Shown here piece after piece: positions 1 through 64,000 of a DNA stretch of 64,000 bases. Source of the stretch: a virus; the IMG/VR virus record IMGVR_UViG_3300017987_000006, positions 114,260 to 178,259 of that record; one strand, 5' to 3'. The translations under genes were made by a program, and so were the position numbers. The notes under the pieces were generated by a model that was not told the origin of the DNA, did not search any database, and saw only the letters and a program-made list of their open reading frames with translations. The first letter of the stretch is position 1. The number at the start of each line of letters is the position of its first letter.

Positions 1-2
1 CT

Positions 3-461
3 GATCGGAAACGTGATACGCATCTCTTCCTTATCGAACCCCACCTCGTATTCTTGCAGCACCTTCTTATCGAAGCCGGCATCCACCAAATCTACCGGGT
101 GATAGTCGAAGATTCCCAGGAGCCCCTCGTTCAGCACCATCTGCTCACGAATCGGATCGGACCTGCCAATCTTCTCGTCTTTTCTGGTGCGCTTGGTAAG
201 CTCTGGGCCGGCGCGATCCATGATGACGGCTCTCAGCTTTCTGGGCGCTCCAATTTCCTTCAGGAAGGTGTACAGAGATCCCTTGATCTGACAGCCGTGA
301 CAGATGAACATTCCAGTCTCGGTGGACATGTAGAACGCACCCTCCGTCTTCTCGACGTGGAACGGGCACGCGCCATAAATGTTCCGCCCATCGCTAGTGG
401 TCTTCCACCACTTCAAGTACCGTGTGCCTACATCCTCAATCAGCTTCTTCAGATCGCTCAT
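3..461 (-). CDS. DNA primase, N-terminal part (CHC2 zinc finger); runs off the window start
   Basis: Not in the ORF track; manual translation from ATG 461: MSDLKKLIEDVG...GACPFHVEKTEGAFYMSTETGMFICHGCQ... CPFH/CxxC zinc-binding motif of DnaG-type primases; overlaps the end of the helicase gene. Confidence 0.8.
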   Translation of the reverse strand, partial: MSDLKKLIEDVGTRYLKWWKTTSDGRNIYGACPFHVEKTEGAFYMSTETGMFICHGCQIKGSLYTFLKEIGAPRKLRAVIMDRAGPELTKRTRKDEKIGRSDPIREQMVLNEGLLGIFDYHPVDLVDAGFDKKVLQEYEVGFDKEEMRITFPI

Positions 462-1914
462 CTTCCTTCTCTTTCTCAAGGCTGAGTTGGCGGCCTCTTT
501 GCTTGAAGGCGCGCTCTTCTTCCTTGGCTTGAGCAATTTCTTCAGCTCGGAAACGTGCGAGTACTTGCCGATGTGACTCGAAGATCTGAGTCATCTGAAA
601 TTTGACGGCAGGGACGGCCACAAGCTCGAACCCAGCCATTTTGATCTCTCTCGCTCCAGAAATGATTACCGATAGGAGTGTGTCTCCGTCATCGCTCTCA
701 GTTTTGATCACACGTAGGGCCAGATCACACGCCTGAGCGAAGGCGTCACTGTATGCGATCTCCGCCATCGTAGACCCTTTGGTTTCCTCCCCAAGCCGGT
801 TGGCCTGGGAAGTCGCCAGCAAAGGGATCTTGTACTCGCGGGCTATCTCTTTCAGTCCGTAGGCGATCTCGCCCTTGTCCTGGTACATCACGCCCGATCC
901 CTTCTTGACAGCCTGGATCAAGTAAACGGAATCGGCGCATACGATGTCCGGCTCGAACTCCTCGATCTTGGCCCGCAGCTCCATCAATCCGCTCGCGGAG
1001 CTATTGCCCCACCCGCTGGTGAACAGCACAGACCGATTACGGTTCTTCTGCTTGAAGATCCGTGTCTCCTCCTCCTTCAGGTGCTGCACCGTGTCGACCA
1101 GCGTGGCCTCGTCCTCAGCAGACAGCTTTCCATTGCGAAAGGCCTGGTAGTCTACTCCGATCATGCGTGCCACGAAACGTGTCCGTAGCTGCTGCGGTGC
1201 CATCTCCTTGGTGAAGACAAGGACGCGACAATTGTGGTGAAGGTAACACTCCACGGCCACGTCCATGAGCAACCACGTCTTTAGGCTCTTCGGCCTGCCG
1301 TACAGCAGGATGAACTCCGTGTTCAGCATGCCCCTGGTCTGTTCGTTCAACGGGTGAAACTGCTGACCCGTCTTCTTTGAGACCTTTGGCTTGCCGCTCT
1401 TCGTGTGGTACCCCCACCCCATCGGGTATGGAATACCCAGATACCCAAGTTGATCTTTCGCCTGGTAGTACTCTCGCAGGATGTCACCGCTGGAGTCCGC
1501 GAGGATTTCATCGTCTCCGACCTCGCTGCCGGCGGCTATGGACTTCGCATCCTGGTACATGCACTGGACGGCCCCTCGCGGGTCATCCTCGTACATGTCC
1601 TTGATCTTATCGTTGATCTCTTCCACCCTCCCCCGGACCCATTCGTCCCGAACCTCCTGACACAGGGCCTCGATGGTCATGTGCTCTGGAGGGTCCGGGA
1701 GGTCGAGTGTGGGGTACTGGTTCAATACCATGTCCAGGGTCGGAACTGAGTTCCTGGTCTTCTTACCCTGAAAGTAGTCGATCAAGTAGTTGTAGAGAAG
1801 CCGCCCGTCATCGGTGCGGAACATCTCATACCTGATCCCCTCGTGCATCATGGTCTTCATGCCGCCGGTCTCGATGACCTTCGACAGAAGGAGAAGCTCG
1901 TAGTGACTTGCCAA
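436..1914 (-). CDS. DnaB-like replicative helicase
   Basis: Walker A-like LLYGRPKSLKT, Walker B IVCADSVY, SQANR and AYSDAFAQ motifs; adjacent to primase; AGGAGG before TTG start. Confidence 0.85.
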   Translation of the reverse strand: MASHYELLLLSKVIETGGMKTMMHEGIRYEMFRTDDGRLLYNYLIDYFQGKKTRNSVPTLDMVLNQYPTLDLPDPPEHMTIEALCQEVRDEWVRGRVEEINDKIKDMYEDDPRGAVQCMYQDAKSIAAGSEVGDDEILADSSGDILREYYQAKDQLGYLGIPYPMGWGYHTKSGKPKVSKKTGQQFHPLNEQTRGMLNTEFILLYGRPKSLKTWLLMDVAVECYLHHNCRVLVFTKEMAPQQLRTRFVARMIGVDYQAFRNGKLSAEDEATLVDTVQHLKEEETRIFKQKNRNRSVLFTSGWGNSSASGLMELRAKIEEFEPDIVCADSVYLIQAVKKGSGVMYQDKGEIAYGLKEIAREYKIPLLATSQANRLGEETKGSTMAEIAYSDAFAQACDLALRVIKTESDDGDTLLSVIISGAREIKMAGFELVAVPAVKFQMTQIFESHRQVLARFRAEEIAQAKEEERAFKQRGRQLSLEKEKEDERSEEAD

Positions 1915-1923
1915 CGGCTCCTC

Positions 1924-2247
1924 CTATGCGGGGCTCAGGTATTCGATTTTCCCTTTGTTGTAGACCCGGGGAGTTCCGTCCACCTCTACACCGAGGGTGT
2001 AGCGATCGGTGTAGAGCAGCTTCCCGACGATCGGCTCTGACAGAGAGTCCGGTAGGAATTCTACCTCCCTGCCGATCCAGCCCTTCACCCGGCTGTGCCA
2101 GTTGTCGTCCACCTGGAGGATGTCCCGCAGCTTGTGGACCACGACCTTCAACTGCGAGACCGACTCCCTCAGATTTTTGAACTCGTTGTAGAAGTGCCCG
2201 ATGTTGATCTTGGGCGGCCTTCTCTTCTGACCATTATTCTCGGTCAT
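1924..2247 (-). CDS. Small protein with C-terminal Sm/Hfq-like domain
   Basis: IVGKLLYTDRYTLGVEVDGTPRVYNKGKIEYLSP follows the Hfq pattern G-x3-FD-x-Y/F...YKHAI-x2-I-x-P; AAGGAGG RBS. Confidence 0.55.
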   Translation of the reverse strand: MTENNGQKRRPPKINIGHFYNEFKNLRESVSQLKVVVHKLRDILQVDDNWHSRVKGWIGREVEFLPDSLSEPIVGKLLYTDRYTLGVEVDGTPRVYNKGKIEYLSPA

Positions 2248-2258
2248 GCTGCACCTCC

Positions 2259-3389
2259 TTACGCGGCGCGAGCCATGTACTCTCCAGCCAGCTGCTCCAG
2301 CTCGAACCGCTTGTCCATGTCCTTTTCCTCTTGCGAAGCTCGGGAGATGGCTTGGAAGATGCCGTAGCGGTTGTGCAGGGGCTCGATGGCGAAGACCTCC
2401 TTGGCTCGGTCCTGGAATGTCTGCGTTGTCTTCTTCCGGTTCAGGAACTTCAGCATCTCAGCTTCGGGATCTTCCACGGGTTGGTCCTGCAGCGCAACCA
2501 TCATCTTCTGGTTCTTGGAGATGACGGTCGGGAGCTTGCTGAGAGAATCGTCCAGCAGCGTGTCGATGGCGTCATCGCTGATGCCGCGGTGCATCCGGTA
2601 GAGGATGCGACCATCTGACACCGTCACGATGGCACCGTTCAAGCAGACCAACCTGAACGTTGAGGCGTCGATCGTGACGGCCGTGTACCCCACCTCAGAG
2701 TTACGCAGGTGGAATCCTTGGTGGACGATGTCGTTCTCCGGCAGCAGGCCCTCAGCTTCGGCCGCGTTGTAGAAGCGGCGCACCTGCTCGTTGGGATGGT
2801 TCCTGTCGATAGGTCCCAGGTTGGTCTCTTTCGTCACTACCGTGTAGTGGCTGGACTTGTCGCAGTGAAAGCCCGTGCCGAATCGGTTCTTCATGAACCG
2901 CATCTCGTTGGTGTTGATCCGCTTGTTGCGGCTCATCCGGTCGAAGATTCGAACATCGTCGATGGCCGAGTACGTTGGGCTCAGGATGGCCCTGACGAAC
3001 CCGTTCGCGTCGCCGTTGCCGGGGTCGTCCTTGTCGTACCGACGCGCTCTGATCTTTCTCGTATCGTGGGTGCGGGAAAACCGTCGGTGCAGCTCCTGCT
3101 GGATCTCCTCTGCCTTGATGTGCTCCGGGTCGAACCACTTGCCCCAGTTCACGCCCAGAATCGATCCGAGCTGGCGTTGCGCCCAGTCGGTCATCGAGAG
3201 GCGGCCCAGCTTTGGGACTTCCATGTGAACGCTCGGGAAAACCGTGTTTCCATCGGGGACGATGCGAACGTCCTCCAGGTCGACAACCTTGTCCTCGTAG
3301 TTGCGCTCGTGCAAGCGGGTGATCATGTTGAACACCGCGCTAAACTTGAGCATCTTCTTCCGCTTCATCAGCAAGTCCTGTGGGTTCAT
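2259..3389 (-). CDS. DUF932-family protein
   Basis: GFHLRNSEVGYTAVTIDASTFRLVCLNGAI motif typical of DUF932/DUF945 proteins; ATG 3389 chosen as likely start. Confidence 0.7.
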   Translation of the reverse strand: MNPQDLLMKRKKMLKFSAVFNMITRLHERNYEDKVVDLEDVRIVPDGNTVFPSVHMEVPKLGRLSMTDWAQRQLGSILGVNWGKWFDPEHIKAEEIQQELHRRFSRTHDTRKIRARRYDKDDPGNGDANGFVRAILSPTYSAIDDVRIFDRMSRNKRINTNEMRFMKNRFGTGFHCDKSSHYTVVTKETNLGPIDRNHPNEQVRRFYNAAEAEGLLPENDIVHQGFHLRNSEVGYTAVTIDASTFRLVCLNGAIVTVSDGRILYRMHRGISDDAIDTLLDDSLSKLPTVISKNQKMMVALQDQPVEDPEAEMLKFLNRKKTTQTFQDRAKEVFAIEPLHNRYGIFQAISRASQEEKDMDKRFELEQLAGEYMARAA

Positions 3390-3669
3390 GAAGGCCCTCT
3401 TTTTTTCCTTCGGCCGTGGCCGGTTGTTGGTTGAAAATTGTTGCTGCCACATCACTCTCAAGCAGATCGATGAACTTGGTCATCGCCTCCTGCGTCTCCT
3501 TGCTTGCTACTTCGTGCGCCGACATCTTGATCGCCCCGTATGGGGTGGACGTCTTCGTGTCCAGGTACTGTGCTGTCAGCTTGATCGTCACACCGATGCC
3601 CGTCCTGTTCAGCTCTGCGCTGACGATGGAGACAGCATCAAACCGAGGACTCCCTTCGATCTTCTTCAC
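3340..3669 (-). CDS. Hypothetical protein
   Basis: 109 aa ORF in operon, GTG start overlapping upstream stop. Confidence 0.6.
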   Translation of the reverse strand: MKKIEGSPRFDAVSIVSAELNRTGIGVTIKLTAQYLDTKTSTPYGAIKMSAHEVASKETQEAMTKFIDLLESDVAATIFNQQPATAEGKKEGLHEPTGLADEAEEDAQV

Positions 3670-4007
3670 TTCTTCTTTCCTTCCAGGTATTCACGCAGAT
3701 ACTTGTTCAGGTTTCGTGCGAGGAACTTGTGCGCTAGGTGCGCAGCACTCTCGTTGGCCACTTCAATCTCCGCTACGGACTGTCCACACGACAGCTTGAT
3801 GAAGCATGTCGATTCGATGGACATCCCCTTGTCTTCTCCGAGCCTCCAAGGTTTGACGCCCAGCGTGACACCGACTTCGGCCGGGCCGGGGGAGATGTCG
3901 AAGTGCTCCCAGTCCGTCTTCCGATCATCTAGGACAACCTCTCCGTTCTTCTTGACCGTTGTGTGCTGCTGCGCTGGTCCAAGTTGCCGCCGCTTGAACT
4001 TTCTCAT
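3666..4007 (-). CDS. Hypothetical protein
   Basis: ATGA overlap with upstream gene; phage-like codon usage. Confidence 0.6.
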   Translation of the reverse strand: MRKFKRRQLGPAQQHTTVKKNGEVVLDDRKTDWEHFDISPGPAEVGVTLGVKPWRLGEDKGMSIESTCFIKLSCGQSVAEIEVANESAAHLAHKFLARNLNKYLREYLEGKKK

Positions 4008-4468
4008 AGCACCAGCGCCTTCGGGCATCCTGCGATGAGCGAGAGCGTCGGCGGCTTCTCGCTGTAGGCTTTGAAGGCCTTGTCACGGTCCAGCTCGCCC
4101 TGCCGGATCATTTGATCGAGCCTCTCCTCATCCACAAGGTACGTGACCTTCTCCGTCAAGAAGTGCTGAGAGATCCTAGCCGGAAACAGCCGTGCCAGCT
4201 CGGTCCCATCCCAGACCTGGGTACGCTTCTTGAGTGCCCCCAGCGGCCCGATGATGAGCTTCTTCTTGTCCGAGTTCTTCAGCTCCGCCTTGATGGAGGT
4301 CGTTGCCTCCTTGAGCGAGACGTTGTAGTCGTCCACGAGAGAGCGCAGCTCGTCCATGAAGTCGTCGTTGTCATCCATGAACTCGTGCAGCGCGTCTCGT
4401 GCTTTCTCGAAACGCTTGACCGCCCCTTTGGCGGTCTCGGCTCTACGCCGATTCGGTCGTTTTCTCAT
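4004..4468 (-). CDS. Hypothetical protein (helical N-terminus)
   Basis: ATG 4468 with AAGGAGG RBS, ATGA overlap with UDG stop. Confidence 0.65.
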   Translation of the reverse strand: MRKRPNRRRAETAKGAVKRFEKARDALHEFMDDNDDFMDELRSLVDDYNVSLKEATTSIKAELKNSDKKKLIIGPLGALKKRTQVWDGTELARLFPARISQHFLTEKVTYLVDEERLDQMIRQGELDRDKAFKAYSEKPPTLSLIAGCPKALVL

Positions 4469-5232
4469 GTGAGCAGTCCTCCTTGCACTAGAAACATATC
4501 GCGCATTTTGTATCCTCGATCGGGCATGGGAGTGTCCCAGTATACCTGCCGAAGTTTGTCTAGCAGGTAGGCCGCGCGCCTCCACGCAACCAGGGCCTGG
4601 CCCCATACTCCTATCTTTCTCTTGTCCCCGCTCCGCGCGAGAAAAGCGGGGTGATACATCGACATCACCGGGTAGGTGACGTCGGTCGCCTTGCCGCGGA
4701 TAACGCAGTGCTGCACCTGTCCTTGGACGTTCCGCATCGTGACTGAGCGCTGACCCGTCACCTCGAGCACGGCGGGCTTACCCATCGCCACTACCAACAG
4801 TGGATCAATCTCGTACAGGACCTCCTCCCAGAACGGCCGACAAGCAGCCCGCTCCTTACTGGACGGGTCCCTGTTCTCTTCTCGCTTACGACCAGATCTC
4901 TCATCGGTGGAGATGGAGAACGGACGACACTGGACAATGTTCATCACGAACACGCTTCTGCGATCTATCTTCACGGCCTCCAGGTACTCATTGAGGATGT
5001 CTCCCGAAGGTCCTATGAAGGGAGCGCCTTCGAGATCTTCTTCCTCCCCCGGGCCGATGCCGATGATGACCATGTCCGCATCGACGTTTCCATCCGGCAT
5101 TACGATTCTTCCAGCAGTGCCGTCCGTTTTGAGTTTCTTTTGCTCTCGCAGCTCTCCAAGTCCGCACTTTGTACACCCGCGCCATTTCCTAAAAATGGAG
5201 AGCACCCTCTGCTCTCTTTCGGTTGGGCTCAT
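4465..5232 (-). CDS. Uracil-DNA glycosylase, family 4 (Fe-S)
   Basis: CTKCGL, GIGPGEEEDLEGAPFIGPSG, NIVQCRP, YHPA motifs. Confidence 0.9.
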   Translation of the reverse strand: MSPTEREQRVLSIFRKWRGCTKCGLGELREQKKLKTDGTAGRIVMPDGNVDADMVIIGIGPGEEEDLEGAPFIGPSGDILNEYLEAVKIDRRSVFVMNIVQCRPFSISTDERSGRKREENRDPSSKERAACRPFWEEVLYEIDPLLVVAMGKPAVLEVTGQRSVTMRNVQGQVQHCVIRGKATDVTYPVMSMYHPAFLARSGDKRKIGVWGQALVAWRRAAYLLDKLRQVYWDTPMPDRGYKMRDMFLVQGGLLT

Positions 5233-7091
5233 TCTTGGTCTCTCCGAGGCTTGAGCGTTTTGAATTCATACGGGCCGCCTTCATCCGACGGCCAGCGCCT
5301 CAGCTGCAGCTTCAGTTTGTTGCACATCCTGTGGAAGAGATAGATATAGACATCGTCGTAGATCACCACGAGCGGATTCTTCATCCCTTCGTGGTGGCGA
5401 TACCCCTGGATCCGCCCCATCCCCTGCTGCAGCGCGTTCTTTCCTCCTTCCGGGTGTTGTGAGCCGAATGGCGTCATCCAGAACAACGTGTCCAGGCTGT
5501 CTTCGTCGATGGCCTCCATCACCAGCTGGTGTGTTCCAAAGATCAGCTGCTTCGTTCGGAGCGCTTCCCACCTCTCTTTCACCTTCACTGAGCCTGTGCA
5601 GATACCTGTTGAATATCCCTCCTCCAAGAACTTGGCGTGCATCAGACGAAGGTGGTCTACGCTGTGACTCAGCGCCAGCACCTTTCGTCCTGCCGCGATA
5701 GCATCTCGCAGGTCTTTGGCGATGTACTCGTTGCGTTCTTCCATCCTGCCGACGTATGATCGCAGCAGTCCTATGTTGGGCTTTCCGGCCTTGTCGATGA
5801 CGTACTCGTTGTAGTCTGCTGGGGATATCTGAAATAGCGTTTGACGGAAACGGATGTCTGTGGGGACGTCCTGTGACAGGTCTTTGTGGAATGGTTCGCC
5901 GAGGTGGTAGTTGTAGACCACCTCGGTGCCGTCTTCGCGGTTCACCGTAGCGCTGAGCCCGAACCTCCGACCGCAGAACATTGTCGCGGTGATACAGAAG
6001 TACGGGGCCGCTAAATGATGACAGTTGTGGACTACTACATTGGACGAGCTTACTTGGTAGGTAGGGGTTCCGCCGATTTGGAGATTGTATACAAGACCGT
6101 TTGGACAACGTCCTCCAAATGTTCCATCGGGCGTAGAGTCTACCCGCCGGACAGCCTTCACCTTTTGCTTCTGCGCAGAGCACAGCACCGTGTCATCGCT
6201 GCTTAAAGCCAAAGCAGGGACCCACCCTCTGGCGGTCCAGAACGGGTGCTTTGGCGTACAAACGATCTCTACTCCGTCTATGAGGACAGAGACCAGTGCG
6301 TGTGGACGCGATACGAAGATCCTTTCAATAGGCCGCTTCGAGAACAATCCCATGTGTTCATCAAACGACCAAACTAGATCTCCCACTCTTCGCCTCTCTA
6401 TTGGCACACCATCAACCAGAGTCCCGGCTACAAAGCACTCATCCCATATGATAGTCCCAAACCATCTACGCATCTCTGGAGTTACCTGATCGGCATACTT
6501 TGCCAGTGTGTGCAGCGTGGCGACAACGATTGGCCGTTTCCAAGTCCACCTGCTGGGACTCCCACGGATCAATCCGATTCCGCCATCGAACTCCAAAAAT
6601 TCCCTGATCTTCTCTTCCCACTGATCAAGTATCGTCGTCTGGTTTACGATGACTAGGGCGTTGTGCCCGAAGTGGGCGATGGCGTGCAACGCGATTGTTG
6701 TTTTTCCTTTCCCACAATTTAGGTTCAGCAGCCCGTTGTCCGCCTTGATGAATGCGGCGAACGCTTTGCGCTGCGTGTCCTTGTCCGGCTGCAGCTTGTC
6801 CAGGACGACGTTGCTCTTGAACACCGCCCGCGGGAAATTCCCTGGCGTGATGTCTACGATGGGGAATGTCAGCTGGCCGTACGTGTCGGGAGGAACATAC
6901 TCTCGCGGCACAGCGATGTGGTGTGGGCTGTCCTCCCAGAGCTGAAGGAACTCCATCCCCTCTTCTCCGCTGACCTCGAACTCCAAACTGGCCTTGATCG
7001 ATATCGTGTTGACGTGCTTCTTAGGAAGCCACATCCGTGTCCCCAGGTACGCCCTTTCGGGGTCCCTGACGATGAATTTGAAACCTTCCAT
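5229..7091 (-). CDS. Superfamily II DNA helicase (DExH) containing a mini-intein
   Basis: Walker A NCGKGKT, motif II DE|intein|CH, SATVNREDG, QGMGRIQ motif VI; ATG 7091 with GGAGG (alternative TTG 7163). Confidence 0.85.
   Translation of the reverse strand: MEGFKFIVRDPERAYLGTRMWLPKKHVNTISIKASLEFEVSGEEGMEFLQLWEDSPHHIAVPREYVPPDTYGQLTFPIVDITPGNFPRAVFKSNVVLDKLQPDKDTQRKAFAAFIKADNGLLNLNCGKGKTTIALHAIAHFGHNALVIVNQTTILDQWEEKIREFLEFDGGIGLIRGSPSRWTWKRPIVVATLHTLAKYADQVTPEMRRWFGTIIWDECFVAGTLVDGVPIERRRVGDLVWSFDEHMGLFSKRPIERIFVSRPHALVSVLIDGVEIVCTPKHPFWTARGWVPALALSSDDTVLCSAQKQKVKAVRRVDSTPDGTFGGRCPNGLVYNLQIGGTPTYQVSSSNVVVHNCHHLAAPYFCITATMFCGRRFGLSATVNREDGTEVVYNYHLGEPFHKDLSQDVPTDIRFRQTLFQISPADYNEYVIDKAGKPNIGLLRSYVGRMEERNEYIAKDLRDAIAAGRKVLALSHSVDHLRLMHAKFLEEGYSTGICTGSVKVKERWEALRTKQLIFGTHQLVMEAIDEDSLDTLFWMTPFGSQHPEGGKNALQQGMGRIQGYRHHEGMKNPLVVIYDDVYIYLFHRMCNKLKLQLRRWPSDEGGPYEFKTLKPRRDQE
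6024..6437 (-). mobile_element. Mini-intein (138 aa, no endonuclease) in helicase motif II
   Basis: Begins CFVAGTLV, block B CTPKHPF, block F VYNLQI, ends VVHN followed by Cys+1; removal restores DECHH. Confidence 0.9.
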
Positions 7092-7173
7092 CCGGCCTCC
7101 AGGTGCTCTCCCCAGGTCTGGAGAATACTCCCCAGGTCTGGGGAGAGCTATCCGTTCTTCCAAGTCCCTGAAA

Positions 7174-7515
7174 TTAGAAGCGCCACCAGCTGAAGAAGTC
7201 CTCGATCTCTCTACCGGCCTCCCTACATGCTCCTGTAGCGATCATGCAGAACAGGTGCTTCGCCGGGCTCCTTCCTTCTGGGATCTCCCGCGGTCGCTCG
7301 ATATTATCGTATCTGCGTCTGGAATGCTCCATCCTGGGTTCACTCCGCTGTACCGGAATGCTTGTTCCTCGTCTCTTCTCTCGGACCTTTTCGCCGCACG
7401 ACCTGAAATAGTCACACCGCTGACAGTCGTAGGACCCGGGATCAAAATACTGGTCCCTACCGTAGCAGTCCAGCTCCCTCTCGGCCGGGTATCGATCGCT
7501 GTATCTCAGTCCCAT
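7174..7515 (-). CDS. Cys-rich hypothetical protein (possible Zn-binding)
   Basis: CYG...CQRCDYFRSC; AGGAGG RBS; GGTATAAG motif 38 nt upstream. Confidence 0.65.
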   Translation of the reverse strand: MGLRYSDRYPAERELDCYGRDQYFDPGSYDCQRCDYFRSCGEKVREKRRGTSIPVQRSEPRMEHSRRRYDNIERPREIPEGRSPAKHLFCMIATGACREAGREIEDFFSWWRF

Positions 7516-7552
7516 TCTTCCTCCTAGAAGTAGTTGATTCAGTGTCGGAAGC

Positions 7553-7561
7553 CTTATACCG
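7553..7561 (-). promoter_or_regulatory. GGTATAAG-class promoter motif
   Basis: CGGTATAAG on minus strand; one of about 12 copies, nearly all just upstream of non-structural genes or ncRNA candidates. Confidence 0.7.
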
Positions 7562-7586
7562 ACATTTTCTAGTTTCTTTTGGCTTC

Positions 7587-7616
7587 TTGACGTTTTAGAT
7601 CTAGGGCGGTTAGGAT
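7587..7616 (+). promoter_or_regulatory. Sigma70-like promoter
   Basis: TTGACG-18 nt-TAGGAT upstream of 7649. Confidence 0.55.
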
Positions 7617-7648
7617 GTAGGGCATCGCCTCAGACCAGGAGCTTTAGA

Positions 7649-8881
7649 ATGATCAACGCCCTGCTGGATATGTACGACGACCCCTCCGGCATCGTTCTCA
7701 AAGAGAAGGTCGCTTCGCTGGAGGATGTACCGGAGTTTATCAAGCAGGCTGAGCGCCTGGACCGAGAGACGCTGGACAAGCTACCTGATGACGTCTTCGC
7801 CCTGGTCATGCTGGACAGCGGAGACAAGATGCGTAAGTACGCCTGCACCGACAAGGGAAACACCGCCCTCTCAGTGCTCTACTTCATGGAGACCAAGAAC
7901 AACCTTCCGGCGGAGGCTCAGAAGACAGCGGCGAAGAATCTGATGGAGGCCTGTCGATGGTACAGCATGGAGCCCCCCGCCGAACTTGAGAAGACCGCCC
8001 TTCTCGGCCCGGCGATGGGAGCAGTAACCCTTGGCATGGGGGCAATGGAAGGCAACCGCCGATACAAGCAGCGCAAGGCGGCGCTTCAGCAGGGTGCAAC
8101 GGGGTCGCAGATCATGAAGATGAGCGAGATGGGAGCCAACATCATGCCCAAGACCAAGGTACCTGAGAAGACGGCCTCCCTGAAGCCCCACGTCGACATC
8201 ACGGGCAAGCACCCACCGCAGCAAGTAACCCAGGAGACCGGAAGGTTCTACGCGCTCACCAAGGAGGGTGGGGCCCGATACCCAATCGACACCATGGGTC
8301 AAGTCCAGAAGGCGATCACGTATTTCGAGAAGTACGCCGAGCGCTTCACACCTCCTGATCGCCACCTCTTCTGTGCGAACGTGTCTCGGAGGGCGGACGA
8401 GCTCGGCGTACCCGTGACTGAGAAGATCGCCAAGTACGGAGCGTCCACCATGGCCCAGGATGCCCCCGTAGCGATTTATCAGCGCCAGAGGATGTTCCGT
8501 GAGGGGACCAGCGAGCACGGCCTACTGCAAGAGATGCGCGAGAAGTGTGCCTCGATCAAGCCCGAGTTCCTGGCGGTCACGCTGGAGAACTTTGATAAGC
8601 AGGCGGGGCTGGACAGGCTGTGGGACAACGGTCTGCCAGATCCGTACTACTCGATCTTCGGTGTGGAGAAGCGAGCTGAGTACAGCTTCACCACCGCGAA
8701 CGACACGATCAACGAAACACGCTTGAAACGCTGCGCCAAGGAGTGTAAGAAGCAGGTCCAAGATCTGTTCAACGAGGATGTGGCGGAGGAATTTTCCAAG
8801 GACCCGGTGCAGATTTTCGATTCCCTTCCCCTGGACCAAAAGCGTATTATCATGCGACTGGCATCCCAGGTCGAAGAATAA
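7649..8881 (+). CDS. Putative virion (head) protein with two F-A-L...K/R-Y-x modules and K-x-A sites
   Basis: LPDDVFAL...RKYAC and FYAL...RYPIDT...AITYF modules; ELEKTA, EKTAS, EKRA; first gene of the structural cluster. Confidence 0.5.
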   Translation: MINALLDMYDDPSGIVLKEKVASLEDVPEFIKQAERLDRETLDKLPDDVFALVMLDSGDKMRKYACTDKGNTALSVLYFMETKNNLPAEAQKTAAKNLMEACRWYSMEPPAELEKTALLGPAMGAVTLGMGAMEGNRRYKQRKAALQQGATGSQIMKMSEMGANIMPKTKVPEKTASLKPHVDITGKHPPQQVTQETGRFYALTKEGGARYPIDTMGQVQKAITYFEKYAERFTPPDRHLFCANVSRRADELGVPVTEKIAKYGASTMAQDAPVAIYQRQRMFREGTSEHGLLQEMREKCASIKPEFLAVTLENFDKQAGLDRLWDNGLPDPYYSIFGVEKRAEYSFTTANDTINETRLKRCAKECKKQVQDLFNEDVAEEFSKDPVQIFDSLPLDQKRIIMRLASQVEE

Positions 8882-8894
8882 AGGAGAGATCACG

Positions 8895-9641
8895 ATGACA
8901 AAAGAGAGCAAGGCATTCGGTACGCAGCGCGCCAACAAGCAGCACCTCGTGCTGGGTAAGGGCGGCGTGGCTGGTGAGGTCGCAGATCTCCGCCGCGACG
9001 TGGAAGAGGGCTTTCAGAACAACGAGGAGCGCGCGGGCTTCCCCGAGGTCGACTGGGTCGATGGCGGCGCGATGTCCGTGGACGGCGGAGACGACTTCGT
9101 CATCAAGGGATCGAACCTGCTGCAAGATCAGGAGTTCGACTCGGTGACGCTGGGCACCGGCAACGCGGCCGTCACCTTCTCGGCGTTGAAGCCGGGCGAG
9201 GGCAGCGGGCTCTCCGTAGTCATCGAGCAGGGTGTTGGGGCTCTGGCGGTCGATCTGACAGACGGGCTTCTGACCGTCACGCTCGCCGCGGCGAACAGTA
9301 CGGCCACCGAGGTAGCTGCGGCCGTCAACGCCGACTCCGATTGTATCGGGGTGATCCTGGCCGTCGCCGGTGGAACCGGTGCGGATGACGTCGTGGTAGC
9401 GACCGAGACCGAGTTGACCGGCGGCGTCGGCACCTACGCCGAGAACAAGGTCCTCATCTCTGGCGTGGAGGCGCTGCCGAAGCAGGAGGCCGACTCGTGG
9501 GGCGACGACTCGATCACCGTGAAGACGCCAGATCTGACGGCTGAGACCGATGCTCGAGCGGAGGGCGACCTGGCCACCATCCGTGTTATGGTGGACGGTA
9601 AGCTGTCGCTTCAGGCGACCATGGCGCTGGGCGCGGCATAA
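8895..9641 (+). CDS. Putative virion structural protein (beta-rich, Ig-like)
   Basis: ATG 8895 with AAGGAG; acidic Gly/Ala/Thr-rich; NSTATEVAAAVN segment resembles sheath-type insertion domains. Confidence 0.5.
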   Translation: MTKESKAFGTQRANKQHLVLGKGGVAGEVADLRRDVEEGFQNNEERAGFPEVDWVDGGAMSVDGGDDFVIKGSNLLQDQEFDSVTLGTGNAAVTFSALKPGEGSGLSVVIEQGVGALAVDLTDGLLTVTLAAANSTATEVAAAVNADSDCIGVILAVAGGTGADDVVVATETELTGGVGTYAENKVLISGVEALPKQEADSWGDDSITVKTPDLTAETDARAEGDLATIRVMVDGKLSLQATMALGAA

Positions 9642-9653
9642 CAGCGAGATCTG

Positions 9654-10460
9654 GTGTCCCGGGACTACGAAGCTGAGCTCCGGGAGGTCCTGGAAAAGAC
9701 GGGTCAGTCAGCCGGCATCACCAACACGACGGACGAGTCGGCCGAACACGTCGAAACCACGTCTCCGGAGACAGAGCACACGGAGGCGGAGAAGGTTGTT
9801 GTTACGCCCTTCTCCGCCGCCAAGCTCTTTGTGCACCACGACACACATCCTCTGGTCTTGGACATCAAGCTGATGGATCAGTATGGGCTCTCGTGGTTCG
9901 AGTGGGAGCCCACGACGTTGTGGCGAGAGATCATGGACGATTTTCGGACGCCCTCGATCTCGGACCACGTCAAGAGCAAGATCCAAGCCCTACGTACGAC
10001 GCACATCACAGATAAGGCGTTCGCGAAGTGGGAGACGTTCTCCGTCATCACGCAGGCACTGAACAACAACATTCCAGACTTCGAGATCATGCGGAGGCCC
10101 ACCATCTCCCAGCTGTTTGCGGCAGTGGACATGATGACTATGGTTCGCAACGATGTCCCGTTCAGCGAGGAGATCGAGTACTGGTGCGGGGCCGCACTGC
10201 TGGATGCGGGGGTGGTGTGTGCCCCCCAGCCCATCGCTTTCTGCCAAGACGCAATCCTGGAGATTCAGGAAGAATTGGGAGTAGAGGTTGACCCAGCTCC
10301 CGTAAAGGAGAAATATAGACTATTGCTGTCTGTCCCCGCGGAGGAGGTGGAGCTCAGGGAGAACCCGGTGGACATCCAGGTGATGAAGCTGATCATTGCC
10401 AGGGACTACCTTTCTTTGCGTCGCGGCCAGATGAAAGAACAGCTGAGGGCCCTACGATGA
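9654..10460 (+). CDS. Hypothetical phage protein
   Basis: 268 aa, GTG start, within structural operon. Confidence 0.6.
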   Translation: MSRDYEAELREVLEKTGQSAGITNTTDESAEHVETTSPETEHTEAEKVVVTPFSAAKLFVHHDTHPLVLDIKLMDQYGLSWFEWEPTTLWREIMDDFRTPSISDHVKSKIQALRTTHITDKAFAKWETFSVITQALNNNIPDFEIMRRPTISQLFAAVDMMTMVRNDVPFSEEIEYWCGAALLDAGVVCAPQPIAFCQDAILEIQEELGVEVDPAPVKEKYRLLLSVPAEEVELRENPVDIQVMKLIIARDYLSLRRGQMKEQLRALR

Positions 10461-11338
10461 ATGCATACAAGACCCTGGCCTTTGTAGACGAGCTGGAGAA
10501 GCTGGCCCTCGCACCTTCGTTGGTCCAGCGGGCCCTACGGTCTGGTGTCGGCCGTGCTGTCGTCAGCAACGTCCCGAAGGTCTGGGGCTCTGGTTTCGGG
10601 CGCGCGGCAGCGGGAGCCCTGCCTGGGGCGGCCATAGGTGCTGTGGCAGACCCGCAGGACAGTGTTCGGGGGGCAGTCCTGGGCGGTCTTGCTGGAGCTG
10701 GAGCTGGCTATGCATCACCCCTGCTCACGGCTGGGGGTCGCGCTCGTGCTAGAGAGGCCCTGAAGCAGTGGGGCAGGGAACAGAAGCACTCCTTCGTTGG
10801 TGGTGAACTCCCCATCAAAAAAAGCATGAAGCCGGAAGAAATCGCGAAACTTCGATCTGCGGAGAAGGCCGGGCTGACTAGTCTGCCGGGCGTAGTCAAG
10901 GGGATGGCAAAGAGGCCGCTACAGACGATGAAGGCTGGTTGGCAACACGCTGGAGGTCTGGGCAAGGCTATGATCGTGGGGGATGTGGCGCTGCAGGCTC
11001 CGGGCCTTGTAGACCCAACCACCCCAGAAGGAACGGGGGAGAAGGCCCTGCGGATGCTCGGAGGGACAGCAGGATTTCTTGCCGGAGGAAAGCTGCCGAT
11101 GTTGGCTAGCCTGGCCCCCATGGCCGGGCTGGCGTACCTCGGCGGGAAGGCTGGTCGCGGGATCGATGTGTTGACAGGCGAGAGAGCAAAGAAAAAGAAG
11201 ATGATGACTGCGGCGCAGCAGGCCGAAGCCGACAAGTTTTTGCGGGTCAGGCCTACTACTGCTCTCGCTCAGCGGGAGGCGCGGAAACTCGTCCCGGCCG
11301 GGTACATCCCGGCTGGGTACGGACCGGGGGTTGTCTGA
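10457..11338 (+). CDS. Putative internal virion protein (AFVDELEKLA motif, glycine zippers)
   Basis: N-terminal LAFVDELEKLA; GAxxGAxxG hydrophobic repeats; basic. Confidence 0.55.
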   Translation: MNAYKTLAFVDELEKLALAPSLVQRALRSGVGRAVVSNVPKVWGSGFGRAAAGALPGAAIGAVADPQDSVRGAVLGGLAGAGAGYASPLLTAGGRARAREALKQWGREQKHSFVGGELPIKKSMKPEEIAKLRSAEKAGLTSLPGVVKGMAKRPLQTMKAGWQHAGGLGKAMIVGDVALQAPGLVDPTTPEGTGEKALRMLGGTAGFLAGGKLPMLASLAPMAGLAYLGGKAGRGIDVLTGERAKKKKMMTAAQQAEADKFLRVRPTTALAQREARKLVPAGYIPAGYGPGVV

Positions 11339-14300
11339 TGGACCTCGGAACAGTTGGCGCTACACGCTTCTCCAGATCTCGCGGCAGGATAACTGGATCT
11401 GGAACCAGCGGCATCAGCTATCCGAGCCCGTTCTTCGATATCGGGCATACGTACCTGCCCACCACCGTCAAGCAGATGTTCAGGTGGTGTCGGTACTACT
11501 TTTTAGTTCACCCGCTGATCAACTCGATCATCTTCAAGATGGCCCAGTATCCGATCACGGACCTGGTCTATCACACCGACGATCCGCACTTGAAGGACCG
11601 GTGGAGGGAGATCTTCGAGGACGTTCTCAAGTACCGCTGCTTCCAGATGGAGATCGGTCTCGACTTCAACACGTACGGCAACGGGTTTGTCTCAATGTTC
11701 TTTCCGTTCCGGAAGATCATTGAGTGCACGAACTGTCATAACAGCGAGGCCGCAAAGGACGCCAGGTACTACTTCCGCAACTTCCAGTTCTATTGGAAGT
11801 GCCCACGCTGTGGGCACCACGGGCCGACCAAGGTCTATGATCGGTACATCAAGTCGACGCGGGGAATCCGCCTCTTGAGGTGGAACCCGGAGGACATCGA
11901 CGTTCGATACAACGATCTGAACGGCCAGTACACCTACTTCTACGACATTCCCGTGAAGTTGAAGAACGACATCATCATGGGGCGGAGACATATCGTGGAG
12001 GAGGTGCCGCAGGTCTTCATCGAAGCGCTTCGACGGAAGAAGGCTATCGTCTTCAACAACGACAACATCTACCACTTCCGACGCCCGACACTGGCTGGCA
12101 AAGATCGAGGGTGGGGAATCCCATTGATCTTGCCGGTGCTGAAGGACGCCTTCTACCTGCAAATACTGAAAAAATCTCAAGAATGTGTGTCTTTAACCAG
12201 CGAGCTGGAGACATCGGGCGGGCTGGTGCAGGCGGACGATGTTAGGGTTGGGGACCTCGTGAGAACTCATACGGGCGCGTGGAAATCCGTGGAGAAGAAG
12301 TGGTATCGGGACGCCCGAGAAGAAGAGGTCGGCAGGAAGATCACTCTCACGAGTCTTCGTGGGTATCCGACAACGTATTCTCCACAACATCCAATCTTTA
12401 CGATCCGCAGAAACGGGATTAATAGACGGACGGACACGAGAGAAGCTCCACGCTCCTCAATAATTTTGAGCAGGCCGCATCTTTATGAGGAGGTCCTTTG
12501 TCCGGCAGAGTAGTTGGGTATCGGGGAGTACGTCCTCTATCCGCGGTATCTCCCCGTGCAGGAGACAACCTACGTTGACGTTGCTTTAAGGACCGGGTTG
12601 GTGAGTACTGACGGGTTCGTCTATAGTGGGTGCTGTGAGGACACCGCTGTCGCTTTCGAATCTTTGGAGCGGGGAGAAAGGGTACCACACGACAACCCGG
12701 GGCGAGTAGCGAAGAGGGCGATTCGTGATGGGCGCACTCCGAAGAGAATGCCCAGGATCATTCCCATGACGGACGACCTGGCTTACATCCTCGGTTGGTA
12801 TGCTGGTGATGGGAGCTGCAATGCCAGAAGTGTATTTTTCAGCCTTGGGAAAGGGGATGATTCCCTTTCTCTCATCGGGGCTATTCAGCGAGAGTTCGGG
12901 GTTACACCCACCGTGGAGGAGGGAAAATCTGTGAACACGGTGGTACTGTCCGACGTCATCGTACGTCATTTGATCAAGGGCCTAGTACCCGGGACAGCTC
13001 GACATAAAAAAGCCCCAGAAGAGGTGCTCAACGCCCCAAACAGCATGAAACTTTCATACCTGCGTGGGTTGTGGGAGGCAGACGGGTCAGCAGGCGAAAA
13101 GAGTATATGCATCACCTCCACCAGTCGAAACCAAGCATATGACGTATATAGGATCGCGATCCATGTTGGCTGTATCGCTTCCATCGGAAAATCGAAGCCG
13201 AGCGTTAGCGTAATTGATGGAAGAGAGGTACGAAGCAAAGGATCGTACAATGTGACCGTATGCAATGCGTCGGCCGATCGTCTGCGTTCTTTGTGGGAGT
13301 GCGGGGAGGGCCCTGATATTACATCAGGGAAAAGCGGGTTCTTTTGGGGTGACTACTTTGCCACCAGGATCTGCGCAATTGAAGAGGTTGAGGAGGCACA
13401 GTATATAGACTTCAAGGTAGCCGATGACACCACGTTCTGTGTCCCGGGTACGGCCACAAAGAATAGCATTGCGCTCGATCATATCGTCCCACTTCGCGTG
13501 ATGTTCCCGCAGACCGGCTCGGCAACCGCCGACCCATTCTCGATGGTCAACCTCTCGGAATGGAAAGATCAAATCGCTGAGGAGATTCAGCGTTGGAGGC
13601 TCGATAATAACTACATTCCGATCCTCCCGCTCCCCATCGGTAATCAGACCATCGGAGGCGATGGTCGGGCGTTGTTGCTCGGGCAAGAGATCAGAGTGTG
13701 GTCGGAGCAGATCGTCACCGGGCTGGGGATCCCAATCGAGCTCATCTTCGGCGGCCTGTCCTACAGCGGTAGCAATGTATCGCTGCGTATGCTCGAGAAC
13801 ATGTTCATCAACTATATGCACGATCATATCGACCTGACGAAGTGGGTGGTGCGTAAGATCTCTTCTTACATGGACTGGCCATCGATAACGATCAAGTTCA
13901 AGCCGTTCAAGATGGCGGACGACTTGCAGCGTAAGGCGTTCAACCTGCAGCTCTCCCAGGTCGGAAAAATCTCTGACGATTCCCTGCTGTCTGATGCAGA
14001 TTTCGATCCGGACCACGAGGACAAACAGATCGAGAACGAGACCAACCGGCGAGCGGAGGCACAGAAAAAGGCCAGGCTGGCGCAGGCCGAGATCGAAGGC
14101 GCGAGTCAAATGATCATGATGCGCTATCAGATGAAGGCGCAGCAAGAACAGATGCAGATGCAGATGCAGGGAGCTCCGGCTCCCGGGGAGCCGGGAGCAG
14201 AGGCGCACGGCGTCGCGGAGGAGAGTGGGATGCAGCCGCAGCAGCCCCCGCCAGAGCAAGGTGGACCTGGGACTGCTCCGCTTCCTCAACAGATGATGGC

Positions 14301-14652
14301 TGCGCAGGCGCTGCCACCAATTCCGGCCCAGGCCCGCGCCGAGCTACCGCCAGCAATGTCGGAGATGGAGTCACCGCTGAACATGGCGCAGCAAGTGGGT
14401 CAGGTTAATCAAGACCAGGCTGGCCAGATGAACGTGGATCTCATAGCGCAAGCTCAGATGGTGGCGGGGCAGCTGATGCGGATGGACGAGAACAGCCGGA
14501 CGATGGTGCTGATGAACTTGAGACAGCAGTCGCCTGAGTTCTACCAGGTCGTGTTGGGGCTAATGCAGAGCATGGTGGCCGGCGGCCCCACCGCAGAACC
14601 GCCGCCCGAGCAGCAGGCTCCACAGCGGGGCCGCGAGGCCGCCGCAGTCTAG
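11338..14652 (+). CDS. Portal protein with LAGLIDADG intein; in-frame TAG at 12511-12513 inside the intein
   Basis: ORFs 11338-12513 and 12514-14652 are in one frame; portal-like segments (RLLRWNPEDI, IYHFRRPTLAG..GWGIPLI, IALDHIVPLR, GIPIELIFGG); Q/M/P-rich tail. Confidence 0.75.
12184..13464 (+). mobile_element. Intein with homing endonuclease in portal gene
   Basis: Starts CVSLTSEL, block B YSPQHPIF, LGWYAGDGS and LRGLWEADGS motifs, ends TATKN then Ser+1; codon usage differs from flanks. Confidence 0.85.
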
Positions 14653-15191
14653 GTCAGGCTGACTCGTTTCAAGGTCGGCCATGACGGTATCTTCTCCTCC
14701 TCGTCTTCTTCAACTCCTGGATCTGGGAAATCGTCCTCAAACCCTAACAGCCTGGTGAGCGCCCAACCGTCGTATTCACGGACCCGCATCTCTAAACAAT
14801 CAGAGCACATGTTGATACGTAATACTCTGGAGCGACCATCAAAGAACTCCTGGATATCTTCGCACCAGACCGTGTCCGGCCCGTGAATCTCGAATCTTCC
14901 GGCCTCAATCTCGTAACAAGACTCCTCTCCGATGAGGTCCTCGGGGCAAAACCCGCAGTCTGTGTGATCGTCCCCAACCTCTTCGAACCCAAGACCGATC
15001 TCCTCCAAACACCCCAGGTGCGCCCATCTTACGTCTTCCCCGTCTTGGTAACACCTGGGATGAAAGTACCATTCATTATGCTTGCGGCTTCGTCGAAGCC
15101 TCCCCACGCGGATGCAAAAGGCTTCAACGTCCAGGCCGATCTTATTTTCGCATATAACGCAGCTTGGGCTTTCGTCTCGTTCTCTTCCCAT
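14649..15191 (-). CDS. Cys-rich acidic hypothetical protein
   Basis: CVIC, CGFC and CSDC pairs; GGAGG RBS. Confidence 0.6.
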   Translation of the reverse strand: MGRERDESPSCVICENKIGLDVEAFCIRVGRLRRSRKHNEWYFHPRCYQDGEDVRWAHLGCLEEIGLGFEEVGDDHTDCGFCPEDLIGEESCYEIEAGRFEIHGPDTVWCEDIQEFFDGRSRVLRINMCSDCLEMRVREYDGWALTRLLGFEDDFPDPGVEEDEEEKIPSWPTLKRVSLT

Positions 15192-15297
15192 CCTGGTCCT
15201 CCTTCGCCTTCTTTAGTTTTCTGACGACGCTTCTCAGCGTTTCATGGAGTGCCATGAGAAGACCCACAACAAAACCACTTTCGAACATCTCTCGCAT
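15142..15297 (-). CDS. Small basic hypothetical protein (51 aa)
   Basis: Manual translation MREMFESGFVVGLLMAL...RYMRK; start overlaps upstream stop. Confidence 0.35.
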   Translation of the reverse strand: MREMFESGFVVGLLMALHETLRSVVRKLKKAKEDQDGKRTRRKPKLRYMRK

Positions 15298-15428
15298 CAG
15301 TCATCCTCGTCGTCTGCATCTTCATTCTTGTCTTCGTCATCTTCGGCCTGCCCGCTATTCGGATCTAGCGCATCATCCAACCAGTCCTCCGCCTCTTTGA
15401 GCTGTGATTGATCTTCGTCTTCGGGCAT
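15297..15428 (-). CDS. Very acidic 43-aa peptide
   Basis: AGGAG RBS; MPEDEDQSQLKEAEDWLDDALDPNSGQAEDDEDKNEDADDEDD; promoter motif 40 nt upstream. Confidence 0.55.
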   Translation of the reverse strand: MPEDEDQSQLKEAEDWLDDALDPNSGQAEDDEDKNEDADDEDD

Positions 15429-15467
15429 GGTTTCTCCTGTGTAAAAGTTACTGACCATCTTAGTCTT

Positions 15468-15476
15468 CTTATATCG
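15468..15476 (-). promoter_or_regulatory. GGTATAAG-class promoter variant (CGATATAAG)
   Basis: Back-to-back with the RNAP sigma70 promoter. Confidence 0.5.
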
Positions 15477-15491
15477 ACGAATTCGATTGTT

Positions 15492-15520
15492 TTGACTCGC
15501 AAAATGTGGGCTGCTATGAT
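15492..15520 (+). promoter_or_regulatory. Sigma70-like promoter of the RNAP gene
   Basis: TTGACT-17 nt-TATGAT with extended -10 TG. Confidence 0.75.
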
Positions 15521-15547
15521 CTTCGTCGTATACACAGGAGTCATCTA

Positions 15548-18500
15548 ATGGCGAGGCTCGCACCTGAAGAGGGGTTCGCCCTCCTCAAAGACCAGGTAGC
15601 GGAGACTGTCAAGGAGATCTTCCCGATCAAGGGAACCAAACACACTCTCCGCCTGGACGACATCGAAGTCAAAGACAACAAGGACATCGAGGACATCCGC
15701 TCCCAAAAGAAGGCGCGGCTAGAAGGCCGCACCTGGTCCGTTCCGGTCAACGGTAAGTTGTCTCTCGTTGATAACAAGACCGGGAAGGTGGTCGATCGGC
15801 GGACTCAGAGGATCATGAGCTTGCCCAAGGTGACCAACAGGCACTCCTACATCGTGGATGGTCAGGAGTACCAGATGGACAACCAGTGGCAGCTCAAGCC
15901 CGGCGTCTATTCCAGGCGTGATGAGAGGGGCGAGCTGGAGTCCATGTTCAACCTGAAGGGTAAGCACGCCTTCAAGGTGAAGTTCGACCCAAAGACAGCC
16001 AAGTTCTCCATGCTCAAGGGGACCACCAACGTTCCGCTCTACCCCATTATGCGCGAGCTCGGGGTGACGGACGAGGACCTCGAAAAGTCGTGGGGCAAGC
16101 AGATCTTGCAGTCCAACAAGGTCAAGTCTTCAGACGCTGCGCTCGAGCGGTTCTACAAAGCCGTAAACAGAGAAAAGCCCTCGGACCCGCGCCAGGCCAG
16201 GGAGTTTTTGCAGGAGTTCATGGACGGGGCGAAGATGGACCCCGACGTCGCCCGCATCACGTTGGGCGATAAGCATGACACTGTCGGCGGAAAGACGATC
16301 CAGCTCGCCTCGCAGAAGCTGTTGGGCATCAGCCGCGGTGACGTGAAACCAGATGCACGCGACAGCCTGATGTTCAAGAACTTCCGCTCGACAGAGGACT
16401 TCGCACGCGAAGCGCTTCAGACCAGGAGTGGAGAGATCTTACGGCGCGTCGGAAATAACCTGGACCGGAAAGGAAAGATCCAGGAGATCGTCGGGCCGGA
16501 CATTTTCAACCGTCCCATCAATGCGCTGTTCAAGAAGGCCAACCTGTCCAACCGACCAGACCAGACCAACCCGCTAGAAATGATCTCCGGAGCGATGAAG
16601 ACGACGATCATGGGTGAGGGTGGTATCACGAGCGAGCATAAGATCACTGAGGATGCAAAGCTCATCGATCCTTCCCACCTCGGTTTTCTCGATCCGATCC
16701 ATACTCCTGAATCGGCGCGAACAGGCGTGTCGTTGCATCTTCCTCTTGGGGCGCGAAAGAAGGGGAACAAGCTCGTCACCAAGATGTACAACATCAAGAC
16801 GGGTAAGATGGAGGATGTCGATCCCGAGACGGCGTACAACGCCAATATCGTCTTGCCAGATCAGGTGAAGTGGAGGGATGGAAAGCCCGTCCCAATCGGC
16901 AAGACCGTCAAGTTCAGCGGCCAGGAAAACGAAATCACAACGGGCAGTATGAAGGGGGCGGACTACGTAATGCCGGCCCCGGCACAGCTCTTCTCTGTCG
17001 CCTCCAATATGATCCCCTTCCTTCAGAACGACTCCGGGAACAGGGCAACGTACGCCAGCAAGCAGATGGAGCAGGCCATCCCACTGAAGCATCGAGAGTC
17101 TCCGTTGGTGCAGACCGTCATCGCCGCAGGGAAGAAAGAGACCAGCCTCAACAAGTTCATGGGGAAGATCAATTCCCATACGACTCCAATTGATGGAGAG
17201 GTTGTGCAGGTCAAAAGCGATAGCGTGGTGATCAAGGGAGCGGACGGGAAGCGCAAGGAGGTTCAGACTTACGACCACTTCCCGTTGAATGACGACAAGA
17301 GCTTCTTGCACTCGACGCCGCTGGTGAAGGTTGGCGATAAGGTCAAGAAGGGGCAGACCGTAGCCGACACGAATTTTACCAAAAAGGGAGATCTGGCACT
17401 CGGATCGAACTTGACGACGGCGTATGTCCCGTTCCACGGGTACAACTACGAAGATGGTGTGGTGATCTCCGAGTCCGGGGCGAAGCAGCTCACGAGCGAG
17501 CACATGCACCGTAAGGGCCTGGACGTCGGCAAGGAGCACACGCTCAGCAAGGACGCGTTCCTCAAGCACTACGGGATGACGCTCAAAAAAGACCAAGCTG
17601 ACAAGCTGGACGACGCGGGCGTGATCAAAAAGGGACAGAGGGTTGGTCCGGGAGACACCCTGGTAGCGGCCTTGCGGCATCGGGAAGAGACGGACGAGGA
17701 CAAGATCCGTAGGCGGATGCACAAGTCGTTGGTCAAACCATACGACAACGTCTCCGTCACCTGGGACAACGATCATCCAGGCGTCGTGACGAACGTGGTG
17801 AAGCGAGGCAAACGCGCAGAGGTTCATGTCAGGACTGAGGAGCCGGCGGAAATCGGCGATAAGATCAGCGGCAGGCATGGGGACAAGGGCATTATCACCC
17901 GCATCGTCCCAGATCACGAGATGCCCACAACCAAGGACGGGAAGCGTGTTCATCTGGCGCTGAACCCGGCGGGGGTTGCTGGACGTATCAATTTGGGACA
18001 GGTCCTTGAGGCAGCGGCCGGGAAGATCGCCGAGAAGACTGGAAAGCCATACCGCGTGCAGAATTTTGACGGCACTGAGGATATGACCGAGCGTGTCCAG
18101 AAAGAGCTCAAAGAGCACGGTCTGTCCGACAAGGAAGAGCTCATCGACCCCAAGACCGGCAAGACGATGGGGAGGGCTTTGGTGGGGCCGCGGTACATGC
18201 ACAAGCTTAGACACCAGGTCGGAAAGAAGCTCGTAGCCCGTGCTGGAGGACCGGACTACGCCTACGATATGAATCGCATTCCGAAGCGTGGCGGTCCGCA
18301 CGGGGCGCAGGCGTTGGACTCTTTGGGGGTCTACGCGATGTTGGCTTCCGGAGCCAAGGCGAATCTTCGTGAGATGCAGACTTACAAGAGCAACGCGGAG
18401 AACAACGATGAGCTGTGGTCTGCGGTTCAGACTGGAGATCCACTCCCAGCTCCCAGGCCCTCATTCGCCTACAACAAGTTCGTCGGCATGCTCAAGACTA

Positions 18501-21500
18501 TCGGCGTCAACACGGTCAAGCAAGGCAACACACTGAACCTGATGCCGCTGACGGACAAGCAAGTCAGGGAGATGAGTGAGGGTAGGACGATCAAGGACGC
18601 CGGGAAGATGGTCCTCGGGAAGAACCTCAAAGAGGAGAAGGGAGGCATCTTCGATAAGGACGCGACGGGCGGGCTGAACGGGACCAAGTGGTCCCATATC
18701 GAGCTGCCCGAGCGGATGCCGAATCCGATCTTCGAGAAGGCCATTGTCAGCCTCACCGGCATCAAGAAAAAAGATCTCGGCGCGCTGATGGACGGCAGCA
18801 AGGCCCTCAACACCAAGACGGGTCAGTTCACGTCGCCGGAGGAAGGGGTCTCGGCGGGAAAGGCTGTCGAGCACCTGCTGAAAAAGATCGATGTGGACGC
18901 GGAGCTCGCCTCCGCACAAAAGCAGATCCAAAACCCAAGCCTGAAAGGAGACAGGCTGGACAAGGTTAACAAGAAGATCAAATATCTGCGCTCGTTGAAG
19001 AAGCTGGGAATGACGCCGACGGAGGCGTACATGACCAAGACCGTGCCTGTCCTCCCGCCATCCATGCGTCCTCTGGCCGTGCGCCCCAACGGAGAGCTCG
19101 GTGTCGAAGATCTGAATGGGATGTACAAAGGTCTTGGCATCGCCATCAACAAGATGAAGGATGCCAGCCCGCTGCAGCTACCGGAAAAGATCAACAAGAG
19201 ACGAGCGGCGATCTATGATGCGATGAAGGGTCTGGCCGGGACTGGGGGGTACCTCAACCGAGACTACCGCGGGGTACTCGACATCATCGCCGGGAAGAAA
19301 GCGCAGGGTCCGGAGGGAAAGCCTGGGAGTCCGCGGGAGAGTTACTTCCAGTCCAAGTTGATCAAACGGAAGCAAGATCTGTCGATGCGGTCCACCATCA
19401 TCCCCGAGCCTGAGCTCGGCCTGGATGAGGTTGGGATCCCTCGCAAGGCTGCGATGGAAATGTACAAGCCGTTCATCGTCAGGGAGTTGGGGAACTTTGC
19501 TGGGCTGAGCCCACTGGCGGCGCAGCAAGCCATCAAGGACAGGGACCCGCTGGCCGCGCGTGCGCTGGAACGTGTGGTCAAAGAACGTCCGGTGATGTTG
19601 AAGCGCGATCCGGTCCTCCATAAGTACGGAGTACAAGCATTCAAGCCGGTGCTCACTAGCGGCAAGGCGATCAAGATCCATCCCCTGGTGACTGGCGGAT
19701 TCAACGCCGACTTTGACGGCAATTGTGTTGACGGCTGCTCCGAATTGGTGATAAGGTGTTCTGGTCTTGCGAGGGAGCACTTTATGAAATTCGGAGCAGA
19801 GTCTTTGACAGTGGCGAGAGATCCTGCGCTTGGGATCAATGCCGACCGTATTATGATCAAGAACTTTCCACGGGAGGAAGAACCACACAGGTACGATCGA
19901 AATGGCGCTGCCGTCTACCGTGTCCCGGACGGATTGCAGGTCCTTTCGTACGATCACTTCTTGGGTGAGTCGACGTTCGAGGACGTCACTGAGCTAACCA
20001 TCGAGGAGGACTGTCCTGTAGTCGAAGTGCGTTATGCGTCTGGACACAAGGTTACTGCTTCTACTAATGAGTCTTTGTGTGTCTATGACCACGAGACGGG
20101 AATGCTGCGCAAGGCACGGCCGGAGGAATCTGTAGGGGCACTAAGCCCTGTCATCTCGTCTCCTCCCGGTGATAAGCACGACAAGTTTTTCGGGTGGATG
20201 GTAGGCGCTTTTGTGTCTGATGGATTCTTCACCAACGGGCGCATCGGAATCACCAAAGTCGATGACGAGTTCCGCTCAACGTTTGGGGATGCTCTAAGAA
20301 CGTTCGGCGATGTGTACGCAAGCAACACATACCGCAGAGAAAAAAAGGCACCGACCGATTTCTCAGAGCATAGCGTCAAAGATCACTACACCGTGGGGGG
20401 AGAGATCAAAGACCTGTTCATGAGGTGCTACACCGTAGAGTACAGATCTTATCTACGGGATGGAACGCGGAGCGGCGAATTAAAGAATAAGCGGGCAGCA
20501 CTATACAAGCGCCTACCACAGGACATCGGCGACTATTCCAGAGATGCCTTGCTCGGTGTATTGTCCGGCTTGTTGGATGGGGATGGGACACTTTCCTGGA
20601 GCAGGTCTAAAACGAAGGAGCAGTTCCTGGCTTCGTATTCCACCAGCTCCCACCAGCTGATGGAAGACGTCCGATATTTGTGTCACTTGCTAAATGTTCG
20701 CTGCTCTGTGTCACCAGTCTACCCCCGTGCGAATAGGGCGCAGAGGCACATCAACTATGTCATCTCATTCAGCACCGTAGATATTGAGAAGCTGGCTGGG
20801 GAGTTGCGCCTCGCTGCTTACTCGGATACGTTGATCAAACTGGCAGCGAACCCGCTGTCCAAGGATGATCGGGACGTGGTTCCTGTGCCGATATCGATCT
20901 TACGCGGCATGATCAGTAAGAAGAGTGTGGTGTTCAAAAAAGACCCAAAGCTCTGTAGATCGCTGGCTACGTTGGCGTCAAAAAATAAGAGACGTCCGAG
21001 GGTCTCCAGAGACACGGCGCTCAGAATGGTCCCCTATCTGAATTTGGAAAACGCACTGGAAGCATATTGGTCATCCTTAGTGAAATCTGATGTCCGATGG
21101 TCTTACGTGAAAGAAGTCGAAGATAAGGGAAAGACGACCGTATACGATTTGGTCGTGCCTACTACCAAGATCTTCGCGGTCAATGGTGGGCTGGTGGTGT
21201 GGGACACCATGGCGGCATTCGTTCCTCTGACCTCCGAGGCGGTGGACGAGGCGCGGAAGATGTATCCATCCAGGAACCTTTTCAGTCCCGCTACCGGAAG
21301 CTTGATGTACAAGCCGACGAAGGAGAGTCAACTTGGGCTCTACAAGCTGACCCAGCAGGGCAAGCGGACGGACAAGGCGTTCAAGACCGTGGCCGAAGCT
21401 GCGAGGGCTGCCTCAGCAGGATCCGTGGGGATGACTGATGTGGTCAAGATTGGCGGACAGCAGACCACCATTGGGCGCGCTCTGGTAGCCAACGCGCTAC

Positions 21501-23248
21501 CTCAATCCATGCGCGGCGGTGTGATGAGCGGGAAGACCCCACTGGACGGGAAGGGGCAGACGGAGCTGCTGACTCGCTTGGCGAAAGATCACAAGGGGTC
21601 ATTCGGCGAAGTCGTCAACAAGATCAAAGACCTCGGAAACAGCTACGCCACGCAGACCGCTTCTTCGCTTGGCCTCGAAGATCTCCGCGCCGACAAGAAG
21701 CTGCGGGACCGCATCCTAAAGTCCGCGGACGCCAAGGTGAAGGAGATCATGTCGGGGAAGGGGACGAAGGAGCAAAAGCAGAAGAAGGCGATCCAGATCT
21801 ACGACAAAGCATCGGAGGCAATGATCAAGGCTGCCGAAATCGACCACGCCAAAAACCCTACTGAGCTATTTCAAATGTTGAAGGCGGGGATCAAACCGCA
21901 GATGGGCGCGTACCGTCAAATCACCATGGCTCCGATGCTGATGATGAACGCCAAGGGCAAGGTCATTCCAGATCCAATCCGCAAGTCCTACTCTGAGGGC
22001 ATCGATGTGGGCGACTACTGGACGCAGATGTCCGGGGCGCGCAAGGGCGTTGTACAGAAGGTCCAGTCTGTCCAGGAGCCTGGGTACTTTACCAAGCAGG
22101 TAATCAACTCGGTGATGAACAACGCCATCGGGGAGCAGGACTGCGGGACCAAGAAGGGGATCACACTCCCTATAGAAGAGCGCGACGTGCTAGATCGATA
22201 CCTGGCAAAGGACACCAAGTCAGGACGCAAGACCTTCAAGGCAGGGACCTTGATCACTCCCGGTGTTCGCGACAGTCTCAGGAACAACCGCGTCGGCCGT
22301 GTCGTCGTTCGTTCTCCGCTCCGATGTGAGCACAGCGGAACGGGGATTTGTGCTCGGTGTTATGGTAACGATGAGGATGGGGCTCCCCCACCCACCGGCC
22401 GGAACGTCGGCATCATCAGCGCCCAAGCCATCGGCGAGCGGGCAACTCAGCTCGCCATGCGGACCTTCCACGAAGGCGGGGTGGCCCCTGTCGGCGCGGC
22501 GGGGAAGCAGAAGGCCGCACTGACGGACGAGTTCAACCGGGTGCAGCAGCTCGTTCAGATGCACCAGAACATCCCTGGGTCTGCTCCTCTCAGCTCAGTC
22601 AACGGGAGGATAACCAAGATCCAAAAAGATCCTGCTGGCGGGAGCAACGTGTTCATCTCGGCGGGAGATAAAGAAGTACGCCACTATGTCCCACAAAACC
22701 GGGGCGAGCCGCTGACGTTTGTGGGGGACAGGGCCAGAAAGCTGACGCGTGGTATGCAGATCCAAAAGGGTGCTCCCCTCTCGGCCGGTCCGATAAACCC
22801 GAACGAGCTGTTGCCCCTGGCGGGAGTGAACAAGGTGCAGGGATACCTGGCCGGACAGATGTACGATCTGTACAAGCAGCAGGGGATACGTCGGAGGAAC
22901 ATCGAGACCGTCGTCAAGAGTATGACGAACCTGACCAAGGTTTCTGACCCGGGCGGACAGTCGGACTTCATTCGAGGCGACTTCGCCCCTACGTCCAAGC
23001 TCCAAGCGCTCAACAAGAAGCTGGTCGCGCAGGGAAAGAAGCCTATCGCACACAGGCCGGTGTTGAAGGGGGTCAAAACGTTGCCGCTCGACATGCAGAC
23101 AGACTGGATGGCAAGATTGAACCATGAGCAGCTTGCTGGTACAGTCGTCGATGCGGCGAACCAAGGATGGAGCAGCAATATCCACGGAGAGCATCCGATC
23201 CCAGCGCTTGCCTACGCAGCTGAATTCGGAAAGAAGAAACCATACTAG
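15548..23248 (+). CDS. Multisubunit-type RNA polymerase, beta and beta' fused in one chain, with intein
   Basis: Beta motifs GFLDPIHTPE, GYNYEDG, GDKISGRHGDKG, KLRHQV; beta' motifs KRDPVLH, NADFDG, RSPLRC...CARCYG, AQAIGERATQLAMRTFH; ATG 15548 with AGGAG. Confidence 0.95.
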   Translation: MARLAPEEGFALLKDQVAETVKEIFPIKGTKHTLRLDDIEVKDNKDIEDIRSQKKARLEGRTWSVPVNGKLSLVDNKTGKVVDRRTQRIMSLPKVTNRHSYIVDGQEYQMDNQWQLKPGVYSRRDERGELESMFNLKGKHAFKVKFDPKTAKFSMLKGTTNVPLYPIMRELGVTDEDLEKSWGKQILQSNKVKSSDAALERFYKAVNREKPSDPRQAREFLQEFMDGAKMDPDVARITLGDKHDTVGGKTIQLASQKLLGISRGDVKPDARDSLMFKNFRSTEDFAREALQTRSGEILRRVGNNLDRKGKIQEIVGPDIFNRPINALFKKANLSNRPDQTNPLEMISGAMKTTIMGEGGITSEHKITEDAKLIDPSHLGFLDPIHTPESARTGVSLHLPLGARKKGNKLVTKMYNIKTGKMEDVDPETAYNANIVLPDQVKWRDGKPVPIGKTVKFSGQENEITTGSMKGADYVMPAPAQLFSVASNMIPFLQNDSGNRATYASKQMEQAIPLKHRESPLVQTVIAAGKKETSLNKFMGKINSHTTPIDGEVVQVKSDSVVIKGADGKRKEVQTYDHFPLNDDKSFLHSTPLVKVGDKVKKGQTVADTNFTKKGDLALGSNLTTAYVPFHGYNYEDGVVISESGAKQLTSEHMHRKGLDVGKEHTLSKDAFLKHYGMTLKKDQADKLDDAGVIKKGQRVGPGDTLVAALRHREETDEDKIRRRMHKSLVKPYDNVSVTWDNDHPGVVTNVVKRGKRAEVHVRTEEPAEIGDKISGRHGDKGIITRIVPDHEMPTTKDGKRVHLALNPAGVAGRINLGQVLEAAAGKIAEKTGKPYRVQNFDGTEDMTERVQKELKEHGLSDKEELIDPKTGKTMGRALVGPRYMHKLRHQVGKKLVARAGGPDYAYDMNRIPKRGGPHGAQALDSLGVYAMLASGAKANLREMQTYKSNAENNDELWSAVQTGDPLPAPRPSFAYNKFVGMLKTIGVNTVKQGNTLNLMPLTDKQVREMSEGRTIKDAGKMVLGKNLKEEKGGIFDKDATGGLNGTKWSHIELPERMPNPIFEKAIVSLTGIKKKDLGALMDGSKALNTKTGQFTSPEEGVSAGKAVEHLLKKIDVDAELASAQKQIQNPSLKGDRLDKVNKKIKYLRSLKKLGMTPTEAYMTKTVPVLPPSMRPLAVRPNGELGVEDLNGMYKGLGIAINKMKDASPLQLPEKINKRRAAIYDAMKGLAGTGGYLNRDYRGVLDIIAGKKAQGPEGKPGSPRESYFQSKLIKRKQDLSMRSTIIPEPELGLDEVGIPRKAAMEMYKPFIVRELGNFAGLSPLAAQQAIKDRDPLAARALERVVKERPVMLKRDPVLHKYGVQAFKPVLTSGKAIKIHPLVTGGFNADFDGNCVDGCSELVIRCSGLAREHFMKFGAESLTVARDPALGINADRIMIKNFPREEEPHRYDRNGAAVYRVPDGLQVLSYDHFLGESTFEDVTELTIEEDCPVVEVRYASGHKVTASTNESLCVYDHETGMLRKARPEESVGALSPVISSPPGDKHDKFFGWMVGAFVSDGFFTNGRIGITKVDDEFRSTFGDALRTFGDVYASNTYRREKKAPTDFSEHSVKDHYTVGGEIKDLFMRCYTVEYRSYLRDGTRSGELKNKRAALYKRLPQDIGDYSRDALLGVLSGLLDGDGTLSWSRSKTKEQFLASYSTSSHQLMEDVRYLCHLLNVRCSVSPVYPRANRAQRHINYVISFSTVDIEKLAGELRLAAYSDTLIKLAANPLSKDDRDVVPVPISILRGMISKKSVVFKKDPKLCRSLATLASKNKRRPRVSRDTALRMVPYLNLENALEAYWSSLVKSDVRWSYVKEVEDKGKTTVYDLVVPTTKIFAVNGGLVVWDTMAAFVPLTSEAVDEARKMYPSRNLFSPATGSLMYKPTKESQLGLYKLTQQGKRTDKAFKTVAEAARAASAGSVGMTDVVKIGGQQTTIGRALVANALPQSMRGGVMSGKTPLDGKGQTELLTRLAKDHKGSFGEVVNKIKDLGNSYATQTASSLGLEDLRADKKLRDRILKSADAKVKEIMSGKGTKEQKQKKAIQIYDKASEAMIKAAEIDHAKNPTELFQMLKAGIKPQMGAYRQITMAPMLMMNAKGKVIPDPIRKSYSEGIDVGDYWTQMSGARKGVVQKVQSVQEPGYFTKQVINSVMNNAIGEQDCGTKKGITLPIEERDVLDRYLAKDTKSGRKTFKAGTLITPGVRDSLRNNRVGRVVVRSPLRCEHSGTGICARCYGNDEDGAPPPTGRNVGIISAQAIGERATQLAMRTFHEGGVAPVGAAGKQKAALTDEFNRVQQLVQMHQNIPGSAPLSSVNGRITKIQKDPAGGSNVFISAGDKEVRHYVPQNRGEPLTFVGDRARKLTRGMQIQKGAPLSAGPINPNELLPLAGVNKVQGYLAGQMYDLYKQQGIRRRNIETVVKSMTNLTKVSDPGGQSDFIRGDFAPTSKLQALNKKLVAQGKKPIAHRPVLKGVKTLPLDMQTDWMARLNHEQLAGTVVDAANQGWSSNIHGEHPIPALAYAAEFGKKKPY
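19724..21205 (+). mobile_element. Atypical intein with LAGLIDADG endonuclease in the RNAP active-site motif
   Basis: CVDG block A, VGAFVSDG and LSGLLDGDG motifs, VYDLVVP block F, ends VVWD then Thr; preceded by DFDGN; lower GC than flanks. Confidence 0.85.
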
Positions 23249-23257
23249 GAGACCGAG

Positions 23258-23638
23258 ATGAATCAAGAACACATGACCAAGATGGCGACGGCGTTCCTCA
23301 GCGAGCTGTCAGAAATCGAGAAGCAGGGCTTTGCCCCGCTCCGCTTCCTGGCCGGTGGTGTGCGCCGACTTGGGGTCGGCATGGCCAACGTTGGCCGGCA
23401 GGGTGGATTCCTCGGTGCCATTGGAGGAGCAGGGGCTCGCCGCGCTGGGGGGGTAAGCAGACACATCAAGCAGATCTATCGATCTGGCGCAAAGCCCGTC
23501 GCAGTGAAAGGCGTCGAAGGCGGTGGCAATATGTTCGGCGGGCTGAAGGCCCTCGCTCGATCACCATACGGCCAGATGGCAGCAGTCCCGGCGTTGGCCG
23601 CGGGCGGGCTGTACGCCGGCAAGAAGCTGTTGGGGTGA
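23258..23638 (+). CDS. Putative internal virion protein (AFLSELSEIEKQG, Gly-rich)
   Basis: Shared N-terminal motif; GGAG RBS. Confidence 0.55.
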   Translation: MNQEHMTKMATAFLSELSEIEKQGFAPLRFLAGGVRRLGVGMANVGRQGGFLGAIGGAGARRAGGVSRHIKQIYRSGAKPVAVKGVEGGGNMFGGLKALARSPYGQMAAVPALAAGGLYAGKKLLG

Positions 23639-23641
23639 TTT

Positions 23642-24868
23642 GTGGCGGAGGTTCTCGGTCCCCCCCGCATGGTGAGTACTGACAACTCACCGACCACGGC
23701 AGAACACGGACCCGCGTGGATCCATAAAGCCGCCGTCACCAATGTCAACCTACGTAACTGGACTGTCGATGTACTGACCGAGCAGGACAACGAATACCAC
23801 ACCGAACTGCAGGTGGCCTCTCCGTACTTCCACACAGAGAACGGGGAGGGTATCTATGCAATGCCCGAGGTCGGATCGATTTGTCTACTGGCAAAGCTGT
23901 CTGACGAAGCCACCCCATTCATCCTTGCGTTTTTGGGATCGTTTGAACTCGAGGGAGCACAACTCGACAATCTCACAGACCGGGCTGGGGAAGCGGCGAA
24001 CGCTGAGGAGGAGACGGGGACGACGCCGACCACTTCAATGTCGACGGGGGCCGGGCAGACGACGAACTCAGCTTCGGCCAGAGGAGGCAGGCCGTTTCTG
24101 AATCCCGGGGACATCATGCTTCGTACCCGGGACAAAAACTTCATCGTGCTGAAACGCGGTGGAGTAATCCAGATTGGCTCTACCCCGACATGTCAGACGG
24201 TCTACGTCCCCATCCTCAACTGCCTCCGCCAGTTTTGTGAAAACTACGAGATGATAACGCCCGGCGGGCTAACCACCTGGGCCGTTCAACGCCAGCAGAA
24301 TGACCCGGCCGGTCTCGCTCCTATCTTGTATCGAATGACGATCAGAGACAAGGCTCAGAATGATAAGGCTGACGTCCAGATTAAGGTGGGTCACATCTCG
24401 GATACGGTGCGATACGAGATGGAGATCGCTCCGCAGGGAATCCAGGTCAATGATGGTGCTGTTACTGGATCTAAGCTGAAGATGACCATTGATGTGAACG
24501 GGAATCAGACGTTCACGATGGAGGGAAGCCTCAGCTATACCATCCAAGGCGGCAGGAGCTACACAGTCCAAGGTACGGATACACTCAGCGTGACAGGCGC
24601 TAGATCGGTCGAGGCGAACAGCATTCAGGAACGATCAAGGACTACACACACGCTGAATGCGCTATCGAGCTTGGAGGACATAACGGGAACAAAGACGATT
24701 AAGGCGGCCATGGTCATGCTCGGAAAAGCCCCGTCGGAACCAGCTGTGCTGGGCGTCAAACTGTTGACGTGGCTGGCAAGCCATACGCATCCTGCACCAA
24801 GGGCCCCATCTGAGCAGGCACCACAACTGGCCACAATACTCTCTTCTAAGGTAGTGTTGACACCATGA
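23642..24868 (+). CDS. Baseplate hub/central spike (gp5/VgrG-like)
   Basis: OB-fold-like N-terminus (VASPYFH..GEGIYAMPEVGS) and C-terminal beta-repeat (YTIQGGRSYTVQGTDTLSVTG). Confidence 0.65.
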   Translation: MAEVLGPPRMVSTDNSPTTAEHGPAWIHKAAVTNVNLRNWTVDVLTEQDNEYHTELQVASPYFHTENGEGIYAMPEVGSICLLAKLSDEATPFILAFLGSFELEGAQLDNLTDRAGEAANAEEETGTTPTTSMSTGAGQTTNSASARGGRPFLNPGDIMLRTRDKNFIVLKRGGVIQIGSTPTCQTVYVPILNCLRQFCENYEMITPGGLTTWAVQRQQNDPAGLAPILYRMTIRDKAQNDKADVQIKVGHISDTVRYEMEIAPQGIQVNDGAVTGSKLKMTIDVNGNQTFTMEGSLSYTIQGGRSYTVQGTDTLSVTGARSVEANSIQERSRTTHTLNALSSLEDITGTKTIKAAMVMLGKAPSEPAVLGVKLLTWLASHTHPAPRAPSEQAPQLATILSSKVVLTP

Positions 24869-25224
24869 AGGTATCACAGCAGGGCCTGGAGGACGCGCTA
24901 AAGAAGTATCTCCAGGAGCTCGAGCCGGTGGCCAAGAGCGTGGCCACGAAGAACGAGGTGAAGCAAGAGCCTCGGCAGGGAGGTGGGACGGATGTATCTG
25001 TCGTGCAGACCAAGGGTGACGTGTATATGGACAGGCAGAACGCCACGGCACTGGCAAAATCTATTGCCAAATCGGTGCATGAACATGTAGTAGGATACAT
25101 GGACGACCCAATGGTGACGAAGCTCAACGAGCTGATAGCGCAGTACAATCAGCTCAGATCTGACTTCGTCACGGGCGGGGGATCGACGACATCAACAGCC
25201 GTAGACCAGATTCCCACGAGCTGA
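24865..25224 (+). CDS. Hypothetical structural protein
   Basis: ATGA-coupled to spike gene. Confidence 0.55.
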   Translation: MKVSQQGLEDALKKYLQELEPVAKSVATKNEVKQEPRQGGGTDVSVVQTKGDVYMDRQNATALAKSIAKSVHEHVVGYMDDPMVTKLNELIAQYNQLRSDFVTGGGSTTSTAVDQIPTS

Positions 25225-25226
25225 TC

Positions 25227-25255
25227 GTGACAAACCGGCGCGGAAGTTGTAGACT
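25227..25255 (+). promoter_or_regulatory. Sigma70-like promoter
   Basis: GTGACA-17 nt-TAGACT upstream of 25277. Confidence 0.55.
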
Positions 25256-25276
25256 CGCGCCTAGGAGATAGGAACA

Positions 25277-27283
25277 ATGGAACTTTTCCTGGATGATCCA
25301 AATGGCCTACCCAAGTTTGCTGCGGCCTTTACCAGGCTGTCCGAGAACCCGGACGAGTGGCAGGCGGAAATCGTCAACGAGCTGTTTCGTCAGGCCCCGT
25401 ACGCCGGTGAGTTCACGGCCAAGGTCATCATGAACGAACTGGACCCGGAACGTAGGTATGGGATGGGAGCCGTCGAGCTGAAGACCCGCCAGGCCGTGGG
25501 CCCCCAGGACCACTCTGTCCCGGAGTATGTCCAGGGCGTGAACAAGGTGTTGATCCCGGTTGTTATCAAGGAGGGCAAACTTTCCCCTCTGGACGTCTTC
25601 CTGAGCAGCGGCAAAGCTATGCCACTGACCGAGCACCGCCTCCGCAAGGCCATGTTCCGGCCACAGCTGTTCGAGGCCGTGGCCAAACGGCCAGGCGACC
25701 AGGACATGATGAACACGCTGTTCCCACCGTACCGTTCGGGGGGATTCGGCCTGGGCGGGAACAGCCGCGTGGGCACGATGGAGCAGGGCAAGACCGCCTC
25801 GGCAAACATCCCGCTCGTGGACGCAATCCACAACACCATCAAGGAGGCGGACGTAAAGCGTGTGGAAGATCAACTCAACGCTGACCCTACGCTGCAAGCC
25901 GCCATCCTCAGAAACGAGGCGACCGCGGGCTTCATGGCAAAGCTGGCGCGACCACGTAAAGCTCTGTCGGACAGGCAGCTGACCAAGATAGCGATGGGGC
26001 TCGTTCGGCCGAAGGTGATCCAGGTATCCAAGTCGCGCGGCGGGTTCATGATTAAGACCGCCGCGCCAGACACTCTCGCCCCAGAGGAAAACGAGGTCAC
26101 CCGTCCGGATGCGGAGTCCATCGTCGGCAAGGACGTCGTCAAGAACGTTGAGCGGGACGGGACCGTTACTATCTCCACCGACCCGGTCGTCCGCGACTCG
26201 TTGTCCGATGCTAAGATCAAGGTCGTCGATGAGTTCGGCGAGTATAAGGTCAGGACCAAGGACGGCAAGGAGCTCGTGGGGTGGGTCTTTCCACGCTGCG
26301 TCGATCTGGGGGGCGTCAACCTGGCGCTTGCCATCTTCTCCAACGGGTCCCAGTCAGGTGTGCAGGAGAACATCGCCGCCAGCCCGGTAGGCAAGGGCAC
26401 AAATCTGATCGATGGCGAGCCGGAGGGATTCGGTTGTTTCTACCTGGCACGCCAGGGTGGGGCCGTGGCCATCGTCCCGATGGACATCAAGGGGCACGGC
26501 GTTGGGCCGGATGGAACAGACGAGTTTCAGGTTTCCACGATGTTGGGCGACGCTGCTCGCATCCGCAAGGTGGAAGGGCTGAACAAGGTCGCAGAGATCG
26601 GAGACGGGGTCTACGGCATTCCCCAAGACTGCGGGTGGCTGCCACTCAGGAACATGACCAAGCTGGCCGATAGTGCCGACGAGTTCACCAAGACGGCGCA
26701 GGTGCGCGGCTCGCTAGATCGGATCGAGGTGATGTACGATCAGTCTGGCGTTTACAGCATGCGTGGCAAGCCGATGGAGAAGTTGGCCAGCGCTGGGGTC
26801 CGACACCAGTACGTCGACCAAGATCAGACCGTGTTTAACATGGCACTTCTGGGGGTCCATCCATCCACAGCAAAAGAAAAGCTCGCGGAGGCCCGCAAGG
26901 CTTCGCGATGGTGTTCAATCGAAGGAGTGAGGCCGGTCACTCTAGCATCTGAGAAGTACGCTGCGGCGAAGGCGGAGGCCCGCACGTTCATCGAGAACAT
27001 GCCTCGTATCAAGTCCCTGCTACTGAAGGAAGCAGCGGCCTTGGACGATCCCATGTCGGTAGACAAAGTGCTGTCGGTAGGGTTCCTGAACCCAGAGAAC
27101 ATCAGCACCTTCGTATCCTACCTGCCCGAGTTCGAGGACGTACTCAGCAAGCTCAGCGAGCTGTTGATCGCTTCAAGGCTCGGTCTGTCGACAGTGGACA
27201 CTGGGGCTCTCGAGCGCGTCGTGCAGCACTTGGATAAGGTGACTGGCGGGCTCAGAGAGTTAAACCAGCATCCACAGGCATGA
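25277..27283 (+). CDS. Putative virion structural protein (668 aa, several K-x-A sites)
   Basis: AGGAG RBS; GKTAS, TKIAM, TKTAQ, EKLAS, LKEAA. Confidence 0.6.
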   Translation: MELFLDDPNGLPKFAAAFTRLSENPDEWQAEIVNELFRQAPYAGEFTAKVIMNELDPERRYGMGAVELKTRQAVGPQDHSVPEYVQGVNKVLIPVVIKEGKLSPLDVFLSSGKAMPLTEHRLRKAMFRPQLFEAVAKRPGDQDMMNTLFPPYRSGGFGLGGNSRVGTMEQGKTASANIPLVDAIHNTIKEADVKRVEDQLNADPTLQAAILRNEATAGFMAKLARPRKALSDRQLTKIAMGLVRPKVIQVSKSRGGFMIKTAAPDTLAPEENEVTRPDAESIVGKDVVKNVERDGTVTISTDPVVRDSLSDAKIKVVDEFGEYKVRTKDGKELVGWVFPRCVDLGGVNLALAIFSNGSQSGVQENIAASPVGKGTNLIDGEPEGFGCFYLARQGGAVAIVPMDIKGHGVGPDGTDEFQVSTMLGDAARIRKVEGLNKVAEIGDGVYGIPQDCGWLPLRNMTKLADSADEFTKTAQVRGSLDRIEVMYDQSGVYSMRGKPMEKLASAGVRHQYVDQDQTVFNMALLGVHPSTAKEKLAEARKASRWCSIEGVRPVTLASEKYAAAKAEARTFIENMPRIKSLLLKEAAALDDPMSVDKVLSVGFLNPENISTFVSYLPEFEDVLSKLSELLIASRLGLSTVDTGALERVVQHLDKVTGGLRELNQHPQA

Positions 27284-28155
27284 TTGAAGAGTACCGTAGC
27301 CCCAGCGAGTTCTTCATCCGCTTCTTGTTCTCGGCACAAGAAGATCCGGACGTGGATGAAGTGCGGGCCAAGTTGATCAACTTGGGTCTGGACTGTGTCG
27401 ATATATCCTACCTCGAGTCTCTGTCACAGACGATGGAGCCCAGGCCCGACGATTATCAGCCGGACAATCCACGCCACCGACCGACCAGGGAGTATTTGAA
27501 GAAGCATAAGATCTACGACATGTGGAATCCAACGCCGGCCGTCAAGGAGGCTCAGCTCATCCTCCTCGACGTTTTTTTACGTGAGAAGCTCGAGCCGATG
27601 CTTCTGTCCAGCATGCCTCATCACCAGATAGCCAACCGGTTGCGGAAGTACACCGCCATTGCATTGTCCGAACAGGGTGTCCTGGCCTACGCACACTACT
27701 TTTGGAACCGCTCATTGATGCCGCAGTCTCTTTGGGTTGACTACCTAAAGCGCCGCTTTGGGAACTCCTACGTTCAAGGCGTGCAGACCCCCCGCGACTT
27801 GGCCTCAAAACACATGCCGTGGGTGGTGAACATCTCTGGTCCGTATGGTACGTTCAACACGGCCGAAGCATCGGCCAGGATCGGACAGATCGCATTCAAG
27901 CACGCCCTGGAGCTGGAGCACGAGAAGGCCACGGTCGAGACGACGATGGCGCTCAAAAACTGTATGATCACTATCGAGAAAGCAGACGTAATCATGCGCC
28001 GCAGCGAGGTTGCACTGCGCGACGTGTTGCGGCAGTTCCAGCGGTTCCGTGTGAAGCTGGCTGACGCGAAGATCGTACCCATTCAACAGCTGACGGATGG
28101 GAACTACAGTAAGTCCGGAGAGGGTACGGACACGGACAACGAGGAAGACTTCTGA
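27280..28155 (+). CDS. Hypothetical protein, possible terminase small subunit
   Basis: Helical with acidic tail, upstream of TerL; function inferred from position only. Confidence 0.4.
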   Translation: MIEEYRSPSEFFIRFLFSAQEDPDVDEVRAKLINLGLDCVDISYLESLSQTMEPRPDDYQPDNPRHRPTREYLKKHKIYDMWNPTPAVKEAQLILLDVFLREKLEPMLLSSMPHHQIANRLRKYTAIALSEQGVLAYAHYFWNRSLMPQSLWVDYLKRRFGNSYVQGVQTPRDLASKHMPWVVNISGPYGTFNTAEASARIGQIAFKHALELEHEKATVETTMALKNCMITIEKADVIMRRSEVALRDVLRQFQRFRVKLADAKIVPIQQLTDGNYSKSGEGTDTDNEEDF

Positions 28156-28168
28156 TCAGGAGGCTAAG

Positions 28169-28681
28169 GTGAATGATCTACCGAGACCAGCTTTCAGTAC
28201 TGTGGCTGAAATCGACAACGGCATTGACGTAGTAGGCAACGCTTCGGATACCACGGTGGAGAACGTGGAAAAGGCGGTCCCCGCGTGGACGCTCGTGTCT
28301 GACAGCAACATCGCCTGCGTCCGGTACCTCAAGTCGGGGGACGATTTGATCTACTGCATCTTTCGTGGAGCCGAGGTTCCTGAACGCTTCTGGGGAACGG
28401 GGGAGTTCGGGCTGTGCGTGTTGAGCGCCGTAGAAAGTAGTTGGCCGTACGACGACCCGAAGGTCGAGTTCATCCCGGCGCTATTTCGAGAAGAGGGCGT
28501 GGCTGACGATCCCCGCAGCGGTCCAGCGAAATATCCGGACTACTTCTACGGCGGGTACAGAGTGGAGGTGAAGAACGCGTTGAAGAAGCCGGTGTTGACG
28601 GAGGAGAAGATCGAGAAGCTGTCAGTCCGACTGGAGGAGGCAGCAGACGCCGCCATAGCTAAATGGTCGAACGGGAGCTAA
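28169..28681 (+). CDS. Hypothetical protein
   Basis: GTG 28169 with AGGAGG. Confidence 0.6.
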   Translation: MNDLPRPAFSTVAEIDNGIDVVGNASDTTVENVEKAVPAWTLVSDSNIACVRYLKSGDDLIYCIFRGAEVPERFWGTGEFGLCVLSAVESSWPYDDPKVEFIPALFREEGVADDPRSGPAKYPDYFYGGYRVEVKNALKKPVLTEEKIEKLSVRLEEAADAAIAKWSNGS

Positions 28682-29026
28682 AGGGGGGTGCGGCCCGCAG
28701 GCCGCCCACCATTGATCGACAAAGACGCACCGAGGCACAACATCCGCCTCGAATGGATGCGCGCTTTGCATCCTTCAGTGCGTCCTTGCCGAGCAGGCAT
28801 GTAGGCACTAAGTTGATCCAGCAAGGAGAAAACACCGTTGGTGTAAAACGCTCGGACGCGTTGGTACAGTCGTCCGTAGGACCGGTGCCCAATGAGCGAG
28901 GCGAACGACTCGGATGATGAACGTCGCTCGAACTTCAACTAGAGACGAACGTCTCGCTACGGCTGGTGAGGCCGCCTCCCTCTGTAGGGCCGGCAGGGAG
29001 GTGGAAACGCTAAGCGTGTTTCCATC
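28682..29026 (-). ncRNA. Candidate ~350-nt structured non-coding RNA
   Basis: GGTATAAG promoter at 29033-29041, many stems (15-bp stem 28716-28730/28778-28792 with G-U pairs valid only on the minus strand), terminal c(UGCG)g hairpin followed by CCCCUUU. Confidence 0.55.
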
Positions 29027-29032
29027 AAAGAC

Positions 29033-29041
29033 CTTATACCG
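29033..29041 (-). promoter_or_regulatory. GGTATAAG-class promoter motif
   Basis: CGGTATAAG pointing into the 28.7-29.0 kb intergenic region. Confidence 0.65.
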
Positions 29042-29059
29042 AACAATGGACCATTATTG

Positions 29060-30937
29060 ATGCTTGTCGACCTTGCCAAAAAACGCCGTATCGAGGCCAA
29101 CAGGATCGTCCCTGTGTCTTATGTGGCCCAGGTCGGGGCCGATGGTAAGACCTACTCTGAGCCGTACCTCGATTACGCTGACGGCCCAGATGGAGAATAC
29201 GGGGCCGGGGAAGAGGAGTACTACGACTTCGATGATGAGCCTCGTGACCCAACCGCAGAGGAGTTCGCGGCAGGTAACTTTATCTACAATGTGTCCCCGT
29301 CCGAGTTCACAGAGACGGCAATCAAGATCGCTACCAGCGGCAAGGCGTCTAACTTCTCCTTCACCGAGCGCCCCTACCTGGCCCGCATCTACAACACTAA
29401 CTCCCCGAGAACATTACTAAAATTCGCGCGACAGACTGAAAAGAGCACGACGCTCGGCAACAAAATGATCTGCTACGCCTGTTTGATCAACCACTTTCGG
29501 GCGCTCTATGTAGCGCCGTCGGCGGAGCAGGCCAAGACGTTTTCCAATGACCGTATCGCAGATGTGATCAATCTGTCTCCGTTAGTCAAGGCGTACACCA
29601 ACACATATCTGACCAACGCAGTCTTCCAGAAGAAGTTCATCAACTACTCCAACATCCGACTCCGTTACGCCTACTTAACGGCCGACCGTGTGAGAGGAAT
29701 CCCTGCGGACAAGATCGATATTGACGAGCTGCAGGACATCCTGGTCGACAACATTCCCGTCATCGAGGAGTGTGCATCGCACTCGGAGTGGAAGATCTTC
29801 ACCTATTCCGGGACGCCCAAGTCGCTTGACAACACCATCGAGCACTACTGGTCAAACTTCTCCACGCAGAACGAGTGGGTCGTTCCCTGTGATCGTCACG
29901 GTACGCCAAATAATCCTTCGTCGTGGCACTGGAATATTTTAGACGAGGACAACATCGGCAAGGATGGACTCGTCTGCGACAGGTGCCACGAGCCCATCGA
30001 CCCGAACCATCCGATGGCGCAGTGGGCCGCCATGCAGCCGATGACGGACGCCAACAAGGACAAGGTTACCTACGAGGGGTACCGCATTCCTCAGATCATG
30101 GTGCCGTGGATCTTGAACAAAAAGGACGGCTGGGCAAGCGTCCTGGAGAGACAGGAGCGGTACAGCCGGCAGAAGTTCTACAACGAGGTCCTAGGTATCA
30201 GCTATGATTCAGGAACACGTCCCATTACCAAGGCACAGCTCAAAGCGTGCTGTAGGCCGGAGATTAGACCTGGAGACTACGAGCACTTCAGGTCTGTCAC
30301 CGCGGGAACTGAGGTCTTCGCTGGATTGGATTGGGGTACGGGAGAGCAATCCTACACAGTGATCTCCCTTGGCGCATACATGGGAACTGGCAACTTTACG
30401 ATCTTTTGGATCCATCGCTTCACCGGAAAAGACCTGGAGCCTCCGGCACAGCTAGATCGTATCTGTACGATCTTAACCCAGTTCAATGTCAAGCTGTGTG
30501 GCTGTGACTACGGCGGCGGGTTTGATCGCAACGATCACCTCATCAGAGCCTTTGGCCCGCAGAAGGTGTTCAAGTTTCAATACAACAATAACCAAAAGAA
30601 GGGGAAGGTGTACTGGGAGGAACGCCTGCGAAGATTCGCTGTGCACCGCACAGAGGTGATGAGCGATGTATTCGGGGCGCTGGTAAGGAAGCAGATCGAC
30701 CTGCCGAACTGGGATGACTTCATAGAGCCGTACGGTCAGGACATCTTGAATATCTTCAGCGAGTACAATGAGACGACCAGGATGACCAAGTTCAACCACG
30801 CGCCGGGAACGACGGACGATTCGTTCCACTCGATCTTGTACTGCTTCCTCGCCTCTATGATCAGATTCCCGCGCCCAGACATTATGGCCGAGATGCAGGA
30901 CACAGGGGAAGACGACTATCCAAAGCGGAGGCGGTAG
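29060..30937 (+). CDS. Terminase large subunit (lambda GpA-like)
   Basis: RPYL..IY, ARQTEKST Walker A, IDIDELQD Walker B, SGTPKS, CxxH/CxxC, GLDWG RNase H-fold nuclease motif. Confidence 0.9.
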   Translation: MLVDLAKKRRIEANRIVPVSYVAQVGADGKTYSEPYLDYADGPDGEYGAGEEEYYDFDDEPRDPTAEEFAAGNFIYNVSPSEFTETAIKIATSGKASNFSFTERPYLARIYNTNSPRTLLKFARQTEKSTTLGNKMICYACLINHFRALYVAPSAEQAKTFSNDRIADVINLSPLVKAYTNTYLTNAVFQKKFINYSNIRLRYAYLTADRVRGIPADKIDIDELQDILVDNIPVIEECASHSEWKIFTYSGTPKSLDNTIEHYWSNFSTQNEWVVPCDRHGTPNNPSSWHWNILDEDNIGKDGLVCDRCHEPIDPNHPMAQWAAMQPMTDANKDKVTYEGYRIPQIMVPWILNKKDGWASVLERQERYSRQKFYNEVLGISYDSGTRPITKAQLKACCRPEIRPGDYEHFRSVTAGTEVFAGLDWGTGEQSYTVISLGAYMGTGNFTIFWIHRFTGKDLEPPAQLDRICTILTQFNVKLCGCDYGGGFDRNDHLIRAFGPQKVFKFQYNNNQKKGKVYWEERLRRFAVHRTEVMSDVFGALVRKQIDLPNWDDFIEPYGQDILNIFSEYNETTRMTKFNHAPGTTDDSFHSILYCFLASMIRFPRPDIMAEMQDTGEDDYPKRRR

Positions 30938-30966
30938 AGCTAAGGGGGTTTCTACGCCCCCCAACG

Positions 30967-30984
30967 CCCCCGCCGAAGCGGGGG
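30967..30984 (-). terminator. c(UUCG)g hairpin at 3' end of a minus-strand gene, between convergent genes
   Basis: CCCCCGC-TTCG-GCGGGGG on minus strand; no U tract. Confidence 0.5.
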
Positions 30985-30989
30985 ACGCT

Positions 30990-31364
30990 CTAGCCGAGCC
31001 ACTTCTCGGCGAACCTCGTGACGAGTCTGGTGCGCTCCCAGCCCGCCATCCTGCTGATTCCTTCGAGGGCGAACGCGCCGCCTCCGGCGAAGCCGGCGAC
31101 AGCCGCGATGGCCGTCAGCTTCGACTTCTTGTTCCCGCCCCACAGGGCAGACAGGATCTCACTGAACCCCTCCGGCTGCTGGCCGACGAGGAACCAGGCC
31201 TCGATCTTCCGGTAGTCCTTCTCGGACAACTTCGCCTTGGCCTCTTTGAGGAGGGAGTTTACGGTGATCTCCTCCTCCTCCAGCCCCTTTAGCACCTCGG
31301 GGAACTCCTCGACCATCTGCTCCAGCAGCGGCTTCTGATTTTTTCGCTCTTTCCTGGTGGGCAT
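30990..31364 (-). CDS. Small protein with C-terminal hydrophobic segment
   Basis: AAGGAG RBS; LTAIAAVAGFAGGGAFAL; GGGATAAG promoter variant at 31408-31415. Confidence 0.6.
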   Translation of the reverse strand: MPTRKERKNQKPLLEQMVEEFPEVLKGLEEEEITVNSLLKEAKAKLSEKDYRKIEAWFLVGQQPEGFSEILSALWGGNKKSKLTAIAAVAGFAGGGAFALEGISRMAGWERTRLVTRFAEKWLG

Positions 31365-31408
31365 GCCTCTTCTCCTTGTTAAAGTTTTGGGATTCCCAGA
31401 CACTATTC

Positions 31409-32185
31409 TTATCCCAGTTTTTTGATCCGATTTGCACCAGATGGGTGTTGGATCTCAGAGGCGATGTAGCGATCTAGGGAATCCTCGGACTCTCCGAAGG
31501 AGGCGATGTGGCGCATTCGTACTGGCCCCACCCTTGCTGCGTGATTCTCCGATAGGATGAGCGCTGCTCTGGACAGGCTCTTGCGAGCTTTCTCAAGTAC
31601 GCGGTACGCCTGCTGCTGCTCTGGGTTGCCGGAGAAACCCTTGCGGCGGCGGAGGGCGGACATGAGGCCCAGGCAGAGCTCGTGGAATGGGTGCCACGGC
31701 TCGTGGTCCTGGGTGGGGCCGACCATCCTCTCCAACTCTATCTCGCTGAGCTGCAGAAAGACGTCTGCCCAGTCCCGCATCTTATCAAGGGGGACCTGCG
31801 TTAGATCTATGTCGAGATAGTCCGCGGCCTCATCGTACAATTCTATCAGCTCAGCTGTGCTGGAATCACGAAGCCCGGAAACATTCAAATCGGCTACGCG
31901 CATGAGGAAGTCTAGCCGGTCTTCCATGCTCTGGAGTTTGACCTTTACTCCGTGAAGTAGATCCCACAGATCGGATAAGTTGAGCTTTTTCTGGCCCGCT
32001 TCTTTGAGAGCGCGCAGGTCTGCCTTTCTGATCCACCACTTTTTGCCGTGGCCTCTGATCTTGCGTACTCTCAAAATGCCTGCCGAGATGTAGTTCTCGA
32101 CAGTCCTGGTGGTCTTGTTCAAGAACTTGGCGGAATCGACCACAGTCAAGTACTCTTGGACACTTCCCATCGGTTTCCTCCACAT
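31409..32185 (-). CDS. Helix-turn-helix DNA-binding protein (excisionase/MerR-like N-terminus)
   Basis: YLTVVDSAKFLNKTTRTVENYISAGILRVRK...WWIRKADL. Confidence 0.7.
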   Translation of the reverse strand: MWRKPMGSVQEYLTVVDSAKFLNKTTRTVENYISAGILRVRKIRGHGKKWWIRKADLRALKEAGQKKLNLSDLWDLLHGVKVKLQSMEDRLDFLMRVADLNVSGLRDSSTAELIELYDEAADYLDIDLTQVPLDKMRDWADVFLQLSEIELERMVGPTQDHEPWHPFHELCLGLMSALRRRKGFSGNPEQQQAYRVLEKARKSLSRAALILSENHAARVGPVRMRHIASFGESEDSLDRYIASEIQHPSGANRIKKLG

Positions 32186-32228
32186 GCTACTCTCCATAAG
32201 TACCAACTGGACCGAATCGCGGCAAGAA

Positions 32229-32257
32229 TTGACCGATCTGTTTTTGGGGCGTAGTAT
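32229..32257 (+). promoter_or_regulatory. Sigma70-like promoter of the head/tail operon
   Basis: TTGACC-17 nt-TAGTAT upstream of 32278. Confidence 0.7.
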
Positions 32258-32277
32258 TTGCTCCTTGAGAGGTGAAC

Positions 32278-33438
32278 ATGCCAAGCACCAGGGATGAGGG
32301 CTCGATCCCCCAGGGTATTCTCGAGCAGGCGTCAGCCAAAAGTGTTGATCCCGCTCATCTTCAGTTTCTAGGCAAGCAGGCCGCCGCGCTCTACGCCGAA
32401 AACAAGACGAAGCTGTCCGAGGCCGTCGTCAACGTCATCGGTAGAGAGGACCTCGGCCCCGAACACACACGCCGTGTGTGCGAGTTCGCCAACCAAGCCG
32501 CCTTCCAGAACGAGTGGGAAAAGGGCGGCTCCGTGCGTAACATCGAGTTCGAGGGCGGGGTGGCAGATCCATCCGAGGTCTTGAAAGAGATGCACGATGG
32601 GGCCAGGGACGATGCCGTCCGCGTGAGCTCGGACTACGATGCTCCGCCCCCGGCACGTGAGCGGGCGGACAGCTCGGTGGAGAATGAGATCTTCGGCAAG
32701 TACGCGCAGGCCAGCGTGCATCCATCGGAGGTCCCCTCCGGCATGCCGGACCTGTACGCTCTGCGGACGTCAATCAATGGGGCACAAGATCACATCCACT
32801 CCAAGATCTCAGGCCTCGAGGTCACCAAGGAGGCCGTGGAACGCGACCTGGGCGATGAGGTCTGCAACGCGGTCTTGAATGGCTCCAGCCTGTACAAGAT
32901 CGGCAGCGCCTGGACGAACTACACCGATCGGCCGGAGGTTTTTGAGGATGCCATGTCCGTTTCGATCTCCAGGATGGCCGAGCGCGGCGTGACCAAGAAC
33001 ACTCAAGAGGTCGAGAAGCTGGCCTCCCCGTCCGCTGTCGGTACGCTCCCGAACCCGAAGCACCCCGTCATCTCCCGCTTCGTGGAGTTCGTGAAGATCG
33101 CTACGGAGCTACACAAGCTCAAGGGCGCTCAGGACGTCCTCAGTGAAAAGACAGTCGAGGTGAACGAGGCAATCAAAGAGGCGGAGGGAGGAAAGGGCGG
33201 GCTACTCAAGGGACTGTATGCCGCGGGGAAGGGCGCACACAAGGCGTACTGGGGAGCGGGCAAGAAGATGTCCCAGGAGATGGCCAAGGCTGGTATCGAG
33301 AGCCCGACGGCGCACCTGTTAGCGAAGGCTGCGCCCACCGCGGGGGCAGTGGTCGCTGGGAAGGCGGCGTACGATTCTCCAACCGGTCAGCGCATCCGGT
33401 GGAAGATCCAAGATGCGGAATACCAAGATGCGGAATAG
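32278..33438 (+). CDS. Putative head/internal virion protein
   Basis: RRVCEFANQAAF; GKQAA, GKYAQ, EKLAS, VKIAT, IKEAE. Confidence 0.6.
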   Translation: MPSTRDEGSIPQGILEQASAKSVDPAHLQFLGKQAAALYAENKTKLSEAVVNVIGREDLGPEHTRRVCEFANQAAFQNEWEKGGSVRNIEFEGGVADPSEVLKEMHDGARDDAVRVSSDYDAPPPARERADSSVENEIFGKYAQASVHPSEVPSGMPDLYALRTSINGAQDHIHSKISGLEVTKEAVERDLGDEVCNAVLNGSSLYKIGSAWTNYTDRPEVFEDAMSVSISRMAERGVTKNTQEVEKLASPSAVGTLPNPKHPVISRFVEFVKIATELHKLKGAQDVLSEKTVEVNEAIKEAEGGKGGLLKGLYAAGKGAHKAYWGAGKKMSQEMAKAGIESPTAHLLAKAAPTAGAVVAGKAAYDSPTGQRIRWKIQDAEYQDAE

Positions 33439-33447
33439 AGGCGAACC

Positions 33448-34044
33448 ATGGAAGACGACGTCAGGTCAGCCCTACGGGGCTTGAATGAAGAGCGGGCCAA
33501 GGTGGCCTCTACCAAGGCTGCCAGCCTGTGGCAGGGGTTCAAAGCCGCGCTCACTCCCGTGCTCAAGGACACTGCCGCTTCAGCCACAGCTGCGGCCGCC
33601 ATCACGGCAGCCGGATACGGGGCGAAGAAAGGCTTCGATGCCATCCACGAGCGTGTCATGAAGCCCCGGGCGTTTCGCACCATGGTGGAAGAAAATCCGT
33701 TCCTGAAGAAGAGGAACCAAAAAGACGTTCAGCGCACGTTCAACACGCTGTACGCGCTGAATCCGAAGATGGCGAAAGACCCGCTCATCGCCGGCGGGTT
33801 TGTCGGCAAGCATACCGAGCGAACCGAAGTCGAGGACATGGGAGCCTATGTCGATCCACGCTCGGCCTCTCTTATGGCCGACATCGGTGGACGTCGCAAG
33901 GAACCTGTCTTCGAGGCGTTCACCGCCAGGGCGGTAAAGCCGCGCGAGCCGAAAGAAGGACACTACTGGTCCAAACAACCGGTCCAGCCGGCGGGACCCA
34001 AGAAGGTCTTCATGACCAGGAACGATCGACGCGGCCGAAGGTAG
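33448..34044 (+). CDS. Putative internal virion protein
   Basis: KVASTKAAS; Ala-rich hydrophobic stretch. Confidence 0.55.
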   Translation: MEDDVRSALRGLNEERAKVASTKAASLWQGFKAALTPVLKDTAASATAAAAITAAGYGAKKGFDAIHERVMKPRAFRTMVEENPFLKKRNQKDVQRTFNTLYALNPKMAKDPLIAGGFVGKHTERTEVEDMGAYVDPRSASLMADIGGRRKEPVFEAFTARAVKPREPKEGHYWSKQPVQPAGPKKVFMTRNDRRGRR

Positions 34045-35916
34045 ATGAACTCGCTCCACCCATTGCTCGATAACGAGCCGGGCCTGATCAAAGTCTGTCA
34101 GTACCCGGCTATCGATGAGCACGGACAGCAGCTCGTCGAGTTCCTCCACCATCCAGACCAGCTGCACCACAGCTACATGGATAAGGTGGCGGCCCCGTTT
34201 CTTCCGGCAGTAAGGGAGTATATTGATCGGCTGAAGCCCGATGCGAACAGCATCTACGCTCTGGTCAACGCGCTTGGCGCGTACGAGTACTGGAGTAGCA
34301 ATACGAATGGCGACGCATTTGAAGAAGAGATGCTGATTCATCGTGGACCTGTTTGGGGATACGAAACGTTTCAGATTTATGCGCGGCCATTCATGCACCA
34401 CGCAAATAAGCAACCCAACGCTCGAGCCTTCGGGTCAGTGGAGCTGTCAGCGTGGAACCCCAACATGCACCGCATCGAGCTGGTCTGTCGCCTCGATCGT
34501 AAAGAAGCGGTGAAGGTAAACGCCACGCGCGTCATCGACAAGATCGATCACGGCGAGCTTCCTGAAACCAGCATGGGAACCAAAGTCCCCTACGATTTGT
34601 CATCCATAACCACAGACTGGGAGACCTACCGCAAGGCCCTGGCCACGTTTGATCCCGGCAGGCATAGGCATCCAGGCGTCGCCGCGTTGATCTATCATAA
34701 GACAGTGCGGCCGATCAGAGGTCTATCCATCACCAGGGACGACTACGACGAGTACTGCCAGAACAGGATGAACGAGATCTTACCGGATGGCCGGAAGGTC
34801 TTCGTCTACAACCCGTTCCCGCGATTCTTCGATATCTCCTTCGTCTTTATTGGCGCGGAGAAGCAGTCGAAGATGATGGCAAAGCTGGCCTCGGCCATGG
34901 GGCGGGCAATGATCGCCGTACCAGCCAACTACACCAGCACTGAGATAGATCAACCGAGAACTCATAAGGGGTTTGAGAAGGTGGCCGGGGTCGACTTCCA
35001 GCGATCTCGCGAGCGGCTCAGAAGCCTACGTGAAAAAAAGGCTTCCCAAAAGAAGCTCGCGGAGATTATAAAGGACGTCGTGCCTTCGCAATTCATGTCC
35101 AGAGCCGTTCCGATATTGGAGGATAGAGAGCCGGACTTGTCGCGAGAGGCACTTGATCGGATGTCGGAATGTTCACTGAACGAATCCTTGTCAACGCCCA
35201 CCATGATGGGAATCACGCTGAAGCCGCGGGAGTTTCAGCGTATCGTGGTCTGCCGCCTCGGGAGGGGGGACATGGCGGACAGGCTGGACCAGGAGGGGAA
35301 GATCTTCCGGGACGTGGACGATGTGGACAAATCGATCTCGATCGGACCGGGATTCATCAACAGGCTGTTGGCTGGCTTGTTGAAGGGATATGTGGGGGAC
35401 CGGAGCGCCTTTGGTCCGCCTTTGGCGCGCCGTATGATGCGGATTACCATTGTGGGCAAGCCGGCAGCAGACGAGTCTCCAGCGGAAGAACTGGAAGACA
35501 AGTTGCTAGACAAGGTCGCGGCTGCTTATAATGGCTATCGTGAGCAGGTGATCGAGAAGATCGCCGAGATGAGCAACGAACTTGAGCGGTACCCAGACGT
35601 AAAAGCTGAGGTACTCGGAAGGGACGAGACGGACATATTCGCTGGCCGGGAAAAGCTCGCTGCCGGGATCAACCCCAAGTTGTTGGTGGGGGCGATTCCG
35701 GCCACGTACCTTCTCTCGGCGCTGGCACGCAGAAAGGTCAGAAGCTCGGCGTGGACGGGCAAAGCCCCTGGGCTCCTCACGGAGTTCTTGGGCGACCATC
35801 CACACCTTGCGGCGACCGCGGTTGGTTTGACAGCACTGAAGGCGTCCGGATCGAAGATCCCTGACAAGATACTGAAAGGAGCACTCGACCTCGGAAAGAG
35901 GTTAGCCACAGGTTGA
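34045..35916 (+). CDS. Putative prohead maturation protease with C-terminal extension
   Basis: NTNGDAF, PFMHHANK (His), TSMG (Ser), FFDISFV pattern of phage head serine proteases; upstream of scaffold-like and capsid genes. Confidence 0.6.
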   Translation: MNSLHPLLDNEPGLIKVCQYPAIDEHGQQLVEFLHHPDQLHHSYMDKVAAPFLPAVREYIDRLKPDANSIYALVNALGAYEYWSSNTNGDAFEEEMLIHRGPVWGYETFQIYARPFMHHANKQPNARAFGSVELSAWNPNMHRIELVCRLDRKEAVKVNATRVIDKIDHGELPETSMGTKVPYDLSSITTDWETYRKALATFDPGRHRHPGVAALIYHKTVRPIRGLSITRDDYDEYCQNRMNEILPDGRKVFVYNPFPRFFDISFVFIGAEKQSKMMAKLASAMGRAMIAVPANYTSTEIDQPRTHKGFEKVAGVDFQRSRERLRSLREKKASQKKLAEIIKDVVPSQFMSRAVPILEDREPDLSREALDRMSECSLNESLSTPTMMGITLKPREFQRIVVCRLGRGDMADRLDQEGKIFRDVDDVDKSISIGPGFINRLLAGLLKGYVGDRSAFGPPLARRMMRITIVGKPAADESPAEELEDKLLDKVAAAYNGYREQVIEKIAEMSNELERYPDVKAEVLGRDETDIFAGREKLAAGINPKLLVGAIPATYLLSALARRKVRSSAWTGKAPGLLTEFLGDHPHLAATAVGLTALKASGSKIPDKILKGALDLGKRLATG

Positions 35917-35994
35917 CGTGAGAGGCTTCGTACCTTGATGACTTCGTCGCCGTTTGGAGAAGTAACAGACATCTGATCCAACAGGAGAAAGAAA

Positions 35995-36795
35995 ATGAAC
36001 GAATTCCTGGCCGAACTGTACGGCACGAACGAAATCATCAATGACGAGCCCGATCTCGAGAAGACCGCCGCGGAGGAGTTTCTGGTGAAGCTGGCCGCGG
36101 AGGAGGGCGTGGACCTGGACGATCTGAGCGACGAGCAGATCGGCGAGCTGCTCGAGGGCATCGAGGGCGAGATGGGCAAGCAGGCTTCGGCCGAGACCGA
36201 TGTCGAAGACGAGGCCCAGGAGAAGCTGGCCGAGGCCGACTTCATGGGTCGCGCGATGGCGCACGCCTACGTGAACGAGCTGGCCGAGATCGAGAAGCAG
36301 GCCGGGCTGGCCAGCCACCTGTCGAATGTCGTCAAGGAGAAGGGCGTCGGAGAAGCCATCAAGGAGCTGGGGCGCAGCCAGAAGCAAGCGCTGGTATCCG
36401 GTGCCCGCTCCGGTAAGGCCTTGGTCACCGGCAAGCTCCCAGACAAAGCCGCTAAAAGAGGCGGAAAGTATCTGGGTGTTGGCATCAAGCGCCGCAAGGA
36501 TGAAGGGGTGCGGGGCATGGCACTCCGCGCTCTCGGTCGTTCGGCTCAAACGGCAGCCCCGACCTTAGCAGCCGGTACAGCAGGGATCGGCGCTGCAGGA
36601 TACGGCTTGTCCAGCATGGGCAAGAACAAGAAGGCGTCCGATGAGGACTTCGAGCAGCTCGCGCAGCAGCGCGCCTATGAGATGCTCGAAGAAGCCGGCT
36701 ACGACGTCGAGAAGCAGGCTGAGGCTGACACCGCAGCGGCCATCGATGCGCGGGCGCTCGAGATGCTCGAGGCCGCGGGTTACCCCGTCGAGTAG
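35995..36795 (+). CDS. Acidic scaffold-like/internal head protein
   Basis: EKTAAEEF, ADFMGRAMAHAYVNELAEIEKQA; strong codon bias. Confidence 0.55.
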   Translation: MNEFLAELYGTNEIINDEPDLEKTAAEEFLVKLAAEEGVDLDDLSDEQIGELLEGIEGEMGKQASAETDVEDEAQEKLAEADFMGRAMAHAYVNELAEIEKQAGLASHLSNVVKEKGVGEAIKELGRSQKQALVSGARSGKALVTGKLPDKAAKRGGKYLGVGIKRRKDEGVRGMALRALGRSAQTAAPTLAAGTAGIGAAGYGLSSMGKNKKASDEDFEQLAQQRAYEMLEEAGYDVEKQAEADTAAAIDARALEMLEAAGYPVE

Positions 36796-36838
36796 CACCT
36801 GATCGTGGGGGGCCTGCGGGTCCCCCGCGGTTAGTGCT
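36794..36838 (+). terminator. Long hairpin with c(UGCG)g loop (processing, stabilising or terminator element)
   Basis: AGCA-C-CTGAT-CGTGGGGGGCC[TGCG]GGTCCCCCGCG-GTTAG-TGCT. Confidence 0.5.
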
Positions 36839-36852
36839 CTTGGTCTTGGACT

Positions 36853-37104
36853 GTGGACCCGGCTGTGCTTACAGCGTTCTATGACGAGCTCGAGAAGATT
36901 GGGGCGGACGAGTCTGCGCCGAAGAAGACGTTCGAGTTCAAGCCTCCGGTCGCGCCACAACAGCTCAAGCCCAAGAGCATTAACCCAAGGACGAGAACTG
37001 GATCGGGCATGGGTTACACCAGGTCCAATGTGGAGGCCCCGGGAACGGACGTGTCGATAACGATGCAACAGAAGACGTTACCGCCACCATCGGCCCGGGC
37101 ATAA
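36853..37104 (+). CDS. Small DELEKI-motif protein
   Basis: LTAFYDELEKIGA. Confidence 0.6.
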   Translation: MDPAVLTAFYDELEKIGADESAPKKTFEFKPPVAPQQLKPKSINPRTRTGSGMGYTRSNVEAPGTDVSITMQQKTLPPPSARA

Positions 37105-37117
37105 AAAGGAGAACGAC

Positions 37118-38218
37118 ATGCGTCTTACCCTGCAGGAAATGATCTCTGGGGCTATCGCGGAGGCCACCGAGAGGGAGAAGCTGGCGCAGGCCGGCGAGGA
37201 AGTCTCCGAGGAGGAGAAGAAAAAGGCCGAGGAGAAGAAAAAGGCCGAGGAGGCCAAAAAGGCGGCAATGGAGGGAGAGCCGAAGGAGAGCGCGGGGTAC
37301 AAGTGCGCGTCGGTCTCCACCGAGCTGGTGGAGAAGTTGGCCTCGGCCCAGGAGTACATCAACTCCAACCTGTCCGCCGTCGAGTGGGACAAGGTAGCGG
37401 TCGGTGAGGGCCTCGGGACACAGGCTGGCAATGCCCCGGCCCCGCAGGTTGGCCCGGGCACCGGCCCCGGATCGGACCTGCAGACCAACATGGAGTCCCC
37501 CGTGGCGGGACTCCAGTCGACCCAGACGGGTCAGGCGAAGAACAACCAGCCCGAGCCTGATGGCGCTACCGACAATGCGTCCAAGGCGGATGGTCAGACC
37601 AACGCCGCCACGGCGATGCAGACCGACATGACCGATGTGCCTGGGGGCACCGGCATGCAGCCCCAGCTGCAGGAGAAGTCCGCGGCTGTGAAGCGGGCGC
37701 GTGCCCTGTGGAGCCGTGTCAAGACGGCGGCGGACGCGGAGAACCCCGCGAAGATCGACGCGGGCAGCGAGCCGCTCGAGAACCCCAACGCCTCGGCTTC
37801 GGAGGAGGGTGTCCCCTCTCAGCCGGCGGCGGCGACCAGTCAAAGCAAGATGGTGGCTTCTAACGAGGCGGCCACCAACTACACCAAAGGAGATGCGAAG
37901 GCGGAGCCCAAAAAGCAGATGGGTGAGGTGATCACCGAGCCAGCCCAGAAGAAGTCAACGGATCCGGTCCTTCAGGAGAACCTGGCGGCAACCTCTCAGG
38001 CGGGTGTGAAGATCGCAGCCGTCAAGGCGGCGGCACGCCGGGCATATCTGCGCAAGATCGCGCAGGCCGGGGAAGCGGAAGATGCGACTCCGGAAGAGAA
38101 GGAAAAGGCCCAGAAGCTCAAGGAAGCTCTGGCCAAGAAGCAGGCCGAAGGTAAGGAGAAGGAGAGTCAGATGATGCCTCCGACTCCGATGCCGTCGCCC
38201 ACCACCCCCATGATGTAA
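37118..38218 (+). CDS. Putative scaffolding/internal head protein (low complexity)
   Basis: AGGAG RBS; E/K/A-rich; many K-x-A sites. Confidence 0.55.
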   Translation: MRLTLQEMISGAIAEATEREKLAQAGEEVSEEEKKKAEEKKKAEEAKKAAMEGEPKESAGYKCASVSTELVEKLASAQEYINSNLSAVEWDKVAVGEGLGTQAGNAPAPQVGPGTGPGSDLQTNMESPVAGLQSTQTGQAKNNQPEPDGATDNASKADGQTNAATAMQTDMTDVPGGTGMQPQLQEKSAAVKRARALWSRVKTAADAENPAKIDAGSEPLENPNASASEEGVPSQPAAATSQSKMVASNEAATNYTKGDAKAEPKKQMGEVITEPAQKKSTDPVLQENLAATSQAGVKIAAVKAAARRAYLRKIAQAGEAEDATPEEKEKAQKLKEALAKKQAEGKEKESQMMPPTPMPSPTTPMM

Positions 38219-38236
38219 CCGGGAAGGAGATCAACG

Positions 38237-38623
38237 ATGGAGAAGATCAGTTCACAGAAGGTCGCAGCCGTCATGGCCACCATCCCGGGCGTCTTGCGGT
38301 CTCTCGCCAAGGAGCGCGACGAGCTCCTGGAGAAGAACGCAGCTCTGCAGAGCAAGGTCGTCGACTATGAGCGTCGAGCTCGAGTAGACGGTCTGGCCAA
38401 GATGGCCTCGGACAAGCATCTCGATTCGCTCGGGGAGACCCACGAGGAGAAGATCGCGACGATCGAGACCGCCATCGAGCAGGGCAAATCCCTGGATGTC
38501 ATGGAGGAGGCCGTGAAGATGTCGGCCGCCCACATGTCACTCGGGGAGGTGAGCGGGGACGAAATCTCCGCAGGTGGTGGCGACTCGCAGCTGGAGGCCT
38601 ATCTTCGCGGCGAGATCGACTGA
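38237..38623 (+). CDS. Putative scaffold protein (coiled coil)
   Basis: Coiled coil, acidic C-terminus, just upstream of capsid genes. Confidence 0.5.
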   Translation: MEKISSQKVAAVMATIPGVLRSLAKERDELLEKNAALQSKVVDYERRARVDGLAKMASDKHLDSLGETHEEKIATIETAIEQGKSLDVMEEAVKMSAAHMSLGEVSGDEISAGGGDSQLEAYLRGEID

Positions 38624-38675
38624 AGACGGAAGGGCACAAAACGAACGTTGACACAAACTCAGAAGGAGAAGGCAA

Positions 38676-39134
38676 ATGGCAGTTGAGAACTTCAGGCTCC
38701 ACTCTCCCGTAGAGAAGCTGGAGCGCCGAGACATGCCGCTGGCCGACACCACGCTGACCAACCCCAACAACGCGAACCCGCTGCTGATGGGGGAGTTCAT
38801 GGAGCTCGACTCGACCAACCCGAAGAAGGTCGTGAGGGCGTCCGGGGACTACCTCTGCTGGGCGCTGTTCTCGGAGAGGGGTCGGACGGACGTGCAGGCG
38901 GCGCGGAAGGTCCCCCTGTTGTACATGGGGACCTACGAAGCAGACACCCTGATCTTCGACGACACGGCTCTGACCCACGGGGCGGCGCTGATGGTGACGG
39001 ACGTGACCATCGCCACCCTGACCAAGTCGGGCCTGAAGCTGCACGGCGGCGGCACCGAGCTGATCGTGGGATACGTCATGCGTCTCCCGTCGGTCAACGG
39101 CGACAAGCTCCGCTTCATGCAGACGCTGGTGTAA
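38676..39134 (+). CDS. Putative head decoration/cement protein
   Basis: 152 aa immediately before MCP, extreme GC3 bias. Confidence 0.55.
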   Translation: MAVENFRLHSPVEKLERRDMPLADTTLTNPNNANPLLMGEFMELDSTNPKKVVRASGDYLCWALFSERGRTDVQAARKVPLLYMGTYEADTLIFDDTALTHGAALMVTDVTIATLTKSGLKLHGGGTELIVGYVMRLPSVNGDKLRFMQTLV

Positions 39135-39146
39135 AGGAGGAGAACG

Positions 39147-40274
39147 ATGTCAGCACAAGCACAAGCGATCACCGAACTCTTCTCCCAGCGACTCGAGTCC
39201 ACCGAAGGCCGCGAGAAGATCGCCGAGTACGGCGGCAACTACATCCGCGACCGTCTGCGCGAGGTCAGCTTTGCGCGGAAGGTCATCCCCACCCAACCCG
39301 TCACCCGCACCGACTGCCAGCGCAGCGTGAACCACGACACGCTGGTGAAGATCGTCGATGTGGAGCCCAAGAGCCGCGCGATGGCGATGACCTTCCGGGG
39401 TCAGCCTTCCGCGAATCTGATCAGCGCGCCGCGCGCCGAGATCCCCTTCCTGACGATCAGCTCGGAGAAGTTCGAGAAGTTCGAGCAGGAGCTCCTGGCC
39501 TACGAGATGCCGATCACCAAGGTGATCGAGGACAACTCGGTCAAGGACATCCAGGAGATCGAGGACCGCGAGTTCCTGATCCACATCGAGGCCGCCGTGC
39601 AGGCGCTGCAGGCCGAGGCCAACAGTGCCGCCACCGCACCCGCCCTCAACGCCACCGCCCTGCAGGGCGCGACGCCGCCGGTGGAGTTCTCGGTGCGCAA
39701 GGGCGAGCTCGCCCGCGCTTCGACCACCGACACCGCCGTGCCGCTGCCGCTGCAGCGTCCGGACATCGTCCAGCTGTACAAGCTGCTCGACGGCAACCGC
39801 CTCCGCGCCGAGATGACCCTGTTGACCGAGGTCGACTGGGACGACATCCTGATGTGGACGGTGGAGGACTTCGGCGATCGGATCCAGAGCGAGACCACGA
39901 CCGACGGGTACAAGTACAACACCCTGCTCGGCCGTGCCTACGTGCGGACGATCAAGACCGATCTCCTGCGCCCCGGCAACCTGTACACCTTCACCAAGCC
40001 GGAGTTCTTCGGGCGTTTCTACGTCCTGAACAACACGAAGTTCTACATCGACAAGATCGCGAACCTGATCACCTGGCAGAGCTGGGAGGACATCGCGATC
40101 GGCATCGTGAACATCGCGGCCGTCCGGAAGGTGGAGCTCTATAGTGGTGACGCCACCGTGAACGACACCGACAGCATCCTCTCTTCGGTCATCCCGTCGG
40201 ACGAGGAGGACCTCGGTGCCGTGAACAACCGCGTCGCGGAGGGTCTGCACTACCCGGCGGTGGAGCAGTTCTAG
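39147..40274 (+). CDS. Major capsid protein
   Basis: 375 aa, strongest codon bias in the window, AAGGAGG RBS; IRDRLREVSFARKVIP...KIVDVEP...IQEIEDREF pattern; position in head module. Confidence 0.75.
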   Translation: MSAQAQAITELFSQRLESTEGREKIAEYGGNYIRDRLREVSFARKVIPTQPVTRTDCQRSVNHDTLVKIVDVEPKSRAMAMTFRGQPSANLISAPRAEIPFLTISSEKFEKFEQELLAYEMPITKVIEDNSVKDIQEIEDREFLIHIEAAVQALQAEANSAATAPALNATALQGATPPVEFSVRKGELARASTTDTAVPLPLQRPDIVQLYKLLDGNRLRAEMTLLTEVDWDDILMWTVEDFGDRIQSETTTDGYKYNTLLGRAYVRTIKTDLLRPGNLYTFTKPEFFGRFYVLNNTKFYIDKIANLITWQSWEDIAIGIVNIAAVRKVELYSGDATVNDTDSILSSVIPSDEEDLGAVNNRVAEGLHYPAVEQF

Positions 40275-40289
40275 CGCACTCAACCCCAC

Positions 40290-40315
40290 GGGAGGGGGAG
40301 GAGTCTCCCCCTCCC
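40290..40315 (+). terminator. 11-bp GC hairpin after MCP
   Basis: GGGAGGGGGAG-GAGT-CTCCCCCTCCC, no U tract. Confidence 0.5.
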
Positions 40316-40423
40316 TTCCCCAGCTACTTGGTCGGTCGTGCCCGCGATCCCCTGGCTGGTGAAAAGATGCTTCTCATGGAGCTCAACAATCGGGTACGAT
40401 AACCTGTCACGGAGGGAACTCAT

Positions 40424-41158
40424 ATGACAGATGAACAAGTCCAGACCGAACAGGAAGATCTGGATAAACAAATCCCTGCTGAGCAGGAAGCTCTGAAGGT
40501 TCCCGTCCGCGATGGGCGGGCCGCCGGTGCTTTAAAGCCCGGAAACCACTACATCATCAAAAACGTGGTGCGCCGCGTCCAGTCTCGTCTGAGGCGGTAT
40601 GCGGGTCCGACCAGACTCAAGTTCAAACAGTTTGTGGCGGGCCGTCGCCTGCTGCGGAACCAGAGCATGCCGCTCGACGCGGAGACTTTCGGAAAGTACT
40701 CCAAGGAGATCTTGGAGGGCGTCCGTGCGGGCGCGCTCGAGGTCATCGATCCAGACGGGTGGCGGTACTTTGCTGATGTCCACGGTTCAGTAAGCCGGTC
40801 TCGTGGAATGGAGGTCGTCTCGCTGGAGCCAAAGAAGGCACAGGCGGGAGAGCCTCCGCATCCGCCACCGGCCGAGCCCACGGGAGATGTGGATGCTCCA
40901 AATCCACCGACCACGGGAGAGGCCCCGTTGGAAGAGACTGATACTGCAGAGGAAACCGTCTCGGGGGAGGTAGAGCCGGACGACTTGACCGAGTTGCCCG
41001 GTGTTGGCTCAGGCCGCGCCAAGAAGCTCGTGGAAGCAGGTGTAGTCAGCTTCTCTCAGATCGCCGCAATGGAGCCGGAGTCACTGGCCGAGCTCCTGGG
41101 CGTGACGGAGGAGGTGGCCGAGAACATCATCGAGGCTGCCGACCAGGAGGAGGTGTGA
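40424..41158 (+). CDS. Protein with C-terminal helix-hairpin-helix domain
   Basis: DDLTELPGVGSGRAKKLVEAGVVSFSQIA. Confidence 0.7.
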   Translation: MTDEQVQTEQEDLDKQIPAEQEALKVPVRDGRAAGALKPGNHYIIKNVVRRVQSRLRRYAGPTRLKFKQFVAGRRLLRNQSMPLDAETFGKYSKEILEGVRAGALEVIDPDGWRYFADVHGSVSRSRGMEVVSLEPKKAQAGEPPHPPPAEPTGDVDAPNPPTTGEAPLEETDTAEETVSGEVEPDDLTELPGVGSGRAKKLVEAGVVSFSQIAAMEPESLAELLGVTEEVAENIIEAADQEEV

Positions 41159-41159
41159 G

Positions 41160-41594
41160 ATGGCCAAGGTCCCCGTCAAGAACACTTTCACCAAGGCGAT
41201 CCGTATCGGTCATGACGTCATCCAGCGTAAGCAGGTGATGTCGATCGAGGAAACCCTGCTCTACTCTCCGCGGGTTCAACGGCTCAAAGAGTCTGGGAAG
41301 CTGGATTTTCCCTACTATCCCCTGGAGAAGGCCCAGACCGAGGGCCAAAATCAAAATCCCGCGTCGGGGGTTGGCGGCGAGGTCGTGGAGGTCGTGGAAG
41401 TCGTGGAAGAGGACAATCTGAAGGTGCTCCCGCACATCGGAGACAGCCGTGCTGCCAAGCTCGAGTCCGTGGGCATTGAGAGCTTCGCGGATCTAGCATC
41501 AATGGATGCCGGGGTGCTGGACGGTCTGTTGGAAATCACCCACAGCCAGGCGGAGGAGATAATCGCCGCCGCGAAGGAGCTGCTGGGTGGCTGA
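41160..41594 (+). CDS. Protein with C-terminal helix-hairpin-helix domain (similar to upstream gene)
   Basis: DNLKVLPHIGDSRAAKLESVGIESFADLA. Confidence 0.7.
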   Translation: MAKVPVKNTFTKAIRIGHDVIQRKQVMSIEETLLYSPRVQRLKESGKLDFPYYPLEKAQTEGQNQNPASGVGGEVVEVVEVVEEDNLKVLPHIGDSRAAKLESVGIESFADLASMDAGVLDGLLEITHSQAEEIIAAAKELLGG

Positions 41595-42102
41595 ACTCCA
41601 GGGCATGGGGGACATCCCTGGTCTATCTGACGAGTTCAACGGGTTCATCCACATGATGCGCCTGTGGATGCGAGATCATCCACAACTCAACCGATTGATC
41701 AGGGGCGTCGAACACTCGAACAGGTTGATCGCCTGGGCGGTACTGGACTTCGTATCCGATTTCAACCAGACCCCTCCTCCGCTTGGCTTGTACTCACTCG
41801 AGCAGCTGTTGCGTCTCGGGTATACAAGTCTGGCGCGGAGGGGGACGGCCATCGCCCTGTTCGAATCCACCTCTGTTCTGCAGATCAGAAACCAGCTCAA
41901 CTTTTCGGATGGCGGGATCAATGTTGCAGTGTCGGACAAAGCCCCCCAGCTTCAGTCCTGGCTTGCCATGTTCCAGAGCAAGTACGAGCAGGATAAGACG
42001 AAGATCAAGATCTCACTCAACATCCACTCGATCTTGGGCGAGTTCGGTCAGCACAGTGAATACGCGCTGATCAATTCATTTTACGGCGCTCTATTCACGT
42101 AG
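41587..42102 (+). CDS. Putative head-tail adaptor (neck) protein
   Basis: RDHPQLNRLI, SDFNQTPP, NFSDGG; size and position after capsid genes. Confidence 0.55.
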   Translation: MAELQGMGDIPGLSDEFNGFIHMMRLWMRDHPQLNRLIRGVEHSNRLIAWAVLDFVSDFNQTPPPLGLYSLEQLLRLGYTSLARRGTAIALFESTSVLQIRNQLNFSDGGINVAVSDKAPQLQSWLAMFQSKYEQDKTKIKISLNIHSILGEFGQHSEYALINSFYGALFT

Positions 42103-42111
42103 GAGAAGCCG

Positions 42112-42552
42112 ATGCTTTACGTCAGAGAGTTTGGATCACGAAAAGAGTTGGAGCTTTTCATCCAGGACAAAATCTTGGGAGGGAAGGTCTTTCCGGCCCT
42201 GGGGGACAACATCAACGTCAGAGCCAAGACCTTGACGTTCACCACGCCCCTGGTAACCATCACCTTCCCCGATACCTCAGCGTTCGAGACGGCGACTCCG
42301 GCGGAGATCCAGGCGGAGGCGGACAGCCAATCTTCAGGACGACTCTCGTTGGTGAAGGCTCCGGCCGGGCCTGCCGGGAACTTCCTTTTTGCGCTGCTCA
42401 CCGATGGCAACGTCTTCACCGGAGGAACGGCGGCGGCCGTCCTTGGGCTTGCCGCGGGAACAGTCGGGGCAAATAAGCTCGCAGTGGCCGATGTGGTCAA
42501 CGTCTACTACGTGGAGAAGTCCGCGCAGTACGGCATCGTCTACGACGCGTAG
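42112..42552 (+). CDS. Hypothetical structural protein
   Basis: AGGAG RBS, within structural operon. Confidence 0.55.
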   Translation: MLYVREFGSRKELELFIQDKILGGKVFPALGDNINVRAKTLTFTTPLVTITFPDTSAFETATPAEIQAEADSQSSGRLSLVKAPAGPAGNFLFALLTDGNVFTGGTAAAVLGLAAGTVGANKLAVADVVNVYYVEKSAQYGIVYDA

Positions 42553-42566
42553 GAGGACCAAATCCC

Positions 42567-44657
42567 ATGGACAAGCTCTCAAGATACCTCAGCGCCGAAG
42601 AGACCCACGATATCCCGTGGGCGAAAGCCTCGGCGTTCTTTCTCACCATCAAAGAGCAGACCAAGGAGGCCGAGTCGCCGTCCCGATCTCTGACGCCTGA
42701 ACAGAGAGCGCGCATCAATCGCGCCGCATTCGCTCAGGACGCACAGCAGGCAAAGTACAAAGGGCTGATGTCTGGTATCCGCTCGTCTGCAGCCGCGGAC
42801 GTGCGAGAGGCGGAGAAGACCAAGCGGCAACGCGGGAAGCGTGTTGGCGGTGAGGTCGGGACCGTCGGCGGGGCCGCCGCGGGGTACATGGCTGGCCGCA
42901 AGGCTGGCATCGCCGGTAAGATCGGTGGAACGGCCATTGGGGCGCTGATGGGCCGCGGCTTGGGGAAGACGGTAGGGGAGGAGATCGATCGGAAGCGGAC
43001 GATCAAAAAGTACAACAAAGAATCGGCGAGCCCAGGCACCAACAAAAAGGCTGAGATGGAGAAGTGGACCACCAAAACCGCCTCCATCTCTCGCGTCCGG
43101 GAAATGTGGAAGCTGGCCGATGGGATTCCCGAGGGCGAGGCCCTTCCTGGCGGCGCGGACAACGAGCCTGTCGTTGTCGAACCTGAAGTGGCGAGTGAGG
43201 CCAAGCCCAGCACGATGGCCGAGGAGAAGATGACGCCCGACGTGCTGGAGCGACAACGCGCCGAGCAGCTCCTGGCCGAAGAAGCCATGGCAGATCAAAT
43301 GTCCGAGGTGAACGAGGCCGAGTACTACCGCCAGGTCGCTCAGGAGGCGATGCAGGGTCTGGAAGAGATGCAGGCGATGTTGCAGCAGACGCAGGCTGCG
43401 GCCGAACAAGCGGGACAGCAGGCGCAGATGTCCCAGATGCAGGCAGATCAAGCTGTGCAGCAGGCGACGCAGCAGAGCCAAGATCAGGCCATGCAGAACC
43501 AGCAGCTCACCGCGCAGTTGGAGGCACAGTCACAGGAGCTCGCTGGCAGTAAGCAGGCGATCATGCAGATGCGGCAGGCCATGCAGAACTACCGCGAGCA
43601 TCTACAGGACTTGGCGCTGCAAGATCCAACGGCCGCTGCTGGTCCGTCTCCAGAGGAGCAGGGGATGATGGAGCAGGAAGCCGCAGCGCGGGAGGAGGCC
43701 CAGGCCGCAGAGGCAGGTGCCGGAGCCCCAATGAGCGGCGAGTCCGCCAAGCAGGTGGAGGAAGCGCAGCAGGCACAGGAGGAGGCTGGTAAGCAGACGG
43801 CTCAGGCTGAGCGGGCTACGGCTAAAGACCAGGCCAAGCAGGAGGCGAAGGACGCGGGTGTGACGGTGAACGTCGGCGGTCAAACCAAGACGGCCTTTTC
43901 CAGGGAGGATGCGTTACTCGCCGTAGTGCTTCATGATCTGAGGCGTGGGAAGGCGATCGGAGCAACGAAAGCCCAACAAAAAAGGGAGTACCGCCAGCTC
44001 AAAAAGAGGGGGAAGGTCATAAGTGGGCCGGGGAGACCGGCAGTGGTGGCCCTGAGACAAAAGACGGCGGCCGACAAATCCACGAAGCGGAATGCAGCCA
44101 TCGCAGCTGGAATCGCCGGGACGGCGATCGGAGGCGGGCTCTTGCTGCGGAAGGCCGCGAAGAGCGGAAAGCTGAGAGAGCTTATCGCGCGGACCACCAA
44201 CAGGGCCAAGAAGACCGGAGATGTTCACCAGAGCAACATGAAGAAGTTGGAGGAGCTGACCGATCGTACCGGGAAGGTGAGAGACGAGCTCAAGGACCTC
44301 AACGCCTGGATGAGCAAGCAGGCCGATTGGTCCTCGCGTGCCGTCGGAGCAGGCATCGGAGCCGCCGGGGCCGCCGGGCTGCAGAGCGCATCCGACAGAG
44401 TGGGTCCGAAAGGGATCTCAGAGAAGGAGCGCATCCTGCGCGCCAAGCTCCGCCACTACCAGCAGAAAAAGGACAAGGGGGCTCTGGACAAGTACAAGGT
44501 CGTGATGACCAGAGCGCTGGCCGACACGGCAAAGATCAACCGTGAAGATCCACGCGCGGCCGCGGTGATAGCGGCGCTGGGTGGTGCGACAGCGGGAGCA
44601 GCTGCAGCTCCTGCGGTGGCTCGTCTAGGCAAGCGCATTCTAAGGAGAGGGAGATGA
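42567..44657 (+). CDS. Putative internal/ejection protein (glycine zippers, Q-rich coiled coil, K-x-A sites)
   Basis: GGAAAGY..G..AG and GAGIGAAG segments; long Q/A/E heptad region. Confidence 0.55.
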   Translation: MDKLSRYLSAEETHDIPWAKASAFFLTIKEQTKEAESPSRSLTPEQRARINRAAFAQDAQQAKYKGLMSGIRSSAAADVREAEKTKRQRGKRVGGEVGTVGGAAAGYMAGRKAGIAGKIGGTAIGALMGRGLGKTVGEEIDRKRTIKKYNKESASPGTNKKAEMEKWTTKTASISRVREMWKLADGIPEGEALPGGADNEPVVVEPEVASEAKPSTMAEEKMTPDVLERQRAEQLLAEEAMADQMSEVNEAEYYRQVAQEAMQGLEEMQAMLQQTQAAAEQAGQQAQMSQMQADQAVQQATQQSQDQAMQNQQLTAQLEAQSQELAGSKQAIMQMRQAMQNYREHLQDLALQDPTAAAGPSPEEQGMMEQEAAAREEAQAAEAGAGAPMSGESAKQVEEAQQAQEEAGKQTAQAERATAKDQAKQEAKDAGVTVNVGGQTKTAFSREDALLAVVLHDLRRGKAIGATKAQQKREYRQLKKRGKVISGPGRPAVVALRQKTAADKSTKRNAAIAAGIAGTAIGGGLLLRKAAKSGKLRELIARTTNRAKKTGDVHQSNMKKLEELTDRTGKVRDELKDLNAWMSKQADWSSRAVGAGIGAAGAAGLQSASDRVGPKGISEKERILRAKLRHYQQKKDKGALDKYKVVMTRALADTAKINREDPRAAAVIAALGGATAGAAAAPAVARLGKRILRRGR

Positions 44658-45640
44658 ATCTCGATCAGTGGCTGAAGGAAGTCTACGATGAAGAGAACGT
44701 ATCCAAGGAAGCATCTGGTCTGGAGGCGATGCTAGACCAGATGAGCCTGGGAGATCTGCGCGACCTATCACTTGGCCGCACAACGCTCGAGAAGGTGGCG
44801 GCGAAGATGACGCAGACGAAGCGTGAGGCGTTGCCGTCTAAGTCGTTCGCCGTGCCTCAGAGCAAAGCGAAGAAGATAGGGGTGGCGGGGGAGATCAAGG
44901 GAGAGGCCAAGGGGAAGTACCCCATCCCGGACGTGAAGCATGCCCGCAACGCACTGGCCCGAGTTTCGCAGTTCGGCAGTCCAGCTGAGCGGGAAGCGGT
45001 GAGGAGCAAGGTCTACGGCAAGTTCCCGCATCTCAAGGCAGGATTCGAGCAGCGTCACGGGGAGAGCCCAACCTCGAAGGGGAACATCAAGAAGGTGGAG
45101 CAGGGCGGCATCGGCAAGTCTGCTGGCATGATGCGCCCGGACCAGCCGCGAGCCAAAGATCTGGTCAGCGGGCGCGGCCCGGAGGCCAGGGCAGCCAGGA
45201 TGGCCATTCGCGAGAAGCTGCGTGAGGGGTGCCCGGTTGGTGAGGAGATCGACAAGCAGCTTGGTATCAAGAAGGCCGCCTCGGCCCAGTTCGAGTTCAT
45301 GGACAAGGTCGCCAGGCATCTGGCCCACGTCCACACGGAGGAGGCGGAGAAGCTAGCGGTGGGGGGACGCGTGGGTAAGTTTCTGACGAAGCACAAGAAG
45401 GTTGGTTTGGGGGCCGTGGCCACAGCTCCCATCGCCTACATGGCGGGCGTGGCCAGCGGATACAAGCAGGGCAAGGGTATGGAGAAGCGCGACGAGTTCA
45501 CCTCCCCGGAAGCGCAGGCCAAGGCCAAAGTGATGAGCCGCGCGCTCAAGTCCACGAAGGGTGCTCCGCCGAACGTTCGCAAGGGCGCGGTCAAGGTCGT
45601 GGCCAAGGAGATGCGGAAAGCCGCAGCAGCCTTGAGGTAG
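44654..45640 (+). CDS. Virion protein with DUF6582-like module
   Basis: REALPSKSFAVP...KYPIPDVKHARNALARVSQFG...VYGKFPHL. Confidence 0.55.
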   Translation: MNLDQWLKEVYDEENVSKEASGLEAMLDQMSLGDLRDLSLGRTTLEKVAAKMTQTKREALPSKSFAVPQSKAKKIGVAGEIKGEAKGKYPIPDVKHARNALARVSQFGSPAEREAVRSKVYGKFPHLKAGFEQRHGESPTSKGNIKKVEQGGIGKSAGMMRPDQPRAKDLVSGRGPEARAARMAIREKLREGCPVGEEIDKQLGIKKAASAQFEFMDKVARHLAHVHTEEAEKLAVGGRVGKFLTKHKKVGLGAVATAPIAYMAGVASGYKQGKGMEKRDEFTSPEAQAKAKVMSRALKSTKGAPPNVRKGAVKVVAKEMRKAAAALR

Positions 45641-46543
45641 ATGCTCAACGTCGAGTTCCAGAACCTCCTCGTCCGGTCCTTCACATTGGACTGGCTCGAG
45701 CTAAGCTGGGAGATCAAGAACACCACCCTCGATCCCCACGACTTCGATTGGTCCGTCGAGCGTAGTGAGTCTCCGCTCGGGCCGTGGGACCCACTCACGG
45801 ACGCCTTCCAAGACCGGTACCAGTTCATAGATAACCGCGTGAACCTGGAGCACCGCTGGCGTCAGTTGTACTACCGCCTCAAGAGCGTCAGGAAGAACGA
45901 CGCGACCGATGTGGTCTACTCGGACGCCGCCACGCTCGCCGCAGATCCCGATTTGATCGCTCAGGAGATCCGCTTACTTGAGCAGACGGTCTTCAAGGAG
46001 TTCATCGGACGGACCTGCTGGTTGTTTCCCGTCCGCACCTTCGGTCAGTACTGTCCACATTGCATGGACGTGGGTAAGGGCGGGACGTATCGAAAGATCA
46101 GATCGAACTGCTTGACGTGTTATGACACGAAGTACGCTCGGGGCTACATGGACCCGATGGAACTGAGTGTTCAATTCGATCCTTCACCGAAGGCTCAGCA
46201 GGCTTTGGGGACCGGCGAGACGCAACAGTCGAATACCACAGCCAGAATGAGTTACTTCCCATTGGTGAAGCCAGGCGATATAATCGTAGAGCCTGAGAAC
46301 AGGCGGTGGAGGGTGGTAAAGGTCTCCTCCACCGAGCGACTGAGAGCGAAGGTCCACCATGAGATGACCCTACATGAGATCTCCAAGGGCGATATCGAGT
46401 TCGCGATGGAGATCGACGTAGGAGAGCTCAGGAACCTCGCACCCAGCCCGGAACGCAACTTCTCCAACCCCCAAAACCTGGAAGCCTTCGAGGACGAGGC
46501 GATAGCAGCGACGTTGGTGGCTTATGGATACGACAACGAGTAG
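45641..46543 (+). CDS. Putative neck/head-closure protein
   Basis: FN3-like N-terminus, CPHC/CLTC pairs, PLVKPGDIIVE..NRRWRV. Confidence 0.55.
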   Translation: MLNVEFQNLLVRSFTLDWLELSWEIKNTTLDPHDFDWSVERSESPLGPWDPLTDAFQDRYQFIDNRVNLEHRWRQLYYRLKSVRKNDATDVVYSDAATLAADPDLIAQEIRLLEQTVFKEFIGRTCWLFPVRTFGQYCPHCMDVGKGGTYRKIRSNCLTCYDTKYARGYMDPMELSVQFDPSPKAQQALGTGETQQSNTTARMSYFPLVKPGDIIVEPENRRWRVVKVSSTERLRAKVHHEMTLHEISKGDIEFAMEIDVGELRNLAPSPERNFSNPQNLEAFEDEAIAATLVAYGYDNE

Positions 46544-46895
46544 GGCGTTCTACGACGAGCTGGAAAAGATTTCCTCTTCCTCTGGTGAAGATCTCCGAGA
46601 CCCAAGCGGGGGGCGCGTTACCAAACAGAAGCTGAAGGGCCTGGTTCGTTATGGTGGGGCCGGAGCGCTGGGGGCTGGTGTTGGTTACGGCGTCGGCAAG
46701 ACGGTGGGCGGCAAGCTGGAAGGCAGTCTCGTTCGCGGCGGGATGCAAATCGGCAAGGCCAGAGCGCTGAGATATGCGCTTCCCATACTGGCTGCTACTG
46801 GTGCAGGATTGGGGTTGGCCCGGATGAGTCTCAGCAACAAGATGAAGAGGAAGATCTTAGAGGATGAGCGTCGCGTCAGCAAGCGTACCCCCTAG
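46524..46895 (+). CDS. Small DELEKI-motif protein with glycine zipper
   Basis: RAFYDELEKISS; GGAGALGAGVGYG. Confidence 0.6.
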   Translation: MDTTTSRAFYDELEKISSSSGEDLRDPSGGRVTKQKLKGLVRYGGAGALGAGVGYGVGKTVGGKLEGSLVRGGMQIGKARALRYALPILAATGAGLGLARMSLSNKMKRKILEDERRVSKRTP

Positions 46896-47643
46896 CACCG
46901 CTTACACTCCCAGCTGGGCGGAGAATCCCGTCCTGCAGCTGCGGAAGACGGTGCTCGGCTTCTTACAAGGTCTATTCGAAGAGGCTGAAGTTTCCTGCTT
47001 TCGCTGGCACGAGAGTTTGGAGGACACAGAAATCGTCATCACAGACGAGTTTCCGCTGAAGCTGGATGTCGTGGGTAAGCGCCCGGCCATCACGCTGGTC
47101 CGGGGCGCGATGTCGTGGAACAAGACATCCATCGGGGAGATGCTCTCCCTGAACATGGCTAACGATCAAAAGAAGCGGTCCGATTTAGTCAGCGGGACTA
47201 TCTCCATCAACTGCTGTGCCCGCGATGATCTGGAGAGCGAGTACATTGCGCTGATCGTCGCGCGGCATCTGTGGATATTGGGCCCACTGCTTCAAAAAGG
47301 CACGCCGATCCATGAGATCGGACGTGGGGTGCAACTCGGCTCGCCCAGTCCTGCCGGAGCGATCGTGGTGGGGGATACTGAGGGGGAGTGGATCAATACA
47401 CCCGTCACGACCCCTTATTTCATTCAGGAAACAAACTCCGTGCAGCCGCTAGGCCAGCAGCTGCTGCGGAGACTGTCGTTAAGACTTGGAGTTCGCGGAG
47501 GAGCCCAGGTTGGTAACACCCCCGTCAGATATCAGGCCAGGCAGACTGGTCTGCGACAGCCGACGATCAGGGGGAGACCTATTCGAAATGTCTCGTTCGA
47601 GCAAACGCTCGTGGTAACAGATGAGGAGAATCCAAATGGCTAA
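46864..47643 (+). CDS. Putative tail completion/terminator protein
   Basis: Directly before sheath; RPAITLVRG pattern. Confidence 0.5.
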   Translation: MSVASASVPPSTAYTPSWAENPVLQLRKTVLGFLQGLFEEAEVSCFRWHESLEDTEIVITDEFPLKLDVVGKRPAITLVRGAMSWNKTSIGEMLSLNMANDQKKRSDLVSGTISINCCARDDLESEYIALIVARHLWILGPLLQKGTPIHEIGRGVQLGSPSPAGAIVVGDTEGEWINTPVTTPYFIQETNSVQPLGQQLLRRLSLRLGVRGGAQVGNTPVRYQARQTGLRQPTIRGRPIRNVSFEQTLVVTDEENPNG

Positions 47644-50600
47644 CGAAGAACTCCTTCGCCCAGGAATGTCCGTAATCCAGCAGTTTCGGACGATCACCCC
47701 CACGATCGTTCAGCCGACGCTGGTTCCCTGTGTCGTGGGCCCGTGCTTCCAGGTCGTCGAGGCATTGGAGACCGACGCAACCGGCAACTCCGTGGTGAAC
47801 ACGGACGCCGTGCCTTCGGTTCCGCCCATCATCACCTCGATCTCGGCTGAGGACTACACCGGCCTGGACGGACTCACCCTGAAGGTCAGCGTGAACAACG
47901 GCCCCGAGCAGGAGGTCACCCTCTCCGACCCGACCGCGGCTGGTCTGACGGCAGATCAGGTCAAGAGCCAGATCTTGGCCACGAGCGGCATCAGCGGCTG
48001 GGCGGCATACACCGTGACCCGTGGCTCGAGCACCTACCTGCAGCTCCGCGGGAACAACTCCGGTGACGGTCAGTCTCTTCAGATCTTGGATGGCACGGCA
48101 AACGCCCAGCTGGGGCTGCCGGACTTCTTCGAGGCGACTGGTTTCTCGTCCTACGCGCAGGACAAGCGGTTCATCGCGCAAGACAACTTCCCGGACCCGC
48201 GGGACAACATGGACGAGCTCGACATCGATGAGGACTCGATCAGAGTCTTCATCAACACCGGCTCGGCGCTGCAGGAGGTCAAGAGGGACGAAACCTTTCT
48301 ACGCAACGGCTGGACCGCGTGGATCTTGGGCACGGCCATCTCGTTCCAGACTTCGAGCTTGAAGGACAAGGACCTCGAGGTAACGTTCGCGGTTGGTGGA
48401 ACCGAGCAAACCATCACCTTCGACGGCGACTACCAGGCTGTTGATGGAACGTTGGTCGTGCCGGCCGGCGTCTACGCCGACCCCGGCACCGACACCATCG
48501 ACATCCAGAAGAACAGCGATACGGCCGTGACCGTGACTTTCGCCAGCCCGGCGGACATCGATGCAGCGGTAACAGCGATCAACGCGGCGTGGGCAGCGAC
48601 CTATACCGGTGAGGACGTCTGCTACCGCGCCGACGCGGACGGATCGGCCAACCCAGCCGGCACCTACATTGCCTTCCAAGTTGGCGGCGCGACCGCGACC
48701 GGTGACTACGTGAAGGTCATCGAACCGGGCAGCGGCGACGCCTTCAGCGACATCGGCTTTACCTCCGCGCAAGGAGCGGTCGGTTCTTCGCTGGTCTACT
48801 TCATCAACACCACCTTGAGCTCTCCGACTGACTACCCGGCGGCGGTTGACGGCGGCAGCGATAAGCTGAAGCTATACTCCTACGACGGGTACATCAAGGT
48901 GGGTGATGGGGACGCCAACGCTACGCTCGGGCTGACCGATGACGAGGTGCAGTACGCGCTGGAGGGCGTGGATGATGGAGACGGGGACAGCACCTCACCG
49001 ATCGTCAGAATCCACAACGAGGACTTCACGCTCGATCCGACCAGTGCCTCGTTGACTGGGACCGGCGATCTGTCAGGCGACAACCAGGTCCACAAGCTGA
49101 CCTTCCAGCTCGCCATCGATGGCGAGCCGATGCAGGAGGTCGAGTTCAACGGCGGGCCGATCGTCCCGGCCAACCCCTACGCAGACCCCGGCACCGACAG
49201 CTTGGGCCTGATTGTGAACGGCACCCCGGTGGTGGTCACATTCGCCAGCCCGGCCGACATCGACGCTGCGGTGACTGCGATCAACACCGCCACCAGCCCC
49301 GTGGTCGTGGCCTACCGCTCTTTGAGCACGGGTGTAGCCGATGCAGCCGGAACCTACATCGCCTTCCAGGTGGGCGGCAGCACGGACGCTGGCGGTTCGA
49401 TCATCATCGACTACAGCGCCAGCACGGGCAACGCCTGGACGGATATCGGCTTTACCGGGACGTCTGACATCTACCAGACCCTCACCTCGGCCGAGATCGA
49501 GACCGCCATCGAGAACACGATGGGCACCGGGACGGCGGCCATCAGTTCTGACAACCTGGTGTTGAGCTCGGCCGAGACCGGGGTCGAGTCCAAGATCGAG
49601 ATCGGCCAGGGGACGGCCAACACCTTGCTGGGCTTCACCTCCGGCTACGTCACCAACGGCCGGGGGTTCAAGCCCAAGGCCGGGGACTACCTGTACGCCG
49701 ATGGCGAACTTCTGGGTATCATCGCTCAGGTCTCGCCAGGAGCGGTAGCTACGGACCTGCGGTTGGACAGAGAGCTGACCTACACCACACTGCTCAAGAA
49801 GAACTGGTACATCCAGGCCAAGAACATCGCAGATCCACAGCCTGCCGATCGCCCCACTCCGGACTTGGTCGTGGACCTGGCGGGTGACATCACGATCAAG
49901 CACGACATCCTCCGCGACACCCGTGGGGACGCTGTGGAGCTGGCAAGCGATCAGCTGATCGTGGCCTACGATGCGCTGCGGCTGGATGTTACACCCAAGG
50001 CTGATAACCCCGCGCTGCTGACCTTCGAGGGGACGGACGAGCTCGAGACGTCACTCGAGCCATTGAACACGGACAACCCCCTGGGCCTGGGTCTGTTCTT
50101 CGCGCTGCTGAATGCGCCAGGCGTGACGGTCAGCGGTATCGGTGTGAGTGCCACCAGCGCGGACTCGCCCAACGGAACACTAGCAGCCTACACCGAGGCG
50201 GCGACGTTCCTGGAGAGCCAGGAGGTCTACGCCATCGCTCCGCTGACGCACGATGGCGACATCCACTCGATGTGGCAGACCCACGTCAACAACATGTCCG
50301 ACCCGGACGCCCGCGGAGAACGCATCGTCGTGATCAACCCGGAGATGCCAGACCGAAACCTGGACACTCTGGTGGCCAGCGGGACGGACGCGGACAGCAC
50401 GGGCGTGACCAACGAGCTTGATACCAAGCTGTCTAACCTGGCCGCGCTGTTGCTCGCCGCCGGAGTCGACCCCACCGGGACCATCGAGGTGGACGATGGA
50501 GTCTACCTGGACATCGCCTCGGACTCCAGCAAGTACAGCATCTCAGCTGTGAGTGGGACCAAGATCACCATCCGGGTGACCTTCGCGCCTGGGGAAAACG

Positions 50601-51346
50601 ACGACAGCTACTACAGCTCGTCCAACCTTTCCTCCTCGCTGATCTCGGAGTCCTTCTCCATCAAGATCCGCGGCGCGGAGCTGCTGACCTCGGAGAACCT
50701 ACCGGATTACGCGGCCATTGCCTCGACCTACGCCGACCTGGGCACCGCCTACGGCGATCGACGAGTGTACATGACCGCTCCGGATCAGGCCGGAGCCACC
50801 ATCGATGGGCTCGAGCAGCTGATCGATGCGTTCTACGTGAACGCGGCCATCGCAGGCATGATCGGGCAGCAGCCTCCGCAGCAGGGATTCACCAACTTCC
50901 CGATCTCCGGGTTCACACGCATTGTAGGGTCGAACGACAAGTTCAGCGAGACCCAGATGAACGTGGGTGCGGGCGGCGGCACCTACTGGATCATCCAGGA
51001 GGTGGTCAACGGACCCCTGACGTGCCGTCACCAGTTGTCTACTGACACGAGCTCCATCGAGAAGCGGGAGCTGTCGATCACCAAGGTGGTGGACTACGTC
51101 GCGAAGTTCATGCGGGCAGGCCTGCGTAACTTCATCGGCAAGTTCAACATCACCCAGGGCTTCCTGGACACCCTATCGACCGTCATCCAGGGGCAGTTGA
51201 CCTTCTTGACGGAGAACGGAGTGATCATCGGTGGGGACCTGAACAACATCGTCCAGGACACCACTGAGCCTGACACGGTGCTGATCGATGTCACGTTGGA
51301 TGTCCCCTATCCGTGCAACTACATCAGGCTCGTGTTGACCATTTGA
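47636..51346 (+). CDS. Contractile tail sheath protein with large insertion domains
   Basis: ATG 47636 with GAGGAG; C-terminal sheath motifs TCRHQLSTD...RELSITKVVDYVAK, DVPYPCNYI; acidic. Confidence 0.85.
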   Translation: MANEELLRPGMSVIQQFRTITPTIVQPTLVPCVVGPCFQVVEALETDATGNSVVNTDAVPSVPPIITSISAEDYTGLDGLTLKVSVNNGPEQEVTLSDPTAAGLTADQVKSQILATSGISGWAAYTVTRGSSTYLQLRGNNSGDGQSLQILDGTANAQLGLPDFFEATGFSSYAQDKRFIAQDNFPDPRDNMDELDIDEDSIRVFINTGSALQEVKRDETFLRNGWTAWILGTAISFQTSSLKDKDLEVTFAVGGTEQTITFDGDYQAVDGTLVVPAGVYADPGTDTIDIQKNSDTAVTVTFASPADIDAAVTAINAAWAATYTGEDVCYRADADGSANPAGTYIAFQVGGATATGDYVKVIEPGSGDAFSDIGFTSAQGAVGSSLVYFINTTLSSPTDYPAAVDGGSDKLKLYSYDGYIKVGDGDANATLGLTDDEVQYALEGVDDGDGDSTSPIVRIHNEDFTLDPTSASLTGTGDLSGDNQVHKLTFQLAIDGEPMQEVEFNGGPIVPANPYADPGTDSLGLIVNGTPVVVTFASPADIDAAVTAINTATSPVVVAYRSLSTGVADAAGTYIAFQVGGSTDAGGSIIIDYSASTGNAWTDIGFTGTSDIYQTLTSAEIETAIENTMGTGTAAISSDNLVLSSAETGVESKIEIGQGTANTLLGFTSGYVTNGRGFKPKAGDYLYADGELLGIIAQVSPGAVATDLRLDRELTYTTLLKKNWYIQAKNIADPQPADRPTPDLVVDLAGDITIKHDILRDTRGDAVELASDQLIVAYDALRLDVTPKADNPALLTFEGTDELETSLEPLNTDNPLGLGLFFALLNAPGVTVSGIGVSATSADSPNGTLAAYTEAATFLESQEVYAIAPLTHDGDIHSMWQTHVNNMSDPDARGERIVVINPEMPDRNLDTLVASGTDADSTGVTNELDTKLSNLAALLLAAGVDPTGTIEVDDGVYLDIASDSSKYSISAVSGTKITIRVTFAPGENDDSYYSSSNLSSSLISESFSIKIRGAELLTSENLPDYAAIASTYADLGTAYGDRRVYMTAPDQAGATIDGLEQLIDAFYVNAAIAGMIGQQPPQQGFTNFPISGFTRIVGSNDKFSETQMNVGAGGGTYWIIQEVVNGPLTCRHQLSTDTSSIEKRELSITKVVDYVAKFMRAGLRNFIGKFNITQGFLDTLSTVIQGQLTFLTENGVIIGGDLNNIVQDTTEPDTVLIDVTLDVPYPCNYIRLVLTI

Positions 51347-51392
51347 CGTGAGCAAAGAGGGCCACCCCTCTTTTTAGCTAAGGAGCAGAGAC

Positions 51393-52103
51393 ATGACTCA
51401 GTTCAGCGAATGGAGACCATACGAGCGCTACGTGCAGTCTGGGCTCGCAGATGGTCAGTTCCTGTCCGCGGCCTTCACCGTGCTGGCAGCGGGGCCTCCC
51501 AGGTTGGCCAACGTCGGCGGGGCGACCGTCACGGCTGGTGCATTGGCGGGAGCGGGAGCGGACCAGATCGTGATGCCGATTGGCATCATGCAGAACCTCA
51601 ACCTGTCCCACAACCGGCAGTTCAGTCAGATCTTCGAGATCGGCTCGGAGCGAAGCTACTTCATCAGCGGCCGGACCATCGGCCAGCTGACGCTGGCGCG
51701 CGTGATGTATCACGGACCCAGCCTCCTGCGGATGCTCTACGCCTACTACGAAGATCTCATCCCGCCGAACACGGTGAGCGCGGTCTTCGCCAATGCTGGC
51801 AGCGCCACCGTGGCCAACCCGCACGATGTCAAGATCCCACCCGGCTACGAGAACTTCTTTGTCAACTTGGCGAGTGATCTGTTCAACCAGCCCATCGGGA
51901 TCTTGTTGTACGTCCGGGATAGCAACGAGGACACAGTCGGGGCGGTCTACATGGAGAACTGCTATGTGCCGAACCACACCTGGGCCACGGACGCCCAGGG
52001 CGTGATGATCCAGGAAAACGCAGGCATGCAGTTCGAGCGGGCCGTGCCCGTCGCCGTCAGCGCCCTGAGCCTCATCACCGGCACCACCGGGGCCATCTTC
52101 TAG
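51393..52103 (+). CDS. Tail tube protein
   Basis: Follows sheath; IGIMQNLNLSHNRQFSQIFEIGS, YMENCYV. Confidence 0.7.
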   Translation: MTQFSEWRPYERYVQSGLADGQFLSAAFTVLAAGPPRLANVGGATVTAGALAGAGADQIVMPIGIMQNLNLSHNRQFSQIFEIGSERSYFISGRTIGQLTLARVMYHGPSLLRMLYAYYEDLIPPNTVSAVFANAGSATVANPHDVKIPPGYENFFVNLASDLFNQPIGILLYVRDSNEDTVGAVYMENCYVPNHTWATDAQGVMIQENAGMQFERAVPVAVSALSLITGTTGAIF

Positions 52104-52112
52104 GAGCCGCCA

Positions 52113-52760
52113 ATGAGGGGTCGACGCCTTGTGCCGGCTGGCGGAGAGCCGGCACACATCTTCGCCAAGGTAGCCCACGCCCGGGCCCACCATGAGACGT
52201 CCATCAGCGCCATCAACTCGGTCATGCGGAAGCTAGCGCGGCAGCAGGCCGCATCAGCACCCGAGGCTCCGGAACCCCTGGGAGAGTACGCTGGGTACGC
52301 CCCAGGTGGCCAGTTTGAGGCGGAACCGACATCGGTAGTACCTTCGGTCCAGTCTCCGGAAAGTCCGCTCTCAGAGCCTCTCAGGCCGTCTCACGGCCTC
52401 GGTCGTGATGACTTGCCGGTGCGGGCCGAGGCCCTGCTGGAAGGTCTCCACGAGGGGATGCTGGAGTCAGCGGAAGAGTCAGAAAAATCGGCTGTTTATA
52501 GACAACCAACTCCTCCGCCCCCTCTTAGACCTCGGGTGCTCCGGAAAAAGCCCATCAGCGCGGCGGCCAGAGCTGCCGCAGCACCCATTCGGGGAGTACT
52601 GAAGCGGCTGGTTCCTGGGGCCTTGTTAGCCTCGGCTGCTTATGGGCTCTACAAGGGAGTTCCGGCGGCGGCTAGGTTCGCCAAGCAGCAGGGGGCACGC
52701 CCGATGGCTTACAACTATGGGCTCAGCCAGCACCCGTACGGGTACTCTTCGGAGGGATAG
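52113..52760 (+). CDS. Hypothetical protein (Pro-rich)
   Basis: AGGAG RBS; last gene of the operon. Confidence 0.55.
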   Translation: MRGRRLVPAGGEPAHIFAKVAHARAHHETSISAINSVMRKLARQQAASAPEAPEPLGEYAGYAPGGQFEAEPTSVVPSVQSPESPLSEPLRPSHGLGRDDLPVRAEALLEGLHEGMLESAEESEKSAVYRQPTPPPPLRPRVLRKKPISAAARAAAAPIRGVLKRLVPGALLASAAYGLYKGVPAAARFAKQQGARPMAYNYGLSQHPYGYSSEG

Positions 52761-52830
52761 TTTCCGGTTGCTTCTTACCTCGGTTACCTCCGCTCTCCGG
52801 CTTAGGCCGGCGTGGTAAAGAGGCACAGTG

Positions 52831-52868
52831 TCCCGGTCAGGACCGGCCCCCTGACCGGGATTTTTTTC
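52831..52868 (+). terminator. Intrinsic terminator ending the structural operon
   Basis: TCCCGGTCAG/CTGACCGGGA 10-bp stem then TTTTTTT. Confidence 0.85.
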
Positions 52869-52894
52869 TTTGGAGTGTAGGATGTGGCTACTTG

Positions 52895-53410
52895 CTAGCG
52901 GCCTTTTTTCGTCCAGTTGAACGCGTCTGTGATGGACGAAGGAAGGTCAGACTGCAGATCAGATGGTCCGGCAGGGTACAAGCCTTCACTATCTTCTTGC
53001 CCACTTTCAACTTCATCAAGTACGGGCAATCGTTCACTGTCGGCTGCCGGCACATGCTCATGGGCTCCTCCGTGGTCTTCGTACTGGATCGTGATGTCAT
53101 CCAGCATCTCCTCATCTGGTGTGGACAAACTGTGGATAGGTTTCCGGCCGGATAAGATCTGTGCAGCCAGCTCTTGGTGCTCTGGTGTTGCCCAAGAGGC
53201 ATGTAAGGCTTCAGCAAGCACGGATAGATCTGTGCCAAAGGTATCGAGGTAAAGCGACCGATGCCGGGATGGTGATTTGTTCACAGACTTATCCCCAGGT
53301 ACATTGACGATGAGTGGAGGGCATGGAGGAAGCGGAGCTCCCACCACTTCATCGTGGCGGAGCGGCGGGTCCTCCACGTCATACGGCGCTGGGTATTTAA
53401 ATCGTGGCAT
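52895..53410 (-). CDS. Hypothetical acidic protein
   Basis: 171 aa, ATG, overlaps RHH gene end. Confidence 0.55.
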   Translation of the reverse strand: MPRFKYPAPYDVEDPPLRHDEVVGAPLPPCPPLIVNVPGDKSVNKSPSRHRSLYLDTFGTDLSVLAEALHASWATPEHQELAAQILSGRKPIHSLSTPDEEMLDDITIQYEDHGGAHEHVPAADSERLPVLDEVESGQEDSEGLYPAGPSDLQSDLPSSITDAFNWTKKGR

Positions 53411-53588
53411 GCCAAACCCTCGCGAGCTCTTCTTCGTAGTCCATTTGTCGCTGGATCAGGGCGCGGATGATGTCCGAGCACCCAATGTTTTCCCGAAACT
53501 TTTGAGACATCATATTACACTTCTTGTAGAGGAACTCACGTTGTTCTTTCCGCATGCGGACAGTGATCGTACAAACCTTGTTCTTCAT
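53397..53588 (-). CDS. Ribbon-helix-helix (CopG/Arc-like) DNA-binding protein
   Basis: TITVRMRKEQREFL...CSDIIRALI; ATG 53588 with GAGG. Confidence 0.7.
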   Translation of the reverse strand: MKNKVCTITVRMRKEQREFLYKKCNMMSQKFRENIGCSDIIRALIQRQMDYEEELARVWHATI

Positions 53589-53610
53589 GTAGATTTCCTC
53601 GTTCACAGCT

Positions 53611-53715
53611 AAAAAGTGATCGGGGAGGTTGCCCAGAAAGGAGATTGATCCCCGATCACTAACTTCCGCAGGGGGGCCGTGCTTGGGGGGGAGCAAGCAG
53701 GCCCACTGCTTCCGT
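53611..53715 (-). ncRNA. Candidate small RNA or attenuator leader
   Basis: Promoter motif 53723-53731; two hairpins, the second a perfect 12-bp stem AGTGATCGGGGA/TCCCCGATCACT followed by U tract. Confidence 0.45.
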
Positions 53716-53757
53716 CACCTTTCTTATACCATAACGATCGCCGGTTTTTAAGGTTCG

Positions 53758-53786
53758 TTGACCGCTTCCAAACAGCGCGTTATGCT
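53758..53786 (+). promoter_or_regulatory. Sigma70-like promoter
   Basis: TTGACC-17 nt-TATGCT upstream of lipoprotein gene. Confidence 0.65.
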
Positions 53787-53828
53787 CCGTCAACAACGCA
53801 GAAAAGGCACGTTGAAAGGAGCCAACAA

Positions 53829-54398
53829 ATGAAACGCTTTTTGATCACGATGATGGTGGGCGTCTGTCTGGGGATGATGCTCCCCGGCTTGACGGCTTGC
53901 CCAAACCCAGAGACCGGAAAGATCGATCCATACCTCACAGCACGAACCATCATCCTACAAGCAAACACAGCTCTCGGACTCGCAGACGGAATCTTCGGCC
54001 AGTGGTACCTGGGCAAGATGCTCACCGACCAAGACATCGCGAACAAAACAAAATTGATCTATGAGAAAACCAAAACCGGGGTGGCCAACGGGCTACAGAT
54101 CGCTTTGAACGGAGTGGCTATCGCTGAGCAGGCCAAGAAAGATCCGAACATCCAGCTACTGATGGGAGAAGCCGACAAAGCCTGGCAGAACCTACGCAAG
54201 TTCTTGACAGATCTACTGGCAAAACAGGAGGACGCGAAGCTGGTCACACTGGCCGACGCACCAAAGAAAGAGCCTCCTACATCTGCACCAGTCACTAAGG
54301 ACGATCCAAAAGCGCCACCGAAAGTGGCTGTCAAAACGTCGGCCATCACGGTGAAGGTCGACGCCCTCAAGAACCTCCCAAAGACCCTCTTGCCATAG
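53829..54398 (+). CDS. Lipoprotein
   Basis: MKRFLITMMVGVCLGMMLPGLTA-C: basic n-region, hydrophobic h-region, LTAC lipobox; AAGGAG RBS. Confidence 0.75.
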   Translation: MKRFLITMMVGVCLGMMLPGLTACPNPETGKIDPYLTARTIILQANTALGLADGIFGQWYLGKMLTDQDIANKTKLIYEKTKTGVANGLQIALNGVAIAEQAKKDPNIQLLMGEADKAWQNLRKFLTDLLAKQEDAKLVTLADAPKKEPPTSAPVTKDDPKAPPKVAVKTSAITVKVDALKNLPKTLLP

Positions 54399-54426
54399 CT
54401 AAGGGGGACTCGATCCCCCCAGTTGA

Positions 54427-54633
54427 TCAACCGACGTACTGACGGTCGATCTCTTCGATCTGTCGATCTATAGTTTCAATCTCATCAACCTCTCGTTCTA
54501 AGTCTCTGATCTCCCTGAGGACGCGCTTCCTTAATCTTTGGCCGATTTCTTGTCCACAATCATCGAGAAAGATTTTGGACTGTTCGATCATTTCTTGTAG
54601 CACAGAAACAACGCCGTTGAGTCTCTCGCTCAT
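54427..54633 (-). CDS. Small coiled-coil hypothetical protein
   Basis: GAGGAG RBS; GGGTATAAG at 54662-54670. Confidence 0.65.
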   Translation of the reverse strand: MSERLNGVVSVLQEMIEQSKIFLDDCGQEIGQRLRKRVLREIRDLEREVDEIETIDRQIEEIDRQYVG

Positions 54634-54789
54634 TTAGATCTCCTCTCTGGTTTGTACAATTCTTATACCCAGAAGAGGGATCAATTTCAGTGAGCTAAGA
54701 AAGGCCCCCGCAACGGTGTGCCTGCTCCGCGGCAGGGGCCTTAGAGAATCAAAGGTACCAACTCTAATCCTCCAAAGCCCTTATACCGC

Positions 54790-55320
54790 TTACGTGTCGT
54801 CCTCTTGCATCTGGGCCGGGGGCTGCTGCGCGTTCCTCTTGATTATGGACCAGCTCTTGGGACGCTTGAACGATCTCGGCAAACGCTTGGGAGGCGGAGA
54901 AGCCGTAGGAGGGGCCGGTGCGGGCTCGAGCTTCTCCAGCTTCTTCTCGAACTTCTTCGTCAGTTCCTCGATGGTCCTGGATGTTCCTGAACCAGATGTC
55001 GCCCGGCGGGAGGCAAGAGCGAACCCAATGAAGAGCGCACGCACGCTGTCGGCATCTGCCTTGGCCGCGTTCAGCTCATTGCGAAACCGGAACTCGAGGT
55101 TACCCAGCTGCCTGTTGAAGTGATCTTCGATCTTCCCCAGGTCCCTGTTCAGATCATCCAGCTTCTTGACGAGCTCCTGGTGAGCAGCCCTGGACGCCTT
55201 CTCTGGGGCCTTTGATCGTGTCTCGATCAACGCCGTCACTGAGGCGATCAATGCTGCCAGCCCGCCCAGGAACGATCCAATCTGGACCCACTTTGACTTA
55301 GGTTTTCCGTTGATCGTCAT
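54790..55320 (-). CDS. Membrane-anchored coiled-coil protein
   Basis: ATG 55320 with AGGAGG; TM WVQIGSFLGGLAALIASVTALI, heptads, Pro-rich linker. Confidence 0.65.
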   Translation of the reverse strand: MTINGKPKSKWVQIGSFLGGLAALIASVTALIETRSKAPEKASRAAHQELVKKLDDLNRDLGKIEDHFNRQLGNLEFRFRNELNAAKADADSVRALFIGFALASRRATSGSGTSRTIEELTKKFEKKLEKLEPAPAPPTASPPPKRLPRSFKRPKSWSIIKRNAQQPPAQMQEDDT

Positions 55321-55417
55321 GTAAACCTCCTGAATCCTGAGATTATCGATGATCAACTGGACGATCAACTATTTTTTGGTCAGCCGGAGGGCCAGGCCCC
55401 TATGTTCTGGGAGGCGG

Positions 55418-55520
55418 TTTTGAAAAAGTAGTAACTTTGAAAAAAATCCTGTGTCATATGTATATGTCCGACATATGTATATGTAGATTTAAAAAAAATT
55501 ATTCTTTTTTTCTTAATAGG
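55418..55520. repeat. AT-rich intergenic island with direct repeats
   Basis: CATATGTATATGT x2 (55455-55467, 55472-55484), TTTGAAAAA x2, A/T runs. Confidence 0.75.
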
Positions 55521-55572
55521 GGTTCCCAGACATATGGACCCCACCCCAAAAACGGGGTGGGGGGCATGATCG

Positions 55573-55797
55573 TTATTGATCTACCTCTATCCTTCTCAGG
55601 ACGTGGTAGATCGCATCGAGGTCTTTTCCATTGATCGGCCAGTCTAACTTCCCCAGGAACTCCGCGGCCCGTTCATCGGGTCTGACCTGCAGGGTGCGCT
55701 TCCCAGGTATTTTCAACAGCAGGGTTCCGTCACCCATGTCCTTTACCCAGGCCCCCAGGCGGCGTGCGTTCTGCATGAACTCCTTATTGATGCTCAT
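55573..55797 (-). CDS. Small hypothetical protein
   Basis: AGGAG RBS; CGGTATAAG at 55825-55833; 10-bp hairpin CCCCCACCCC/GGGGTGGGGG downstream. Confidence 0.65.
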   Translation of the reverse strand: MSINKEFMQNARRLGAWVKDMGDGTLLLKIPGKRTLQVRPDERAAEFLGKLDWPINGKDLDAIYHVLRRIEVDQ

Positions 55798-55919
55798 TTG
55801 ATCTCCTTTTTGGGTTGTACTTTTCTTATACCGATTTATGAGGAAATTCGGATCAGATCGTGGTATAGGATCTCTGCTTTCGTTGGGGAATTACCCCCGA
55901 CACAACATAGGAGGAAGAA

Positions 55920-56120
55920 GTGGCCAAGAAGAAGCAGAAAGAGATCCCAGCACTGGTGCGCGTCAGCAGCATGAAGGAGTACATCAAGGGGGCGGCGGAC
56001 GTGAACGTGTCCGGAGAGCTCGTCGAGGCGGTGAACGGGAAGCTGGCAGAGGTGCTTGCGGATGCCGTAGATCGGTGCCTTGGAAACAACCGCAAGACCG
56101 TTCGTCCGGTGGACCTGTAG
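55920..56120 (+). CDS. Bacterial-type histone-fold protein (66 aa)
   Basis: LVRVSSMKEYIK / VNVS / GELVEAVNGKLAEVLADAVDRC / RKTVRPVDL; AGGAGG RBS before GTG. Confidence 0.85.
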   Translation: MAKKKQKEIPALVRVSSMKEYIKGAADVNVSGELVEAVNGKLAEVLADAVDRCLGNNRKTVRPVDL

Positions 56121-56161
56121 GGCCCTTGCTAACCGGGGTCTGCCCGGGGTACACTCGGTCC

Positions 56162-56464
56162 ATGGATTTAGTAACCATCACCTCTATGCTCGATGAGCTG
56201 GAGAAGATTGCTATCTCTGGCCAGGTGCCCCGGGCACCCAAAGCGCCCAAGACTTCAGCACCACCTCCCCCGCCTGCTGCCCGCATGGCTCCCACGAAGA
56301 TGCCAAACCCGCCGTCGTTTGCTCCTCCAGCTCTTCCGCACTCCGGCGTTCCGGGGCAGCGGCATAGCGCGCTGGCGACGCAGAACACCCTCGGGAAACG
56401 TCTTCCACCAATCGATCCACGCGCGGCCGCGACGATGGTGAGGTATAAGGCCCCGGTTTACTAG
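56162..56464 (+). CDS. Small DELEKI-motif, Pro-rich protein
   Basis: MDLVTITSMLDELEKIA. Confidence 0.6.
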   Translation: MDLVTITSMLDELEKIAISGQVPRAPKAPKTSAPPPPPAARMAPTKMPNPPSFAPPALPHSGVPGQRHSALATQNTLGKRLPPIDPRAAATMVRYKAPVY

Positions 56465-56479
56465 GCCCAGGAGAACAAC

Positions 56480-57067
56480 ATGAAACCGCTATTCATCGTC
56501 CTGGAAGGGACAGATGGCGCTGGGAGCACGACCGCGTCGAAGCTCCTGGTCCAGACTTTGAACGACAAAGGCATCGAGTCCGTGTGGACAAAGGAGCCCT
56601 CAGACGGAACGATCGGAAGACACATCAGGAGAATCTTGAAGGGCGAGGAGATCGCAGATGAGGCGTCGATGTTTCCCATGTTCATGGCAGACCGCCACGA
56701 CCACATCGGAAATTTCATCCGCCCGGAGCTGGAACAGGGCAACACGGTGGTGTGTGATCGGTATGCCTACAGCACGTGGGTTTACCAGCAGGACAACTAC
56801 GGGATGGATGTGATTGAATTGATGCAGCGTCGCTGCCTACCGCCAAACTACACCTTCGTTCTGGAGTGTCCGGTGGAGGAGTGCATGAGGCGCATGGAGG
56901 GAAGGGACGTGATCGAGCGTTACGAGATCGAGGAGAAGCAACGGGAGTATGCCAAGCGCTACAAGCGTGTTCCTCCCATCGGATCTGAGCAGATCATTCA
57001 CCTGGACAGCTACGACTTGAACCCAGCTCAAATCGTGGACAAGATCCGCCGGGAGATCGGCTTGTGA
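56480..57067 (+). CDS. tmk: Thymidylate kinase
   Basis: VLEGTDGAGSTT P-loop, TKEP, FMADR, CDRYAYS motifs. Confidence 0.9.
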   Translation: MKPLFIVLEGTDGAGSTTASKLLVQTLNDKGIESVWTKEPSDGTIGRHIRRILKGEEIADEASMFPMFMADRHDHIGNFIRPELEQGNTVVCDRYAYSTWVYQQDNYGMDVIELMQRRCLPPNYTFVLECPVEECMRRMEGRDVIERYEIEEKQREYAKRYKRVPPIGSEQIIHLDSYDLNPAQIVDKIRREIGL

Positions 57068-57531
57068 GGGTCGGACTCATCGGGTGCGGCAAGGAGAAAT
57101 TAGATCACGCTGCACCCGCCAAGGACCTCTACGTTGGATCGTTCTTCAAGCTTTGCAAGCAGTGGATCTCCAAACCTGGTCGGGTAGACGAGTGGGCGAT
57201 CTTGAGCGCCAAGTATGGTCTGGTCCTGCCTGAGCAGGCCATCGAGCCGTACGATTGCACGCTCAACGGCGGGATGTACGCTGATTATAAAGCCCGGCAG
57301 TCGTGGGCGATCAGAACGAGCGGGGAGATAGTCAAGAGGTGGTGCGCGCAGAATACCGTGTTCATGATCTTGGCGGGGGCGAACTACCGCATGGCCGTGG
57401 AGTGGGTGCCGATGGTGGAGGATGTGATCCGGTGTTGGACCGACTGGAGGAGAGAGTCCGGCATGAGGAGGCCGCAGATGAGCATCGGCGTGATCAAGAA
57501 GTACCTCAAGAACGATGAGGGGTACTACTGA
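57064..57531 (+). CDS. DUF6884-like protein
   Basis: IGCGKEK..APAKDLY.GSFF, ILSAKYGLV, PYDCTL. Confidence 0.65.
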   Translation: MRVGLIGCGKEKLDHAAPAKDLYVGSFFKLCKQWISKPGRVDEWAILSAKYGLVLPEQAIEPYDCTLNGGMYADYKARQSWAIRTSGEIVKRWCAQNTVFMILAGANYRMAVEWVPMVEDVIRCWTDWRRESGMRRPQMSIGVIKKYLKNDEGYY

Positions 57532-58016
57532 TGGGACACGGGATACGACGCCAGCGTTGGCAGGTGCTGCCCAAGTCCGGTGCCCGAATTTGCTGCGTTC
57601 AGATCAACGATCACCAGTTCAACGACCAGGACTGGTGGAGAGAGTCTCTGCTTCTGTGGCAGGAGATCCCAGATCACTTGAGGGCGTTTAAGAAGAAGGA
57701 GTGGGATTTTGTGCTTGTGGTGCCGCTCAGTTCTGTACGAGACTGCTGGTGCGGCAACGACGGGATGCAGGCTTGGAGGTTGAAGAGGAACGGGTATGTC
57801 GTTCCAGATCGATGCCGACAGGAGGGCGGATGCCCAGAGATGTGGAACACCGAGGCGGACGTGTCCAGGAAAAAGGAACTGGAGATATCCAATCTGGAGG
57901 AGATCGAAGAATACGTGGTTCTAGATTACGGAAGAGACGTTCACAAATCCGCCTTCCCGGAGGCAAGATCCCAAAATCTACTTCCGACTTCTTGTCCGCC
58001 ATTAAGACGGCAGTGA
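57531..58016 (+). CDS. Hypothetical protein
   Basis: Start coupled to upstream stop; Trp/Cys-rich. Confidence 0.45.
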   Translation: MGHGIRRQRWQVLPKSGARICCVQINDHQFNDQDWWRESLLLWQEIPDHLRAFKKKEWDFVLVVPLSSVRDCWCGNDGMQAWRLKRNGYVVPDRCRQEGGCPEMWNTEADVSRKKELEISNLEEIEEYVVLDYGRDVHKSAFPEARSQNLLPTSCPPLRRQ

Positions 58017-58147
58017 ACACGTACAACAGGGGCCTGGAGCAGCTAAAAGGAGACAGCATGTTCGATCTTGAGCACCAGATAGATCTGGCGCGGAGCTGCG
58101 TGTTCGAGATCGATGAGGTGCTGTCCCGGTGGAGGATTTGGCGAAAG

Positions 58148-58510
58148 CTAGTACGTGATGTACAATTCAATCGATGAGCGGATAATCCTGATCAACTCAT
58201 TGCGACACATGGGCGCGCGTTTCCTTAGTATCTGATCTACTTTCTTGTCGGTCGCACATAGGTAGATGCCCGGCTCCTCGCGTGTTCTCCAGAAGTAGGA
58301 CAGGGAGATCCCGCCATGGTACTGGTCTGGTCCGTCTACGATTACGATTACCCTCCCGAACTTCTTGCGGTACCAGGCCGCCGCGATGAAGACTTCCCCG
58401 CCCGTGTTGATTTCACAGGCCAGTGTTGGCCAGGGCCCGTGACAGGTGTGCAGCCAGTTCAAACGCCCGCCTCTTGGAACGCCGTTAATCTCCTTGATCG
58501 TCGTTGGCAT
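58148..58510 (-). CDS. Hypothetical protein
   Basis: ATG 58510 overlapping upstream gene end. Confidence 0.45.
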   Translation of the reverse strand: MPTTIKEINGVPRGGRLNWLHTCHGPWPTLACEINTGGEVFIAAAWYRKKFGRVIVIVDGPDQYHGGISLSYFWRTREEPGIYLCATDKKVDQILRKRAPMCRNELIRIIRSSIELYITY

Positions 58511-58799
58511 TGAGGTGCTCCTCGATGGCGTTCTTCTCTTCGTCCGTCGCCGCCAAAAGCTCGGCGAGCTTGAGTATGCAGGCGTGGTCACCAGCAGCAG
58601 CGCCTTTGGCGATCTCTGCGGCGATCATGGACTGCGCCTCCCAGGCACGAATATCAGATCTGGAGAAGATCCCTTTTTGGTGGAGTAGGTTGATGAGCGA
58701 GACGATCTGGCCGGAGACGATGGCACCCTTTTCTAGTTCGCGTTGCTCTTCGGCTTCCATGATCTCTTGGAAGTCCTGTCTGAGCTGATCATTTTCCAC
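58485..58799 (-). CDS. Hypothetical protein (104 aa)
   Basis: GTG 58799 with AAGGAG; CGGTATAAG at 58822-58830. Confidence 0.6.
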   Translation of the reverse strand: MENDQLRQDFQEIMEAEEQRELEKGAIVSGQIVSLINLLHQKGIFSRSDIRAWEAQSMIAAEIAKGAAAGDHACILKLAELLAATDEEKNAIEEHLNANDDQGD

Positions 58800-58914
58800 G
58801 TAAACTCCTTTCGTTGAATAGCTTATACCGAATTCTCGACGATTTGTGTTGACAATAACTCTGAGTGTGATCTTCTTCGAAAGATCGCTCAAGCCAAAAA
58901 ACGGAGGTAACAGA

Positions 58915-59406
58915 ATGAATATCAAACTGACAAAGATCGAGATGAAGATTCTTGCCGCCCTGAAGGGCGGGAAGAACAACGCCCGCGGCATTTCCGCCCT
59001 CGTCTTCGGCAAGAAGGAGGAGAATATCAAGCAGGGAGAGGTAAGGGACGTGCGCAACGGCCTGCGGAAGATCGTCAACCGACGGCTGGTGGACAATGCG
59101 GAGCGGGGTATGTACGCGCTGACCGCGACCGGAAAGAAAGCCGCCAAGTCCGGAGCCGGCGTTGTCGAGGCTATCAGTAAGACCACCAAGTCCAAGTCCA
59201 AGAAGACCACCAAGTCCAAGTCCAAGGCTAAGGCCAAGACCAAGACCGCCAAGAAGGCCAAGACCGCCATCGAGGTGGTGGACAAGACCACCAGCAAGCC
59301 TGCAGCCAAGAAGGCGAATGGTAACGGGAACGGGACCGCCCGCAAGGGGATGCCGACCTTCAAGCGGCGCAACCTCTCCAAGCCCTACACGAGGCAGGGG
59401 CAGTAG
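58915..59406 (+). CDS. Winged-helix protein with Lys/Ala/Ser/Thr-rich tail (linker histone H1-like architecture)
   Basis: LTKIEMKILAAL...VRNGLRKIVNRRLV..AERGMYALT wHTH pattern, then KTTKSKSK x2, KAKAKTKTAKKAK; GGAGG RBS; TTGACA at 58849. Confidence 0.7.
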   Translation: MNIKLTKIEMKILAALKGGKNNARGISALVFGKKEENIKQGEVRDVRNGLRKIVNRRLVDNAERGMYALTATGKKAAKSGAGVVEAISKTTKSKSKKTTKSKSKAKAKTKTAKKAKTAIEVVDKTTSKPAAKKANGNGNGTARKGMPTFKRRNLSKPYTRQGQ

Positions 59407-59655
59407 ATGCCGGACTGCATCGGTCGGGCCGCCAGGGACTTCTTCCAGCTGTCGATCTACGATGCGCAGAACGATCACGTGGTGACGCTGCAGCTGAAGC
59501 GACACAGCGGAATGACCCCTGGAGATCTGGCCCAGCTCCAAAACTTCCTGTGGTGTCAGATCGGGCAGGCCATTCGAGATGATGCAGATCTCAGGCGCAG
59601 GCTGGAGATCGGTGGAGTTCGGGTGCTGTTGAACGCCCCGGAACGTGGTAACTAG
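59407..59655 (+). CDS. Hypothetical protein
   Basis: 82 aa, abuts upstream stop. Confidence 0.5.
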   Translation: MPDCIGRAARDFFQLSIYDAQNDHVVTLQLKRHSGMTPGDLAQLQNFLWCQIGQAIRDDADLRRRLEIGGVRVLLNAPERGN

Positions 59656-59663
59656 GGTGCAGT

Positions 59664-60239
59664 ATGTGGTTGGCCGTTGTGCTGAAGCTGTTCATGCCCG
59701 GGTCGGAGCAGTACGCCGCGGACATTGAAAAACAGGCCAAACGTTACAAGTTTGATCCACTCCTCGTTGCGGCTGTGGTCTTCAAAGAGTCGGGATTCAA
59801 GAAGGACTCCTGTTACAAGGGATCGCACGGGTTGATGCAAATCCAACTCCGCCCAAGATCATGTGAGGGATCGATGGCCCGGGCCATAGAGTTGGGTTTG
59901 TATCAACCGTCCAAGAACATCGAGCGTGGTGTGCGGATGATGGCGACGTGGCGCAGGTGGTGGCGCAAGTACCACAAGGACGATGGGTACCACTGGTTGC
60001 TACACTACAACCGCGGATTTGGATCGTGTCCTGATGGGAAGAAGTACTGTCCGACTGTTGAGAGAAGGCCCACTTCCGCGGGAAGCGGGTATGCAGACAG
60101 GGTGTTGAAAATATATCGCAGGCTAAAGAAGATCAGGGTCAGGCCCTCGCCGACCCGAAGGCCGGCGAGGGATTTGGGAGGCGTTGTGGACGCTACTTCT
60201 TCGCTTTCAGTTTCTCGGCGATGTCGGGGTTCTGCTTGA
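59664..60239 (+). CDS. Lytic transglycosylase (SLT domain)
   Basis: LVAAVVFKESGF (catalytic Glu), GLMQI, NIERG, HYNRG. Confidence 0.85.
   Translation: MWLAVVLKLFMPGSEQYAADIEKQAKRYKFDPLLVAAVVFKESGFKKDSCYKGSHGLMQIQLRPRSCEGSMARAIELGLYQPSKNIERGVRMMATWRRWWRKYHKDDGYHWLLHYNRGFGSCPDGKKYCPTVERRPTSAGSGYADRVLKIYRRLKKIRVRPSPTRRPARDLGGVVDATSSLSVSRRCRGSA
60144..60171 (-). terminator. c(UUCG)g hairpin downstream of minus-strand gene 60193-60684
   Basis: CCCTCGCCGGCC-TTCG-GGTCGGCGAGGG on minus strand. Confidence 0.55.
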
Positions 60240-60684
60240 TGAACTCTCGCCTGTCAAAGGCAGGCGTGAAGTACCCGTCCTCCCAGACGTCGTACTTGAC
60301 TGGTACCGACTCGCCGATCTTGAAAACGCGTCGACCTAGGTTGACCGCCTCATTCTTGGCAGTCTTGCTGATCTTCTTCGGGTCGTGCACCTCGACCGAC
60401 AAGTCGTTGATCCTGATGGATTTGCGCCGGCCGTCGATGTCGAGGAAGTGGACCACCGCCATGAGCTTGTCGGGGAAGTCGTTGATCTTTCGTTTGAGAC
60501 CGAACATGTTCACCTCCTGGGCGCGGATGCCTGCCTTATATTCCCAGGAATGCCCTACGATCTCGCATGCCTGTGCAATCGTTCCGAGGTGTTTGATCTC
60601 CTTTCCTTTGAGAACCTTGTTTCTTTCGGTGTGAACATCGTCGGTGTCGATCGCGGCCATGTGTTGCTTGTTCAAAATTGCCAC
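60193..60684 (-). CDS. Hypothetical protein
   Basis: GTG with AGGAGG; CGGTATAAG at 60742-60750. Confidence 0.65.
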   Translation of the reverse strand: MAILNKQHMAAIDTDDVHTERNKVLKGKEIKHLGTIAQACEIVGHSWEYKAGIRAQEVNMFGLKRKINDFPDKLMAVVHFLDIDGRRKSIRINDLSVEVHDPKKISKTAKNEAVNLGRRVFKIGESVPVKYDVWEDGYFTPAFDRREFIKQNPDIAEKLKAKK

Positions 60685-60779
60685 TGTGTCCTCCTTTTGC
60701 GGTGTTCAAAAACAAACTGCGTGTGATTCCGGAACATGATCCTTATACCGATCAAATTGCAGAAATTCGGAGGTGAGAA

Positions 60780-61436
60780 ATGATCACGGTCGGCATAGAT
60801 GAGGCCGGAGTAGGTACGTGGGCCGGGCCGATGATCGTGGTCGGAGCGGCTTTTCGAGAGGACACCAAGTTCCCGGAGCTCGTGCGGGACAGTAAGAAGC
60901 TGAGCTGTGACCAACGCGAGGGCCTGGTGGACGATATCTACGATCTGGCGGAGTGGGTGATCATCAAACGCTTGACGGTGGACTACCTGAACGCTGTGGA
61001 GGAGGTCTGGCCGCAGTGGGACAAGGTGGTACGAGAGATCGTCGCACAGAGTAGGGAGTGGGAGGCGGATGAGATTATTGTGGACGGCCTGCGGATGGTT
61101 GATGGGTTGGGCGGCGTCATATACGAGCCAAAGGCTGACGACACATATCCAGAAGTCTCGGCCGCGAGCGTTGTGGCCAAATACGTACAGACTTGCGCGA
61201 TGGAAGATCTCCATCGCGATTATCCGGGGTACGGATTCAATAAACACCACGGCTACGGAACGAAGGAGCACAAAGATCGACTGGAGGAGTTGGGGCCGAC
61301 AAGAGGTCACCGCATTTTCTACAAGCCGATCAAGGTCGTGGTGGACAATCTACCAGTTGAAGATCGGCACGAGTTAAGGAGGCTCGCGTTGAAGAAGATT
61401 CAGATATATACCAGCATCATCGATCACAGGAGGTAA
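60780..61436 (+). CDS. rnhB: Ribonuclease HII
   Basis: GIDEAG, DSKKL, KAD..EVSAASVVAK, GYGT..H, HR motifs. Confidence 0.92.
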   Translation: MITVGIDEAGVGTWAGPMIVVGAAFREDTKFPELVRDSKKLSCDQREGLVDDIYDLAEWVIIKRLTVDYLNAVEEVWPQWDKVVREIVAQSREWEADEIIVDGLRMVDGLGGVIYEPKADDTYPEVSAASVVAKYVQTCAMEDLHRDYPGYGFNKHHGYGTKEHKDRLEELGPTRGHRIFYKPIKVVVDNLPVEDRHELRRLALKKIQIYTSIIDHRR

Positions 61437-61440
61437 CCAG

Positions 61441-61638
61441 GTGAATGTGAAGAAAGAAGAGAAGCGTCTGGCAAAACGGGCGCGGAAGATCGGCTTTGAT
61501 GTGGTGTGGTCCCCCGTGAATCAGGCATTCTTCATCAAGGAGATGCTCCCGCACGGGATCTACAAGATCAAAGGCATCAAGAGCGACAAGCAAGGAGTCG
61601 AGGAATGCCTCGAGCAGCTCGAGACCACGTTCAACTAG
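61441..61638 (+). CDS. Small hypothetical protein
   Basis: GTG with GGAGG. Confidence 0.55.
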   Translation: MNVKKEEKRLAKRARKIGFDVVWSPVNQAFFIKEMLPHGIYKIKGIKSDKQGVEECLEQLETTFN

Positions 61639-62075
61639 AGAAGGATCGTGTCGCGTTGGCGCAGATCACTGATGAGGTGGAGGAGGAGCTCAAGAGGGAA
61701 GAGTTGGTGTGTGTAGAACGTCCACCGACGCGCCGGTGTGTGTCCTACAACAGGTATCCTCGACCGGAAACACATACGGTATGTATGGTGTGCCACGCTC
61801 CATGCTGCACGAAGATGATTGTGGTGTTGGAGCGTAGTGAGGAGGAAAAGTATCCGGTGGAGTATGTTCGCGACTACAAGAGGCCGCGAGCCCGCGCAAG
61901 GCTAAAGAGGAGATCTGACGGTTCCTGCATCTATTTCAACAAGAAAACTGCTCGGTGTGCGCGTTATGGGTCTCGGCCGCTGGCCTGCAGGCAGTTCTTT
62001 TGCGGCCGCGGTGTCCCTTTTGAGGATAGGGTCTGGTTGGACTTGGGGGGAGAACCGGAGGTGGGGGGTGGGTGA
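61605..62075 (+). CDS. YkgJ-family cysteine-cluster (Zn/Fe-S) protein
   Basis: CMVCHAPCC...CIYF...C..Y..RPLACRQFFC. Confidence 0.75.
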   Translation: MPRAARDHVQLEKDRVALAQITDEVEEELKREELVCVERPPTRRCVSYNRYPRPETHTVCMVCHAPCCTKMIVVLERSEEEKYPVEYVRDYKRPRARARLKRRSDGSCIYFNKKTARCARYGSRPLACRQFFCGRGVPFEDRVWLDLGGEPEVGGG

Positions 62076-63999
62076 TAAAGCAGAGACGATGGTCGCCGAG
62101 GTGAAGAGCATACGGTACGAGCGGGGGACGTTTCGTATTGTGAGTGTCGAGACTGAATGTATGCAGCGGGAGACGGTACTCGGTGATATCGAGGGTGTGG
62201 CGGTGGACATGGTATACGAGTTTTCTGGGCAGTGGAAAAAGCACCAGGTATACGGGAGGCAGTTTCGCGCCGTGACCGCGGTACCTGTTCGACCTACCAG
62301 CTCCTTCGGCGTACTAGATTTTTTGGAGCAGTTGCCTCAAATAGGTCCGGAGAGGTCGCTTTTGGTGATGGAGCACTTCGACAACGACTACAAAGAAGTG
62401 TTCCGGGTCATAGAAGAAGAACCAGAGAAACTCGTTGTGATCAAGGGGATTACCGCCGAGCGCGCAGCGGAGATAAAGATCCAGTTCGAAGTGCTGAAGA
62501 AGTTCAAGGACGACATCATTCTGTTGAAGGGCCTGGGGGTTACTGACCGCCAATGCCGCATCATCATTGAGCATGCGAAATTTCTTGGTAGAACCATCGA
62601 AGAGATCTTGGAGGAAGACCCGTACCAATTTGTCCGCGTACGTGGTCTGAGCTTCGGGGCGGCAGATAAGATCGCCCTGGGTTACGGGATAGACTCTGAC
62701 GATCCCAGGAGAGTGGACGCCGTGTTAGAACACGTTCTCGAGTGTGCGACAACGTCCGGACACTGCTTTTTGGATTACATTCTCCTGCGCTCGGAAACGT
62801 TGGACTACGGCATTGGTGGTGAGACAGCAGAAGAGGGGATAGAACGTCTTTGGGGTGCTGGTCGGCTGGTAGTGGAGCAGGATCACGTGTACCTTGGCAG
62901 GTTGTATAGGAGTGAGGTCGGAGTCAGTGAGGCCCTTCATCGGCTGTCCTATCAACATGACCTTGATGTGGACGAGGTCATGGAGGAGCGTGTAGAAGGT
63001 TGGGCGATCGAGCTCCACAAAGATCAACTCACTGCGGTCAGGAATGCACTGGTTAACAATGTGTCAATTATCACCGGAGGTCCTGGTACTGGGAAGACCA
63101 CGTGCTTGCGGAAGATTGTATCCGCGTTGGGCGGTATAGGCATCCGCAACAACATGGTGTTCTGCTGCGCTCCTACGGGAAAAGCAGCCATCCGAATGAA
63201 ACAGCAGTCCGGGATAGACGCTAAGACGATTCACAGGTTGCTGGAGGTAGACGCAGAGACGGGCTCGTTCGTGAAGAACGCTGAAAATCCTTTGTATTGC
63301 AGCGCGGTCATTGTGGATGAGGCATCCATGGTAGACATTGGGTTGATGGCGTCTCTCCTGAGGGCGATGAGTAGCAACACGCGGTTGATCTTGATCGGAG
63401 ACGTAGACCAGCTTCCGGCCGTCGGCCCAGGAAACGTTTTGAACGATTTGATCTCTTCCGGGAAGATTGAAACAACGCGACTGACAAAGGTGTTTAGGCA
63501 GTCCGAGCATTCTTGGATCTCCGAGAACGCCTCCGCGATCAAGAACGGAGAAATGCCAAACCTGGACGATGATGACAGCGAGGACTTCTTCTTCAAGGAA
63601 TGTAACTCGGCCGCGGATATACCGGACGTCATGGTGGATTTGGTCGGCGAGCTGCGGTCTTCTGGGGTTCTGAAGGACGACATTCAGGTGTTGTGTCCGC
63701 AGAAAAAGAAAGTGATCGGCACAGAGAACTTGAACGAGTTGTTTCAGGAGACGTTTAATCCTCATGAGGACGATAAGCCGTGGTGGTACGCGGCGCAGGG
63801 GCGTATCTACTTGAGGGACAGAGTCATCCACACCATCAACAACTATCAGCTGATGGTGATGAATGGGGAGATTGGGTCTGTGCGGCTGAAGGATGGGGGA
63901 CTGGACCTTGGGTACCTACAGGTGGACTACGGAGACAGGAACGTTGATTATGATGTGCTCAACCTTTACGAACTAAGGTTGGCCTACGCCTTGACGGTG
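62068..63999 (+). CDS. recD2: RecD2-like SF1B helicase; runs off the window end
   Basis: Not in the ORF track; manual translation: GQWKKHQVYGRQF, DPYQF..GLSFGAADKIA, TGGPGTGKTT, PTGKAA, VDEASM, GDVDQLP, VFRQ, LAYALTV. Confidence 0.9.
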   Translation, partial: MGDKAETMVAEVKSIRYERGTFRIVSVETECMQRETVLGDIEGVAVDMVYEFSGQWKKHQVYGRQFRAVTAVPVRPTSSFGVLDFLEQLPQIGPERSLLVMEHFDNDYKEVFRVIEEEPEKLVVIKGITAERAAEIKIQFEVLKKFKDDIILLKGLGVTDRQCRIIIEHAKFLGRTIEEILEEDPYQFVRVRGLSFGAADKIALGYGIDSDDPRRVDAVLEHVLECATTSGHCFLDYILLRSETLDYGIGGETAEEGIERLWGAGRLVVEQDHVYLGRLYRSEVGVSEALHRLSYQHDLDVDEVMEERVEGWAIELHKDQLTAVRNALVNNVSIITGGPGTGKTTCLRKIVSALGGIGIRNNMVFCCAPTGKAAIRMKQQSGIDAKTIHRLLEVDAETGSFVKNAENPLYCSAVIVDEASMVDIGLMASLLRAMSSNTRLILIGDVDQLPAVGPGNVLNDLISSGKIETTRLTKVFRQSEHSWISENASAIKNGEMPNLDDDDSEDFFFKECNSAADIPDVMVDLVGELRSSGVLKDDIQVLCPQKKKVIGTENLNELFQETFNPHEDDKPWWYAAQGRIYLRDRVIHTINNYQLMVMNGEIGSVRLKDGGLDLGYLQVDYGDRNVDYDVLNLYELRLAYALTV

Positions 64000-64000
64000 C

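Follow-up and report, generated by a model that had tools for sequence, protein, structure and literature searches.

Few large structured RNAs of phages are, to our knowledge, on record, and most of them have no assigned function. The cis-antisense RNAs, such as OOP of lambda, sar of P22, c4 of P1/P7, and CopA and RNA I of plasmids, are short (60–110 nt) and are built of one to three hairpins. Phage phi29, the source of the pRNA, has a protein-primed genome and the gp16 ATPase. Among the larger RNAs, GOLLD and ROOL tend to be encoded close to tRNA genes. Both are described as occurring often in phages or prophages (PMC12286853), and a catalogue of structured RNAs from IMG/VR describes 14 motifs upstream of a putative large terminase gene, which are 29–151 nt long and precede terminases of the psiM2_ORF9 type (PMC10690425).

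The locus considered here belongs to an uncultured phage of 178 kb and was studied in a window of 64,000 nucleotides, a term used below for that whole stretch of DNA. Between an open reading frame of 170–194 amino acids and the gene of a gpA-type large terminase (TerL) there is a gap (28682–29056 of the window), and this gap very probably holds a real structured RNA of the minus strand. The predicted RNA is approximately 345 nt long (28679–29026, minus strand), extending from an assumed start at G29026 to the U-tract that follows a terminal hairpin, and it is the founder of a new RNA family, without a match to known families.

The terminase locus and its minus-strand promoter

The gene upstream of the gap (28097–28681, plus strand) has 194 codons by its longest open reading frame and approximately 170 in its database cluster and in relatives, and it is confined to the clade that bears the RNA. 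The AlphaFold2 model of the ~170-aa protein is confident (pLDDT 80.7); it gave no fold match in the PDB at E <= 0.001, and a sequence search of the PDB returned one chance-level row only. By these searches the protein is not recognisable as a small terminase or as an RNA binder. TerL (29060–30937, plus strand) is assigned by matches to phrog_675 (1e-66) and PF05876 (1e-10). A Shine-Dalgarno site is present in about two thirds of the surveyed plus-strand genes of the window, and the same survey found none before the TerL ATG in the window, nor in most homologs. The sequencing runs listed as containing the stretch 28400–29300 are four DNA metagenomes (sediment, seawater), which are perhaps the source samples, with no RNA run among them. 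The phage encodes its own fused beta-beta' RNA polymerase.

At 29033–29040 the minus strand carries a candidate promoter -10 element, GGTATAAG, a TATAAG hexamer preceded by GG, which is invariant in 12 of 12 homologs. Thirteen copies of the element occur genome-wide, and eight of these are followed, in the direction of the motif, by a Shine-Dalgarno site and a start codon within approximately 45 nt. In sister clades, GGTATAAG stands in the same slot, 6 nt upstream of the point where a leaderless gene of 113–122 aa has its start codon. As judged from these sequence contexts, GGTATAAG is a genuine promoter element of the genome. The start of the RNA is predicted from the leaderless relatives, by the distance that separates their -10 element from the start codon, and its end from a conserved GC hairpin followed by CC-UUU(U)A. 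The upstream part of the promoter overlaps the TerL start codon, and the element is invariant even at the third codon positions of the plus-strand frame described below.

Helices of the gap RNA and the changes that maintain them

Eleven further homologs (12 with the window copy) occupy the same slot between the ~170-aa gene and TerL in related uncultured phages. The TerL proteins of these relatives share 66–76% identity, and the identity of the RNA sequence itself falls to approximately 57%. About 11 helices are maintained by compensatory changes across the 12 homologs, arranged as P1, P2, P2b, the P3 domain, P4, P5, P6', P6, the P7 three-way junction and P8. The domains were aligned with MAFFT, blind to structure, and 500 shuffles together with slid pairings served as controls. 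Over three domains the proposed pairings account for 77–85% of cells, against 27–54% in the slid controls; in each of the three, neither the paired percentage nor the covariation score was matched by any of the 500 shuffles, and the compensatory changes in the helices exceed those of both the shuffled and the slid alignments.

Following the minus strand from its predicted start, the P1 hairpin (29003–29023; GGAAAC...GUUUCC) has a conserved CUAGC/CUACC in its loop and, in a subgroup of seven sequences, many G·U pairs, one U·G pair being kept in six of the seven. In the P2 hairpin (28975–29001; CCUCCCU...AGGGAGG) five of seven pairs have changed on both sides within the subgroup, and for P1 and P2 together there is compensatory change in 8 of 18 pairs. 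The P3 domain (28895–28958) consists of a covarying outer stem, an invariant stem (CG-U-CUC / GAG-U-CG) and a variable apical hairpin, and its conserved internal loop is formed by UCUAG(U/C)UGAA (28934–28947) and CAUC(A)UC(C/U)GAGUCG (28906–28919). Alignment A5 of this domain, with all 12 sequences, has 77.1% of its cells paired (0/500 shuffles; 27–42% in slid controls); both partners have changed in 11 of its 16 pairs (1/500 shuffles), and none of the 500 shuffles reached its covariation score.

The P4 hairpin (28853–28876; CGGACG...CGUCCG) is paired in 92.7% of cells, and nine of its ten pairs have changed on both sides. In the subgroup of L055 an H-type pseudoknot can form between GGGGU in the P4 loop and ACCCC further downstream; it is not evident in the window copy. 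Its helix is for the most part invariant, and a compensatory change is found once (GGAGU/ACUCC in L174). The P5 hairpin (28832–28844; ACACC-AAC-GGUGU) has GAAA or GCAA tetraloops in relatives. The P6' helix (28784–28826; CCUUGC...GCAAGG) encloses a conserved GUGCCU island (28803–28808) and covaries across homologs, for example as CCCGCCA/UGGCGGG, CCCGGUU/AACCGGG and UCCACCA/UGGUGGA. Over P4–P6, 81.5% of cells are paired (0/500 shuffles) and 16 of 30 pairs have changed on both sides (2/500).

The P7 three-way junction (28724–28784) is closed by the stem GACGCAC/GUGCGUC, which is paired in 90% of cells and has two-sided changes in 10 of its 12 pairs, and its arms are P7a (28755–28773; GGAUGC/GCAUCC) and P7b (28731–28751; CGAGGC/GCCUCG). 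This architecture is present in all 12 homologs despite their differing sequences. For the whole domain, 85.3% of cells are paired and 20 of 30 pairs have changed on both sides, neither value being reached in 500 shuffles, and the slid controls pair 38–51%. Sequence conservation in loops and internal loops is found at UCUAGCUGAA / CUCCAUCUGAG, GUGCCUGAUUUGGGC and GGUGCGA. Lastly, P8 is a terminal GC-rich hairpin, GCGGCC-UGCG-GGCCGC, followed by CCCCUUUA (28679–28705), and it overlaps the stop codon of the upstream gene, which is convergent with the RNA. Read on the minus strand, seven of the 12 homologs have a loop of the UNCG or GNRA class here (UUCG in three, and UGCG, GAAA, GUAA and GCGA); read on the plus strand, none has. 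P8 with CCCCUUUA is probably an intrinsic terminator, one whose U-tract would be short (3–4 U), with a few C residues between the stem and the U's.

Covariance models recognise the family. Each of three models has one match on the window RNA (R1, E = 2.5e-10; R2, E = 7e-12; R3, E = 2e-11); R1 recovered L054 and L052, both outside its seed, and R2 recovered 12/12 homologs at E <= 6e-9 and none in more distant TerL loci. The best score of R2 among approximately 115 random loci drawn with a loose pattern was 22.7 bits, and by the same model the genome has a single copy of the RNA. Two loci, L021 and L178, were discarded as chance pattern matches, and L022 was unusable, its contig ending inside an intein-bearing TerL. 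A second ncRNA candidate of the genome (~104140–104470) was rejected as a paralog, with a 13-nt match only and a negative blastn result. The gap RNA had no match in a DNA search of the phage GenBank collection or in a pattern search of 185,579 prokaryote genomes, and IMG/VR contains only four members of the family. Rfam 15 gave no match at gathering score over the whole window and, at E up to 10, only chance-level rows over 28400–29300 (the best, CC3552, with 21.6 bits against a threshold of 50); the pRNA model (RF00044) did not match the gap RNA, and ARAGORN found no tRNA or tmRNA genes in the window.

The minus-strand fold of the window copy (-149.6 kcal/mol) is better than that of its shuffles (-132.3 +/- 5.3; z = -3.25; 0/100 as good), and the plus-strand fold is equally good (z = -3.21). 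Since the helices are almost purely Watson-Crick, they can be formed by both strands, and whole-molecule fold energies divide the 12 homologs evenly, six folding better as the minus strand and six as the plus strand, which favours neither. In helices common to both folds, a strand-symmetric count likewise favours neither strand (G·U 7 vs A·C 9 inside helices, 39 vs 55 at their ends), and A and U are equally frequent at unpaired positions, giving no strand signal. Two other counts differ between the strands: GNRA/UNCG tetraloops make up 15 of 40 on the minus strand vs 2 of 35 on the plus strand, and the consensus pairs include 84 G·U vs 41 A·C (binomial p = 1.5e-4), a count that leans toward the strand from which the structure was derived. 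Taken together, the invariant GGTATAAG, the tetraloop classes and the G·U excess point to the minus strand as the strand of the RNA.

These observations bear out the main proposal of the initial annotation, a new structured RNA of approximately 350 nt on the minus strand beside TerL: there are 12 homologs, compensatory helices, a predicted promoter, strand-specific features and no known family. It had placed the RNA just after a CGGTATAAG promoter, a call that agrees with the present one, and the right-hand limit that it chose, 29026, is the predicted RNA start. The stems it listed (GGAAAC/GTTTCC, CCTCCCT/AGGGAGG, CGGACG/CGTCCG, ACACC/GGTGT, and GGATGC/GCATCC with CGAGGC/GCCTCG in a three-way junction) are all present, as is the terminal UGCG hairpin with its U's, in the form described for P8. 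The outer six pairs of its '15-bp' stem compete with P6' in the window copy. Its GAGAC/GTCTC stem exists in the window and is not the family-wide pairing, in which GUCUC pairs with a downstream GAGUC in P3. That G-U pairs work on the minus strand only, as it also stated, emerges from the comparison of homologs (the kept U·G pair of P1, the G·U excess) and is not visible from the window alone. The absence of tmRNA, RNase P, tRNA and group I/II hallmarks that it noted agrees with the ARAGORN and Rfam searches, and the check it proposed for covariation among relatives yielded compensatory changes beyond the 500-shuffle controls; the known-family match that would have spoken against it did not turn up in Rfam.

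The plus-strand frame and the possible control of TerL

Opposite the RNA, two short open reading frames tile the gap on the plus strand of the window. ORF-a (28663–28917, 84 codons) starts 19 nt before the stop of the upstream gene and forms the first half of a bridging frame, and ORF-b (28914–29060, 48 codons) has an ATG that overlaps the ORF-a stop (ATGA) and a TGA that overlaps the TerL ATG (TGATG). In 8 of 12 homologs a single open frame of 133–137 codons (plus frame 2, without stops) spans the same interval; in the window, L052, L054 and L173 it is interrupted, leaving chains of ORFs only. Such chains finish at most 12 nt from the TerL start in 11/11 homologs examined (L175 being left out), and stop triplets summed over the 12 homologs number 13 in plus frame 2 and 31–65 in each of the other five frames.

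The amino-acid sequence of this frame, by contrast with its openness, is not kept. The synonymous fraction is 0.28–0.34 in all six frames of the gap, whereas TerL and the upstream gene, each read in its true frame, have values of 0.80 and 0.61; gap runs in the homolog alignment are mostly not multiples of three; and neither four full-length translations nor ORF-a and ORF-b of the window had a match in Pfam or PHROG. There is no amino-acid constraint on either strand of the gap, though one plus frame is kept stop-free. Amber or opal recoding of a minus-strand frame was considered, the frame of the window having only TAG stops and that of L055 only TGA, and was rejected because the stop counts are at chance level. 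A remnant of the sister-clade 120-aa gene was also rejected: tblastn of 14 proteins against the gap gave nothing better than E = 0.07. The initial statement that the gap has no credible ORF is thus right for the window taken alone and does not extend to the two tiled plus-strand ORFs and the single frame of most relatives. The RNA is adjacent to the terminase gene, as had been claimed; what it is antisense to is the unconstrained plus-strand frame leading into TerL, and not TerL.

The best explanation of this arrangement, put forward tentatively and with somewhat more doubt than confidence, is that the ~345-nt minus-strand RNA is a stable cis-antisense regulator of a translationally coupled TerL; even if a real structured RNA of the minus strand is granted, this mechanism is close to evenly balanced between right and wrong. 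Transcription would begin near 29026 from the GGTATAAG-type promoter and would end at the GC-rich hairpin and short U-tract over the stop codon of the convergent gene. TerL, having no ribosome-binding site of its own, would be reached by ribosomes translating the bridging frame, which would be kept open while its amino-acid sequence was free to vary. The RNA would be perfectly complementary to the entire bridging frame, and its promoter would fire head-on against transcription entering TerL. With the GGTATAAG promoter class active, a duplex (through ribosome block or RNase III) and transcriptional collision may keep TerL low; with the class off, TerL would be made. The predicted RNA lies opposite an intercistronic frame that ends at the TerL start, a geometry that would fit cis-antisense control, while the regulatory effect, the transcription, the RNA ends and the translation of the bridging frame are what we infer from the sequence. 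Several observations count against the proposal: the RNA does not extend over the TerL start codon, the bridging frame is interrupted in the window and in three relatives, some homologs have a possible Shine-Dalgarno site before TerL, the U-tract of the putative terminator is short, and neither fold energies nor the strand-symmetric count favour one strand. Moreover, some 11 conserved helices, conserved internal loops and a three-way junction are not obviously needed by a plain antisense regulator, and such conservation points to a three-dimensional function or to a partner.

That last feature is the starting point of the reading in which the RNA works in trans, either structurally or within a ribonucleoprotein, for example as a part of the packaging machinery or bound to the fused beta-beta' RNA polymerase or to another protein of phage or host, and in which the site beside TerL reflects co-regulation or shared function and not antisense action. 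It is rather unlikely, and yet it accounts for the approximately 11 helices with their sequence-conserved loops, the three-way junction in 12/12 homologs with stabilising tetraloops, the GGGGU/ACCCC pairing, which is possible within one molecule or between molecules, and the fixed place beside TerL. In addition, sister clades carry in the same slot the gene of a 120-aa protein that is absent from this genome, and therefore the RNA may have replaced the role of the protein. Against a trans-acting RNA stand the negative searches with pRNA and all Rfam families, the fact that gpA-type terminases are not known to use RNA, and the lack of a recognisable RNA-binding fold in the co-occurring upstream protein. 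The more specific proposal that the RNA replaced the leaderless 120-aa gene and is a structural part or cofactor of the packaging or late-expression machinery is decidedly improbable. The selected object could also be the plus-strand mRNA, a structured intercistronic segment that, with the bridging ORF, sets the arrival of ribosomes at TerL, the minus-strand promoter being incidental or serving transcriptional interference only. The equally good plus-strand fold, the near-purely Watson-Crick helices that both strands can form, the open frame with its overlapping stops and starts, which are features of the plus strand, and the flanking genes, which lie on it, suit this idea; the tetraloop classes and the conserved U·G/G·U pairs suit only the minus strand, the hairpin with its U-run lies there and not on the plus strand, and GGTATAAG, invariant at third codon positions, recurs as a promoter element at other sites of the genome and in the sister clades, so that a selected plus-strand mRNA is unlikely.

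The remaining readings concern coding or the DNA itself. Eight of the 12 homologs carry an AUG at +2/+3 relative to the predicted start, and a ninth, L052, carries one at +5, as would be expected of a near-leaderless mRNA for a micropeptide of 22–29 aa with a long structured 3' region, or of a dual-function RNA. The small ORF stops at a UGA within the conserved GUCUCUAGCUGA in six homologs, L174 and L054 differ in its length by multiples of three, and the sister-clade gene of the slot is leaderless; the AUG is absent, however, in L002, L053 and L173, the frame and the stops are others in the window and L052, and in L054 the frame is open for 101 codons. As no minus-strand frame has a coding signature, and the small ORF lies within the covarying P1/P2 with approximately 260 nt of conserved structure beyond it, a micropeptide mRNA is quite improbable. 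That the gap is instead a DNA-level signal, either an origin or a cos/pac packaging site preceding the terminase gene like the cos of lambda-like phages, is suggested by the gpA type of TerL, by the position directly upstream of it and by the islands of conserved sequence. Packaging sites conserve protein-binding sequence, however, and here some 11 hairpins are kept by compensatory changes, with strand-specific GNRA/UNCG loops and wobble pairs, in an interval bounded by a promoter and a terminator-like hairpin, all of which makes a DNA signal very improbable. A fast-evolving protein gene of the plus strand, for example a small terminase subunit of 133–137 aa overlapping the TerL start, is hardly credible. 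It would sit in the classic position of the small subunit, with a frame open in 8/12 and a stop that overlaps or abuts the TerL start, and gene callers annotated the frame in L057; but its synonymous fraction (0.31) equals that of the off-frames, against 0.61–0.80 in the real neighbour genes, the frame used varies among homologs and is broken in the four named above, Pfam and PHROG give no match, and the translation is rich in Arg, Gly, Pro and Ser, as for off-frame reading.

Should the cis-antisense control of TerL hold, the RNA would act as an antisense switch of unusual complexity that times late genes in a phage with its own RNA polymerase. The bridging frame is a good candidate for a sequence that carries translation over into a terminase gene without a ribosome-binding site. 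A trans-acting RNA would add a new ribonucleoprotein component to phage biology; if it belonged to packaging, it would be the second packaging RNA, independent of the one in the phi29 group and paired with a lambda-type terminase, in which the GGGGU/ACCCC pairing and the three-way junction could mediate self-assembly.

The gap RNA among described systems

An evolutionary counterpart of the gap RNA is the leaderless gene of the sister clades (113–122 aa), which has the same slot, strand and GGTATAAG element and a nearly equal length (~345–365 nt). That gene is clearly conserved as protein-coding, whereas the gap RNA has neither tblastn similarity to it nor a coding signature, and the sister-clade protein has no homolog elsewhere in this genome.

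With OOP, sar, c4, CopA and RNA I the gap RNA would share the predicted features of a small opposite-strand gene in an operon, with its own promoter, a terminator hairpin and stabilising stem-loops, and, by analogy, perfect complementarity to the mRNA that it would control. It differs from the phage cis-antisense RNAs in its size (~345 nt), its approximately 11 conserved helices, three-way junction and conserved internal loops, in covering an unconstrained bridging frame and not a ribosome-binding site, and in having no Rfam match. Like the phi29 pRNA, it is a phage-encoded structured RNA organised around a three-way junction, in which loop-loop pairing is possible. The pRNA is tied to DNA packaging, and the gap RNA lies beside the terminase gene; it has no match to the pRNA in sequence or structure, is twice its size and accompanies a gpA-type TerL. 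The motifs described in the IMG/VR catalogue come from the same data source and likewise have covariation evidence in intergenic regions of phages (PMC10690425). Judged by the sizes and the terminase type that the catalogue describes, the gap RNA differs from them.

GOLLD, ROOL, OLE and raiA resemble the gap RNA as many-helix RNAs found by comparative genomics. Unlike these, the gap RNA has no Rfam match, is smaller, and is fixed beside TerL in one clade of uncultured phages; unlike GOLLD and ROOL, it lies in a window without a tRNA gene. What it offers is a predicted promoter and end, a packaging ATPase as fixed neighbour, covariation in approximately 11 helices and a leaderless gene as counterpart. 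Whether it regulates the terminase or acts in trans, it constitutes, next to the RNAs compared here, a well-defined new family that is ready for structure probing or cryo-EM.

Locus and fold of the element

The source record is a complete phage genome of 178,259 bp with terminal repeats, and the window is its final 64 kb (114260–178259); the sequence of the element is also present in sediment and seawater metagenomes. The element (28682–29026) sits between two plus-strand genes: an upstream ORF of unassigned function (28097–28681, +; approximately 170 aa in relatives and in its database cluster) and the gene of the large terminase subunit, TerL, which is of the gpA type (ATG at 29060, end at 30937, +; phrog_675, 1e-66; PF05876, 1e-10) and whose closest cultured relative is that of Salmonella phage Arash (29% identity). 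The upstream protein co-occurs with the RNA, only six homolog clusters of it were found, and its AlphaFold2 model is confident but without a clear counterpart in the PDB. Directly after TerL, in a position kept in relatives, lies a 291-aa HTH_17 (excisionase/MerR-type) protein (31409–32284, −), a candidate small terminase subunit or regulator. Inteins are frequent in the TerL genes of this phage group, in which Intein_splicing and LAGLIDADG_3 domains occur in proteins of 800–1050 aa (L022:1-2356 among related loci; P0009, P0012, P0014, P0015, P0044 and others among related proteins), and the TerL of the window has none. A LAGLIDADG_3 domain is also found in a 712-aa ORF (12514–14652, +), and a LAGLIDADG intein splits the single-chain beta-beta' RNA polymerase ORF (15506–23248, +; 2580 aa; Rpb2 domains 3 and 6, Rpb1 domains 2, 3 and 5). 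Since the beta and beta' domains are fused in a single ORF, the phage has its own one-polypeptide RNA polymerase of the multisubunit type.

All the stems listed in the initial annotation are found in the sequence, and the minus strand folds at −149.6 kcal/mol, compared with −132.3 ± 5.3 in dinucleotide shuffles (z = −3.25), the fold of the plus strand being equally good (z = −3.21). Given that the stems are all present and that the fold beats the shuffles on either strand, the folded structure of the element is real; the window by itself decides neither which strand is relevant nor whether the structure is selected. The view that the element belongs to no known RNA family agrees with the searches of the window: Rfam gave no match at gathering thresholds, with chance-level rows only at E ≤ 10, and ARAGORN found no tRNA or tmRNA. 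A full-text literature search found no description of this RNA; the structured RNAs catalogued from IMG/VR, compared by description only, are short motifs of 29–151 nt, some of them upstream of a different terminase type (PMC10690425).

Conservation and covariation among relatives

TerL protein searches and DNA pattern searches yielded 11 more distinct copies of the element (loci L002, L052–L057, L172, L173, L174, which is identical to L163, and L175). All 11 are flanked by the approximately 170-aa gene and by a TerL with 66–76% identity to that of the window, the gap measures 283–403 nt across homologs, and mean sequence identity inside the element is approximately 57%. A series of hairpins is common to every homolog, with differing sequences, and the invariant or nearly invariant minus-strand islands are GGTATAAG at one end, (C)GUCUCUAG(C)UGAA, CUCCAUCUGAGUC, GUGCCU, GGUGCGA and the terminal hairpin.

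Pairing was scored on structure-blind MAFFT alignments, and the proposed structure covaries among relatives, with compensatory changes in each domain tested. In the domain formed by the three-way junction and the terminal hairpin (eight sequences), 85.3% of the cells are paired vs 73.8% in shuffles, none of 500 of which reached the observed value; both sides have changed at 20 of 30 pairs vs 9.6 expected, slid controls are 38–51% paired, and the closing stem of the junction has 10 compensatory pairs out of 12. The P3 domain (12 sequences) is 77.1% paired, with 11 of 16 pairs compensatory and slid controls at 27–42%, while the P4–P6 domain (10 sequences) is 81.5% paired, with 16 of 30 pairs compensatory (9 of 10 in P4). 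Compensatory pairs number 8 of 18 in P1 and P2 (seven sequences), and a putative pseudoknot of the P4 loop rests on a single compensatory case. Covariance models of the separate domains retrieve all or most members: R1 recovered two sequences absent from its seed, and R2, built on the P3 domain, found all twelve at E ≤ 6e-9, reached at most 22.7 bits on random loci chosen for bearing both anchor motifs, and detected a single copy in the phage's own genome. At TerL identities below approximately 60%, neither model had a match in the loci on which it was run.

The predicted RNA is restricted to a subclade. The gap is absent altogether in a phage with 62% TerL identity, and locus L177 (64%) has a 290-nt gap (2211–2500) with GCTATAAG and a family-like 5' end (GAAGAGC...CUAGCC), but the P3 motif was not found there, and the gap may hold a version of the RNA that is reduced or has diverged. 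About 9.8 kb before the window, after a GTCATAAGA motif, approximately 330 nt (genome ~104140–104470, −) again fold well and are poor in ORFs; a 13-nt match (UCCCUGCCGGCCC) is all that this second stretch has in common with the RNA, and blastn and model R2 ruled it out as a paralog.

Strand and ends of the predicted RNA

Whole-molecule fold energies favour each strand in 6 of the 12 homologs, and a strand-symmetric count of G·U vs A·C pairs does not discriminate either. The putative promoter, the tetraloops and the wobble pairs do discriminate, and they point toward the minus strand. GGTATAAG, a putative promoter class, is invariant in the 12 homologs and occurs once only per related locus of 7–12 kb; the genome holds 13 copies vs an estimated 3.5 or so from base composition, the minus strand carrying 10, and in 8 of the 13 a Shine-Dalgarno site with its start codon lies approximately 20–45 nt downstream in the direction of the motif. 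The window has motif matches at 7553–7560, 53723–53730, 54662–54669, 54780–54787, 55825–55832, 58822–58829 and 60742–60749 (−) and at 56442–56449 (+), and a further five are found elsewhere in the genome. No ORF start follows the window matches that end at 53730 and 54787, which may be promoters of additional small RNAs or leaders.

Relatives whose TerL is approximately 50% identical carry instead, in the same slot and strand, a conserved gene for a protein of 113–122 aa (L005:466-828, L007:2551-2916, L009:2422-2790, L010:1477-1842 and L016:1020-1382, all − relative to TerL), which has no known family and no homolog in this genome. In six of nine loci examined, GGTATAAG precedes the start codon of this gene by 6 nt, apparently in a leaderless mRNA, and it is this spacing that sets the direction of transcription and a predicted start at about G29026, the right-hand coordinate of the initial annotation.

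GNRA and UNCG loops make up 15 of 40 four-base hairpin loops on the minus strand and 2 of 35 on the plus strand (chance, approximately 5%), and the terminal loop is UUCG, UGCG, GAAA, GUAA or GCGA in 7 of the 12 homologs. Consensus pairs include 84 G·U vs 41 A·C, a count that is somewhat biased, the minus strand being the one on which the structures were derived; in P1, a U·G pair is retained in six of seven sequences. At the 3' end, CC and three or four U come after a GC-rich hairpin; this end lies across the upstream gene's stop codon, and the predicted RNA gene and the upstream gene are therefore convergent. We infer both ends from sequence features.

The bridging frame and the role of the RNA

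The gap had been described as having no credible ORF, but reading frames do occur on the plus strand: one plus-strand frame is open for 133–137 codons in 8 of the 12 homologs, from a start codon at least ~18 nt before the stop of the upstream gene to at most 12 nt from the TerL start. Over the twelve sequences this bridging frame has 13 stop triplets, vs 31–65 in each of the other five frames. Broken frames persist as chains of ORFs; in the window, ORFs 28663–28917 and 28914–29060 (+) overlap at ATGA, and the stop of the second overlaps the TerL start as TGATG, and in L173 there are three ORFs, each restarting 3–7 nt from the preceding stop. The synonymous share of single-base codon differences is 31% in the bridging frame and 28–34% in the other five, vs 80% in TerL and 61% in the upstream gene, each in its true frame. 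The middle part of the element is read in differing frames among homologs, the lengths of alignment gaps are mostly not multiples of three, and the translations had no match in Pfam or PHROG. A frame so poor in stops, and with no protein signature, implies that selection preserves its openness and is indifferent to the encoded sequence; a fast-evolving small terminase subunit is a lesser alternative. A Shine-Dalgarno site is lacking before TerL in the window and in most homologs, while a clear one precedes about two thirds of the surveyed plus-strand genes of the window. The simplest reading is that ribosomes would translate through the gap to reach TerL, which would provide translational coupling and protection from polarity.

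The best overall reading of the element is a gene whose product is a stable, folded RNA of approximately 345 nt from the minus strand, and a plus-strand mRNA element or a DNA packaging site is less probable. The same lower rank is given to a micropeptide mRNA. Counted from the predicted RNA start, 8 of the 12 homologs have an AUG at +2/+3 (29003–29025, −, in the window) and L052 has one at +5, and six homologs have an ORF of 26–29 codons (M-x-R-[DV]-L-P...VSS) whose stop is the UGA within the conserved GUCUCUAGCUGA; however, three homologs have no AUG, the frames are inconsistent, and the window version has 22 codons in a different frame. The main rival of antisense control is a trans-acting or ribonucleoprotein role, favoured by a conservation of structure and loops that goes beyond the needs of simple antisense RNAs. 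In this phage the RNA may have replaced a protein: in the sister clades a leaderless protein gene of equal length follows the same putative promoter, and the protein is missing here.

Control of terminase expression by antisense is the most likely role of the predicted RNA. A duplex between this RNA and the transcript of the bridging frame would block or cleave the frame, and transcriptional collision from the opposing promoter may contribute to the control. The minus-strand element is fully complementary to the bridging frame, and its putative promoter is head-on against transcription into TerL. This geometry, with opposite strand, complementarity and an opposing promoter, is the same as that of cis-antisense regulators, and it is on this likeness that the choice of antisense control is based.

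Follow-up and report, generated by a model that had tools for sequence, protein, structure and literature searches.

The window analysed here, 64,000 nucleotides in length, is the final 64 kb of a record that is complete at 178,259 bp and comes from an uncultured marine phage of myovirus-like type. Genes for a histone, for a winged-helix protein with a Lys-rich tail and for a probable ribbon-helix-helix (RHH) protein lie inside 6 kb of it, together with an AT-rich palindromic spot (Table 1). An earlier note had listed these parts, and a DELEKI-tagged protein behind the histone, as a possible phage chromatin toolkit; every part is present at or near the place assigned to it. The nucleotide-metabolism genes of the region include a DUF6884 gene (family match at 2.8e-27) and a thymidylate kinase gene, whose homologues in the related phages L003 and L005 are called as Thymidylate_kin and are 59–67% identical to it. 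Family searches gave no match for the 74-aa minus-strand gene, and no HU/IHF gene was found in the phage genome.

Several of the small genes carry a promoter-like motif, GGTATA[AG]G[AG], which we counted over the whole 178-kb genome. Seven of its 13 sites fall within 53.7–60.8 kb. The motif is shared by the histone and RHH genes, and the element belonging to the histone is common to the thymidylate kinase gene and other small genes as well. L003 and L005 have similar elements (GGTATAAG) ahead of their histone genes. The winged-helix gene is without the motif seen at the histone and RHH genes.

Table 1. Positions in the window of the genes and sequence elements discussed in the text
Feature	Position	Strand	Basis or remark
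63-aa basic protein, probable RHH DNA binder	53397..53588	-	strand-helix-helix residue pattern in alignment
Promoter-like element GGTATAAGA upstream of the RHH gene	53722..53730	-	one of 13 GGTATA[AG]G[AG] sites
AT-rich palindromic island	55416..55535	.	13-nt repeat (two copies), 9-nt repeat (two copies), 14-nt inverted repeat
G+C-rich hairpin flanking the island, just past the stop codon of the 74-aa gene on the minus strand	55534..55567	.	inverted repeat and fold
74-aa gene between island and histone	55573..55797	-	ORF with RBS and GGTATAAGA element at 55824-55832
Promoter-like element GGTATAGGA some 50 nt ahead of the start of the histone gene	55862..55870	+	GGTATA[AG]G[AG] site
66-aa alpha3-truncated histone, face-to-face (FtF) type, Lys-rich N-tail	55920..56120	+	
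100-aa protein: 17-aa leader ending ...DELEKIA, then Pro/Ala-rich basic body, pI 11.7	56162..56464	+	
Thymidylate kinase and DUF6884 genes	56480..57531	+	context: nucleotide-metabolism block
Winged helix-turn-helix domain, residues 1-88 of a 163-aa protein	58915..59178	+	AF2, Foldseek, VIA-align
Disordered K/A/S/T-rich tail with conserved C-terminal EVVDKT...NG...FKRR motif	59179..59406	+	

The histone

The histone reading frame opens with GTG and has AGGAGG ahead of the start. Its product is a genuine alpha3-truncated histone and joins a class already known. A phmmer search of PDB matched HLp (9qt0) with an E of 2.7e-6 and, more weakly, HBb (8cmp) with one of 0.085. The AF2 model of the monomer (pLDDT 85.8) has helices at residues 15–25 (alpha1), 34–55 (alpha2, shortened to 22 residues) and 63–65 (alpha3, three residues), and the chain stops at residue 66. 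The best Foldseek matches were HLp, HTkC and HBb, all with probability 1.00 and TM 0.8–0.9, and the superposition on HLp gave TM 0.92 by target, rmsd 0.8 Å and 39% identity. The earlier call of a histone fold is borne out by these results, but the label 'core histone' was loose: we rejected a nucleosomal core histone, since the protein is of the short alpha3-truncated prokaryotic type.

At E<=1e-3 the histone has homologues in 110 representative clusters. The RxTxxxxD motif, known as the RD clamp, is present as R58-K-T60-V-R-P-V-D65. In an alignment of 45 homologues the C-terminal NNRKTVRPxDL is conserved, with T60 and D65 invariant and R52, N56 and R58 each kept in at least 90%; these last three residues align in the phmmer alignment to R49, N53 and R55 of the HLp tetramer. 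The Lys-rich N-tail reads MAKKKQKE (family consensus MAKxKK) and reaches about 30 residues in the L009 homologue. In the tree the window protein belongs to a phage-only clade (SH-aLRT 95), and among more than 100 cellular homologues none is more than about 47% identical to it across the histone domain. Because the clade is phage-only and a close cellular homologue is missing, these sequences suggest a long residence of the histone in phages.

By analogy with HLp of Leptospira, the protein is expected to form a histone-fold dimer, and we infer that such dimers would join into a rigid tetramer through R52, N56 and R58. The predicted tetramer would bind DNA independently of sequence by way of S16, K19, K23, G32, K59/T60 and the Lys-rich N-tail, and would either wrap about 60 bp or bridge two duplexes. 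On this view the phage would have in the histone a nucleoid-associated protein of its own, which would act on its replicating DNA much as the HU-like TF1 does in SPO1, arranging or condensing it for replication, transcription or packaging. As to the target, by analogy we put phage DNA at a little under even odds, the host nucleoid at about one chance in four and the shielding of DNA from nucleases at perhaps one in seven.

A role as a weapon of host takeover has to be weighed here: instead of organising phage DNA, the histone would be made early, bind and compact the host nucleoid, and stop transcription and replication of the host, as in nucleoid disruption of the T4 Ndd type. The gene is small, has a promoter-like element of its own and sits among small non-structural genes, and the binding of HLp is largely without sequence preference (PMC12701072), which means that host DNA would be bound too; non-specific binding, however, would hit phage DNA equally. 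Since the gene also lies amid nucleotide-metabolism and replication-type genes, unlike a typical host-shut-off cluster, we consider this role unlikely.

The AT-rich island

The AT-rich repeat island was described correctly. Among all 120-bp windows of the 178-kb genome it has the smallest GC content, 0.27, followed by one at 0.38, with a mean of 0.57; it contains direct and inverted repeats, and its DNA fold z is –3.4. The G+C-rich hairpin at its edge is followed by no T-run on either strand. Each of the five relatives examined also has a palindromic AT island 126–467 bp ahead of its histone; the palindromes at this same syntenic spot are cruciform-capable, and their sequence has diverged. With its position kept in five of five relatives, the island may be specifically linked to the histone.

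These properties bring to mind a replication origin, with the island as a DNA-unwinding element carrying protein-binding repeats and the RHH, winged-helix or histone protein as an accessory factor. The island exceeds every other part of the genome in AT content by far, lies within a replication and nucleotide-metabolism region, and has counterparts able to form cruciforms in five diverged relatives. Its short direct and inverted repeats also fit an origin, but each occurs in two copies only, no initiator gene was identified adjoining the island, and the cumulative GC skew has no turning point there. The features would also suit a promoter hub or a bidirectional terminator placed between small genes in convergent and tandem order, and we regard the assignment as an origin as tentative and rather doubtful. 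In the explanation that we prefer, the island would be a conserved cis element, be it an origin or a transcription hub, with a tie to the histone that is positional only.

The neighbouring proteins

For the winged-helix protein a start at 58846 was considered and rejected in favour of 58915. Its AF2 model shows three helices, then a beta hairpin and one more helix (pLDDT 81–93 over residues 1–80), followed by a tail that is disordered (pLDDT below 50) and contains 21 Lys in 78 residues at a net charge of +23. Within the coding sequence of the tail, 59179-59226 is a tandem repeat of 24 nt with no mismatch. VIA-align gave Z 11.4 with BpsR, a MarR-type winged helix-turn-helix protein (80 residues aligned, rmsd 3.2), and Z 10.5 with SSV1 F-93, and the Foldseek matches were MarR, PadR, RosR and AspA. 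The best 50 matches of Foldseek and VIA-align are of MarR, PadR, HxlR, F-93 and Sso10a types, with H1/H5 not among them. At E<=0.1 Pfam returned a weak DUF5797 match only and Linker_histone was not matched; the MarR/PadR likeness is one of fold, with no sequence-family match. As modelled, the domain is MarR/PadR-like, and the protein resembles H1 in architecture only. The winged helix and the Lys-rich tail reported earlier are both there, and 'H1-like' holds for the order in which they come but probably not for the domain itself; the MarR/PadR-like fold and the missing Linker_histone match speak against a linker-histone homologue, although absence from the best 50 matches leaves some room for that family. 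The tail varies among homologues: it is missing in L009, consists of near-perfect KKAAKK repeats in L008, and has a K/A-rich N-terminal counterpart in L138.

The RHH assignment stays at the level of a lead. Pfam, NCBIfam and PDB sequence searches gave no RHH match, with one family member NikA-like at E 0.05, so the earlier claim finds no sequence support there. What favours it, apart from the residue pattern, is only a structural lead from ESM-Atlas to a CopG/RHH_1 cluster at TM 0.70–0.74; RHH_1 is present in 36% of the cluster's members. A profile search found homologues in L003, L005, L008, L136 and L009, and the protein is conserved in six phages with the window.

The DELEKI-tagged protein does follow the histone, and the tag proves to be an N-terminal leader, x(4-17)-[FLM]x-DELEK-[IL]-[AS], common to six proteins of the genome. 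The same five relatives have homologues of the leader protein downstream of the histone, and in 6/6 phages the two genes are adjacent or one gene apart. The histone, winged-helix, RHH and leader proteins are all strongly basic. The last three would be separate small proteins of DNA-binding or virion-cargo type.

Conservation of the block in related phages

The histone, winged-helix, RHH and leader genes occur together in six phages (the window, L003, L005, L008, L136 and L009), whose shared proteins are 36–84% identical. Synteny holds across these relatives, even in L009, where identity of the thymidylate kinase is down to 36% and all four genes are nonetheless kept. It should be noted, however, that a block of about 15 kb is collinear in the six phages, tail tube, thymidylate kinase, transglycosylase and RNase HII genes among its contents; because the whole block with its unrelated enzymes is kept, retention of the four genes is unspecific. 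In more distant records the parts separate. No winged-helix match was found in the histone-bearing genomes G001 (92% complete), G004 (76%) and G005 (20%), no RHH match in G001, and no histone match in the winged-helix contigs G002 (14%) and G003 (33%), which are small fragments; all of these are weak negatives since no control genome was available. L138 and L139, fragments in which no histone was found, hold winged-helix homologues with K/A-rich regions.

These patterns bear on the toolkit of the earlier note, and on a version of it in which the histone, a linker-like winged-helix/Lys-tail protein and the basic leader protein would coat phage DNA, perhaps nucleated at the AT island, and so compact it and protect it from restriction or CRISPR nucleases. 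The proposal can draw on the persistence of four genes and a palindromic island within a few kb in phages as diverged as these six, on the constant closeness of the histone and leader genes, on the basic character of all the proteins concerned and on the promoter-like element common to the histone and RHH genes. That all four are kept in 6/6 collinear phages is also what one would expect of a real module. But collinearity extends to unrelated enzymes, three more distant histone phages lack a winged-helix match and one an RHH match, and winged-helix/K-tail homologues occur with no histone nearby. Besides, the winged helix appears MarR/PadR-like rather than H1-like, the Lys tail is lost in L009, and histone-methylation-domain proteins did not co-occur with viral FtF histones in a published survey (PMC13681535). 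Since the parts separate outside one gene-order-conserving group, a joint toolkit is unsupported and we hold it to be improbable. What stands of the proposed co-function is that several parts are plausibly DNA-binding; the proximity read as a joint role reflects shared ancestry.

The explanation that we prefer, to which we give a probability of about 0.6, is that an FtF histone organises phage DNA in a region of small, separately promoted genes and nucleotide-metabolism genes, that its neighbours are separate proteins inherited with it by conserved gene order, and that the island is a cis element. A far bolder arrangement, which we think very improbable, is a minimal phage chromatin system: the FtF tetramer would wrap DNA, the winged-helix protein with its H1-like tail would neutralise and bridge linker DNA, the leader protein would enter the capsid with the genome, and the AT palindrome would be a nucleation or origin site. 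If true, it would be a convergent core-histone and linker-histone arrangement in a bacterial virus.

Comparison with known systems

The internal proteins IPI–III of T4 bear a capsid-targeting sequence, and T4 cleavage occurs after L/I-x-E. The phage described here resembles T4 in that several small proteins, unrelated to one another, share a short leader at the N-terminus, which ends at a candidate protease site before a basic body; this site is K-I-A, unlike the T4 motif. Phage SPO1 encodes TF1, an HU-type protein that prefers hydroxymethyluracil DNA. The likeness lies in a phage providing its own abundant architectural DNA-binding protein, the difference in the fold, HU in TF1 and histone here.

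Lys/Ala tails of H1-like kind are found in Chlamydia Hc1 and Pseudomonas AlgP, and another bacterial example is Streptomyces DdbA (PMC3643593). The winged-helix protein shares with H1/H5 and with these proteins the long disordered Lys/Ala/Ser/Thr tail, which here follows a winged helix, but its domain is closest to MarR/PadR/SSV1 F-93 types and the phage offers no nucleosomes for it to bind.

Among histones, the 'phage histones' of Schwab et al. 2024 (A0A2E7QIQ9 type; PMC11390915) likewise have an alpha3-type fold and come from tailed-phage metagenomes. They possess a C-terminal tetramerisation helix and no RxTxxxD, whereas the window protein has the motif and ends one residue past the clamp Asp with nothing beyond, and on these grounds we rejected membership in that group. 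[quoted passage not shown] Much closer is the VFFHFP class (PMC13681535; hLife 2025), with a short FtF-like histone fold, an origin in metagenomic tailed phages and Lys-rich N-tails of 5–40 residues; the VFFHFP tetramers are predictions, and that paper is without gene context, a conserved AT island or winged-helix and leader neighbours. HLp of Leptospira perolatii (PDB 9QT0/9QT1), a bacterial FtF alpha3 histone for which the tetramer, the wrapping of about 60 bp and the DNA-contact residues have been described (PMC12701072), shares with the window histone the RD clamp, the three tetramer residues and the contacts S14, K17, K21, G29 and T57. The window histone differs from it in being phage-encoded, in its Lys-rich N-tail and in having S17 and V30 for K15 and T27.

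Locus and candidate genes

The virus record is complete (178,259 bp, with terminal repeats; the window is 114260–178259), and the large terminase, major head protein, 1241-aa tail sheath and tail tube encoded in the window identify a large myovirus-like phage. Among cultured phages the nearest terminase, that of Salmonella phage Arash, is 29% identical. Near-identical DNA was found in sediment and seawater metagenomes, and contigs of four such DNA runs, a possible source of this DNA, are identical across 53300–59500; the runs listed include none of RNA.

The 6 kb that the earlier note had described as a possible toolkit, with a histone, a winged-helix protein, an RHH protein and an AT-rich island acting jointly on DNA, lies directly 3′ of the tail tube gene and holds small genes on both strands; genes for thymidylate kinase, DUF6884, transglycosylase and RNase HII follow. 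The histone, the winged helix with its Lys-rich tail, the AT-rich repeat island and the DELEKI protein 3′ of the histone are all present, and for the RHH protein the gene and its conservation in relatives stand while the fold itself is probable. Rfam matches over 53–60 kb are at chance level only. Among the small genes, 53829–54398 (plus strand) encodes a protein of 189 aa in which a lipoprotein-type signal (…LPGLTAC) is combined with a C-terminal part rich in Lys, Ala, Pro and Thr; it is kept in four collinear relatives (L003, L005, L008 and L136), with its orientation in L005 flipped versus the window.

Features of the locus and other proteins of the genome that carry the DELEK leader
Feature	Coordinates	Numbering	Strand	Size	Remarks
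RHH candidate	53397–53588	window	−	63 aa	
AT-rich island	55416–55535	window		120 bp	GC 0.27, the genome-wide minimum for 120 bp by a wide margin (next lowest 0.38)
Histone	55920–56120	window		66 residues	GTG start behind AGGAGG
Leader protein	56162–56464	window		100 aa	leader-bearing; first 17 residues end DELEKIA
Winged-helix gene	start 58915	window		163 aa	
Leader-bearing protein	10457–11338	window			
Leader-bearing protein	46524–46895	window			
Leader-bearing protein	60764–61219	genome			
Leader-bearing protein	75998–76759	genome			
Leader-bearing protein	103055–103585	genome			

A histone of the face-to-face type

Pfam, PHROGs and NCBIfam gave no match for the histone. Against the PDB, phmmer aligned it with Leptospira HLp at E 2.7e-6 (9qt0) and less strongly with Bdellovibrio HBb, and an exhaustive HMMER scan returned 110 matching representative clusters, comprising ∼65-aa singlets and ∼120-aa doublets. 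The AF2 model (pLDDT 85.8; α1 15–25, α2 22 residues, α3 3 residues) is closest in Foldseek to HLp (rmsd 0.8 Å, 39% identity), followed by archaeal HTkC and HBb. The C-terminal NNRKTVRPxDL, the RxTxxxxD clamp, is conserved in an alignment of 45 singlets. R49, N53 and R55 of HLp build the face-to-face tetramer (PMC12701072); in the PDB phmmer alignment they correspond to R52, N56 and R58 of the phage protein, each at least 90% conserved across the family, and the HLp DNA contacts S14, K17, K21, G29 and T57 correspond to S16, K19, K23, G32 and T60. Since the tetramer and contact residues and the clamp are kept and the modelled fold is HLp-like, sequence and model together place the 66-aa protein among face-to-face-type (FtF) α3 histones. 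The ‘bacterial dimer’ type was rejected, as HBb has Ser and Asp where the phage histone has R52 and N56, and so was the ‘phage histone’ type of Schwab et al., in which a C-terminal helix is present and the clamp is missing. The histone is genuine, and its class has already been reported from phage metagenomes.

Two variants were noticed in other phages. In the collinear relative L009 (9887–10165, plus strand) the histone would reach 92 aa if an upstream ATG is used, with a ∼30-residue K/E-rich N-terminal extension that falls near the upper limit of tail lengths described for FtF histones of viruses. In the low-GC phage IMGVR_UViG_3300037755_000497 (L010) the gene directly 3′ of the histone gene (10232–11329, plus strand) encodes a 365-aa protein with a Lys-rich N-terminus, a CxxC…CxxC zinc-ribbon-like motif and a run of ∼200 nearly pure Asp/Glu residues; this extremely acidic neighbour recalls histone chaperones or DNA mimics.

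Neither the histone nor the winged-helix protein has a tblastn match in 50,697 GenBank phage records, and a word-indexed protein search returned just three and two matches. Cellular α3 histones were collected by a degenerate DNA pattern, the sample being biased to proteins with N[NG]RKTVRPxD; more than 100 were recovered, from Fibrobacterota, Krumholzibacteriota, Peregrinibacteria, Myxococcota, Planctomycetota, Bdellovibrionota, Iainarchaeota and others. Within this pattern-biased sample identity to the phage histone over the histone domain does not exceed ∼47%. A tree of 64 columns built with the same biased sample puts the window histone in a phage-only clade of six (SH-aLRT 95), which suggests long vertical inheritance in the phage group rather than recent capture, and no close cellular donor of the clade was found among the genomes sampled. 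Two Myxococcota MAGs (L029 and L088; Kofleriaceae/Myxococcales) have two tandem α3 histone genes ∼220 bp apart.

Neighbours of the histone gene

For the winged-helix protein AF2 predicts a high-confidence fold over residues 1–88 (helix, helix, recognition helix, β-hairpin wing, further helix) and disorder beyond. Its structural neighbours are MarR, PadR, HxlR, RosR, SSV1 F-93, AspA and Sso10a (best Z 11.4); no linker histone is found among the structural matches listed and the Pfam Linker_histone model gave no match, so the resemblance to H1 is architectural and probably convergent. Searches of Pfam, PHROGs and NCBIfam yielded weak sub-threshold matches only (DUF5797 and phrog_11991). Lys makes up 21 of the 78 tail residues, and the net charge is +23; the tail opens with an exact tandem repeat of 24 nt, and its C-terminal motif EVVDKT…NG…FKRR is kept in relatives. 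K/A-rich tails of variable length are found in the homologues of L003, L005, L008 (here with KKAAKK-type repeats) and L136; a tail is present in L139, a fragment that gave no histone match, and absent in L009. In L138 (8204–9142, plus strand), another such fragment, a K/A/P-rich region precedes the winged helix, in reversed order versus the window, which suggests that the basic region of the family is a mobile module. The combination of domain and basic tail does recur: the family is found across six examined phage lineages, five of which have a tail N- or C-terminal to the domain. We found no report of it in the literature and regard it as a second candidate phage DNA-condensing protein.

All five collinear relatives encode a homologue of the RHH candidate, whose residue pattern is compatible with strand–helix–helix. 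No sequence match was obtained to RHH models or solved RHH structures, nor to anything in Pfam, PHROGs or NCBIfam, and the sole PDB profile match of its alignment, CsLinker, is a short motif that was judged irrelevant. The sole support for the assignment is a structural lead from ESM-Atlas, which makes this a probable RHH protein. Phage regulators are very often small RHH or wHTH proteins, so the candidate is ordinary for a phage.

The protein encoded directly 3′ of the histone carries an N-terminal leader (...[FLM]x-DELEK-[IL]-[AS]) common to six proteins genome-wide. It has no match in Pfam, PHROGs or NCBIfam, and three leader proteins tested with PHROGs gave at most a weak match of unknown function. 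Past K-I-A it is Pro/Ala-rich, with a pI of 11.7. Leader-bearing homologues lie 3′ of the histone in 5/5 collinear relatives, directly or after an inserted gene of ∼110 aa. As to its role, virion cargo is a better guess than a chromatin partner. Packaging of the histone itself in the virion was set aside: the protein lacks a leader, and DNA in wrapped form would be ill-suited to capsid packing density. The inserted gene, with a conserved N-terminus ...TTTWELH..., is found in L003 (10200–10532), L005 (7071–7409) and L008 (10193–10516); the window lacks it.

The AT-rich island and a promoter-like motif

The island contains CATATGTATATGT twice, the same sequence also making a 14-nt inverted repeat, and TTTGAAAAA twice, together with A/T runs and a G+C hairpin at the flank. 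Its 13-nt and 9-nt repeats are in none of the relatives. In L003, L005, L008 and L009 the histone start is preceded at 380–467 bp by the most AT-rich 120 bp of each locus, and in L136 at 126 bp; the sequences are unrelated among relatives, yet each has long inverted repeats (DNA fold z −3.4 to −9.1). The AT-rich palindromic island is a conserved cis element, with an origin or a transcription hub as alternatives. Cumulative GC skew has no turning point at the island, and a scan for sigma-70 promoters and terminators gave no excess over shuffles. In two public runs the contigs break off at 55519 within the island and resume at 55529, and those of two other runs bridge the gap. The break is probably an artefact of assembling the AT-rich palindrome, though a physical end looks identical from contigs alone.

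The motif GGTATA[AG]G[AG] has 13 sites in 178 kb, 7 of them within 53.7–60.8 kb. They typically precede a start by 20–50 nt, namely that of the RHH gene, of three small minus-strand genes, of the histone (its own element being GGTATAGGA) and of the tmk operon; none is found at the winged-helix gene. Occurrence at both the histone and RHH genes suggests a common expression class, though one equally shared with enzymes. A further site, GGTATAAGG (29032–29040, minus strand), lies at the 5′ edge of an antisense structured RNA (28682–29026) beside the terminase gene, and would fit the motif as a real promoter element.

Do the genes act together?

Histone, winged-helix, RHH and leader genes are all present in the window and in its collinear relatives (L003/L004, L005–L007, L008, L136 and L009). 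The whole block is collinear in these genomes, so that joint presence does not tell function from descent. More distant records bear on the matter, with the proviso that their negatives come from searches without a positive control and that some are fragments. In G001 (92% complete, tube 69% identical) the histone is kept and a 700-aa helicase, DinG-like by motif reading, comes next; neither the winged helix nor the RHH protein was matched there. A histone and no winged-helix match is the pattern of G004 and G005, and G002 and G003 show the opposite one, a winged helix and no histone match within the fragment. The synteny check proposed in the earlier note therefore has a divided outcome: the four genes co-occur inside the collinear clade and the parts appear to be separate outside it. 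Beyond synteny nothing supports the co-function proposed for them, and we consider a joint toolkit unlikely (about 10–15%). More likely the genes are syntenic neighbours and no more, which would make the locus a thoroughly documented case of a class already known.

Comparison with known histones

If the histone or the winged-helix protein coats phage DNA, this would be relevant to how the genomes of large phages are kept organised or shielded where there is no protein nucleus. Of the new facts, three are the most useful: the conserved AT-rich palindrome by the histone, the recurrent winged-helix/Lys-tail family and the leader-tagged neighbour. Bacterial histones were characterised only recently, in the HBb and HLp papers of 2023–2025, and those of tailed phages are known from sequence surveys only; FtF-type phage histones have been published in silico only, and no biochemical or infection-biology work on a tailed-phage histone came to our notice. 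Compared with these surveys, the locus provides a clean complete-genome example of an FtF-type histone in a context that they do not give: no close cellular donor sampled, a promoter-like element of its own, a leader-tagged neighbour and an AT palindrome upstream.

Follow-up and report, generated by a model that had tools for sequence, protein, structure and literature searches.

The 66-residue protein described here, which is encoded by an uncultured tailed phage, is quite probably a face-to-face (FtF) α3-truncated histone of the kind represented by HLp of Leptospira perolatii and HTkC of Thermococcus kodakarensis, and it most likely serves as a phage-made nucleoid protein inside the infected cell. 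The phage is represented by an IMG/VR record of 178,259 bp with a completeness rating of 100%, and the window, i.e. the whole stretch of DNA that was analysed, comprises the final 64 kb of this record. The first-pass annotation had assigned the gene to a phage, and the genes for the large terminase (TerL), the major head protein and a sheath-like protein in the same 178-kb record confirm this (Table 1). The head and tail module occupies about 23–51 kb of the window and the histone gene is located outside this module. Genes for tRNAs were not found within the 64-kb window. The "direct terminal repeat" of the record measures just 123 bp; rather than physical ends, it most likely reflects the overlap left by assembling a circular or permuted genome. 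The idea that the histone gene is expressed early because it is located near the genome end was therefore dropped.

Table 1 Features of the phage DNA around the histone gene; positions refer to the window unless residues are given
Feature	Position	Strand	Remarks
Large terminase (TerL) gene	29057–30937		
Major head protein gene	39147–40274		
Gene with tail-sheath match	47621–51346		
Promoter-like sites	53731, 54670, 54788, 55833, 55861, 56441, 58830, 60750, others		
74-aa gene	55573–55797	-	Divergent from the histone gene
Promoter-like core GGTATAAG	55825–55832	-	Divergent; for the 74-aa gene
Promoter-like core GGTATAGG	55862–55869	+	About 50 nt before the histone start codon; exact match
5'-UTR stem-loop GGGG-AATTA-CCCCC	55885–55898	+	Predicted
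Shine-Dalgarno sequence AGGAGGA	55909–55915	+	4 nt before the GTG; read directly
Histone gene	55920–56120	+	66 aa, GTG start, 7.1 kDa, pI 9.2
Histone, Lys-rich tail	residues 1–10		
Histone, α1	residues 15–25		
Histone, L1	residues 26–31		
Histone, α2	residues 32–55		
Histone, L2	residues 56–62		
Histone, truncated α3	residues 63–65		
Pro-rich 100-aa gene	56162–56464	+	After the histone gene; N-terminus with SMLDELEKIA
Next GGTATAAG	56442–56449		Before the thymidylate kinase gene
Thymidylate kinase (Tmk) gene	56480–57067		After the 100-aa gene; followed by a DUF6884-like gene

The open reading frame and its GTG start codon are present exactly as annotated in the first pass, and the same holds for the ribosome-binding site and for the basic N-terminal tail with its Lys-rich MAKKKQKE stretch. 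The start codon can be regarded as correct because it aligns with the ATG of the histone genes in three related phage contigs, which start with ATG-GCA-AAG and are likewise preceded by a ribosome-binding site (AGGAGG or GAGGAG) where the window has AGGAGGA. The tail MAKKKQKEIP contains five lysines in ten residues. The entire protein has 12 Lys and Arg and 9 Asp and Glu residues, and its net charge is only +3.

The histone fold that had been proposed from the sequence was recovered by structure prediction. With 71 relatives as alignment, AlphaFold2 yielded a histone fold with a mean pLDDT of 87.8, in which α2 comprises 24 and α3 three residues, and the helices and loops annotated beforehand agree with this model. 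The α3-truncated histones are characterised by a histone fold with an α3 of three to four residues, a shorter α2 and the motif RxTxxxxD, and the phage protein shows all of these features, the motif being R58-K-T60-V-R-P-V-D65. Thus, we are confident that the protein, as modelled, adopts an α3-truncated histone fold. The comparison of the model with the PDB by Foldseek, which had been suggested with HMfB and Bd0055 in mind, placed HLp (9qt1/9qt0) at the top rank (39% identity, rmsd 0.8–1.0 Å, TM by target 0.91), followed by HBb (27% identity, TM 0.80, rmsd 0.8) and HTkC (23% identity). The top nine hits were all prokaryotic mini-histones with a probability of 1.00, below which the nucleosomal (eukaryotic core) histones and NF-Y were ranked. 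The sequence searches against the PDB gave the same order. Using phmmer, HLp was matched with an E-value of 2.7e-6 over residues 8–65 and HBb/Bd0055 with an E-value of 0.09. With the family profile, E-values of 1.6e-21 (79 bits) were obtained for HLp and of about 6e-16 (62 bits) for HBb and HTkC, the exact value for HBb being 5.6e-16. The first-pass annotation had described a close resemblance to the histones of both Bdellovibrio and Leptospira; HLp from Leptospira is indeed the best match, whereas the likeness to Bd0055 turned out to be the weaker one.

When 1.8 billion representative proteins were searched exhaustively, 110 matches were obtained at E≤1e-3, most of which are 56–80 residues long and have the same layout, whereas a word-indexed homologue search returned only three proteins. 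Two of the matches, P0019 (2559 aa) and P0111 (1085 aa), were rejected as histones, being repeat-containing secreted adhesins. About 20 further matches of 114–162 aa (P0008, P0010, P0013, P0017, P0018 and others) carry two FtF-like folds per chain and may be called pseudo-dimers. A protein from an Actinomycetota MAG (L038) is also among these double-fold relatives, and the two of them that were tested both match the Pfam family DUF1931. The Pfam model PF00808 (CBFD_NFYB_HMF) scored 13.2 bits with the phage protein (E 0.11, residues 34–66 only), which is below the gathering cut-off of 21.4; this model covers the subfamily poorly. Moreover, no PHROGs family matched the protein and the viral structures of BFVD contained nothing at E≤0.001, the best entries above this value being viral histone-fold proteins of 99–139 aa and giant-virus histones.

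The α3-truncated histones have been split into groups including FtF tetramers and "bacterial dimers" such as HBb, and in the latter the Arg and Asn that are conserved at the dimer–dimer interface of FtF histones are missing (Schwab et al.; PMC11390915). For HLp, R49, N53 and R55 were identified as tetramer residues, R55 and D62 as a clamp, and R59, a main contact, K17 and K21 as being among the residues that touch DNA (Hu et al. 2025; PMC12701072). In HTkC, R45, the equivalent of HLp R49, pairs with the carboxylate at the C-terminus of the facing dimer, and the R45A exchange leads to dimers (10.64898/2025.12.06.692711). The phmmer alignment revealed that the phage residues R52, N56, R58, R62 and D65 correspond to R49, N53, R55, R59 and D62 of HLp, respectively, and that K19 and K23 occupy the positions of K17 and K21; R58 and D65 are thus the counterpart of the R55–D62 clamp. 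Among the 71 relatives, R52 is conserved in 97%, N56 in 96% and R58 in 99%, and a Lys or Arg is present at position 19 in 99% and at position 62 in 85%. The R-x-T and R...D clamp that had been annotated corresponds to R58-K-T60...D65, of which T60 and D65 are invariant (100%) and R58 occurs in 70 of the 71 relatives. The chain ends exactly one residue past D65 in 69 of these 71 proteins, and with L66 in the phage protein.

The AlphaFold oligomer check that had been proposed was performed with four copies, and an ipSAE of 0.89 was reached in three runs, while the best of three controls scored 0.00. The calibration of the mark applied refers to two copies and not to four: 20 of 30 proteins whose solved structures are pairs attain it, as does 1 of 23 whose solved structures are single chains. 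The four-copy score comes mainly from the dimer interface. Between runs, at least 86% of the contacts were the same, and the partner pLDDT was at least 88. Besides the handshake, the model contains a second contact formed by residues 51–52, 55–56, 58 and 64–65, which, in the prediction, is the FtF interface. However, the good score may reflect memory of the solved tetramers of HLp (9QT0) and HTkC (9F2C), and the model shows likeness rather than binding. Histones of the FtF group are recognised by the interface Arg and Asn, a closed tetramer and a chain end after α3, all of which were found in the phage protein, the tetramer by prediction only. Wrapping or bridging of DNA is a further property of this group, and the contact residues K19, K23, T60 and R62 that would serve it are retained. 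The group of bacterial dimers is defined by the absence of this Arg and Asn and by a dimer as the largest confident oligomer, neither of which applies to the phage protein. On all tests, it is FtF/HLp-like and not Bd0055-like. Since exactly one histone copy is present in each of three phage genomes, the oligomer must be a homo-oligomer.

Several histones are suitable for comparison. HLp (PDB 9QT0/9QT1/9QT2; PMC12701072) belongs to the same length class (63 vs 66 aa) and shares the α3-truncated fold as well as the tetramer, clamp and DNA-contact residues listed above. However, HLp is a cell-encoded chromosomal protein alongside SMC, whereas the protein described here is phage-encoded and known from sequence and models. 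Moreover, the DNA-contacting K15 of HLp is replaced by serine (S17), the L1 loop (DVNVSG) is one residue longer and the N-terminal tail is richer in Lys than that of HLp. HTkC (PDB 9F2C; PMC11390915; 10.64898/2025.12.06.692711) forms the same type of toroidal tetramer, its R45 is equivalent to R52 of the phage protein, and its chain ends right after α3, which enables the carboxylate to pair with Arg. Unlike the phage protein, HTkC is archaeal, thermostable, a major chromosomal protein and devoid of a Lys-rich tail. HBb/Bd0055 of Bdellovibrio bacteriovorus (PDB 8CMP, 8FVX, 9EZZ; PMC11317129, PMC10627809) has the α3-truncated fold and the RKT...D motif in common with the phage protein but forms only dimers and lacks the FtF Arg and Asn.

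Histones of phages have also been described before. Schwab et al. (2024) described "phage histones" of the A0A2E7QIQ9 type, corresponding to the VTTH class in Liu et al.; these are likewise phage-borne α3 histone folds, but they have a long C-terminal tetramerising helix and lack RxTxxxD (PMC11390915), whereas the present protein ends at α3 without a C-terminal extension and has the motif. It therefore does not belong to this class. Liu et al. (hLife 2025; PMC13681535) mined IMG/VR with the profiles of Schwab et al. and found, by prediction only, FtF histone-fold proteins in Caudoviricetes that carry Lys-rich N-terminal tails of 5–40 residues. The window protein fits this description in every respect, i.e. 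origin from Caudoviricetes, FtF-like fold, predicted tetramer and Lys-rich tail. Phage FtF histones were thus already known by prediction, and the rarity in phages that had been claimed for such proteins was overstated. Neither the link to Tmk nor the conserved promoter-like element and the leader hairpin, all of which are reported below, are described by Liu et al. The additions made here are the residue-by-residue assignment to the FtF group and not to that of HBb, the clade-wide linkage of histone and Tmk, and the promoter-like element together with the leader hairpin.

The GGTATAGG core upstream of the histone gene is a variant of an element, T[CT]GGTATAAG, that recurs in this phage. Three related phage contigs (L007, L011 and L005) share the block GATC..GGTATA[AG]GA in the same place, about 50 nt upstream of the start codon, and it is therefore more than a chance occurrence. 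The genome contains 18 copies of GGTATA[AG]G, about 10 of which are located 27–66 nt before a ribosome-binding site with a start codon, and these well-placed copies precede small genes or the thymidylate kinase gene. For T[CT]GGTATAAG, about 15 good sites per 178 kb were detected, mostly before small divergent genes and the thymidylate kinase gene; they are almost absent from the head and tail module. The element has no clear −35 partner, and a scan with the σ70 consensus revealed no promoter before the histone gene. By PWM, the site of the histone gene ranks eighth, and eight of the better sites cluster at 53.7–60.8 kb of the window. The promoter variant annotated in the first pass is thus supported as a real phage-specific promoter-like element, and its sequence and placement suggest that GGTATAGG functions as a promoter. 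The GGTATAAG core of the divergent 74-aa gene is arranged back to back with that of the histone gene, 30 bp apart on the opposite strand, and the histone gene is the first of a rightward transcription unit originating in this divergent intergenic region of 122 bp. A leader hairpin was predicted at the same place in four of four phage leaders, the stems of the relatives being GGGC/GCCC or CGGGG/CCCCG. No terminator was predicted after the histone gene, i.e. between it and the 100-aa gene, and the two genes are probably co-transcribed. Another conspicuous element, 400 bp upstream of the histone gene, is an AT-rich island (55410–55565) with a GC content of 30% at 55400–55499 vs 57% in the genome. 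This island holds a near-perfect palindrome (CATATGTATATGTC / GACATATGTATATG, 55455–55483) and repeated TTTGAAAAA tracts, and the palindrome is followed by a GC-rich hairpin (CCCCACCCC/GGGGTGGGG, 55536–55565). This region might serve as an origin of replication, in regulation or as a bidirectional terminator.

The order of histone gene, one to three small genes and Tmk gene was found in the window and in the related contigs L004, L007/L008 (84 kb), L011, L095 and L097, whose histones are 42–56% identical to that of the window. Four of them (L004, L007, L011 and L097) possess a gene of 100–118 aa after the histone gene, the product of which is only 19–23% identical to that of the 100-aa gene in the window. 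The latter begins with MDLVTITSMLDELEKIA... (ELEK leader) and its remainder is Pro-rich and basic, while the positional counterparts in the related phages have a weak version of the leader, TTTWELHY.APR, and acidic C-termini. Two other relatives, P0115 (in the cluster of P0015, the latter being 43% identical) and P0034 (42%), are encoded among phage-like small genes and HNH endonucleases. A related IMG/VR phage of 176.9 kb, whose TerL and head protein are 53% and 65% identical, respectively, carries a single, more diverged histone gene (36%) adjoining that of a DinG-like helicase. Further genes of the window encode an SLT lytic transglycosylase (59664–60239) and a RecD2/YrrC-type helicase that runs off the window end (61957–63999, +). 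In the related contig L095 (1639–1854, −), a gene with a match to Pfam Acb5 (anti-CBASS) is located 1.6 kb upstream of that for the histone, and L007 and L008 contain a dCMP deaminase gene with an intein (Pfam Intein_splicing and dCMP_cyt_deam_1; L007 16428–17657, L008 10765–11994).

In 185,579 species genomes that were scanned with a pattern, 176 cellular relatives were confirmed. None of the best 80 of these 176 proteins is more than 47% identical; they derive from Krumholzibacteriota, Fibrobacterota, Bdellovibrionota, Myxococcota, Gemmatimonadota, Aenigmatarchaeota and Iainarchaeota. A contig of a Kofleriaceae MAG (L017, about 3479–3920) carries two tandem, near-identical FtF histone genes whose products have Lys-rich tails and short C-terminal extensions. 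A tree of 122 family members, which is based on 68 columns and has only two starred branches, paired the window protein with L003 and placed it among phage-context and metagenomic proteins, where it is separate from all named cellular groups. Because this poorly resolved tree ties the phage clade to no cellular group, we make no claim as to a donor or host, and the host phyla suggested in the first pass are neither supported nor contradicted. Cultured phages give no clue to the host either, since a tblastn search of 50,697 deposited phage genomes detected no histone homologue at E≤0.01 and the best deposited relative of TerL, that of Salmonella phage Arash, is only 29% identical. Another phage, of 108.9 kb (L006; IMGVR_UViG_3300037755_000497), encodes an FtF histone (5001–5189) that groups with histones of Halobacteriovorax. 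No TerL or head-protein match to the phage of the window was found, and the two phages are thus unrelated, which suggests that the L006 histone is a separate, host-derived acquisition. It is thus probable that FtF histones entered phages on more than one occasion.

The possibility that the open reading frame arose by chance or was called in the wrong frame is practically negligible. It is short, starts with GTG and is overlapped by two longer open reading frames in other frames (55838–56464, +; 55853–56095, −). However, these have neither homology nor dN/dS support of the kind found for the histone gene, and the homologous representative proteins, the confident fold and the conserved ribosome-binding site and start position already refute a chance frame. 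The dN/dS values of 0.23–0.83 against the phage orthologues, with dS near saturation, are also below 1 and indicate, as far as sequence comparison goes, a gene that evolves fast and yet is constrained. If the gene is accepted, its product could be a dimer like Bd0055/HBb that bends DNA or coats it end-on and forms no DNA-wrapping ring. HBb is the next-best solved relative by both structure and profile, and the truncated fold and the RKT...D motif are common to both groups. We consider this improbable, because HBb has Ser and Asp at the positions of R52 and N56, the two residues that are missing in bacterial dimers (PMC11390915). Furthermore, HLp is matched 18 bits better by the profile and at the higher identity, and the confident dimer–dimer contact of the four-copy model uses exactly the FtF residues.

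It is very improbable, too, that the protein has a histone fold without binding DNA and acts as a protein–protein adaptor, as proposed for DUF1931 or TAF-like folds. The depositors of the HLp structures labelled this protein "DUF1931 domain-containing", the double-fold relatives match that family, and histones of the DUF1931 category lack DNA-binding residues (Schwab et al.; PMC11390915). Nevertheless, the phage protein retains DNA-contact positions of HLp as K19, T60 and R62, which hardly vary across the family, the tail is rich in Lys, and HLp itself binds and wraps DNA (PMC12701072). It appears unlikely as well that the histone is packaged into the virion, where it would neutralise charge or condense the DNA in the head and then be injected together with the genome as a first shield. 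Giant-virus histones are virion components, the phage histone is small and basic, and the gene just downstream of it carries the SMLDELEKIA leader. However, the histone itself lacks a leader of this type, which is seen on candidate capsid-cargo proteins, its gene lies apart from the head and tail genes, and a ring wrapping 60 bp would be hard to reconcile with DNA at capsid density. The absence of the ELEK leader does not exclude packaging through DNA binding. Since the leader is absent and the promoter-like element is shared with Tmk and small non-structural genes, an intracellular role is most likely, and the histone is less likely a component of the virion.

The FtF nucleoid protein that we favour could act as follows. 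Transcription would start from the phage-specific promoter that is common to small non-structural genes and the thymidylate kinase gene; the timing of expression is judged from this sharing alone. As the homology to HLp and HTkC suggests, a histone "handshake" dimer would form from two chains, and two dimers would close face to face to give a small ring. The ring would be held together by R52, N56 and R58 of one dimer, which contact the C-terminal residues 64–66 of the other including the free carboxylate. DNA would be bound around the rim without sequence specificity, through K19 and K23 of α1, the L1/L2 bridge (G32 and T60), R62 and the Lys-rich tail. As in the solved relatives, about 60 bp could be wrapped per tetramer or two duplexes could be bridged. 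The genomic context suggests that the protein coats or compacts the replicating phage DNA in the infected cell, and possibly also the DNA of the host. The role in compacting or protecting DNA that had been put forward in the first pass is plausible; shielding of DNA from host nucleases, organisation of the substrates for replication or packaging, and silencing of the host may be considered.

A more far-reaching idea, which we regard as tentative and rather doubtful, is that the phage relies on a "chromatin" strategy with the histone at its centre. The phage, which carries its own large RNA polymerase, would express the protein from the phage-specific promoter shortly after entry, and the tetramers would then wrap the phage genome during replication or compact the host nucleoid excessively. 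The DNA would be hidden from restriction enzymes, CRISPR nucleases and nucleoid proteins of the host and would still be read by the phage enzymes. If true, the protein coat would be an alternative to base modification or to a phage nucleus, and the conserved linkage to thymidylate kinase would mark a module for DNA synthesis and DNA coating. Histones of tailed phages are a very recent and purely computational observation. The gene described here is a clean candidate for bench work because it is a single gene of 66 residues in a complete genome of 178 kb, its orthologues occur across a clade of large uncultured phages with a recurring gene order, and the solved relatives HLp and HTkC predict that the point change R52A would break the tetramer. 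The knowledge of the family as such is unchanged, and the value of the finding is that it provides a well-documented test case for the chromatinisation of DNA by phages.
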